Below, in pieces: positions 1-32,000 of a stretch of DNA of 32,000 nucleotides. Position 1 is the first letter of the stretch. Each line of letters opens with the position of its first letter. The position numbers were made by a program, and so were the translations under genes. A model generated the notes under the pieces. That model saw only the letters and a program-made list of their open reading frames with translations. It did not search any database and had not been told where the DNA came from. The DNA is from Halomicrobium mukohataei DSM 12286 (GTDB taxonomy: Archaea > Halobacteriota > Halobacteria > Halobacteriales > Haloarculaceae): the NCBI RefSeq assembly GCF_000023965.1, contig NC_013202.1, positions 1,290,001 through 1,322,000 of the forward strand, given 5' to 3'.

Positions 1-444
1 CGGGCGCGGCAGTTCGTGGGTCTCGCCCGCGGCGGTCACCTGCTTCTCCTGCATCGCTTCCAGCAGGGCGGCCTGTGTCTTCGGCGTCGCCCGGTTGATC
101 TCGTCGGCCAGCACGACGTTGGCGAACACCGGCCCCTTCTCGAAGACGAACTCGCGTCCGCTGTCGGTCTCGCGGATGATCTCGGTCCCCGTGATGTCGG
201 ACGGCATCAGGTCGGGGGTGTTCTGAATCCGGGAGAACTGGAGGTCGGTCACCGCCGCGACCGTCCGGACCATCGTCGTCTTTCCCAGCCCGGGGTTCGA
301 TTCGAGCAGGGCGTTGCCGTCGGCCAGGATACAGACGAGCAGTTGCTCCAGTACCTCCTCCTGTCCGACGATTCGCGTGCCGATCTGTTCACGTGCGTCC
401 GCGATCTTCCGCTGTAGCGCGTCGATGTCTTGCTCTGATCTCAT
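1..444 (-). CDS. MoxR-family AAA+ ATPase (first 148 codons; C-terminus lies beyond the left window edge)
   Basis: Absent from the ORF track because it is open at the window edge. Reverse translation from ATG 444-442 gives [90 protein letters not shown]...[23 protein letters not shown]. This shows Walker A (GLGKT), Walker B (LADEINRA) and the MoxR-typical [11 protein letters not shown] segment. The start overlaps the upstream stop (ATGA, 441-444). Confidence 0.9.
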
Positions 445-1391
445 TGGTCGGTGTCTCCGTCGTCAGCGTCTCGTTCTCTGATTCTGAGATTGTACTCGCG
501 GACGAGGGCCGCGTCCTCGATCTCTTCCTGGCCGGCGAACCCGGCCTGCCGGCTGTCGACCGTGCCGCTTGCGCTCCCCGGTCCGTCGGTGTCCGAGGAC
601 GGGAACTCCTGGCTTCGATCCACCTCCTGGTCGCCGCCAGTCGAGTCGATCTCGGCGGTGAGGTTCTCCTCGCCCGCCTGGACGTCCTCGCTGTCGCCGA
701 GTATGGCGTCACCGTCTTCGAGCCCCCCGTACTCGTCGGGTCCGTCGTCCGTCGATTCCGTCTCGACCGGGTCGCGGTCGAGCAGACTGACGTCGACGAC
801 GGCCACCTGCACTGTCGCCAGACTCACCAGGAGCACGACGACGAGCGTCCCGGCCAGCCGCCGGCTATCGACCAGTGCAGTGCTGGAACTCTGTTTCAGA
901 CCCGCAAGCACATCCTCGTAGAGCCGGGCCGCCATCCGCGTCTCGGCCCCGTCTTCGACGGCGTCTCGGGCCGTACGGAGCGCGTCGGTGACGTTCGCGT
1001 TGGCCGCCTCGAACTGCTCGACGAGAGGCTGGCGGACCCGGTACAGGTACTCGCCGAGGAGCCAGCCCCCTCCGAGAGCGATGCCGACGACCGCGCCCGC
1101 GGGGAGCGAGAGCGCCGGTATCGACCGGCCGACGGCGGCTCCGATCGGCTCCGTCATCGCCGCCGGAACCGACACCCGTGTCGGGAGTCCGGCCGGCGAG
1201 AGGGCAGTCAGGACGACGTTCGCCAGGAGAGCGACCAGCACCGCGTCGACGACGGCGTAGACGAACGCGGCCTTCTTGCCCTCGTATCTGACCTCGGCGA
1301 TGGCTGCGGCCATGCGCTCGCGTGCTCGTTCCCGTTCTTCTGTGGGCGGTTGGCCGCTCCGTTCGCCGGTGTCGGTGTCGAGTCCGTCCAT
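441..1391 (-). CDS. Membrane protein of the MoxR/vWA operon, function unknown
   Basis: 316-aa ORF with acidic N- and C-terminal tails around three hydrophobic helices ([61 protein letters not shown]). GC3-rich codons. Coupled on both sides: TGATG at 1389-1393 and ATGA at 441-444. No family recognised by eye. Confidence 0.7.
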
Positions 1392-2053
1392 CAGTAGTCC
1401 TCGCAGGTGGTTTTGTCCTGATTGTCCGGCTGGTCACAGAGCGTCTCGATGTCGTCTCGCAGCTCTCGGTTTCGGTTTTCGAGCTCCGCGACCTCGGTTT
1501 CGAGCGTCGTTATCTGTGACTCCAGGTCCTCGATCTCCGCTTGCAGGTCCGACACTTGGTCTTCGAGTTCGTCGCGCTCGTCGGCCAGCTCCTCGTTTTC
1601 CGTCTCCAGATCCTCGACCGTCGATTCGAGTTCGTCGACTTCCGTCTGGAGAGAGTCCCGCTTGTTCCGGAGGTAGCCAACTGTCCCCTCCAGCTCTTCG
1701 ACGCGGTCCTCGCTCTCGCGCAGCGACTGCCTGGTCTCTGCCAGCTGGCTTTCCGTGGCGTTCAACTGCGCTTCGGTCCGGTTCAGGTTCGTCGCGACCT
1801 GATCGACGTCTTTCGATCGCGTCTCCAGTCGCGCTTCGAGTTCGTCGACGCGGGCCTGGGTGGAGTCGAGTTCACCGCTGGTGTCGTCCAGGTTCTCACG
1901 GAGTTCGGCGTTTTCCTGTCTGAGTTCCTGATTCTGCGATCGCAGTTCGCTCGCGGAGTCCTGGTACAGCACCGTCGTCGCGCCGGTGCCGACCATCGAG
2001 AGGACGACGAGCGCCACGAGCCCGAGGTTGAGACGGCGGCCGATTGCGCTCAC
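1391..2053 (-). CDS. Membrane-anchored coiled-coil protein
   Basis: The ORF track gives 1391..2155, but its first 34 codons overlap the upstream gene. A GTG at 2053-2051 overlaps the upstream stop (GTGA) and yields (V)SAIGRRLNLGLVALVVLSMVGTGATTVLYQ, an N-terminal TM helix. About 170 aa of E/L/Q/R-rich heptad-like sequence follow (ELRSQNQELRQENAELRENL...LETEVAELENRNRELRDDIETL), ending in CDQPDNQDKTTCEDY. Confidence 0.7.
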   Translation of the reverse strand: MSAIGRRLNLGLVALVVLSMVGTGATTVLYQDSASELRSQNQELRQENAELRENLDDTSGELDSTQARVDELEARLETRSKDVDQVATNLNRTEAQLNATESQLAETRQSLRESEDRVEELEGTVGYLRNKRDSLQTEVDELESTVEDLETENEELADERDELEDQVSDLQAEIEDLESQITTLETEVAELENRNRELRDDIETLCDQPDNQDKTTCEDY

Positions 2054-4416
2054 GGGAGACCACTCTCCAGGGTGGTGCGACCGCGGTACACTTGAACGCG
2101 CCGGGCGACGACCTCGGCGGTGAACACCAGGAGCGCGCCGAGCAGGGCGACCCACTCCCAGTTCTCCCGGACGGTGCGGACGCGGGTGGACTTCTGTCGG
2201 GCCTGTCTGGCTATCTGTTCGCCCTCGTCCGGGCTGAACGTCTGGCCCCCCGTCCGTTCGACGAGCGCGTCGAGGCTGTCGCTCGGGCCGAAGGACGCGT
2301 ACTCGACGGGGTAGTTGGCCGCGTACTCGGTGTCGAGCACCGTCTGGTACCCCGCGTTCCGGGGCGTGAACTCGCCGCGATACCGACCATCGCCCACCTG
2401 ACGGACGGACACGTTCGCCGCGTCCGGGCGGCTGTCGCCCCGGTAGGTCAGTGTCGTCGGCCGCCCCACGCGGGCGTCGTCGACCGACGTGACGCCGGTC
2501 TGCGTACGCGTGGGATCGCCCACGGCGTAGTTGACCGACTTCGTGACGACCAGCGAGTCCGGCCGGTCGAGCAGACCGCCCATCGTGTTGTCCGAGTCGT
2601 AGGCGGTCAGAGAGACCACGCGGCCGAGACCGAACCGCCAGGAGGCGATCGCCGGCTTCCCGTCGGCGGTAGCGACCTGGTAGTCGGCCCCGGGCTTGAC
2701 GCGGACGTTGTTGGCTCGACCGGGATCGGCCGTCAGCTCGACGCCGGCAGTGATGAACGTGTCCTCGGTGACGACGGTGAGGTTCTCTCCCCGGTAGCGC
2801 CGCGAGGAGCCGCCAAAGAGGAGTCGCAGCCGCTCGGTCTCGTCGGCGGCGAAGTACGAGCCCCCCGACTCGCCGGCAATCTGGCGCATCGTCGGGACGC
2901 CGACGCGCTTGCCGACCCCGACCGAGACGACGCGCGTCCCTTCGCGGCCCAGCTGGTTTGCGACGGCCGCTGGCGGGCCCAGGCGGTCCTGGCCGTCACT
3001 GAGGAGGATGATCGTCCCTTCGCGGTCGCCCAGCAGCTCGTCGGCCCCCTGGAGGCCGACGGCGATGTCCGTCGCGCCGCCGCTCTCCAGTTGCCGTATC
3101 TTCTCGGCGGTCTCCGCCCGGTTCTGGCCGAGCGTTCGCAGCTCCGAGACGCGGTACGCGTTGTGGTTGAATGCGACGACGCCGACCCGGTTCTCGTCGC
3201 CGAGCTGATCGAGCACGTCCAGGGCGACGGCCTTCTGTATCGAGAGCCCGCTCTCGGCGCTACTGGATACGTCGACGAGGACGACGATGTTCGACTCGCC
3301 GCCGGTCGCGTTCCCGACCTGGACCGGGAGCATCGAGCCGATCGGCGACGTCTCGTAGCCGCCGTTCTCGTAGGCGTTGTCACCGCCTGCGACGACCAGC
3401 CCGCCGCCGTTGACGACGAACTCCTGGAGCGCGGTGGCGTTCCCCACGTCGCTCGCCGACGTGTCCTGCACGACGACGGCGGCGTAGTCGTCGAGCGCCG
3501 ACGGAACCGACGCTGCCGTCGTGACGTCGTACAGCGAGTCGAGGTAGTTCCGGAGGGGGTACTCGCCCCGTGAGACGTACAGCACGTCGGGCTGTTCGAC
3601 GACCCGGACGCTCCTGTAGAACACGTCGTTTCGGGCGTACTCGTCCTCGCCAGACAGCGTCGCGGTCACGCGGTGTGCCCCCAGCTCCTCGAACGTGTGA
3701 TCGACGGTGAGCGTTCCGTCCGGTCGAAGCTCGCCCTCAGTGACCGTCTCGCCGTCGATCGTCACCGTCACGGGCACGGGTTCGAAGACGCTCACACCCC
3801 GCATCGAGACGGTGTATTTGGTCTGGACGCCGCGGCTCACCGTCGAGGGCCCAGCTATCGCCACGGCTCGCTCGGTGCGTGGCGACCGAGGCGTGACGCC
3901 GTGGACGGTCGCGTCGAGCGCGTCGGCGTCGGCGGCGGCTGTCGACAGGCTCCGGCCCGCCGTGGCGCGACCGTCGGAAACGACGGCGATCGTGCCGTTC
4001 TCCCGGAGGTTCGCCGCCACGGCGTCACCGATCCGCGACTCGGACTCGCTGCCGACCGTCACTCGCGTCACCGGGACGCCCTCGTCTTCGATGTCCCGTA
4101 CCAGTTCGTCGGTCGTGTTCGGATAGATCCCCATGCTCGCGGATTCGTCTGTCAGCAGCGTCACGCCCGGCTCGCCCGGCGTCTCGCGGGTCTGGACGGT
4201 GTACGGTCCCATCGCCCCGAGGACGAGCAGGCAGACGACGAGTACGCGACTGGCCAGCAGGAGCCGACGGCTCCGGTTGGAGGCCGATCGGGGCCCGCCG
4301 CTCCCACGCCGGACCAGAGACGCGAGGACGCCGACCGCGATCGGCAGGACGAGCAGCGGCCAGAGGTGTTCGACGCCGACGGTGAGTCCGTCCGCGATGG
4401 TGGCGGAGACTCTCAT
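2050..4416 (-). CDS. Large membrane protein with two von Willebrand factor A (vWA) domains
   Basis: 788 aa. Has N-terminal TM helices and two DxSxS MIDAS-like motifs in vWA context (VTLLTDESASMG and NIVVLVDVSSSAESG...GGATDIAVGL...IILLSDGQD). A C-terminal TM helix follows (WEWVALLGALLVFTAEVVA). Start ATG overlaps the upstream stop (TGATG, 4414-4418). Confidence 0.8.
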   Translation of the reverse strand: MRVSATIADGLTVGVEHLWPLLVLPIAVGVLASLVRRGSGGPRSASNRSRRLLLASRVLVVCLLVLGAMGPYTVQTRETPGEPGVTLLTDESASMGIYPNTTDELVRDIEDEGVPVTRVTVGSESESRIGDAVAANLRENGTIAVVSDGRATAGRSLSTAAADADALDATVHGVTPRSPRTERAVAIAGPSTVSRGVQTKYTVSMRGVSVFEPVPVTVTIDGETVTEGELRPDGTLTVDHTFEELGAHRVTATLSGEDEYARNDVFYRSVRVVEQPDVLYVSRGEYPLRNYLDSLYDVTTAASVPSALDDYAAVVVQDTSASDVGNATALQEFVVNGGGLVVAGGDNAYENGGYETSPIGSMLPVQVGNATGGESNIVVLVDVSSSAESGLSIQKAVALDVLDQLGDENRVGVVAFNHNAYRVSELRTLGQNRAETAEKIRQLESGGATDIAVGLQGADELLGDREGTIILLSDGQDRLGPPAAVANQLGREGTRVVSVGVGKRVGVPTMRQIAGESGGSYFAADETERLRLLFGGSSRRYRGENLTVVTEDTFITAGVELTADPGRANNVRVKPGADYQVATADGKPAIASWRFGLGRVVSLTAYDSDNTMGGLLDRPDSLVVTKSVNYAVGDPTRTQTGVTSVDDARVGRPTTLTYRGDSRPDAANVSVRQVGDGRYRGEFTPRNAGYQTVLDTEYAANYPVEYASFGPSDSLDALVERTGGQTFSPDEGEQIARQARQKSTRVRTVRENWEWVALLGALLVFTAEVVARRVQVYRGRTTLESGLP

Positions 4417-6209
4417 CAGAGATCACCCCGTCGGCGAAGATAGCCGATCTCGGCCAGCACGAGCACCAGCCCGCCCAGTGCGAAGTACTCGGTCAACGGC
4501 TGTGGCACCGACCGCCGTTCGGTCCGGGTGAGGTTCCCGGCCGTCCCGGTGCGCCGATCGAGCGCTTCGATGGCGGTGTTCGACTCGCTCTCGTCCAGCA
4601 GCGACGCGCTCTCCTGCCGGCTCTCGCTCCGATAGTGGCCGGCTCGCTGGAGCGAGACTGCGTTGCCGGTGACGGAGCCGTCCGGCCCCTCCACGGTGGT
4701 GTTTCCGAACCGCACCGTCTCGCCGGTCTCGTGGTTCAGGGCCGGCAGCGGTTCCCTGTCCGCGAGGTAGTACACTGCCCGCTTCCAGAACACGGGATAC
4801 TGATAGTTGAACTTGAAGCTGGACCGATCCTCGATGTAGCCGTAGTACATGACGCGGCCACCGTCTCGGTCGTCGGTCGCGATCAGTGGCGTCCCGTCGC
4901 TCAACCCCACCTGGACCGAGCCCGAGCGCAGCGAGCCCGCAACGTACTCCTGTGGGGGCTGGAAGTCGATGCCGCGGGTGAGCTGTGTCTGTGCCGTCCG
5001 TGTCACTGTCGCGCCCGTTCGGGTCTCGCCGGGGTCGACGAGGAGGAGGTCCCGGTACCGCTGTGGGAGATCGTCCTGTGCCAGCACCGCCACGCCGCCA
5101 CCGTCTTCGACCAGTTCGCGCCCGGTTTCGACGTTGCCGGGCAACAGCGCGTTCGGGTCGACGTTGCTGTACAGGATGACGTCGTACTCGGCCTGGATCG
5201 TCGTCGGCGGCTGCCTGACCGTCACGTTCACCGCGTCGACCACCGACAGCGCGGTGGTGAGATACCGGTTCCGGTCGTTGGTCACCACCAGTACGTCGAC
5301 GGCCGCGTCCGGCGGCGCGGCGACGTAGACGCTGTCGTCCGTCGGGAAGCTGTCGCCCGGACCGAGCCGGGCCTCGCTCCCGCCGGCCGGGACCGGCATC
5401 GTCACCGAGCCGACGTCGTCGGGTCCGAGCTGCAGGTCGCGCTGGGCGTCGCCGAGCCGGACGGTCCGCGTGACGGTCGAGTCGCCGTAGTTTTTCACCG
5501 ACAGCGTCACCTCCGAGCCGGTGAACCGGCGGTCGACGAAGCCGACGTTCCCCCCGCCGCCGCGGTCGAACTGCCGGAGGTCGACGGAGAGGCCCCGTCC
5601 CCGCGCCGTCGTGACTGCGGTCGTCCACTCCTCGCCCGAGAAGTCGCTCAGAACGACGATCCTGCCGTTCTCACCGGCGAGCGACGCGGCCTGTGAGACA
5701 GCGCCGCCGAGCGTCCCCGGTGCATCTGTCGGGTCGAGCCCCGCCAGCGTCTCCCGAGCCGTCGTCGGCGTGCCCCGCTGGAGCAGCACCTCACCCCCGT
5801 CGGTCGTGGTAACGACAGAGGTCGACCCCGTCACCGCCCCTCGGGCGGCCGCGACGGCCCGCTGGAAGCGTGTCTCGCCGTCGGCCTCGGTCTGCATGGA
5901 CGCGCTCGTATCGACGACGACGACCGTCTCTTCGACCGTCGCCCGCTCGGAGACGGTGACGTACGGCGTCGCCAGTCCGACCGCGAGCACGAGCACGACG
6001 AGCACCTGCAACACCAGGAGGAGACTCCGTGAAATCCGTTCGAGAAACGGCGTCGACGACTGCTGGCGTTCACCGGCGACGAGAAACCGGAACGTCGGCA
6101 GCGTGAGCTCCTGTGGGTCCGGGCGAACGAGATACAACACCACGATCGGCACTGCCAGGAGGAGGGCCGCCAGTCCCAGAGGGGCGAGCAAAACGTCCGA
6201 GAGGACCAT
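4416..6209 (-). CDS. BatA-like protein: N-terminal double-TM domain plus vWA domain
   Basis: 597 aa. The N-terminus (LLAPLGLAALLLAVPIVVLYLVRP...SRSLLLVLQVLVVLVLAVGLATPY) resembles the aerotolerance-regulator (BatA) N-terminal double-transmembrane domain. It is followed directly by the vWA MIDAS motif VVVVDTSASMQ and a C-terminal TM helix (YFALGGLVLVLAEIGYL). First gene of the MoxR operon. Confidence 0.8.
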   Translation of the reverse strand: MVLSDVLLAPLGLAALLLAVPIVVLYLVRPDPQELTLPTFRFLVAGERQQSSTPFLERISRSLLLVLQVLVVLVLAVGLATPYVTVSERATVEETVVVVDTSASMQTEADGETRFQRAVAAARGAVTGSTSVVTTTDGGEVLLQRGTPTTARETLAGLDPTDAPGTLGGAVSQAASLAGENGRIVVLSDFSGEEWTTAVTTARGRGLSVDLRQFDRGGGGNVGFVDRRFTGSEVTLSVKNYGDSTVTRTVRLGDAQRDLQLGPDDVGSVTMPVPAGGSEARLGPGDSFPTDDSVYVAAPPDAAVDVLVVTNDRNRYLTTALSVVDAVNVTVRQPPTTIQAEYDVILYSNVDPNALLPGNVETGRELVEDGGGVAVLAQDDLPQRYRDLLLVDPGETRTGATVTRTAQTQLTRGIDFQPPQEYVAGSLRSGSVQVGLSDGTPLIATDDRDGGRVMYYGYIEDRSSFKFNYQYPVFWKRAVYYLADREPLPALNHETGETVRFGNTTVEGPDGSVTGNAVSLQRAGHYRSESRQESASLLDESESNTAIEALDRRTGTAGNLTRTERRSVPQPLTEYFALGGLVLVLAEIGYLRRRGDL

Positions 6210-6235
6210 TGTCGGTGTGTCGGACGGGGGGCAGC

Positions 6236-6246
6236 ATTTATTTTAT
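6236..6246 (-). promoter_or_regulatory. TATA-like box for the vWA/MoxR operon
   Basis: ATTTATTTTAT is centred about 32 nt upstream of the ATG at 6209, the usual spacing for leaderless haloarchaeal transcripts. Confidence 0.4.
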
Positions 6247-6444
6247 GCATTCAGTGACAGAACTCTGTGAGCGACGCCGTCACTCGACGGTGGCGAAGGC
6301 TCTCACGAAGCGACGGTCGACGGTATCAGTCGACCGGACGACGGCGGTCCCCGTCTCGACACCGAAGTGTGGCACCGGCACTCACGACTCACAATCTATC
6401 CACGATGACTGTGTTTAGCGCGGCTATAGAGTCGTCTCGTTTCG

Positions 6445-6915
6445 TTACTGCTCGTCAAGCATCCGGATGCCGCGCTCTACGACCGCCTCGGTCACGAAGA
6501 GACTCGTCTCACGCTGGAGTCTTCGCATGAGTGACGCCGCTTGGCTCCTGTCCAGTAATCCGCGGCCGTATCCCAGTGCGACGACTCCGATGGAACCGTG
6601 GACTTCGACGCCCGCGTCGGAAGCAGCCTCCCGAGCAGCGAAGTCGTCCGTCAGAAGCACCACTTCACACTCTTGTGCGACTGCTAACGCCGCACGTTCT
6701 CCTGCATCCAGCTCTTCGGATGTGACTCTCGTCTCGTCTGCTTCGACGAGTTCGTACGAGAATTCGGATACTCCCTCGGGAACGCCACCCGTCTCGACTT
6801 CCTCGTAGACCGTCTCCGGAATCAGGAGCCTATCGAACGCTGACAGTAGGTCGAGTGAGTCGATTTCGGCGAGGTGAATGAGTGGCCCGGCATCCGAGAC
6901 GGCCGCGAGCGTCAC
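6445..6915 (-). CDS. PIN-like nuclease toxin (DUF3368/COG2405-type)
   Basis: 156 aa with a GTG start at 6915-6913 overlapping the antitoxin stop (GTGA). AVSDAGPLIHLAEI...IPETVYEEV...VVLLTDDFAAREAA gives the conserved acidic residues of a PIN fold. Pairing with a UPF0175 gene is the classic arrangement for this family. Confidence 0.8.
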   Translation of the reverse strand: MTLAAVSDAGPLIHLAEIDSLDLLSAFDRLLIPETVYEEVETGGVPEGVSEFSYELVEADETRVTSEELDAGERAALAVAQECEVVLLTDDFAAREAASDAGVEVHGSIGVVALGYGRGLLDRSQAASLMRRLQRETSLFVTEAVVERGIRMLDEQ

Positions 6916-7163
6916 GCGTTCAGGCCCCAGTCGACGTCTTCCTCGACGACCTCACGCTCCCGTTCGGCACGCTCGACCCTCGTCCGACCGACGCGTTCGA
7001 TGGTTTCCTCGCGGTTGAGCTCTCCGTCGAAGTACTGTGCGAGTGCGAGATCCTCCCACAGATCTTCGAGACCGCGTTCGAGCGCGCGCTCGAAAACCTC
7101 GGACTCGGGAAGGCCCCGAGCCTCGGCGATTTCGCGAACGCGGTCGGAAAGTCCAGCAGCCAT
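6912..7163 (-). CDS. UPF0175-family antitoxin
   Basis: 83 aa, small and acidic (MAAGLSDRVREIAEARGLPESEVFERALERGLEDLWEDLALAQYFDGELNREETIERVG...), typical of UPF0175/COG2886. Lies immediately upstream of, and overlapping, the PIN gene. Confidence 0.8.
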   Translation of the reverse strand: MAAGLSDRVREIAEARGLPESEVFERALERGLEDLWEDLALAQYFDGELNREETIERVGRTRVERAEREREVVEEDVDWGLNA

Positions 7164-7188
7164 ACCGCATGTTTGCTCCGCGCCCTCC

Positions 7189-7194
7189 TTAAAT
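7189..7194 (-). promoter_or_regulatory. TATA-like box of the toxin-antitoxin operon
   Basis: ATTTAA on the minus strand is centred about 28 nt upstream of the antitoxin ATG (7163). Confidence 0.4.
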
Positions 7195-7215
7195 CCGCGT
7201 TTGCTTGCCCGTCGA

Positions 7216-7500
7216 GGTAGTGTTCAGATACGCTGATTCCATGCAAAGCTGAACGATCTGAGTCAGCCGTCAGCTGTGTCTGGATCGACAGCGGCGTACA
7301 GCCAATACTGCTCGTCATCGATTTGGATCACAGCGGACGATTGTGCACACGAACGACGGCCCGCTTCACACGCCGGAGAACAGAGCTCAAACGCGTCGAA
7401 CGCACCGTCGATCCATCGAGAGACAAGTCTGGCTGATACCGTCGTGAATCACAGGGACTGGCAGTCAGTCATAGGATTTTCCGCTCGCCGCCCGACCAGC
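7216..7500. mobile_element. Decayed IS6-family insertion sequence (one terminal inverted repeat plus transposase fragments)
   Basis: GGTAGTGTTCAGATA at 7216-7230 is identical to the first 15 nt of the 17-nt left terminal repeat of the MITE at 9212 (they diverge at nt 16-17). It starts with GG as IS6-family ends do. Frameshifted IS6-type transposase fragments lie just inside it. No second end was found before the LPMO gene. Confidence 0.6.
7263..7500 (-). pseudogene. IS6-family DDE transposase pseudogene (frameshifted, internally deleted)
   Basis: Minus-strand translation of 7331-7263 gives VIQIDDEQYWLYAAVDPDTADG*. This resembles the region after the first catalytic Asp of IS6 transposases (compare IS26 VDETYVKVNGRW.YLYRAID). 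Further upstream, in other frames, lie ..DCQSL / VIHD / YQPDLSLDG.., resembling the helix-turn-helix segment of haloarchaeal IS6 transposases as I recall them. At least two frame changes are present and everything after the first Asp region is missing. Confidence 0.55.
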
Positions 7501-7506
7501 AACTGT

Positions 7507-7512
7507 AAAAAA
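7507..7512 (-). terminator. Oligo-T tract downstream of the LPMO gene
   Basis: The minus strand reads CCTTTTTTACA about 40 nt after the stop at 7554. Archaeal termination commonly uses T-runs. Confidence 0.35.
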
Positions 7513-7553
7513 GGAGTCGATTCGCTTCTTCCGGTGGAAATGTTACCTTCTCA

Positions 7554-8735
7554 CTACTCTACTCGTTCCCACGGCCCCCACTGGGAGCTACCGGGTTCGT
7601 CACCCTGAGTCCACCAGTTGGCTTCCCACGTTTCGCCGTCATAGCTCACCTGATCTCCACTTGTGTAGGCCGTACTCGAATTCCACTTGGGCACGTCCGG
7701 CTGATCGGGTGTGTCGGGCTGATCTGGCGTGTCAGTTGGCGTGTCGGGCTGATCTGGCGTGTCATCGCCTGAGACCTGCTCCCAGGGACCCCACTCGGAG
7801 GAACCGGGTTCGTCACCCTGCGTCCACCAGTTGGCCTCCCACGTTTTGCCGTTGTAGGTCACCTGGTCGCCGCTCGTGTACGTGGCTCCGGAGTCCCACG
7901 CGGGCACGTCCGGCTGATCTGGCGTGTCGGGCTGATCTGGCGTGTCAGTTGGCGTGTCGGGCTGATCTGGCGTGTCAGTTGGCGTGTCGGGCTGATCTGG
8001 CGTGTCAGTTGGCGTGTCGGGCTGATCTGGCGTATCATCGTTGCCATCATCAGCGCCGGCAATGTCAACATAGGAGCACGAATAGAACGCTTCTGGCGAA
8101 TCGGATCGCTGCCAGACCATGTAGATGACGTGTTCCTTGTTATCGCGGTCGGGGACGTCCACACCACTGATCTCCGTCGTTTCAGTGGGACTCATTGGAC
8201 CCGTTTCGTGGATCTGTTCTAGGTCGTCCCACGCAAGCGCGGTGTCTGGATTCCATCCATCCTTGGTCATGTAGAACCTGAAGTACTCGGCTTCGTGTGG
8301 CGCGGTCAGATCGAGAGTAAACGTCTGCGTACCGGGCTCGATCGTCGTCGAAGGCCAGTCTCCAGGCTCATCGTACGGAGCGTATCTTTCGCTTCCGGCA
8401 CTACAGAGTTCACCGTCATCGATGTTCTCCTGGTGATCGCCGCCCGCATCACCGTCGCGAATTCCCTGCCAGTTGTAGATTGCCTGTCCGCTCTGCTCGC
8501 GTGCAAACTCACACATCTCGTTTGTCTCTCCCTCATTCTTGACCTCCTCGTAACAGGCCAACCCCTGGCCAATTGGATCCGACGGTGCTCCATGGGCGGC
8601 GGCCGTCTGTACCGCAACGAGGCCGAGAACCGTCAAAAAGAGGATCAGTACCCCCGTCTTTGCGACACGTGACTTGGTGACACGTGGTAGGCTACTCCCC
8701 GCAACTCGTTTGTGTATTACCGGATCTTCCCCCAT
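7554..8735 (-). CDS. Secreted AA10 lytic polysaccharide monooxygenase with two C-terminal CBM5/12 carbohydrate-binding modules
   Basis: 393 aa. A signal peptide ends ...VQTAAA|HG, exposing the N-terminal His of the copper histidine brace. The catalytic domain has AA10 hallmarks: IYNW, DGELCSAG, second His in TAPHEAEYFRFYMTKDGWNPD..LAWDDLEQI, and WQRSDSPEAFYSCSYVDI, close to the actinobacterial CelS2-type pattern. Two (PDQPDTPTDT)n linkers each precede a CBM5/12-like module (AWDSGATYTSGDQVTYNGKTWEANWWTQGDEPGSSEWGPWEQV and KWNSSTAYTSGDQVSYDGETWEANWWTQGDEPGSSQWGPWERV). Confidence 0.9.
   Translation of the reverse strand: MGEDPVIHKRVAGSSLPRVTKSRVAKTGVLILFLTVLGLVAVQTAAAHGAPSDPIGQGLACYEEVKNEGETNEMCEFAREQSGQAIYNWQGIRDGDAGGDHQENIDDGELCSAGSERYAPYDEPGDWPSTTIEPGTQTFTLDLTAPHEAEYFRFYMTKDGWNPDTALAWDDLEQIHETGPMSPTETTEISGVDVPDRDNKEHVIYMVWQRSDSPEAFYSCSYVDIAGADDGNDDTPDQPDTPTDTPDQPDTPTDTPDQPDTPTDTPDQPDTPDQPDVPAWDSGATYTSGDQVTYNGKTWEANWWTQGDEPGSSEWGPWEQVSGDDTPDQPDTPTDTPDQPDTPDQPDVPKWNSSTAYTSGDQVSYDGETWEANWWTQGDEPGSSQWGPWERVE
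7695..7766 (-). repeat. Coding tandem repeat (second PDQPDTPTDT linker)
   Basis: Repeated GGCTGATCTGGCGTGTCAGTTGGCGTGTCG-type units encode the Pro/Asp/Thr linker between the two CBM5/12 modules. Confidence 0.9.
7908..8039 (-). repeat. Coding tandem repeat, 30-nt period, about 4 copies (first PDQPDTPTDT linker)
   Basis: GCTGATCTGG recurs at 7931, 7961, 7991 and 8021 (exact 30-nt period), with an 18-nt half unit at 7913. Encodes TPDQPDTPTDTPDQPDTPTDT... between the catalytic domain and the first CBM. Confidence 0.95.
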
Positions 8736-8764
8736 TGTTGATCCATTCTTCGTTGCGTTAGGAC

Positions 8765-8779
8765 TATATATATAATTTT
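8765..8779 (-). promoter_or_regulatory. AT-rich TATA region upstream of the LPMO gene
   Basis: TATATATATAATTTT lies 30-44 nt upstream of the ATG at 8735. It is the only strongly AT-rich tract in this intergenic region. Confidence 0.4.
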
Positions 8780-9211
8780 CGTCAAGGACCTAAAACAAAG
8801 ATGGGCTATTCGTTTCAAATTTTGCTCAATAGTGTGTCACTATCGGTCGTATGGCCCCACCCTCGGCGTTTTGTCGGGTCCCACGTCGCGTGGGTGGCAA
8901 ACCCCGTCCCCTCTGAGTCTCCGCTGACTTTTCGCCAGACCCGTTCTCTAGGTCGTTTGGCGTTCTCTGTCCGAACGTTGCGACGAGCTATCGTCGCTGG
9001 TTGTTACGACCTCTCTCAGAGGGTAGCAGACGCGATTCTCTGACGTTCACGTCTTTCTCGAAATGTGTGGACGGAAAGCTGGCCTCGGCACTCATAGGGT
9101 TCGTCACTGCGCGGTGGTCATCCACACTCGGAACCGCAATCGCTCGTCATCGGCCACTCGATCGTAGTGAGTCCCCGACAAAGACGGTTGCTCATCGCGG
9201 ACGGGCCGACG

Positions 9212-9646
9212 GGTAGTGTTCAGATAAGCGACTGCGATTGCTGAGCTGCAGACACCGAAAGCCCTCGGCCCGCTAGCTCGATCTGTGGCGGATATTCTCC
9301 CTTCGGTCGAATAGTGCCGCCGCAGATCGAGCTACCGAGCCTCGCCCTTCCATCCGCCAGGTTTCGGCTGGCACACAGTCTGAACCCTGGTGGATGAAAG
9401 GGCGAGTGCAGTTGCGGGAACCCCGACGAAGTCTGCTCACGGGCGCAAAGCGCCCGTTCGCACGGCCAGAGGGACTCGGAGAGTCCCTCTCGGCAAGCAC
9501 GCGAAGCGCGCGCAGCGAGTTCTTCGCGAACGAAGTGAGCGAAGGCCAGCGAGAGCCTGTGGCTCTCGCGAGGCGCGGGACCGCAACTGCACGAGGGCTT
9601 TCGGTGCTTCAGACTACCTGCCCCGATCTCTTATCTGAACACCACC
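9212..9646. mobile_element. IS6-type MITE (435 bp, non-coding) with 17-bp terminal inverted repeats and an 8-bp target-site duplication
   Basis: The left end GGTAGTGTTCAGATAAG (9212-9228) matches the reverse complement of the right end CTTATCTGAACACCACC (9630-9646) at 16/17. GGCCGACG directly flanks both ends (9204-9211 and 9647-9654), and 8-bp duplications are characteristic of IS6. Subterminal inverted repeats continue inward (CACCGAAAGCCCTCG 9253-9267 / CGAGGGCTTTCGGTG 9592-9606). No credible ORF inside. Confidence 0.8.
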
Positions 9647-9694
9647 GGCCGACGGGGGAGAAAGCCCATACCCCCGGCGCTCCCAGTGTGGTAT

Positions 9695-10246
9695 ATGAGC
9701 GAGCGCACCGACGACCTGACGATCGAGGAGGAGGCGGTCGACGAGGTCGGTGTGGGCGAGACGGACGCGTCGGTCGACGGCACAGACGAGGCCGGCGGAC
9801 TCGACGGCGGCTTCGACACGGAGACCGACTTCGGGACCGAGAGCGCTGAGACCGAAGTGGCCGAACCGGCCACGGACACGGGTGGGCTCCGCGGTCGCGC
9901 CGCCGACGCCTTCTCGGTCACGTCTTTCGCCCTCCAGCTCGTGGGCGCACTCGTGGGGACGTTCGTGGTCGGCGGGGCGCTCCCGCTGGGACCCCTGAGC
10001 GGCGTCGTCGGCGTCCTGGCGGTGCTGTTCGTACTGGGCGTGGTCTCGACCGAGGCACGGTACGCTGAGGCGGGCGCTGCCGGGGTACTGGTCGGCGTCC
10101 TGACGACCGTGCTGGGATCGATCACGCTCTCGGTCGTCTCCGGCGGACTCGTGCCGGTCGCGGGCGGCGTCGCCGGAGGGCTGGCCGCGCTGGTGGGCCA
10201 CTACGCCGGCCGTGATCTCCGCGAGGGGCTGACGCGGGACCTCTAG
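9695..10246 (+). CDS. Membrane protein with a long acidic N-terminal tail, function unknown
   Basis: The track ORF starts at GTG 9686, and the first ATG is at 9695 (MSERTDDLTIEEEAVDEVG...). About 75 D/E/T-rich residues are followed by Gly/Val/Leu-rich TM helices (FALQLVGALVGTFVVGGALPLGPLSGVVGVLAVLFVLGVV..). GC3-rich codons. Its stop shares the tetranucleotide CTAG (10243-10246) with the convergent regulator gene. Confidence 0.6.
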   Translation: MSERTDDLTIEEEAVDEVGVGETDASVDGTDEAGGLDGGFDTETDFGTESAETEVAEPATDTGGLRGRAADAFSVTSFALQLVGALVGTFVVGGALPLGPLSGVVGVLAVLFVLGVVSTEARYAEAGAAGVLVGVLTTVLGSITLSVVSGGLVPVAGGVAGGLAALVGHYAGRDLREGLTRDL

Positions 10247-10899
10247 TCGGCGAGTTGCCAGCCGTCGGCGTGGCGCTCGACGATGCCCTCCTCGGCGAGC
10301 CACGCCAGCGCGTCCTCGACGAGTTCCGGTGGGGCCTCGACCTCGCTGCTGATTCGCTCGACCGACTGGACACCGTTTGCGAGCGCACTGACGATCTCGG
10401 CGGAGAGGCGGCCGTCTTCCCGGCCGTCGTCGATGCGCTCGCTGATGCGCTCTCGGAGGTCGGTCACCTGTCCCTGGACCCAGCGCTGGGCCAGCGACAG
10501 CTCGTTTTCGAGCTGTTCGAGCCGCTCCAGGTCGCTGGCGAGTGACTGTAAGTCGTCGCCGTCGTCGTCGCCCACGTCGATGGTGAGGTGTCGACAGGAG
10601 CTCATGTCGAAGCCTCTGCGGGCCGGATACGCGCTCTTGGTCCCGAACTCGTAGGGCGAGACCCGGACTTCCAGCCGGAGGTTGCGGGCGATCGAGAAGT
10701 ACTTGCGCCGCTGGTCGTCGGTCCGGCTCTCGATGAGCCCCGCGTCTTCGAGCTTCTGAAGGTGGTCGATGACGGCTTTCGGGCTGACGCCGATGTACTC
10801 GCTGATCTCGGTCACGTAGCAGGGTTTGTGTGCTAACAGGCGCAAGATGCGACGACGGTTCGCGTTCCCGAGGAGATCGAGCAGCTCGGCGGAGTCCAT
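10243..10899 (-). CDS. ArsR-family winged-helix transcription regulator with coiled-coil and C-terminal wHTH-like extension
   Basis: 218 aa. LLDLLGNANRRRILRLLAHKPCYVTEISEYIGVSPKAVIDHLQKLEDAGLIESR is a typical ArsR/SmtB-type HTH. A central LERLEQLENELSLAQRW coiled coil and a C-terminal VERISSEVEAPPELVEDALAWLAEEGIVERH segment follow. Confidence 0.8.
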   Translation of the reverse strand: MDSAELLDLLGNANRRRILRLLAHKPCYVTEISEYIGVSPKAVIDHLQKLEDAGLIESRTDDQRRKYFSIARNLRLEVRVSPYEFGTKSAYPARRGFDMSSCRHLTIDVGDDDGDDLQSLASDLERLEQLENELSLAQRWVQGQVTDLRERISERIDDGREDGRLSAEIVSALANGVQSVERISSEVEAPPELVEDALAWLAEEGIVERHADGWQLAD

Positions 10900-10954
10900 T
10901 CACCCCGGGGTAGGCTACCAGTGGGGAAAAGGGTGTCCCCTCGCCCGATGGGGA

Positions 10955-12055
10955 TTACGGACCCTTTCCGGGAGCGTCGTCCGGCGGTTCTCCCGAGGAG
11001 CCGCCCCCGGACGGACCGTCGTCAGGTGGTCCATTCTCGGACGATCCGCCGCCGGAGTCGTCGCTGGGGCCGTCGCCGCTCGCCGACTCGCCGTCGCCCC
11101 GGTTCGAGTCGTCGCTCGTGCTCTGATCGGTGTCGTCCGTCGATCCCGCGTCGGACTCGGACGCTGTGGACTGGTCTGTCGTTTCGGAGCCGCCGTCCGC
11201 CGTCCCACCGTCGGACCCGTTTTGCACATCCCCGCGCCCAGGGTCTGTCGTCCCACCCCTGTCAGCGCCGTCGTTTCCCGTCCCGATCCCGTCTGGCGGT
11301 CCACCGCCGGGCCGGTCTCTCTCGGACGCCGGTCCGTCGCCCGCGGTCCCGTTAGCGGGCCCTCGATCGCCGGCTTCCGGCCCGCGCGTCGCGTTGGCGG
11401 CCGGTCCTCGCGTCGCGTTGTCGTCCGACGGCGGACCAGCCTCGTCTGGCGGTCCCTGTCCGTCGCCGATCGAGTCCGGTGGCCCGGCGCTTGCCGGTGG
11501 CCCCTGTCCGGTCGCGACACCGCGGGAGACGCCCGGTACGCCGCCCGTCGTGACGTTCCGGGCCTGTCCTCGGAGCCGTTCGATCCCCGCCGGGTCGACG
11601 CCCGCGACACGTGCTGCGGTCGCGGTGTCGTCGATGCTGTGCCGGAGCGCGTTGATCTCACCCGCGAGTCGGCTGGTCCGGACCAGATACTCGGTTTCGT
11701 CGATCGAGCGGTTCTCGTAGCGCTCTGTGAGCGTCCGGTTGCGCTCCTGGAGGCGCTGGAGTCGCCGCTCGATCTCGCTCGTCCTGTCGGTCGCCAGCCG
11801 CGCCTGCTCGGACTCGTTTGCCCGTTCGAAGCCGGCGGCCCACATCCCCGACTCGACCGTGTCGTTGGTCTCGGCGGCGCTGGCCTGCATGAAGGCCGTC
11901 AGCTGTGCCCCCATGTCCGCCTCGGTCCCGTTCTCGGCTGTCTCGTTGGTGGCCTGCGCGTTCGCCCCGCTCGCCGGAAGCGCCGCCACGCCGACGGCGA
12001 CGACCGCGAGGACGACGACGAATGTGGCCTGCCGACTGTTCATGTCCACCTGCAT
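10955..12055 (-). CDS. Secreted protein: helical N-domain plus long Gly/Pro/Asp/Ser low-complexity tail
   Basis: 366 aa. The signal/TM segment ATFVVVLAVVAVGVAALPASGANA is followed by a helical region (RLQRLQERNRTLTERYENRSIDETEYLVRTSRLAGEINALRHSI). About 200 aa of GPP/DGG/SDD low complexity then follow. The start may be the second ATG at 12043 (MNSRQ..), which sits about 31 nt from a T-rich box at 12069-12081. Lies 55 nt upstream of the ArsR-type gene, so likely co-transcribed. Confidence 0.65.
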   Translation of the reverse strand: MQVDMNSRQATFVVVLAVVAVGVAALPASGANAQATNETAENGTEADMGAQLTAFMQASAAETNDTVESGMWAAGFERANESEQARLATDRTSEIERRLQRLQERNRTLTERYENRSIDETEYLVRTSRLAGEINALRHSIDDTATAARVAGVDPAGIERLRGQARNVTTGGVPGVSRGVATGQGPPASAGPPDSIGDGQGPPDEAGPPSDDNATRGPAANATRGPEAGDRGPANGTAGDGPASERDRPGGGPPDGIGTGNDGADRGGTTDPGRGDVQNGSDGGTADGGSETTDQSTASESDAGSTDDTDQSTSDDSNRGDGESASGDGPSDDSGGGSSENGPPDDGPSGGGSSGEPPDDAPGKGP

Positions 12056-12292
12056 GTGGTCGGGAGTGCATAAAAAACGATACTCACTGTTCGCACTGTT
12101 CAGCGCGCGCAGGCGTCGGCTATGAACCGTTTACGCTGCTGTTTGAACGCCGCTGCGGCGTCGAGAGCGTTCATTCGGCCCCGTCGAGCGGTGCGACCCG
12201 CTATCGCCGCCCGATCGAGCGCGCGAGGGCGGTCTGGCGGACGACGCGGCCAGCGGCGTGGTTGCCCGTCGTGATACCGTTCACGGCGAGGG

Positions 12293-12299
12293 TTTATAT
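12293..12299 (+). promoter_or_regulatory. TATA box (TTTATAT) flanked by an 8-bp inverted repeat
   Basis: TTTATAT is centred about 34 nt upstream of ATG 12330. GTGATACC (12271-12278) and GGTATCAC (12303-12310) bracket it. Confidence 0.45.
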
Positions 12300-12329
12300 C
12301 ATGGTATCACATACCACGAAACGTACTGT

Positions 12330-12674
12330 ATGTTCGAACGATTCTCGCGTGGCTACTATCTGGGGCGACTGTACGTCGAGCCCAGTGCGGACGACTCGCC
12401 GGCCATGTGCCGCGAGCAACACGAGCGGGTCAACCGACAGCTGTACACCGACGGCGAGGGCATAGAGCGGACAGACCGTCCGCTCGTCGTCAAGCTCGGC
12501 ACCCGTCACCTCGCGGTCGAGGGCGACGAGACGGTGCCCGCCGACACGCTCGCCGTGCCGGAAGACGTGCTCGCCGAGGTCGACGTGGCAAACCCACCGA
12601 CGCTCCAGGAGGTCCTGCTCGCGAAGGCCGACCGGGCTCGACAGCTCCTCTCGATGACCGGGACCGCGTTCTGA
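12330..12674 (+). CDS. Conserved haloarchaeal hypothetical protein (DUF5802-like by memory)
   Basis: The track ORF begins at 12258, but the TATA box at 12293 lies inside that extension. The ATG at 12330 gives MFERFSRGYYLGRLYVEPSADDSPAMCREQHERVNRQLYTDGEG..., an N-terminus I recall as conserved in Halobacteria. Family name not verifiable here. Confidence 0.6.
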   Translation: MFERFSRGYYLGRLYVEPSADDSPAMCREQHERVNRQLYTDGEGIERTDRPLVVKLGTRHLAVEGDETVPADTLAVPEDVLAEVDVANPPTLQEVLLAKADRARQLLSMTGTAF

Positions 12675-12726
12675 GCGTTGGACGCGGTGTGAACGTTTAT
12701 ACGTCAGGCCGTTCCGGTCTCAGTCG

Positions 12727-13620
12727 ATGCTCGAAGAGCTGTTCGGCCGGCGATCGCTGAAAGGGCGCATCGAGGAGCTAGAGGAGGAGAAACGCCACCT
12801 CCAGCGCCAGCTCGACGCCGAGCAGGACCGCCGTGCAGACGCCGTCAGCGACCGCCAGGACGCCGAGGAGCGGGTCAACCGGCTCGAAGACCGCGTGACC
12901 GAGCTCGAAGACCGCGTCCAGCGCCAGCAAGGGAAATCCGGACGCGGCGAGTTCCGCCGTGAGGAGACGCTCTCGGGCGAGCGACTGGACGACGTCCTCG
13001 ATCGGCTCGACTCCGTCGAGACCGGTCCGGAGGGGGCACTGACCGCCTACGTCGCCGACGAACACGACCTCCCGGCCGCCGTCCGGGACGCGGTCGGCGA
13101 CGACGCCCCGCTCGTCCGACGGGCTGCTCCCTGCCTGCTCGTCGTCGACGACGCTGGTCTCGTCGGGACGACCCTCTCGACGCCCGTCTCGCCCGAACCG
13201 TTCGCCGAGTGGCGCGACGGGTTCGCGATCGATCACACGTGGTTCGAGCCGACGGGCGAGTACGCGGTCGCGCTCGTGCGCTCCGACCTGTTCGCGCTCG
13301 GCGAGTACGAGGGTCGGGATCGGACCGCCTTCCACGGCTTCGACTCCGAACTCAAGAGCCAGCACTCGAAGGGGGGCTTCTCGCAGGCGCGCTTCGAACG
13401 CCTCCGGGACGCCCAGATCGACTCCCACGTCGACCGCTGTCTGGCCGCCATCGAGGAGCGCGACGCCGAGCGCCTCTACGTCGTCGGCGAGCGCAGCCTG
13501 CTCCCGAAGTTCGCCGACCGAGCCGACGCGACCCAGCCCGTCGACGCGACCGGCGAGCCCGAGGCAGCGCTCGCAGACGCCGTCCACGAGTTCTGGCGCG
13601 TCCGGTTGCGGGTGCTGTGA
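12727..13620 (+). CDS. Vms1/ANKZF1-like (VLRF1-family) release-factor-fold protein with N-terminal coiled coil
   Basis: 297 aa. An N-terminal coiled coil (KGRIEELEEEKRHLQRQLDAEQDRR...RVNRLEDRVTELEDRVQ) is followed by an eRF1-like core containing HSKGGFSQARFERLR. That segment is a GG..Q-type loop in the position of the catalytic Gln loop of Vms1/VLRF1 proteins. TATA-like CGTTTATACG sits about 30 nt upstream. Confidence 0.6.
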   Translation: MLEELFGRRSLKGRIEELEEEKRHLQRQLDAEQDRRADAVSDRQDAEERVNRLEDRVTELEDRVQRQQGKSGRGEFRREETLSGERLDDVLDRLDSVETGPEGALTAYVADEHDLPAAVRDAVGDDAPLVRRAAPCLLVVDDAGLVGTTLSTPVSPEPFAEWRDGFAIDHTWFEPTGEYAVALVRSDLFALGEYEGRDRTAFHGFDSELKSQHSKGGFSQARFERLRDAQIDSHVDRCLAAIEERDAERLYVVGERSLLPKFADRADATQPVDATGEPEAALADAVHEFWRVRLRVL

Positions 13621-13671
13621 CCGTCGGCCGCCGGGCGAGGTTTTACTCGGTGGGCGTGCGAGGAACGACCT

Positions 13672-14685
13672 ATGGACATCGCACTGCTCGCTCACGGACA
13701 GTTCCCCGGCCGGGCGAAGACGGCCGTGGGCGTGTTGCGCTACGGCGATCAGAACGTGCGGGCGGTGATCGACCGCGACACCGCTGGCGACCGCGTGAAC
13801 GACCACGTGGCGGAGGTGCAGGACGCGCCGATCGTCGAGAGCATGGACGACGTGCCGGCGGTCGACGCGCTGGTGATCGGGATCGCACCGATCGGCGGCG
13901 GGTTCGTCGAGTCGTGGCGGCCGGACGTTCGGACGGCGATCGAACGCGGCTGTGACGTGATCGCCGGGCTCCACACCTTTCTGGCCGACGACCCGGAGTT
14001 TTCGACGCTGGCCGAACAGCACGACTGCGAACTCCGGGATCTGCGCGACCCGCCCGAGGACCTCTCCGTCGCCGACGGGACCGCCGGAGCGGTCGACGCC
14101 GACGTGGTCCTGACCGTCGGCACCGACTGCTCGTCGGGGAAGATGACCGCCAGCTACGAGCTTCGCGACGCCGCCAGGGCACGGGGGATCGACGCCGCAG
14201 TCGTCCCGACAGGACAGACCGGCGTCCTGATCGAAGGGTGGGGGATCGTCGTCGACCGAGTGATCGCCGACTTCGCCGCCGGTGCCGTCGAACGACTCGT
14301 CGAAACGGCGGCCGAGGACCACGACCTGTTGATCGTCGAGGGACAGGGGGCACTGGCACACCCAGCGTACTCGGGCGTGACGACGAGCATCCTCCACGGC
14401 GCGCGACCGGACCGGCTCGTGCTCTGTCACGTCGCGGGGCGGACCGCGGTCAACGGGTACGAGGACACCGCGATTCCGCCGGTCGCGGAGTACGCCAGCC
14501 TCTACGAGTCGGTCGCTGCCCCGGTCGCGGACGCGCCCGTCGTCGCCGGCACGCTCAACACGCAGTCGTTGCAGCCCGAGGCCGCCGATCGTGCGGTCTC
14601 GACGTACGCCGACGAGCTGGGCGTTCCCGCGACGGATCCGGTCCGGTTCGGCGTCGACGATGACCTCCTGGCGGTGGTGACGTGA
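13672..14685 (+). CDS. DUF1611-family protein (DgcN-like, putative D-glutamate N-acetyltransferase family)
   Basis: 337 aa. Has a Rossmann-like N-domain (LVIGIAPIGGGF) and a P-loop-like VLTVGTDCSSGKMT followed by VPTGQTG...LLIVEGQGAL.HPAYSGVT. This pattern is typical of DUF1611/COG3367. Its stop overlaps the next gene's GTG (GTGA, 14682-14685). Confidence 0.7.
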   Translation: MDIALLAHGQFPGRAKTAVGVLRYGDQNVRAVIDRDTAGDRVNDHVAEVQDAPIVESMDDVPAVDALVIGIAPIGGGFVESWRPDVRTAIERGCDVIAGLHTFLADDPEFSTLAEQHDCELRDLRDPPEDLSVADGTAGAVDADVVLTVGTDCSSGKMTASYELRDAARARGIDAAVVPTGQTGVLIEGWGIVVDRVIADFAAGAVERLVETAAEDHDLLIVEGQGALAHPAYSGVTTSILHGARPDRLVLCHVAGRTAVNGYEDTAIPPVAEYASLYESVAAPVADAPVVAGTLNTQSLQPEAADRAVSTYADELGVPATDPVRFGVDDDLLAVVT

Positions 14686-15710
14686 GATTCTCGTTCCAGC
14701 GCCACGAGCTGCCGACGGACGATCCGTTCGGGATCGCGCGTGGCACCACGACGACCGCAGCCGTCGTGACGGTCGAAATAACACACGAAGGCACTACCGG
14801 CGTTGGCGGCGCAGCGCCCAGCGAGTACTACGGCGAGACGGCGGCATCGGTCCGTGACGCCCTCGAAGCCCTCCGGCCGGTCGTCGAAGCGTGGGACGAT
14901 CCCCACGCGGGCCAGCGGGTGGCGAACGCGCTCGCGACACGGCTTCCCGACGCCGCTGCTGCCCGGGCGGCCGTCTCGACGGCGCTCGCGGACCTGGCGG
15001 CGCGGGACCTCGGCGTCCCCTGCTATCGGCAGTGGGGGCTCGATCCGGCGGCGGCCCCCCGAACCTCGTACACGGTCGCCATCGCCGACCCCGAGACGAT
15101 GGCCGAGCGAGCCGAGCGCGCGGTAGCGGCCGGCTACGACACGCTGAAAGTGAAAGTCGGGACCGACGACGATCGGAGTCGCATTCGAGCGGTCCGGCGC
15201 GGCGCGCCCGACGCGACGCTGCGGGTCGACGCCAACTGCGCGTGGAGCCCCGCGGAAGCCATCGAGCAGGCCGGCTGGCTGGCCGAGCGTGACGTGCAGT
15301 TCCTCGAACAACCGGTAGCGGCCGACGATCTGGACGGACTGGAACGGGTCGCCAGCGCCACGTCGCTGCCGATCTGTGCCGACGAGAGCTGTGTCGCCGC
15401 CCCGGACGTGCCACGCGTGGCCGACGCCTGCGACCTCGTGACGGTGAAACTGATGAAGTGTGGCGGCGTCCGTCCCGCAGTCGAACAGATCCACGCCGCG
15501 CACGCACACGGGCTCGACGTGATGCTCGGCTGTATGCTCGAATCGAACGCGTCGATCGCGCCGGCCTGGCACCTCGCGCCGCTCGTCGAGTACGCCGACC
15601 TCGACGGGGCGGCTCTCCTGTCGAGAGACCCGTACGCCGGCGTTTCCCTCGACGGCAGACGGGCAGACCTCGGGAGTATCACGCGGGGGACGGGCGCTCG
15701 CCGGTGCTGA
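14682..15710 (+). CDS. Enolase-superfamily dipeptide epimerase (L-Ala-D/L-Glu epimerase / DgcA-like)
   Basis: 342 aa with a GTG start. Shows the MR/MLE-subgroup signature: KxK (TLKVKVG), metal ligands in LRVDANCAW, FLEQP and ICADES, and the second catalytic Lys in VTVKLMKCGG. Confidence 0.8.
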   Translation: MRFSFQRHELPTDDPFGIARGTTTTAAVVTVEITHEGTTGVGGAAPSEYYGETAASVRDALEALRPVVEAWDDPHAGQRVANALATRLPDAAAARAAVSTALADLAARDLGVPCYRQWGLDPAAAPRTSYTVAIADPETMAERAERAVAAGYDTLKVKVGTDDDRSRIRAVRRGAPDATLRVDANCAWSPAEAIEQAGWLAERDVQFLEQPVAADDLDGLERVASATSLPICADESCVAAPDVPRVADACDLVTVKLMKCGGVRPAVEQIHAAHAHGLDVMLGCMLESNASIAPAWHLAPLVEYADLDGAALLSRDPYAGVSLDGRRADLGSITRGTGARRC

Positions 15711-15775
15711 TACCGTCGGCTGGGCCGTCCGTCAGAAAGACGCCGTCTGCCGAGGGCGGACAGTCGCTCGTACGA

Positions 15776-15843
15776 CCGGCTGTACATCTGTCACGGATTT
15801 TGCCACCCCGGGGTGGCGAAGATCTGCACGAAGGGACAGCCGG
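15776..15843. repeat. 68-bp palindromic intergenic element, copy E2
   Basis: CCGGCTGT (15776-15783) pairs with ACAGCCGG (15836-15843), around a perfect 16-bp palindrome GCCACCCCGGGGTGGC (15802-15817). Both share the same symmetry centre. It aligns at 50/68 positions with 22908-22975. Located between convergent gene ends. Confidence 0.75.
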
Positions 15844-15848
15844 CAGCA

Positions 15849-17627
15849 TCACAGCCAGTCGGCGAACGTGTCGTGCTCGCGGCTCAGCTCGTAGTAGTCG
15901 CGCTGGGCCTCACAGATCGCGTCGGGCAGGTCGTGCTCCGAGAGGTACTCGCCGACCCGATCGAGCTTCCACCGGCTCGGAGTCGTCCCGAGTGTCCGTC
16001 GCCGCTCGATCGGTGCCAGCATCTCGTCGATCTGACTCTCGGGAACGTCCTGGCTCGCCAGTCCCCGCCGGGCGTACTCGAACACCTCGTCGTAAATCGC
16101 GTCGTGGTCGGTCGTGCGCTGGCCGTCGGCGGTCACCCAGGCCAGGTCGGCGCCTGGCCCCTCGCGGGCGGCGCTGTAGAAGCTCGCCTCTGCGTCCTGC
16201 CAGGGGAGTTCCGCGAGCGGATGATCGGCGACGACCAGCCCGCGGAGCAGGCCGGCCGTCAGCACCTGGACGGCGATCGTGTCCGCGACCGTCGGCTGGG
16301 TGGGGATCGGCCGATACTCGATGCGCAGGGACCGCTCGTCACCGGCTCCGTCGACGGGATCGCCCCCGATCACGCAGCGCAGCCACCGCCAGTAGGTCCC
16401 CCGCTTGTGGTCGAACTCCCAGTAGGTGTCGTGGAGTCCGCTCCGAGAGCCCTCCTCGATCCACTCCCGGAGGAACGGGGCAAACAGGTCGTCCTCGACG
16501 ACGCGGTCGACGACCTCGGTCGTCGTCTCGATGTCGCTGGGGACCCGTACCTTGGGGTTCTCGCTGGTGTTGACCGACTGCTCGAAGGCGGCGATCCGCA
16601 GCTCGTGGTGGGTGTCTTCCAGCAGCGCCCGCGGGTCCTCGACCGCGTCGTACATGTCCGCCGGCAGGAGCGGCGAGTTCGCCGTCAGCGCGACCATCGG
16701 CCCCAGCGTCCGGATCGCCGCGTTGTAGTAGGCCGGAAACGCGTCGCTGTCGGGGATCTGGAGGTGTGGCTGGACCGAGGAGGTCAGGGACTCGAAGAGG
16801 ATCGTCGGGAACGAGTGACTCGCGCCGGGCACCGAGAAGTCGATCTCGCCGCCGGCATGAGCCAGCGCCTCGTTGTCCAGCGCCACGTAGCGGGGATCCT
16901 GTCGCATGTTCCGGGCGAAGACGATCCCGTCGCGTTCCTCGACGTCCGAGAGGTACGACACGCTCCCCTCCGCTGGCGGGATCGTCCACATCGCGTCGAG
17001 GACGAGCGTCCGGTTCTCCTGACGGGCCGCGTCGAGGGCCTTCTTGATGCGCATCTCGATCGAGGTCGTCTGGACCGCCAGCCCGGTCGGGCCGAGCACG
17101 TCGGGATCGGTGTTGATCTCCGCGTTGTGGACGCCCAGCTCCTTGGCCGCAGCGGTCCCGAAGATCGACTCCGGGAGCTCGGCGAGTCGCCCCTCCCAGT
17201 CGTCGGGGTCCATGTACGGCTCCTCGCCCTGCCCGTCGGTGTCGTCCGGCTCCAGCGGCGCGTCCTCGTCCCGATCGCCGGCTGGCTCCAGCGAACCGAG
17301 GCCGCCGCTCCCCCCGCTCAGGTCGTCGTCCAGCGCCGCCTCGCTCGACCGAGCCGACGCCTCCGGGTCGTCCGCGGCGGGCTCTGGCTCGGCGTCGATC
17401 GCGTACACCTCGACTTCGAGTCCGACCGCGAAGTCCTCGTTGTCGAACGCGCCCGCCTCGATCGCGTCGCGTAGCTGGTCGGCCTGCTCGGCGATCCGTT
17501 CACGAAACTCCGCGTCGCTCTCCCCCGACAGCGACCGTCTCACCAGGTCGACCACGTCGTCCATGGCAGTGGTATGCGCGACCGGGGGAATTAGTGTTGT
17601 GCCTCTTGGGTCAGAGTGCCGAGACAT
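15849..17627 (-). CDS. GCS2-type carboxylate-amine ligase (glutamate-cysteine-ligase family 2-like)
   Basis: 592 aa. Family-typical blocks are present: FAVGLEVEVYAID, ELGVHNAEINTDP, SSVQPHLQIPD..AIRTLGPMVALTANSPLLP and LRIEYRPIPTQPTV. An acidic low-complexity stretch lies between the first two blocks. An alternative start is ATG 17564 (MDDVVDLV..). Confidence 0.65.
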   Translation of the reverse strand: MSRHSDPRGTTLIPPVAHTTAMDDVVDLVRRSLSGESDAEFRERIAEQADQLRDAIEAGAFDNEDFAVGLEVEVYAIDAEPEPAADDPEASARSSEAALDDDLSGGSGGLGSLEPAGDRDEDAPLEPDDTDGQGEEPYMDPDDWEGRLAELPESIFGTAAAKELGVHNAEINTDPDVLGPTGLAVQTTSIEMRIKKALDAARQENRTLVLDAMWTIPPAEGSVSYLSDVEERDGIVFARNMRQDPRYVALDNEALAHAGGEIDFSVPGASHSFPTILFESLTSSVQPHLQIPDSDAFPAYYNAAIRTLGPMVALTANSPLLPADMYDAVEDPRALLEDTHHELRIAAFEQSVNTSENPKVRVPSDIETTTEVVDRVVEDDLFAPFLREWIEEGSRSGLHDTYWEFDHKRGTYWRWLRCVIGGDPVDGAGDERSLRIEYRPIPTQPTVADTIAVQVLTAGLLRGLVVADHPLAELPWQDAEASFYSAAREGPGADLAWVTADGQRTTDHDAIYDEVFEYARRGLASQDVPESQIDEMLAPIERRRTLGTTPSRWKLDRVGEYLSEHDLPDAICEAQRDYYELSREHDTFADWL

Positions 17628-17699
17628 CGGCCTCGCGGCCGCGAGCGACTCGCCGAACTCGCGTCTGCGCGATCCGTGCTCGCCCCGGCCGGCCCCGCG

Positions 17700-18212
17700 C
17701 TACTCGAACAGCTCCTCGTGGCGGGCCGCGAGGTTGGCGTAGTCGCCCGACGAGAAGGCTTCGAACACGGCTTCGGGGTCGATGGTCGTCTCGGACAGCG
17801 GCGTCACGGAGGCGGGGCTCCCACGGACGAACGAGTCCGGGGGGACGTCGTATCCCGGCGGCACGACCGTCCCCATCGCGACGATGGAACCGGAGCCGAT
17901 CGTCGCCTCGCTGACCGTCGAGTTGAATCCGACGAGCGCGCCGTCCTCAACGGTCGCGTCGTTGAGCACGGCCCCGTGTCCGACCATCACGTTCTCGCCG
18001 ACCGTCGAGGCGTGTAGCGTGGCGTTGTCGCCGATGGCGCTCTCTCGTCCCACCTCGACCGGTGCCACGTCTCCCCGGAGGACGACGCCGGGCCAGACGT
18101 TCGCGTTGGCCTCGATCCGCACGTCGCCGACGACGGTCGCGTCGCGGCTGACGTGTGCGTAGCCGTTGATCGTCGGCGTCTCCCCTTCGAACGAGTACTC
18201 GCGACTGTCCAT
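17700..18212 (-). CDS. Gamma-carbonic-anhydrase-like left-handed beta-helix (hexapeptide repeat) protein
   Basis: The track ORF extends to 18326, but the ATG at 18212 gives MDSREYSFEGETPTINGYAHVSRDATVVGDVRIEANANVWPGVVLRGDVAPVEVGRESAIGDNATLH..., the canonical N-terminus and hexapeptide periodicity of the gamma-CA/YrdA/PaaY family. A T-rich box lies about 27 nt upstream. Confidence 0.85.
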   Translation of the reverse strand: MDSREYSFEGETPTINGYAHVSRDATVVGDVRIEANANVWPGVVLRGDVAPVEVGRESAIGDNATLHASTVGENVMVGHGAVLNDATVEDGALVGFNSTVSEATIGSGSIVAMGTVVPPGYDVPPDSFVRGSPASVTPLSETTIDPEAVFEAFSSGDYANLAARHEELFE

Positions 18213-18259
18213 ACACAGTGTAGGGAGGCGGTCGGCAAAAAGTGTCGGTCGAACTATAC

Positions 18260-18276
18260 GGCGGTGTTCAGATATG
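18260..18276. mobile_element. Solo IS6-type terminal repeat remnant
   Basis: GGCGGTGTTCAGATATG matches the MITE/IS terminal repeat consensus GGTRGTGTTCAGATAAG at 15/17. Only about 55 bp separate it from the stop of the signal peptidase gene, so no element body remains. Confidence 0.55.
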
Positions 18277-18329
18277 GCTGAAAAGTGAAGCGGTACGTTT
18301 TCAAAGTGATCTATGCCGGCGCTCACCGG

Positions 18330-19502
18330 TCAGTCCAGACGACGGCGGAGTCTGGTCCCCAGTGACGCGTTCCCGCCCTCGCGGACCCTGACGGTCCGGA
18401 ACCCGACGACGCGACTCACCACGAGCGTCGTGACGCCCACCAGCACGGCGTTGACCGCGGCGAGTGCGAGCAGCGGGTGTCGCTCGTGGAGTGTGGCGAC
18501 GACCGGGGCGGGCAGCACGTGGAGATAGCGATACTCCGTCACCGACAGGACCGTCTGCTCGCCCGGTTCGGGTGCGGTCGCCGACACCGACAGCGTCGCG
18601 GCCTGTCCGGGCCCTACGGTCAGTTGCTCGTCGAGGACGCTGGTGCCGGCACTCTCTCCCTCGAACACGAGCACGATCGGGACCAGTCCGTAGTTGTCGA
18701 CACCGATCTCCCAGGTGGCGTCGTCGCCGGGGACGATGTCTGGGCTCTGGGCGACGGTGTCGCCGTCGACGACCAGCTCCTGCGTTCCGCCGCCCGCGAG
18801 CATGGCGGCGTTGGCCGGGACCAGCACTGCGAGCACCAGCAGTATCGTCGCCGTTCGCGCGTCGAGCAGTCCGGGGCGGTCGCGCGAACGATCGGTGCTG
18901 CGCTTTCGTTCGTCGTCGACCACGAGCGTGAGGGCAAACAGTACGAACCCCACGGCAAAGAGGAGGACACCCGAGCCCTGCCGGTCCAGCGAATCGCCGA
19001 AGCCGACGAGCTCGGCGAAGCCGGACTGCAGCGCGAGAATGCCGTCCTGGACCGCACCGACTCCGACGCCGAGCGCCGGGATGACGACGACCGTGCCGTC
19101 GATCTGGAGCGCGTGGGCGACGATCTGATCGTCGGTCACCGGCGGCTCGGGACCGTCCTGGTCGGTAAAGGGGTTGGCGTCGCCCTTCGTGATGTATCCC
19201 TCGTCGGTCTCGCCGACGACGCGGTGGGTGGTCAGCCCACCGCCCTGGAGCTCTCTGGCCTCGTAGACGATCACGTCACCTTCGTCGACGCTTCCGGCGA
19301 GGATCGACGGCACCGCGACGAAGCCGTCGCCGGTGTCGATCGTCGGTTCCATGCTCCCCGTCTCGACGTACGAAAACAGGATCGGCTGGCCGAGGATCGC
19401 CCCGAGTACCAGCGCCGCGACGGCGACGATCGCGGCCACTTCGAGCGCGGTCCCGACGGTCGCGCGAACTGACACGGGGCGACGTAGACGCCCGAGCGAC
19501 AA
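18330..19502 (-). CDS. Signal peptidase I, archaeal/ER (S26B, SipW-like) type, with about 230-aa C-terminal multi-TM extension
   Basis: 390 aa as listed. The listed start is TTG (19502-19500), and a GTG at 19475 is an alternative. Has an N-terminal TM, the catalytic Ser box SYVETGSMEPT, the His box TTHRVV (Ser/His type) and GDAN. Extra TM helices and a beta-rich domain then follow (QELVVDGDTVAQSPDIVPGDDATWEIGVDNYGLVPIVLVFEG...ATLSVSATAPEPGEQTV). A final TM helix closes the protein. Confidence 0.85.
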   Translation of the reverse strand: MSLGRLRRPVSVRATVGTALEVAAIVAVAALVLGAILGQPILFSYVETGSMEPTIDTGDGFVAVPSILAGSVDEGDVIVYEARELQGGGLTTHRVVGETDEGYITKGDANPFTDQDGPEPPVTDDQIVAHALQIDGTVVVIPALGVGVGAVQDGILALQSGFAELVGFGDSLDRQGSGVLLFAVGFVLFALTLVVDDERKRSTDRSRDRPGLLDARTATILLVLAVLVPANAAMLAGGGTQELVVDGDTVAQSPDIVPGDDATWEIGVDNYGLVPIVLVFEGESAGTSVLDEQLTVGPGQAATLSVSATAPEPGEQTVLSVTEYRYLHVLPAPVVATLHERHPLLALAAVNAVLVGVTTLVVSRVVGFRTVRVREGGNASLGTRLRRRLD

Positions 19503-19517
19503 AAGCGTTCTCGGCCG

Positions 19518-20405
19518 TCAGATCGGTGTTTCCTCGCCCGGCAACTGGGCCCCGACTTCGACGGTCGTGTACGTCGCGATGAACCCCAGCGCGTAGCCCA
19601 GCAGGTGAACGTAGACGTTGACCACGGTTGCTCCCGTCGCTGCCGTCGGCGGGAAGGCGACGAAGAAAAACGAGACGAAGACGACGCCGGAAAAGCCCAG
19701 TAGCTCGGCGTTGCCCGGCCGATAGGAGATCCCGCGGAGCTTCCGGACGACATCCGTCACACGATCCGGGGCCGAGAGCCAGTACAGCAGCGCCGCCAGG
19801 ATCGCGGTCAAGATCAGTCCGGCAGTGCCCAGCCACACCGTCGCCCGATCTCGCTGGACCGACTGGACGCTCAGCCCCGCGACGAGTGCGATACCCAGGA
19901 AGAAGAGGGTCGGTGCGACCGTCTCACTGGGTCCCACGTCGGCGTGGACTTCGAGGTGGTCTGCCAGTGCCAGCGGGAGGTAGCCGACGAAGGCCATCGT
20001 CACTCCGGAGAAACCGGTGCCGGCGGCCGGACGAACGACCGCCAGATTGAGGTACGACAGCAAGACCGGGAACACCAGGACGAACGTGAAGAAAGCCGCG
20101 AAAAAGCGGCTCCGACGCCCGCTCGCGACGCTCAGCAGGTACGCCACCGGGACGACGAGGAAGTATCCTACGACGTTGACCGCGAGATGGGTCGTGGTGA
20201 GGTGGACGAACGGCGCAGTCGCCGCCGTCAGTAACGTCGGTTCCGTGTACTCGAAGACCAGTGACTGCCGCGTCGACAGCGGCAGGAGAAAGATCAGGCC
20301 CAGCACTATCGGAACTGAAAACAGGACCGCGATGTCGGTCGGGTGGAAGCCACTCCAGCGTGGCGAGATCCGGCCAGAACTCTCGACGGTGTTCCGATTG
20401 CTCAT
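19518..20405 (-). CDS. Rhomboid-family intramembrane serine protease
   Basis: The track ORF (to 20456) begins at a TTG. The first ATG at 20405 gives MSNRNTVESSG... It is polytopic with the three rhomboid signatures in order: HxxxN (HLAVN), the GxSG catalytic serine (GFSGV) and HxxGxxxG (HLLGYALG). Confidence 0.8.
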   Translation of the reverse strand: MSNRNTVESSGRISPRWSGFHPTDIAVLFSVPIVLGLIFLLPLSTRQSLVFEYTEPTLLTAATAPFVHLTTTHLAVNVVGYFLVVPVAYLLSVASGRRSRFFAAFFTFVLVFPVLLSYLNLAVVRPAAGTGFSGVTMAFVGYLPLALADHLEVHADVGPSETVAPTLFFLGIALVAGLSVQSVQRDRATVWLGTAGLILTAILAALLYWLSAPDRVTDVVRKLRGISYRPGNAELLGFSGVVFVSFFFVAFPPTAATGATVVNVYVHLLGYALGFIATYTTVEVGAQLPGEETPI

Positions 20406-20495
20406 AACGAGCTCGATCGGAGATGCGCCCGTCTCACGCTTGAGCGTTCTCGCCAAAATATCAGAGCTGAAAATTGGATTCGGTCCCAGAGTCGC

Positions 20496-22028
20496 CTAGT
20501 GCTCGTCGTCCGTCTCGACGCGGAGGGTCGCGATCGCCTCGACGGCGTCGGCTTCGAGCACCAGCCGGACGGCGAGGGAACCACCGGCCGGGATTGCGTG
20601 GGGCGACGTGTCGTCGTCGGGGAAGTCGGTCACGTCGTCGCCGTCGATGTGCTCGATCGTCACGCCGTCCGTGACCGGCGCTCCCTCTTCGTCGAGGGCG
20701 ACGATCCGTACGCTTGCCGCGCTCGATCCGGCGTTTCTGACGGTGAACGCGGGGTCGAGCGTCACGGTCTCGTCGTCGGCCACGTCGTAGCCCAGTATCG
20801 TCCTCCCGTCCTCGGTCTCGCCGACCGAGGCGGACTCGCCGCCGAGGAGTTCGAGCGTCGCCGGGCTCTCGTCGGCGAGGACGGCGACGAAGTCGTGCTC
20901 GTCGGACCGCCACAGGACGAACGCGAGGAGACCCGCGGCCAGCACCACCAGTCCGCCCAGGAGCACCGGCGCGAAGCCACCGAGCTCCAGTGGCGACTGA
21001 CTCTGCTCGCCGACCGTGACCGTCACGGACTCGTTGTGGCCCTGAATCTCGTACGATCCCGGCTCGTCGAAGCTAACGGTGCCGCTGACGGTCGTCCGTT
21101 CGCCCGGTTCGAGCGTCACCGTCTCGGACGCGATGACGCCGCCACCGCCGCGAATCTCGACCGCCCTCGTCGCGGTGTCCGCCCCGCGGTTCTCGACGGT
21201 CGCCGTCACCGTGATCGTCTCCCCGACGGTCGGCGACTCGGGGTCGGTCGTCAGGCCGACCACTTCGATCCCCGCCGTCGACGCGTTCGTCGGCTGGCCG
21301 CCGCCACCGACCTCGGTCCGGGTCGGCGTGGGCGTCGCGGTTCCGGGAGTGGTGGTGCCGTCGCCCGTCGATTCCGTCGGCGTCGCGGTGTCGTCGGTCG
21401 TGTCACCGCCACCCGTGCCGCCGCCGGTCGTGCCGCTGCCCGTAGTGTCGGTCGGCGTCGGGGTATCCGTCGGCGTCGCGGTCGAGGCTGGCGGTCCGCC
21501 GGTGCCTCCACCGCCAGTGCCTCCGCCGCCAGTGCCTCCACCGCCCGTTCCACCGCCGCCGGTCCCGCCTTCGCTGGTCTCGTCGGGAATCTCGGCGCGG
21601 AGCGTGATCGACTCCATGACGACGCCGGGCGTTCCGCTCTCGACGGCGAACCCGATCCGAACGGATTCGCCGTCGGTGAGCGTCACCGGATCGGTCTCGT
21701 CTTCGACGGACGTGCCGGTGTCCATCCGGTAGAAATTGACGGCAGAACGGTCGTCTTCGATCCAGACGCTGGCCTCTGCCAGATCGGTGCCGAGGACGAA
21801 CACGTCGTCGACGACGGTTCGCGAGTCCGGATTCAGGTTCGAGATCTCGACGCGAAGCTGCCCGTCCGGTCCGATCTCGGCGTACTGCTCCCCGTTGGCC
21901 GTGTCGGCGGGATCGAGATAGACGCCACGGACGGCCTCGTCACCCGTCGCGAACGCACCAGTAGTCGTGGCGATGGCGAAAGCGCCGGCTACCAGGAGTG
22001 CGAGGAACAGCGACCGGTGAGTGTCCAT
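20496..22028 (-). CDS. Surface protein: signal peptide, DUF1102-like module, Gly/Thr linker, CARDB-like Ig domain, TM helix, second DUF1102-like module
   Basis: 510 aa. Signal MDTHRSLFLALLVAGAFAIATTTGAFA, then a beta-rich module (VYLDPADTANGEQYAEIGPDGQLRVEISNLNPDSRTVVDDVFVLG..VWIEDD). (GGTGG)5 and T/P/D linkers follow, then a CARDB-like domain (TVGETITVTATVENRGADTATRAVEIRGGG...EPGSYEI). Next comes the TM helix FAPVLLGGLVVLAAGLLAFVLW. About 150 further residues resemble the first module (TLDPAFTVRNAGSSAASVRIVALDE..). Confidence 0.75.
   Translation of the reverse strand: MDTHRSLFLALLVAGAFAIATTTGAFATGDEAVRGVYLDPADTANGEQYAEIGPDGQLRVEISNLNPDSRTVVDDVFVLGTDLAEASVWIEDDRSAVNFYRMDTGTSVEDETDPVTLTDGESVRIGFAVESGTPGVVMESITLRAEIPDETSEGGTGGGGTGGGGTGGGGTGGGGTGGPPASTATPTDTPTPTDTTGSGTTGGGTGGGDTTDDTATPTESTGDGTTTPGTATPTPTRTEVGGGGQPTNASTAGIEVVGLTTDPESPTVGETITVTATVENRGADTATRAVEIRGGGGVIASETVTLEPGERTTVSGTVSFDEPGSYEIQGHNESVTVTVGEQSQSPLELGGFAPVLLGGLVVLAAGLLAFVLWRSDEHDFVAVLADESPATLELLGGESASVGETEDGRTILGYDVADDETVTLDPAFTVRNAGSSAASVRIVALDEEGAPVTDGVTIEHIDGDDVTDFPDDDTSPHAIPAGGSLAVRLVLEADAVEAIATLRVETDDEH
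21496..21570 (-). repeat. Coding tandem repeat, 15-nt unit x5, encoding (GGTGG)5
   Basis: CCGCCGGTGCCTCCA / CCGCCAGTGCCTCCG / CCGCCAGTGCCTCCA / CCGCCCGTTCCACCG / CCGCCGGTCCCGCCT are read directly. The minus strand encodes GGTGGGGTGGGGTGGGGTGGGGTGG. Confidence 0.9.
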
Positions 22029-22115
22029 CTCGTTACCTTACCATTCGTCTAGCTCGTTTTGCCGTCGGCTGGGTAGTCGCTACGGCCGCGTCGTCTGTCT
22101 GGCGGGAGACCGAGA

Positions 22116-22688
22116 TCAGTTCTCGTTGGCGACGATCACGAGCGATCCGTTTCCGTCGGTGCTGGGGGAGTCCGGCACTTCTTTGCCGGCCTTGACCGTC
22201 GCTTTGAGGTCGAGCGAGCCTCCGCTGCTGCCCGAGGATCCACCGGTCAGCGGGTTCTGTGTGCCATCGAGGTCGAACGTCACGATCGCGTCGAGATCGC
22301 CGCCGGTACCGATACCGATCGTCGCGCTGTCACCGGCGGAACCGCCCGAGGGCCCGTTCAGCTGGATGTCCACGTCGGTCGCGGAGTTGTTCGTGATCGT
22401 GACGACGGAGTCGATGATCGTCGTCGCGTCGTCGTTCAGCCCCTCTGCACCGCCACCACTACTCGCACCGAGTGCCTCACCGATGTTGATGGTCAGCGTG
22501 TCGCCGGTGGTGTCGTTCGTGACGTAGGTGCCGTCTCCTGCGAGACCGATCAGACCGGACGCGTCACCGGTGGTGGTGACGTCGACCGTTCGGTCCGCTT
22601 CGACCGTCGTCAGGGCACCGCTGCCCAGGACTGCGCCGCTTCCAACTGCCGCTGTGCCAATGCCGATGAGTAGGTTCCGTCGATTCAT
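22116..22688 (-). CDS. Small secreted protein with RR signal peptide, DUF1102-like (candidate major subunit of the locus)
   Basis: 190 aa. MNRRNLLIGIGTAAVGSGAVLGSGALTTVEADRTVDVTTTGDASGLIGL is a Tat-like RR plus hydrophobic core, followed by the A-D-R-x-V-x-V...D-A-x-x-L-I-G motif shared with the 285-aa paralogue. The rest is a G/T/D/S-rich beta protein (GLNDDATTIIDSVVTITNNSATDVDIQL). First gene of the minus-strand operon. Confidence 0.8.
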   Translation of the reverse strand: MNRRNLLIGIGTAAVGSGAVLGSGALTTVEADRTVDVTTTGDASGLIGLAGDGTYVTNDTTGDTLTINIGEALGASSGGGAEGLNDDATTIIDSVVTITNNSATDVDIQLNGPSGGSAGDSATIGIGTGGDLDAIVTFDLDGTQNPLTGGSSGSSGGSLDLKATVKAGKEVPDSPSTDGNGSLVIVANEN

Positions 22689-22902
22689 AGTTCACGACCA
22701 CCCACCAAGGTGGTTATCGTAACATGTTCACCCACTCATAAATAGCTTGCGCGTCTTTCGCTTCCTGAAGTCGAGATATCCAGCGTTTCATACCGTCTAT
22801 TGCGTGTTTGTCGTTGTCACACCCGCAATAAGGCGACGTGATTGTACTATTAAAACAGTGATGCTTGGGCGAAAGCAACCGTCGGGCCGGTCGTCATCTT
22901 GA

Positions 22903-22980
22903 TACTGCCGGCTGTACGTCTGTACAGAATTTCGCGACCCCGTGGTCGCGAATCTCGTGACACAGTTACAGCCGGCTGTA
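22903..22980. repeat. Palindromic intergenic element, copy E1 (78-bp nested palindrome)
   Basis: The outer sites are TACTGCCGGCTGTA (22903-22916) and the perfect palindrome TACAGCCGGCTGTA (22967-22980). The inner hairpin is TTCGCGACC-CCGT-GGTCGCGAA (22931-52). All share the symmetry centre at 22941/22942. TCTGTACAGA (22919-22928) is a further 10-bp palindrome. The core 22908-22975 aligns 50/68 with 15776-15843. Confidence 0.8.
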
Positions 22981-23022
22981 TGACCGTCACGTCTTTGGTA
23001 GTGGCCCAGACAGTAGCGTGCA

Positions 23023-24195
23023 ATGGGAACGGGCGACAGTTCGGCGTCGGTACTGCGAGTGCGTCACCTGATCGCACAGCACCTCGCGATCGCGGTGGTC
23101 GTCTGCCTGGTGCTGGCCGGGGCCGGTGGGTTCGTCGCCTACGCCGAGTACAGCGCGCCCGACACGACGACCGAGCAACGCGTCACCGCCTCGTGGACGA
23201 CCGACAGCTCGTTCGCCCACCAGGCCACCGTCGAGCGCTCGACACGGGCCTTCGAGGCGGGCACGGTCCTCCGGAACCGATCGGCGTACCTGTTTCGCGT
23301 GACGCCGACGCTGACCGGAGAGTACCGGTTCCGACACGAGGGCGCTCCCGGGGCGGCGACCGTCGCGACGGACGTACAGCTGGTCAAGCGCTCGGTCGGC
23401 GGGACCGGCGACGACCGCACCGAGTTCTGGCGCGTCACCGACTCGCTGGCCTCGGCGGAGACGACGATCGCACCCGGCGAGAGCGCACGCACGAGCTTTC
23501 GGGTGAACGTCTCCCGGCAGCGCAACGAGACCAGGCAGATCGAGCGCGAACTCGGTGGGACGCCGGGGCGCATCGAGCTGTTCGTCCTCGTCACCACGAA
23601 CGTGACGACGACCGTGGACGGAGAGCGACTCGAACGGAGCCGGACCGAGCGACTGACGATCCGACCGGCCACCGCCACGTACGCAGTCACATCGAACACG
23701 ACGGGTGCGCGAGACGAGCCGATCAGCACGGAGACCGTCTCCGTCCCCGTCGAGAAGAACAGCGCCCGGATCTACGGCGGCGTGGCGTTCGCAGTGCTTT
23801 CGCTGCTCGCCGCGGCGGGACTGGTCGTCGCCGACCGCCGCGATCGGCTGTCGGTCCCACCCGAGACGGTCGCAGCGATACGGACCGAACGGACGCGCGA
23901 CCGCTTCGACGAGTGGATCTCGGTCGGGCGCGTCCCCGAACCGGCCGACGACGACCGCGTCGTCACCGTCGACTCGCTGACGGACTTAGTCGACGTGGCG
24001 ATCGACAGCGATCGCCGCGTGATCGAGGACGGCGACGACGGCCGGTTCGTGGTACTCGTCGACCGGGTGCGGTACTGCTACGAGCCCCGAGCCCCGACTG
24101 CCGGCTCGACGGAGTCGGTGAGTGACGGCTCCAACGGGGCGACCGACTCCGTCGGCGAAGATGGCCCGGACCCGGCGAGAGACGACGACAGCTGA
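23023..24195 (+). CDS. Two-TM membrane protein, DUF5305-like architecture
   Basis: 390 aa. Has an N-terminal TM (LAIAVVVCLVLAGAGGFVAY) and an extracytoplasmic domain of about 230 aa (TASWTTDSSFAHQATVE..RNRSAYLFRVTPTLTGEYRF..). A second TM (IYGGVAFAVLSLLAAAGLVVA) and an acidic cytoplasmic tail (DEWISVGRVPEP..VVTVDSLTDLVDVAIDSDRRVIEDGD) follow. I recall this layout as DUF5305, often annotated next to archaeal signal peptidase genes. Not verifiable here. Confidence 0.7.
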   Translation: MGTGDSSASVLRVRHLIAQHLAIAVVVCLVLAGAGGFVAYAEYSAPDTTTEQRVTASWTTDSSFAHQATVERSTRAFEAGTVLRNRSAYLFRVTPTLTGEYRFRHEGAPGAATVATDVQLVKRSVGGTGDDRTEFWRVTDSLASAETTIAPGESARTSFRVNVSRQRNETRQIERELGGTPGRIELFVLVTTNVTTTVDGERLERSRTERLTIRPATATYAVTSNTTGARDEPISTETVSVPVEKNSARIYGGVAFAVLSLLAAAGLVVADRRDRLSVPPETVAAIRTERTRDRFDEWISVGRVPEPADDDRVVTVDSLTDLVDVAIDSDRRVIEDGDDGRFVVLVDRVRYCYEPRAPTAGSTESVSDGSNGATDSVGEDGPDPARDDDS

Positions 24196-24217
24196 GCCGA
24201 CGCGCTGTCTCCGGCGC

Positions 24218-25075
24218 TCACACCTGTGCTATCTTCCAGAACTGGTTTTTGACGCTCGGATTCGATCCCTTCCAGGGCCACTGGATCGCCGCCAGGCCTG
24301 TTTCGGTCTCACCGCCCTCGATGTCGATGACGTACCCGCTCCCCTCGTTTTCGATCCGATACTGGTCTGGTGCGTTCGGTATCGGCACGACGTTCCAGCG
24401 CTGGTAGTCCGTTCCGTCCGGAGATTCGAGTACCAGTGGTGACCCGCTGCTGTCGCGGTTCTCCGGCGTGATGACGCCGTCACGCCAATAGTGCTCTATC
24501 GTGTACGCACAGCCGTCTCCGGTCGGTGTAAAGTACCACGAAGTGGGGAAACCCAATTGCTCGACTCTGTTATCATTCCACCAGTCGTATCCCAAATATC
24601 GACGATCAGAATGCATCGGTGAGAGTTGATACGATCCTTTACTGAGCGGTAGCGTCGTCACCCGTCGCGTCAGATCGATCTCCGCTCCCTGCCCCGTCGC
24701 GCTAATTCGCACCTCGTCGGCGGTGCCATCGTCCGGGGCGAACTCCACGTCGACGGTGTTGTCGGGTCCCGGCGGCAGCGGGAACTGGACCCGCTTGCGC
24801 CGTCGTTCCGTTCGCGGATGCAGCACGTCGATAGCGTCGGTCTCGATCTCGACGACGAACTGGTTCTGGCCGTTGTTCGTGAGCGAGAGCCCGCCGCCAC
24901 AGCCCGATGTGCCCTCGATACCGAGCAACGCGTCGGAGTCGGAAACGACATCGACGGAGGTCTGTCGATTCGCCGTCGACTTCGCCAGCCCGAGCGTCTG
25001 TCCCGCGAGGAGAGCGCCACCGCTCCCCATGAGGGCCAGCGCACCGCGACGCGTGAGCGTTCGCCTGTCCACCAC
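24218..25075 (-). CDS. Secreted DUF1102-like module fused to a ricin-type beta-trefoil lectin domain
   Basis: 285 aa with a GTG start. The Tat-like signal is VDRRTLTRRGALALMGSGGALLAGQTLGLA. TANRQTSVDVVSDSDALLGIEG and LSLTNNGQNQFVVEIE parallel the 190-aa protein. The C-terminal ~130 aa carry three QxW repeats (YQRWNVV, AIQWPW, NQFWKI), typical of ricin B/CBM13 lectins. Confidence 0.8.
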   Translation of the reverse strand: MVDRRTLTRRGALALMGSGGALLAGQTLGLAKSTANRQTSVDVVSDSDALLGIEGTSGCGGGLSLTNNGQNQFVVEIETDAIDVLHPRTERRRKRVQFPLPPGPDNTVDVEFAPDDGTADEVRISATGQGAEIDLTRRVTTLPLSKGSYQLSPMHSDRRYLGYDWWNDNRVEQLGFPTSWYFTPTGDGCAYTIEHYWRDGVITPENRDSSGSPLVLESPDGTDYQRWNVVPIPNAPDQYRIENEGSGYVIDIEGGETETGLAAIQWPWKGSNPSVKNQFWKIAQV

Positions 25076-25171
25076 CGGTCACCACCGACCTATACGGTTG
25101 GTAACACGAAGTTGCCGAGGCGGACACATTAACCTTGTTCTCCGCTCACCGGCCGATATCGCCCCGTGCTG

Positions 25172-25230
25172 TTGGCTGTCACTTCGTGAAGGGATCACCA
25201 CCCGGAGGTGGCGAAATCGGTCACTCGATG
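25172..25230. repeat. Palindromic intergenic element, partial copy E4
   Basis: TTGGCTGTCACTTCGTGAAGGGATCACCACCCGGAGGTGGCGAAATCGGTCAC aligns with the reverse complement of E2 (CCGGCTGTCCCTTCGTGCAGATCTTCGCCACCCCGGGGTGGCAAAATCCGTGAC). The central CCACC..GGTGG hairpin is kept. The distal arm is replaced by the 3' end of the usp gene. Confidence 0.55.
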
Positions 25231-25658
25231 TTGACGACAAGCACCGGCACGTCGACGCCCTTCAAGACGCGTTCGGTGACGCTGCCGAGCGTGGCGACCC
25301 GATCACGACCCGTCTGGCCGTGGGTCCCCATCGTGACCACGTCGACGTCGTTGTTCGTCGCGTACTTCTGAATCGTCTTGTGCGGAATCCCCTCCTCCAT
25401 CGCGGTCTCGACCGTCACCCCGGCGTCCTCGGCGGTGACTGTCACGTCGTCGATCGCGACCTCGCCCTGTTCGCGCAGCGCCTCGATCACGTCGTCCTGG
25501 GTCTCCTTGTCGGCCGCGAGGAAGCGCCGACGGTCGACCACGTACAGGACGTGCAGCGTCGCGTCGTGGTTCCGGGCCAGCGTGAGCGCGTGGCCAACGG
25601 TCTCTTCGGTGCCCTTGCTTCCGTCGGTCGGCAGCAAAATGTCGTCGTACGTCTCCAT
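25221..25658 (-). CDS. Universal stress protein (UspA family)
   Basis: The track ORF extends to 25733, but the ATG at 25658 gives [42 protein letters not shown]...[36 protein letters not shown]. This is the canonical Usp fold with the G-2x-G-9x-G(S/T) ATP-binding motif. A TATA-like box lies about 30 nt upstream. Confidence 0.9.
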
Positions 25659-25797
25659 CGTTCCCCCGTTCGTCGGCCTCCCCAATATGTGTGGTCCCGT
25701 CGTGGCGACGACACTGACACCTGACTGGATCAAGTGGGGAGCGACTCAGCCACTCCGTCTCAATACACTTATCCCACCGTGTCGTTTTGTGCCGTCC

Positions 25798-27720
25798 ATG
25801 AGCACGGTCACGGTCACGCTACCGGATGGCTCCCCTCTCGAACTTGAGGTCGGGGCCACCGTCGAGGACGCCGCCTACGAGATCGGCCCGGGTCTCGGCT
25901 CGGACACGGTTGCCGGCGTCGTCGACGGTGAGCTCGTCGACAAACACACCCCGCTGCCCGACGATGCAGACCTCGAGATCGTCACAGACGGGGCCGACGA
26001 GTACGTCGACGTGCTTCGCCACTCGGCGGCACACGTCTTCGCACAGGCGCTCCAGCGACTGTACCCGGAGGCAGAGCTGACACTGGGACCGTGGACCGAC
26101 GACGGCTTCTACTACGACGTGACCGGCGTCGACCTCGACGAGGACGACCTCGAAGACATCGAGGAAGAGGCCCACGAGATCATCGCTGAGGACCTCGACA
26201 TCGAACGCGTCATGCTCGACCGCGAGGCGGCGCTCGATCGCTACGAGGACAACGAGTACAAGCAGGAGATCCTGGCGACGGAGGCGGCCGGCGAGGACCC
26301 CGTCTCGTTCTACGAACAGGGCGAGTTTTACGACCTCTGTCAGGGCCCCCACGTCGAGTCGACCGGCGAGATCGGCGGCTTCGCGCTGCTGGAGATGTCG
26401 GCCTCCTACTGGCGCGGCGAGGAAGACAACGACACCCTCACGCGGGTGTACGGCACCGCGTTCCCGACCGAGGAGGAGCTCGACGAGTACCTGGAGCGCC
26501 GCCAGAAGGCCAAGGAACGCGACCACCGCAAGATCGGCCAGGAGATGGACCTGTTCTCCATCGACGAGACGACGGGTCCGGGACTCCCGCTGTACGAACC
26601 CAACGGGAAGACGGTCCTCAACGAACTCTCCGAGTACGTCGCCGATCTGAACCGCGAGGCCGGCTACGACGAGGTCGAGACGCCCCACGTCTTCCGCACC
26701 GAGCTGTGGAAGAAGTCGGGCCACTACGACAACTACGTCGACGACATGTTCCTGCTGGACGTCAACGACGAGGAGTACGGCCTCAAGCCGATGAACTGTC
26801 CGGGCCACGCGACGATCTTCGACCAGAAGTCCTGGTCCTATCGCGACCTGCCGATCCGCTACTTCGAGGACGGCAAGGTCTACCGCAAGGAACAGCGCGG
26901 CGAGCTATCTGGGCTCTCGCGGACGTGGTCGTTCACGATCGACGACGGCCACCTGTTCGTCCGGCCCGACCAGATCGAGGCGGAGGTCCTGTCGATCATG
27001 GACATCATCCTCGACATCCTGGACACGTTCTCGCTCGACTACACCGTCCAGTTCGCCACCCGCCCCGAGAAGTCCACCGGAAGCGACGAGATCTGGGAGA
27101 AGGCAGAGTCCCAGCTCGAAGCGGTGTTAGAGCAAGAGGGCATCGACTACGTCGTCGAAGAGGGCGACGGCGCGTTCTACGGCCCGAAGATCGACTTCGC
27201 CTTCGAGGACGCGCTTGGTCGCCACTGGGACGGCCCGACCGTCCAGCTGGACTTCAACATGCCCGACCGGTTCGATCTGACCTACACGGGCGAGGACAAC
27301 GAAGACCACCGCCCGGTGATGATCCACCGCGCGCTCTATGGCAGCTACGAGCGGTTCTTCATGGTGCTCATCGAGCACTACAACGGGAAGTTCCCGCCGT
27401 GGCTCGCGCCCGAGCAGGTCCGCATCCTCCCGGTCAGCGACGACAACATCGACTACTGCGAGGAGATCGCGGCGGAGCTCGACGACTTCCGCGTCGAGAT
27501 CGAGGACCGCTCGTGGACGGTCGGCAAGAAGATCCAGGTCGCCCACGACGACAAGGTGCCCTACATGATGGTCATCGGCGACGACGAGGAGGCAGCCGGG
27601 ACCATCTCCGTCCGGGACCGCAAGGAGCGCGAGGAGAAAGACCTCGAACTGGCCGACTTCGAGCAGCACCTCGAACGCGAGGTCGAGCAGAAGCGCACCG
27701 CCGTCACGTACCTCGTGTAG
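25798..27720 (+). CDS. thrS: Threonyl-tRNA synthetase (TGS + editing + class II core + anticodon-binding domain)
   Basis: The in-frame ATG at 25798 gives [30 protein letters not shown].. (TGS). Next come [12 protein letters not shown] (editing-domain HxxxH), class II motifs ([53 protein letters not shown]) and the anticodon-binding domain (VRILPVSD..). A TATA-like box lies about 29 nt upstream. The upstream part of the track ORF (from 25378) is off-gene. Confidence 0.95.
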
Positions 27721-28752
27721 TCACGCGTCTTCGCTTTCGTCGCCCCCGGAGTGGACGGTGTCTCTGAGGACGAGCGGGCCGATCGACAGCGTCCGCTTCG
27801 CGACGGTGACGATCCGCAGGACGTAGGCCAGCAGGACGACGAACGGGACCAGCGCGACCGTCGTCGCCGCGCTGACCAGCCAGACGACGCTGTCGACGCC
27901 GAGGACGGATCCCTGCACGACGGCCGTCTGTCCGCCGTAGAGGATCATACCGGCCGAGACGATCAGCGCCGGGACGGCGGCGTACGCGATCGCCCGCGAG
28001 AGCTCGATCAGCTCCCACTGGAAGTACAGCGTCTTGATGTGCTCGCGGGCCGGCCCGAAGAGGGACAGCGTCTCGACGAGGTCGTCGAGCGTCTCGCCAG
28101 CGTCGTCGCCGGTCGCGTCGGCCGCCCTCAGCCGGCGTGCCTCGTAGATCTTGCTCGCGTAGTTGAAGTTCAGTGCGGCGAACACGACCTCGAAGGTACC
28201 GAACTGAGAGCCATCGAGGTCGTCCCCGACGGCGTCGGCGTCCGCGAGGAGGTCGTCGGCGAACGACCGCAGTTGCTCGTCGCCGCTTTCGTCGGCCGCC
28301 GTCTGTAGTGTCGCAGCCTGCCGACCGACCGCCGCGACGAGCGACCGGAGAAAGCTCGCCGGATCCGGGGGCGTCACGTCGCTGTCGACGACCGATTCGA
28401 CCGACCGCCGGAACGACATGGCACCGTCCATCCGTTCCTGTTGGTCCCCCAGCGCCCCGAGTTCCTGTGACAGCACCAGCTGAGAGAGCGTCACGACGAG
28501 CGTGACGCCGGTGATGATCGCCGTCAACAGTCCCTGGAACAGCGTCTCGACGGGATCCGAGCTGCCCATGGCCGCCCGCAGGTCGGTCCCGACGACCTGA
28601 CTCAGTCCCACGAGCGCGACGAAGACCGACAGGAGCGCGAGCGCCGCCACCACGCGCCGATCCGCGCCGAGCAGCAGCCAGAGTTTCCATCGGCTCTCTT
28701 CGGCGCGCTCTCGCATCGTCCCGGCACCGATGTCACTGTCGGCGGCTGGCAT
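27721..28752 (-). CDS. Polytopic membrane protein, function unknown
   Basis: The track ORF starts at GTG 28773. The ATG at 28752 (MPAADSDIGAG..) sits about 29 nt from a TATA-like TTATAGA (28778-28784) and is preferred. Has two N-terminal TM helices, a helical soluble region and C-terminal TM helices (IAYAAVPALIVSAGMILYGG, VVWLVSAATTVALVPFVVLLAYVL). Its stop directly abuts the thrS stop. Confidence 0.65.
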   Translation of the reverse strand: MPAADSDIGAGTMRERAEESRWKLWLLLGADRRVVAALALLSVFVALVGLSQVVGTDLRAAMGSSDPVETLFQGLLTAIITGVTLVVTLSQLVLSQELGALGDQQERMDGAMSFRRSVESVVDSDVTPPDPASFLRSLVAAVGRQAATLQTAADESGDEQLRSFADDLLADADAVGDDLDGSQFGTFEVVFAALNFNYASKIYEARRLRAADATGDDAGETLDDLVETLSLFGPAREHIKTLYFQWELIELSRAIAYAAVPALIVSAGMILYGGQTAVVQGSVLGVDSVVWLVSAATTVALVPFVVLLAYVLRIVTVAKRTLSIGPLVLRDTVHSGGDESEDA

Positions 28753-28839
28753 AGCTGCCCGTTCGAAGGCCACGTCCTTATAGAAACGATCGGGGCGACG
28801 GACGGCGTGGCTCCGGCCGGTGGCGCTCGGTAGTGAGTC

Positions 28840-29706
28840 CTACGACTGTTCGTCTTCTTTGAGGTCTTCGAGCTCGCTCTCGACTTCGCTGTCGGAGACT
28901 TCGGGCGTCTCCACGTCTCCCTCGCCGTTGCCGCCCGCCAGCTCGGCTTCGAGGTCGTCGGTCGTGACCTCGGCGTCTGCGCTCTCGTCGGTCGTCTCGT
29001 CGGCGTCGCCTTTCCCCATCTCGGCTTTCAGCGTGTCGAGCTCGGCGTCGACCTCGCCTTTCGACTGGATCTCTTCGAGTTCGCGGTCGAGCTGGTCCTT
29101 GTCGCTGAGCGCGTCCTCGAAGACCCCTTCGTCTTGCAGTTCGTCCATCGCCTGGGACCGGGCCTCCATCTTCTCGGTGCGTTCCTCCGCGCGCTCGATC
29201 GCACGGCCCACGTCTTTCATCTCGTCGCCGGCTCCCGTCATCGCCTCGTTGACTCGCTTGGAGGCCTCGGCGGCCTCGTAGCGTGCCTTCATCGTCTCTT
29301 TCTTGGTCTTGAACTGCTCGATGCGCTGCTGGAGCTGGTCTTTCTGTTCGACGAGCCCCTCCTGCTGGCTCTGGAGCTGCTGGATCTGGCTGTCGAGCTC
29401 CTCGATCTGGCTCATCTTCTGTTTTTTCTTTTCGAGGGCCTTCCGGGCCAGATCCTCGCGATCCTGCTCGATCGCTTGCCGGGCCTGCTCGTTGTGGTTC
29501 TCGACGTTCTCTTCGAGTCTGCGTTTCTGGATCTCCAGGCGCTTTTTCTGGGTCGTCAGGTCGGCGATCCCTTCCTTCACGTCCTGGAGTTCGTCCCGCA
29601 GTTGCTCGTAGGAGTAGTCGAGGGTCTCGCTCGGGTCCTCGGCGCTGTTGAGGACGGCGTTCAGCTTCGACCGAATGACGTACGATGCGCGCGAGAGGAT
29701 TCCCAT
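28840..29706 (-). CDS. pspA: PspA/IM30 (phage shock protein A / Vipp1) family protein
   Basis: 288 aa. MGILSRASYVIRSKLNAVLNSAEDPSETLDYSYEQLRDELQDVKEGIADLTTQKKRLE... is the canonical PspA N-terminus with long coiled coils. An acidic C-terminal tail follows. Confidence 0.9.
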   Translation of the reverse strand: MGILSRASYVIRSKLNAVLNSAEDPSETLDYSYEQLRDELQDVKEGIADLTTQKKRLEIQKRRLEENVENHNEQARQAIEQDREDLARKALEKKKQKMSQIEELDSQIQQLQSQQEGLVEQKDQLQQRIEQFKTKKETMKARYEAAEASKRVNEAMTGAGDEMKDVGRAIERAEERTEKMEARSQAMDELQDEGVFEDALSDKDQLDRELEEIQSKGEVDAELDTLKAEMGKGDADETTDESADAEVTTDDLEAELAGGNGEGDVETPEVSDSEVESELEDLKEDEQS

Positions 29707-29729
29707 ACCCCGTGTTCGGGGGGCGCGCC

Positions 29730-29737
29730 TTAAAATT
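29730..29737. promoter_or_regulatory. Shared TATA element (TTAAAATT) between divergent pspA and hydrolase genes
   Basis: Centre 29733/29734 is about 28 nt from the pspA ATG (29706) and about 32 nt from the hydrolase GTG (29766). Confidence 0.45.
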
Positions 29738-29765
29738 CTTACATCCGTCTGCCCAGAGGGACAAT

Positions 29766-30356
29766 GTGGAACGTATTCCGATTCCAGGTGGGCGTGACGT
29801 GCGGGCCGTCCTCGACGGCTCTGGTGCGGACCGCGCCGTCGTCGCGTGCCCGCCCCATCCCGAGATGGGCGGCTCTCGTAGCGACCGGCGCTTGCGGGCG
29901 GTCAGCGACGCGCTCGGGGATCGTGGCGTCGCCTGCCTCCGCTTCGACTACGGCCCGTGGGACGAGGGCCGCGGCGAGCGCCGTGACTGTCTCGCGGCGC
30001 TGGAGTGGGCCCGCGAGCGGTTCGACTCGGTCGCGCTCTTTGGCTACAGTTTCGGCGCTGGCGTCGCGTTGCTCGCGGCGGCCGAAGCCGACCCACAGCC
30101 CGCCGCCGTCTCGGTGCTCGCGCCGCCGGCACGACTGGACGACGGCACGGAGACGCCGCCGGCCGTCGGCGACATCGACTGCCCGCTCCAAGTGTGCTAC
30201 GGCGAGCGCGACGACACCGTCGACTGGCGGCCGGTCGTCGCCGCTGCCCGCGACCGCGGAGCGACTATCGAATCGCTGCCGGCCGACCACCACTTCGTGG
30301 GACAGGGCGAGCGTGTTAGTGTGTGTATCACGTCATTTAACGAAATACATCTATGA
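29766..30356 (+). CDS. Alpha/beta-fold hydrolase (COG2945-like)
   Basis: A GTG start at 29766 is preferred, giving (V)ERIPIPGGRDVRAVLDG..VVACPPHPEMGGSRSDRRLRAVSDAL..GVACLRFDYG. The nucleophile elbow is GYSFG, with C-terminal PADHHF. The track ATG at 29685 would overlap the pspA start and the shared TATA. The last 13 codons (VSVCITSFNEIHL) run into AT-rich DNA. Confidence 0.7.
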   Translation: MERIPIPGGRDVRAVLDGSGADRAVVACPPHPEMGGSRSDRRLRAVSDALGDRGVACLRFDYGPWDEGRGERRDCLAALEWARERFDSVALFGYSFGAGVALLAAAEADPQPAAVSVLAPPARLDDGTETPPAVGDIDCPLQVCYGERDDTVDWRPVVAAARDRGATIESLPADHHFVGQGERVSVCITSFNEIHL

Positions 30357-30800
30357 ATGGCAGATGTCATCTGGAAACATCCACTACGTGGGTGACTATG
30401 ACAAGCGCTGTGATTGAACCTGCGGCAAGTGTTAGGAATCCACTCTCAGAAGCGGGGATCTGGTCAGCAAGGAGTGTAAGTTGAATGGATATCAACATCC
30501 ACGTAATGTGCCTTATACCATTATTTTTCATATATTAATATTATTCTTATATTTTATATATCTTCGTATTACATCATCGATGTCTTCAGCCATATTATAC
30601 CTTGGACATTTAGTCCGATATCTATAGTATATTTTTGGGTTTTTAAATGGGATATGGGGCTTGTATTACTGCCGCCTCGGCATTGTCTAGTTCTGGACCT
30701 CTTCATGCTACCGGCTATACATCCGTCACAAAGCTATAGCCGGCAGTATAATTCTACCTGCCGTATTCCCTTGATAACCCGTTCCATGAGAGGAAGTTCC
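30316..30800. other. AT-rich island (compositionally foreign intergenic DNA)
   Basis: Direct count: the three 60-nt lines 30481-30660 contain only 16, 15 and 21 G+C. The lines on either side (30361-30480 and 30661-30780) hold 28-32 G+C, and neighbouring coding DNA is far richer still. Contains element copy E3 and two tiny minus-strand ORFs. Confidence 0.8.
30711..30743. repeat. Palindromic intergenic element, mini copy E3
   Basis: CCGGCTATA (30711-30719) pairs with TATAGCCGG (30735-30743) across a 15-nt spacer. CCGGCTATACATCCGTCAC resembles CCGGCTGTACATCTGTCAC of E2. TATAGCCGGCAGTA (30735-30748) matches the TAYAGCCGGCWGTA sites of E1. Confidence 0.6.
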
Positions 30801-30836
30801 CGAAACGGTTTTCAACACAGGTAGCGGACCGTCGGT

Positions 30837-32000
30837 ATGCCGACGGAACCTGAGACTGACTACGACCCGGAACTGGGTCGGAAGTTCATTTTCGTAACGG
30901 GAGGCGTGATGTCCGGGCTGGGCAAGGGGATCACCGCCGCGAGTACCGGCCGACTACTGAAAAACGCGGGCTTCGACGTGACCGCCGTCAAGATCGATCC
31001 GTACCTCAACGTCGACGCCGGGACGATGAACCCGTTCCAGCACGGCGAGGTGTACGTGCTGAAAGACGGCGGGGAGGTCGACCTCGACTTGGGGAACTAC
31101 GAGCGGTTCCTCGACATCGACATGACCTTCGACCACAACATCACGACCGGCAAGACCTACCAGCACGTCATCGAGAAAGAGCGGGCCGGCGACTACCTGG
31201 GCAAGACGGTCCAGATCATCCCGCACATCACCGACGACATCAAGCGTCGCATCCGCGAGGCCGCCAAGGGCAACGACGTGTGTATCATCGAGGTTGGCGG
31301 GACAGTCGGGGACATCGAGGGGATGCCCTACCTCGAAGCGCTGCGCCAGTTCGCCCACGAGGAAGACGACGACGACATTCTCTTTACCCACGTCACGCTC
31401 GTCCCCTACTCGATGAACGGCGAGCAAAAGACCAAGCCGACCCAGCACTCGGTGAAGGAACTGCGCTCGATCGGGCTCCAGCCCGACATCCTCGTCGGCC
31501 GCTCGGAGGACAAACTCGACATCGACACCCGCGAGAAGATCGCGCTGTTCTGTGACGTACCGACCGAGGCGGTGTTCTCTAACCCCGACGTCTCTGACAT
31601 CTACCACGTCCCGCTGATGGTCGAAGAGGCCGGACTCGACCAGTACGTGATGGAGCAACTCGACATCGCGGACGAGGCGCTCCCACCCGAGCAACGGGAG
31701 AACCGCTGGCGCGAACTCGTGACCCAGCAGACGACCGGCGAGATCGACGTGGCGCTGGTCGGCAAGTACGACCTCGAAGACGCCTACATGTCCGTCCACG
31801 AGGCGCTGAAACACGCCGGTCTCGAAGCCAACGTCGACGTGAACGTCGAGTGGGTCGACTCCGAGGAGATGAGCGACCACCACGTCGACCGGCTCCACGA
31901 CGCCGACGCGGTCGTGGTTCCCGGCGGTTTCGGCTCTCGCGGGACCGCGGGCAAGGTCGAGGCGATCCGCTACGCCCGCGAGAACGACGTGCCGTTCCTG
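30837..32000 (+). CDS. pyrG: CTP synthase (first 388 codons; continues beyond the right window edge)
   Basis: Absent from the track because it is open-ended. ATG 30837 gives [92 protein letters not shown]...[23 protein letters not shown]. The start of the glutamine amidotransferase domain follows ([30 protein letters not shown]). Confidence 0.95.

Follow-up and report, generated by a model that had tools for sequence, protein, structure and literature searches.

A TafE-type Tat-fimbriae gene cluster in Halomicrobium mukohataei with a rhomboid-family protease as candidate processor of the TafF anchor

Introduction

Six neighbouring genes of Halomicrobium mukohataei DSM 12286 combine an ER-type signal peptidase, a rhomboid-family protease and several secreted proteins, which raises the question of what surface structure they may build and what part the rhomboid would play in it. 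We analysed a window of 32,000 nucleotides (contig NC_013202.1, positions 1,290,001 to 1,322,000), in which these genes occupy positions 18330-25075. An initial annotation read them as a secretion, processing and assembly module with an ER-type peptidase and TasA-like donor-strand subunits, a reading that matches throughout the published model of tafi (Tat-fimbriae), thin, adhesive fibres on the cell surface of halophilic archaea that were first described in 2023-2025. Its sequence makes it highly probable that the locus corresponds to a complete TafE-type tafi cluster, with an added rhomboid that would cleave TafF near E-L-G-G/F.

Tafi are already a known system: they were reported from Haloarcula hispanica (bioRxiv 2023; iScience 2025), and their structure in Natrinema was determined by cryo-EM (PNAS 2025; PDB 9P0A), so that this reading of the locus is no longer new and the remark of the initial annotation that no functional description existed in Halobacteria has been outdated since 2023. 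TafD, TafG, the TafC tip and the TafF anchor have been described, and DUF1102 proteins named as Sec-type analogues (PMC11821415); TafE as major pilin, strand donation seen by cryo-EM and a role in biofilms have also been reported (PMC12337348), and HHpred assigned Tafi to the TasA superfamily (bioRxiv 10.64898/2026.01.04.697558). The tafA-G genes of Har. hispanica alone produce fimbriae in Haloferax volcanii, a host without taf genes. The assembly steps were shown by experiment in the Haloarcula and Natrinema homologues; for Halomicrobium we infer them from homology. What remains new is the rhomboid, of which the tafi papers make no mention; the initial annotation was right that the bacterial system contains no equivalent of it, and this was the sole lead of that annotation going beyond the literature.

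Results and discussion

Organization of the cluster and its fibre subunits

The gene order, gaps, signals and shared motif claimed initially were all confirmed, and the ORF calls gave the six genes at the stated coordinates. On the minus strand, the gene for a 190-aa protein is followed after 87 nt by that for a 510-aa protein, then by the rhomboid gene (gap of 39 nt, or 90 nt with the rhomboid start at M18) and by tafD (15 nt, or 42 nt with the next GTG start). The pilin, anchor, peptidase and DUF5305 genes remain linked across many haloarchaeal genera, including Halosimplex, Natronomonas, Haloarcula, Haloferax, Halorubrum, Natrialbaceae and other groups; such conservation of the neighbourhood had been proposed as a check on the initial reading. 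Neither tafA nor tafB is present in the locus. All scores obtained with the four Taf HMMs (TafE, TafA, TafC and TafF) lie below the NCBI equivalog cutoffs, indicating that the Taf proteins of the window are divergent family members.

The 190-aa protein (22116-22688, minus strand) matches the NCBIfam models TafE (E 1e-21) and TafA (E 7e-10) and the Natrinema Tafi pilin of PDB 9P0A (E 3.2e-10). It is a TafE-type pilin and, as the product of the sole small pilin gene of the window, the presumed major fibre subunit. The protein carries a Tat signal (MNRRNLL), a predicted TafD cleavage site after GSGA25 and a predicted donor strand, LTTVEADRTVDVTTTGD (nt ~22554-22613). Residues R3, R4, G22, G24, A25, R33 and D42 are invariant among 33 homologues, as is the GSGA cleavage box; the N-terminus of mature TafA is Phe-30.

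The 285-aa protein (24218-25075, minus strand) was identified from its domains as a TafC-like tip adhesin in which a ricin lectin replaces the laminin-G domain. Behind a Tat signal (DRRTL..RR), its pilin-like N-domain (aa ~1-145) bears the donor-strand motif ANRQTSVDVVSDSDALLGI and matches the TafC model over residues 7-141 (E 6.3e-14; 52 bits against a cutoff of 410), and the C-terminus is a ricin-type beta-trefoil lectin (aa 180-283, nt 24227-24538; RicinB_lectin_2, E 1.1e-16), which bears out the lectin fusion of the initial annotation. An orthologue with 89% identity occupies the same position in H. katesii. The 190-aa and 285-aa proteins do share the N-terminal motif claimed for them, although it covers few residues (54 residues in BLASTP, E 0.009; 27 aligned columns when hhalign compares the pilin profile with the 285-aa N-terminus, E 2.6e-4). 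Both proteins independently match Taf fimbrial HMMs, and the RR-type signals noted in both are Tat signals. Direct membership in DUF1102 or TasA/Peptidase_M73, which had also been suggested, found no match among the window proteins in the Pfam search.

The 510-aa protein (20496-22028, minus strand) was assigned to TafF, the membrane anchor and terminator subunit, by its match to the NCBIfam TafF model (E 6.7e-39), which at 134 bits falls short of the equivalog cutoff (420). In its layout, for which an AF2 model supplied a domain map, a Sec signal peptide (aa 1-25, cleavage site TGA/F) precedes a pilin-like N-domain (aa ~26-150), a disordered Gly/Thr/Pro-rich linker (aa 151-251) and a CARDB Ig-like domain (aa 254-340, E 9e-8). 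An ELGGF motif (aa 348-352, nt 20973-20987) then abuts a transmembrane (TM) helix (aa 353-375, nt 20904-20972), after which comes a second pilin-like beta-sandwich (aa 380-510). The TafE profile aligns with TafF in hhalign (probability 96.5%, E 8e-10), both with the N-domain (E 1.9e-8) and with the post-TM C-domain (E 4.6e-7). The two related beta-rich modules proposed earlier thus each resemble TafE, but their direct comparison is weak (E 0.008). The initial annotation took the 190-aa protein for the major subunit, the lectin fusion for the tip and the 510-aa protein for the anchor, in agreement with the tafi model.

The signal peptidase and its DUF5305 partner

The 390-aa product of tafD (18330-19502, minus strand) was identified as a dedicated S26B (ER/SipW-type) signal peptidase I. 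It scores above the cutoff of the archaeal model TIGR02228 sigpep_I_arch (65.8 bits, cutoff 51.85), weakly matches Pfam Peptidase_S26 and reaches 37 bits with the SipW model, whose cutoff is 190. [quoted passage not shown] The possibility that such a peptidase is the sole housekeeping Sec11 does not apply to Har. hispanica, since a tafD deletion strain was obtained and analysed in this species.

Homologues of TafD (37-72% identity) adjoin DUF5305 genes in more than 30 loci. In the window, this partner is the plus-strand gene tafG (23023-24195), encoding a 390-aa DUF5305 membrane protein (Pfam DUF5305, E 1e-64, 218 bits), as first annotated. It is presumed to be an accessory subunit of the TafD peptidase, in agreement with the tafi model; tafG is paired with tafD in most loci, and its role has been discussed (PMC11821415; bioRxiv 10.64898/2026.01.04.697558).

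A haloarchaeal clade of taf-linked rhomboids

The remaining gene (19518-20456, minus strand, 312 aa) encodes a protein identified from conserved residues as a rhomboid-family intramembrane serine protease of a taf-linked haloarchaeal clade. Its probable start is M18 (nt 20405, giving 295 aa), where homologues start. Eight TM helices are predicted, corresponding to a 6-TM core with two helices inserted ahead of the last one. The rhomboid call of the initial annotation holds: H85, H90, N94, G148-F-S150-G151 (G-x-S-G) and H284 are invariant in 16 homologues, and Pfam Rhomboid matches 11 of 16 family members. The window protein alone has no significant Pfam Rhomboid match. The best curated match of the clade is the rhombosortase model TIGR03902, found in 15 of the 16 members, all below the cutoff (17 versus 84 bits). 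In an AF2 model (pLDDT 78, pTM 0.77), Ser150 sits where a TM helix starts and His284 lies within the last helix. GlpG was not recovered by Foldseek, and no rhomboid emerged when PDB sequences were searched with a profile. Homologues in haloarchaea number 164; none of the 120 matches listed is a Hfx. volcanii protein, and the clade is distinct from Rho1 and Rho2 of this species.

In about 32 of 52 genomic copies, tafD is found no further than 10 kb from the rhomboid gene, and the linkage recurs in Haloarculaceae, Haloferacaceae, Halorubrum, Halobacteriaceae and Natrialbaceae. A frequent order is target-rhomboid-tafD-tafG, and others are tafD...tafF-rhomboid or a convergent target. TafA-type clusters with a rhomboid, either after tafF or a few kb away, occur in Har. 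amylolytica (L022), Hfx. elongans (L012) and Hfx. larsenii (L013). About 11 of the 52 homologues lie among housekeeping or metabolic genes with no visible target, and no rhomboid was found within ~5-10 kb of tafE in five taf loci (L053, L054, L055, L057 and L058), the last of which shares the downstream flank of the window and retains the motif FEIAGLSG.

A candidate substrate signal next to the rhomboid

Most copies of the rhomboid gene adjoin a gene whose product bears E-x-[AGS]-G-[LFI] directly before a TM helix. In 22 loci this neighbour is on the same strand and ends at most ~420 nt upstream of the rhomboid gene, and in most of them the helix leads into a short basic C-terminal tail; in about 14 more, the motif is a variant or the neighbouring gene is convergent. 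In the TafF proteins of Halomicrobium and Halosimplex, including that of the window, a domain of ~130 aa follows the helix in place of the tail, so that the motif of the window TafF is internal, unlike a classical C-terminal sorting signal. The logo comprises E (29/32), a small residue (32/32), G (30/32) and L/F/I (27/32), with G/P helix breakers downstream. Among the C-terminal-TM ORFs of the surveyed loci, the motif is associated with rhomboid adjacency (20/4 versus 7/24, odds ratio 17, p 9e-6, in a Fisher test that ignores shared ancestry). It is carried by unrelated ectodomains: TafF-type, PGF-pre-PGF-type and giants of 1300-3200 aa. No curated CTERM sorting-signal model of NCBIfam matches it; genuine PGF-CTERM tails, used as positive controls, do match the PGF-CTERM model.

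Known rhomboid substrates have an N-out/C-in orientation and helix-destabilising residues, and the anchors that carry the motif fit both. We infer from these associations that the rhomboid may process the TafF anchor much as a rhombosortase or a sheddase would; rhombosortase often adjoins a single client (PMC3237569; bioRxiv 10.1101/2023.06.07.544157).

Proposed assembly pathway and alternative roles of the rhomboid

In the pathway that we propose, the TafE pilin and the 285-aa tip would fold in the cytoplasm and exit by the twin-arginine pathway, and TafD, aided by TafG, would cut their signal peptides at G-S-G-A/L or F. The N-terminal beta-strand freed by this cleavage (..VEADRTVDV..) would enter the open jelly-roll of a neighbour (donor-strand complementation), producing a thin bundling fibre with the lectin subunit at its tip for glycan binding, and TafF would terminate the fibre and tie it to the cell. 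The rhomboid would cut TafF at or near E-L-G-G/F, at the outer end of the TM helix, with the outcome that finished fibres are shed into the biofilm matrix or that the anchor is swapped for another attachment; this cut would resemble that of rhombosortase on GlyGly-CTERM proteins. Against such a role, the rhomboid is dispensable in the heterologous system, where Har. hispanica tafA-G suffices, and several taf loci lack a nearby rhomboid, including L058, which has the motif.

The rhomboid could instead perform quality control of unassembled or misassembled pilins, clearing orphan TafE/TafC or uncleaved precursors at the membrane. In E. coli, assembly of type 1 pili requires GlpG, which cuts aggregated FimA (PMC12847965); tafD and pilin genes accompany the rhomboid in those ~32 of 52 loci, and the pilin signal peptides are highly rich in Gly/Ser/Ala and hence helix-destabilising. 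We nevertheless consider this role unlikely: signal peptides have an N-in/C-out orientation, opposite to that of typical rhomboid substrates, the rhomboid adjoins a motif-bearing anchor or adhesin in three loci (L026, L036 and L048) where tafD and pilin genes are absent within 10 kb, and tafi form in Hfx. volcanii without a rhomboid of this clade, though Rho1 and Rho2 are present in that host. Another alternative, which also seems improbable, takes the E-x-[AG]-G-[LF]/TM/RR tail for a PGF-CTERM variant (archaeosortase A) or a plain anchor and has the rhomboid act elsewhere, for instance on Tat components or signal-peptide remnants. Halorubrum-type targets do read E-E-P-A-G-L-G, like P-G-F-G, and bear the PGF-pre-PGF domain that usually precedes PGF-CTERM, and some taf loci that lack a nearby rhomboid still encode a C-terminal TM anchor. 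However, none of eight tested tails matches the PGF-CTERM model, whereas two genuine tails of the same loci score above its cutoff, the Haloarculaceae form E-L-G-G-F has no proline, and permuting PGF reportedly blocks processing by ArtA. Action on Tat has a precedent in AarA of Providencia stuartii, which activates TatA, and tafi depend on Tat, but tat genes adjoining the rhomboid were not seen in the examined loci. Finally, it is very unlikely that the rhomboid is a functionally unrelated neighbour, a housekeeping membrane protease whose adjacency to tafD was inherited in one lineage. The copies among metabolic genes, the taf loci without a rhomboid and the heterologous assembly would suit such a protease; the linkage, however, recurs in several families despite rearranged gene orders, and the clade differs from Rho1 and Rho2.

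Comparison with known fibre and protease systems

The cluster shares with the tafi of Natrinema sp. J7-2 (PNAS 2025, PDB 9P0A) a TafE-type Tat pilin as the sole small pilin, the absence of tafA, the presence of tafD and tafG and a two-domain tip protein, so that strand donation, bundling and a biofilm-related role are expected here too. It differs in lacking tafB, in its ricin lectin as tip domain, in a single TafF that unites a Sec-exported pilin-like domain, linker, CARDB, TM helix and second pilin-like domain, and in the rhomboid within the operon, none being described in the text on the Natrinema locus. With Har. hispanica tafA-tafG (iScience 2025) it has in common the families of D, E, F, G and the N-domain of C, the proposed order of tip, adapter/pilin and anchor, TafD-dependent processing and the box GSGA/F; there, in contrast, TafA is the major pilin and TafE an adapter, TafC has a laminin-G/ConA-like lectin, TafF has three C-terminal TM helices and the TafB regulator is present. 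The Bacillus subtilis tapA-sipW-tasA operon also places a dedicated S26B-type peptidase beside donor-strand-complementing fibre subunits and an accessory/anchor protein with a role in the biofilm matrix. Its export is by Sec rather than Tat, it has neither lectin tip nor rhomboid, and only the window peptidase has additional TM helices, a C-terminal domain and a DUF5305 partner.

In the rhombosortase/GlyGly-CTERM system of Vibrio, Shewanella and other Gram-negatives, a rhomboid-family protease is likewise paired with clients, often adjacent, which have varied ectodomains and a tail of the same three parts (a small motif with Gly, a TM helix directly behind it, and basic residues). The window protease differs by its eight TM helices instead of six and its sub-cutoff TIGR03902 score, its host is an archaeon without outer membrane or T2SS, its signal is internal and its cleavage putative; GlyGly-CTERM is not matched, as no curated NCBIfam CTERM model recognises E-x-[AGS]-G-[LFI]. 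Escherichia coli GlpG similarly ties a rhomboid protease to a donor-strand-exchange pilus and biofilm formation, but glpG lies outside the fim operon, its target is aggregated periplasmic FimA and not a membrane anchor, and it has no specific sequence relationship to the window rhomboid past the superfamily.

Flanking elements

Directly 3' of the tafD stop codon lies a solo terminal fragment of an IS6-family element (18260-18317), a scar already noticed in the initial annotation. It occurs once in the window and is 86-92% identical in blastn to 38 records of haloarchaeal plasmids (best match 91.7% over 59 nt, E 1e-13), where they correspond to the ends of IS6-family elements and overlap or adjoin annotated IS6 family transposases. 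An accessory nature of the locus, as first suggested, is unsupported, as positions 9581-30492 are collinear with H. katesii at 96.6% identity and the G+C content is unremarkable. Of the palindromic copies said to flank or punctuate the locus, one indeed lies inside it, in the divergent tafE/tafG intergenic region (22900-22983), but the second (15772-15848) is 2.5 kb outside and not at the border. The element is an imperfect palindrome of ~76 nt with 38-nt arms, ends 40 nt upstream of the tafG start and is kept in H. katesii, not in other genera; its hairpin folds with a predicted energy of -47 kcal/mol (z -7.6).

Identification of the locus as a tat-fimbriae cluster

The locus encodes tat-fimbriae (tafi), a system already known, in a variant with a TafE-type pilin, a ricin-lectin tip, a fused anchor and a rhomboid in the operon. 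The six open reading frames that the initial annotation had assigned to a candidate SipW-TasA-like fibre system were all recovered. Four of them follow one another on the minus strand and encode the TafE-type pilin (22116-22688, 190 aa), the TafF anchor (20496-22028, 510 aa), the rhomboid (19518-20456, 312 aa, with homologues beginning at its M18) and the signal peptidase TafD (18330-19502, 390 aa). They are separated, as had been noted, by 87, 39 and 15 nt, the last two gaps becoming 90 and 42 nt with alternative starts. The gene for TafG, a DUF5305 protein, is on the plus strand (23023-24195, 390 aa), and the TafC-like tip protein with its ricin lectin is encoded on the minus strand (24218-25075, 285 aa).

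The minus-strand 390-aa protein belongs to the archaeal/ER-type signal peptidases I (TIGR02228, 65.8 bits, above the cutoff of 51.85) and contains Ser50, His93 and Arg94, while the plus-strand 390-aa protein matches DUF5305 with 218 bits; this pair is kept in more than 30 loci. The 190-aa protein matches the NCBIfam model TafE ("TafE family fimbrial adapter protein"; E 1e-21, 77.5 bits for an equivalog cutoff of 155) and, less well, TafA (E 7e-10). Over residues 1-159 it also aligns (E 3.2e-10) with the "Pilin" of PDB 9P0A, the only solved structure of its kind, which is the Tafi pilus of Natrinema sp. J7-2 (PMC12337348). The 285-aa protein is composed of an N-domain matching the "TafC family fimbrial protein" (E 6e-14, residues 7-141) and a ricin-type lectin (residues 180-266), and the 510-aa protein matches the "TafF family fimbrial protein" (E 7e-39, residues 21-239) as well as CARDB. 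All these Taf scores are below the NCBI equivalog cutoffs, so that the proteins are divergent family members rather than orthologues of the type proteins. We found no tafA, tafB, second pilin or second peptidase in the window, and the locus is a Natrinema-like cluster of the TafE type.

Tat-fimbriae have been described by Galeva et al. (bioRxiv 2023; iScience 2025, PMC11821415) and Sonani et al. (PNAS 2025, PMC12337348). The thin tat-fimbriae of Haloarcula hispanica are made of TafA, the major subunit, TafE and TafC; they disappear upon deletion of tafA or tafD, unprocessed precursor builds up without TafD, and RR-to-KK substitution blocks export (PMC11821415). In this species, TafG is a DUF5305 protein, TafF is the proposed membrane anchor and mature TafA begins at Phe-30, right after a G-S-G-A box (PMC11821415). 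The genes tafA to tafG are enough for fibre formation in Haloferax volcanii, a species devoid of taf genes (PMC11821415). In Natrinema, TafA is missing and the major pilin is a TafE-type protein; strand donation was seen by cryo-EM in this pilus, and a tafE knockout forms less biofilm (PMC12337348). Thermococcales and Archaeoglobales encode Sec-dependent structural analogues, the DUF1102 proteins, in clusters that also contain TafD and DUF5305 homologues (PMC11821415). A 2026 preprint assigns Tafi to the TasA superfamily and DUF5305 to an accessory subunit of the signal peptidase (bioRxiv 10.64898/2026.01.04.697558). With more than 1,400 TafE homologues already catalogued, the window adds one more tafi cluster.

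On almost all points the initial annotation agrees with these papers (PMC11821415, PMC12337348): it proposed a dedicated SipW/TasA-like peptidase serving a donor-strand fibre, took the small protein for the major subunit, the lectin fusion for the tip and the large protein for the anchor, and drew parallels with DUF1102 proteins and with Pyrobaculum. The same work has overtaken its assumption that Halobacteria lacked any described system of this kind (Galeva et al. 2023/2025; Sonani et al. 2025). The closer family assignments that it had considered did not hold. In contrast to TasA and SipW of Bacillus subtilis, the 190-aa protein has no Pfam match at E<=1, Peptidase_M73 included, and the peptidase scores 37 bits against the SipW equivalog NF046067, for a cutoff of 190. 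No window protein matched DUF1102 (PF06510) at E<=1, the name DUF1102 being given by UniRef to two distant homologues. The relation of the window proteins to TasA holds, according to the literature, at the superfamily level only.

Pilin and tip subunits

The pilin starts with the Tat motif MNRRNLL and the tip protein carries DRRTL..RR; the TAT-target region model TIGR02811 is also matched (E 5e-4). Tat signals are thus recognisable on both subunits, for which export by this route is predicted. In an alignment of 33 pilin homologues, residues R3, R4, G22, G24, A25, R33 and D42 are invariant. Since in Har. hispanica the corresponding G-S-G-A box immediately precedes the first residue of mature TafA, we predict cleavage of the pilin after Ala25, which would expose the donor strand LTTVEADRTVDVTTTGD. 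The homology with 9P0A and the conservation of this N-terminal strand suggest that the window filament is held together by donor-strand complementation. The motif ANRQTSVDVVSDSDALLGI of the 285-aa protein, which had been noticed in the sequence, aligns with this very strand of the pilin, with weak statistics (BLASTP E 0.009; hhalign E 2.6e-4 over 27 columns). The C-terminal domain of TafC is a laminin-G domain in Har. hispanica, whereas it is of the ricin type in the window.

A gene of about 180 codons encoding a DUF7344 protein adjoins tafE in five TafE-centred loci (L053:9188-9724, L054:9296-9856, L055:8891-9427, L057:9266-9802 and L056:11902-12504), being divergent from it in four. It is missing from the taf cluster of the window. 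Its product may be a TafB-type regulator of the clusters that carry it.

The TafF anchor

TafF begins with a Sec-type signal that ends in an invariant T-G-A↓F box, and so probably uses the same peptidase as the pilin and the tip. The AlphaFold2 model is composed of a beta domain (residues 32-148), a disordered Gly/Thr/Pro-rich linker (151-251), a confidently modelled CARDB sandwich (254-340), a single transmembrane helix (353-375) and a second beta-sandwich, also confident (380-506). The pilin-like C-terminal domain corresponds to residues 380-510 (nt 20499-20891). The N-terminal domain is homologous to the pilin (hhalign probability 96.5%, E 8e-10) and the pilin profile matches the C-terminal domain as well (probability 92.6%, E 4.6e-7). 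The two modules match each other weakly, without significance in BLASTP; the suggestion that they are related is therefore supported indirectly, through the pilin profile, and not as a direct paralogy. We addressed the fold of the C-terminal domain by hhalign in place of Foldseek, which with the TafF model retrieved only generic Ig/Fn3/CARDB sandwiches.

Given one transmembrane helix and an N-terminal signal that is cut off, the C-terminal domain of about 130 residues should face the cytoplasm, and we predict this location from the model. A domain of the donor-strand type is not expected there, and the layout of TafF is a puzzle. The same order, a transmembrane helix followed by a pilin-like domain, is found in Halosimplex (three loci, L003, L005 and L014), in Haloglomus (L054) and in a further TafE-centred locus (L057). 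In Natrinema, TafF1 and TafF2 are given the layout "TM helix followed by jelly-roll" (PMC12337348), so TafF of Halomicrobium and Halosimplex may combine two kinds of anchor in a fused protein.

A conserved rhomboid associated with taf genes

The 312-aa protein has 164 homologues, all haloarchaeal, several of them annotated or pre-scored as rhomboids. Rhomboid proteases, such as GlpG, are recognised by H-x4-H-x3-N, by G-x-S-G and by a histidine in a later transmembrane helix. Among 16 homologues sharing 44-95% identity, H85, H90 and N94 (H-x4-H-x3-N, in TM2), G148-x-S150-G151 and H284-x2-G-x3-G are all invariant. A second GFSG (residues 252-255) was rejected as catalytic site, not being conserved among the homologues. 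Taken alone, the window protein has no Pfam match at E<=1 and matches the rhombosortase model with E 0.004 (TIGR03902, 17 bits for a cutoff of 84). Within the clade, Pfam Rhomboid PF01694 is matched by 11 of the 16 members (best E 7e-7), and precomputed on many database homologues, TIGR03902 by 15 (best E 1.4e-6, all below cutoff) and GlpG models by just two. Catalytic motifs and clade matches together identify the protein as a real rhomboid.

In the AlphaFold2 model (pLDDT 78, pTM 0.77), eight transmembrane helices are present, with Ser150 at the N-terminal end of one (starting at 151) and His284 in the last (276-304); an insertion of two helices behind the fifth leaves the relative orientation of the catalytic helices unchanged. 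Foldseek searches of the PDB with this model retrieved unrelated helical proteins only, without GlpG, and the clade profile found no rhomboid among PDB sequences.

We scanned the rhomboid clade using one genome per species, which gave 52 loci, and searched these by tblastn with the window proteins. In about 32 of the 52 loci, tafD lies within 10 kb of the rhomboid gene; in about 20, the two genes share a strand and the rhomboid gene directly precedes tafD, after which tafG commonly comes next. The linked genera include Halosimplex, Natronomonas, Haloarcula, Halorhabdus, Halobellus, Halorubrum, Halospeciosus and Halarchaeum, together with one Natrialbaceae genome. TafA-type clusters are also concerned: the rhomboid gene directly follows tafF in Har. 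amylolytica, and in Hfx. elongans and Hfx. larsenii it is found past tafG, at a distance of about 2.7 kb. Of six TafE-centred loci, that of Halovenus has a tafF-like gene followed by the rhomboid, and in the other five (L053, L054, L055, L057 and L058) no rhomboid was found within about 5-10 kb on the shorter side. The linkage is conserved but not universal.

One of these five, a JGI metagenome contig of 12.6 kb (L058), has a taf cluster with the same downstream flank as the window, a hexapeptide-repeat gene and then a GCS2 gene. Its TafF is short (248 aa) and ends in FEIAGLSG-TM-RR, with no rhomboid between tafF and tafD. Beside the TafA-type clusters of Haloarcula argentinensis (L052:10001-10310) and Har. 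vallismortis (L051:121-237), tblastn detected only the C-terminal part of the rhomboid; these pieces may belong to pseudogenes or to copies that have diverged or become fragmented.

The word rhomboid is absent from the text of PMC11821415 and PMC12337348, whose supplementary tables might mention one, and nothing in the literature searched joins a rhomboid with tafi. A recent Hfx. volcanii study covers the rhomboids Rho1 and Rho2 only and names no physiological substrate.

A candidate tail signal in the neighbours of the rhomboid

The gene next to the rhomboid repeatedly encodes a tail in which an acidic or Thr/Pro-rich linker leads to E-x-[A/G/S]-G-[L/F/I], directly followed by a hydrophobic helix, often with P or G in the next 3-8 residues; after the helix there is usually an Arg-rich end. 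In TafF of the window this element is internal (residues 348-352, ...PLELGGFAPVLLGG...). Other examples come from Haloarcula (...PTELGGFSPGPLG...FRAFG at the C-terminus), Halorubrum (...DGELGGIGLLPTL...RIRRRE at the C-terminus, and ...EEPAGLGLPAIGG...RRRR... in proteins of 518-585 aa and 1338-3188 aa), Natronomonas (...GEQAGLDPSSLL...RRRR...) and Halospeciosus (...AEPSGLGLGSLGG...RRAPWR at the C-terminus). Among 32 anchored tails, the glutamate is present in 29, the small residue in all, the glycine in 30 and L, F or I in 27. Their carriers have unrelated ectodomains, some being TafF-type and others containing a PGF-pre-PGF domain. At three loci (L026, L036 and L048) the rhomboid accompanies such carriers with no tafD nearby.

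We tested the association among ORFs of these loci that encode a C-terminal transmembrane helix with a basic tail, counting as adjacent those within 700 nt of the rhomboid gene. The motif was present in 20 adjacent and 4 non-adjacent ORFs, and missing from 7 adjacent and 24 non-adjacent ones (odds ratio 17, Fisher p 9e-6, in a test that ignores phylogeny). The four non-adjacent ORFs with the motif are second carriers in the same clusters. The canonical motif is missing in four of the five rhomboid-less TafE-centred loci checked, an inverse relation between the motif and absence of the rhomboid that is suggestive only.

Giant ORFs (1338 to over 3188 aa) adjoin the rhomboid gene in Halorubrum and Halarchaeum (L027:2-9568, L040:2189-8074, L048:1914-8138, L036:4015-8031 and L032:10899-17918). 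Those of Halorubrum end in an E-E/D-P-A-G-L-G/TM/RR tail and the Halarchaeum one (L032) in a variant, SSKGGLPVV. These products could be giant adhesins with the proposed processing signal in common.

The tripartite tail (Gly motif, transmembrane helix, basic end) encoded beside a protease resembles the architecture and enzyme-client adjacency described for GlyGly-CTERM and rhombosortase (PMC3237569; bioRxiv 10.1101/2023.06.07.544157). It differs in that the clade is below the TIGR03902 cutoff, that the tails do not match the GlyGly-CTERM model and that the window tail is internal to TafF. No rhombosortase/GlyGly-CTERM-type system in Archaea was described in the literature searched.

Proposed role of the rhomboid and alternatives

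By homology with systems in which these steps have been shown, folded TafE and TafC would be exported by Tat, TafD with TafG would cut after G-S-G-A, and the subunits would polymerise by donor-strand complementation into a fibre with the lectin at its tip and TafF at its base. Comparative data suggest a further step, in which the rhomboid would cut the TafF membrane segment near E-L-G-G↓F. Rhomboid substrates typically combine an N-out/C-in orientation with helix-destabilising residues, and the TafF segment has both. Since fibres form from tafA-G alone in Hfx. volcanii, the rhomboid clade is not needed for assembly, and its role should be downstream, in fibre release, anchor exchange or turnover. 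We thus hypothesise, from gene neighbourhood and motif analysis, that the rhomboid acts on this tail signal. Together, the rhomboid linked to taf and the E-x-[A/G/S]-G-[L/F/I]-TM-basic tail could make up a counterpart, in Archaea, of rhombosortase/GlyGly-CTERM sorting, a possibility that we hold rather doubtful. Such a sorting protease would read a modular tail on TafF and on giant adhesins, and re-anchor its clients (e.g., to a lipid) or shed them with the fibres into the biofilm matrix. In Halomicrobium and Halosimplex, cleavage would also free the membrane-tethered, pilin-like cytoplasmic domain, which could be a signal.

We give lower weight to four other explanations. The rhomboid could be in charge of pilin quality control, as E. 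coli GlpG is with FimA (PMC12847965), or act on the Tat machinery. The tail could be a variant archaeosortase signal; when eight tails were compared with the curated C-terminal sorting models of NCBIfam release 20, GlyGly-CTERM included, none scored above cutoff, and both controls, true PGF-CTERM tails encoded in these loci, did. Finally, the position of the rhomboid beside taf could be mere synteny: about 11 of the 52 homologues are found among housekeeping genes.

The locus illustrates the modularity of tafi, with a ricin-lectin tip where others have laminin-G or an unrelated domain, a TafE-type major pilin without TafA or TafB, and an anchor in fused form. It also exposes a conserved protease not mentioned in the two tafi papers; this rhomboid and its candidate tail signal are what goes beyond the literature searched. 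If the rhomboid does process the anchor, this would give a testable answer to an open point of the tafi model, the interconversion of "finalised" cell-bound fibres and free matrix fibres. Protein sorting of the rhombosortase type would then reach into Archaea too, and an archaeal rhomboid would gain a natural substrate, the physiological substrates of haloarchaeal rhomboids being poorly defined.

Genomic setting

The window is collinear with Halomicrobium katesii DSM 19301 from 9581 to 30492 (96.6% identity), and a protein recorded under "MULTISPECIES Halomicrobium" has the very sequence of the 510-aa one (100% identity); the locus is thus chromosomal and conserved within the genus. The G+C content is about 60-70% across the window and unremarkable at the locus. 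Lower values (0.55-0.61, against about 0.65-0.72 elsewhere) are found at 6001-9000 and 30001-31000.

A solo terminal fragment of an IS6-family element (~59 nt, 18260-18317) lies between the tafD stop codon and a hexapeptide-repeat gene. As first noticed from the sequence, it is an IS6 end, 86-92% identical to those on plasmids of Halobacterium, Halorubrum, Haloferax, Natrinema and others. The event is old, since the fragment sits within the block common to H. katesii. In view of the collinearity, this IS6 remnant inside the conserved block and the normal G+C, a recently acquired island was rejected, and the earlier idea of accessory DNA is not supported.

An imperfect palindrome of about 76 nt (core CCGGCTGTAC...GTACAGCCGG) is present in two copies, just 3' of a 592-aa GCS2-type gene (15772-15848) and in the divergent tafE/tafG intergenic region (22900-22983). 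Folding gives a strong hairpin (-47 kcal/mol, z -7.6), and H. katesii, unlike other genera, keeps the element at the matching position. A MITE/REP-like repeat, a terminator and an operator are all possible identities; a conserved operator of taf promoters was rejected, the element being restricted to Halomicrobium with its second copy at an unrelated site. The sole Rfam match within the window is the C/D-box sRNA sR-tMet, on the minus strand at 9081-9155 (53.9 bits, E 8e-8, above the gathering score).
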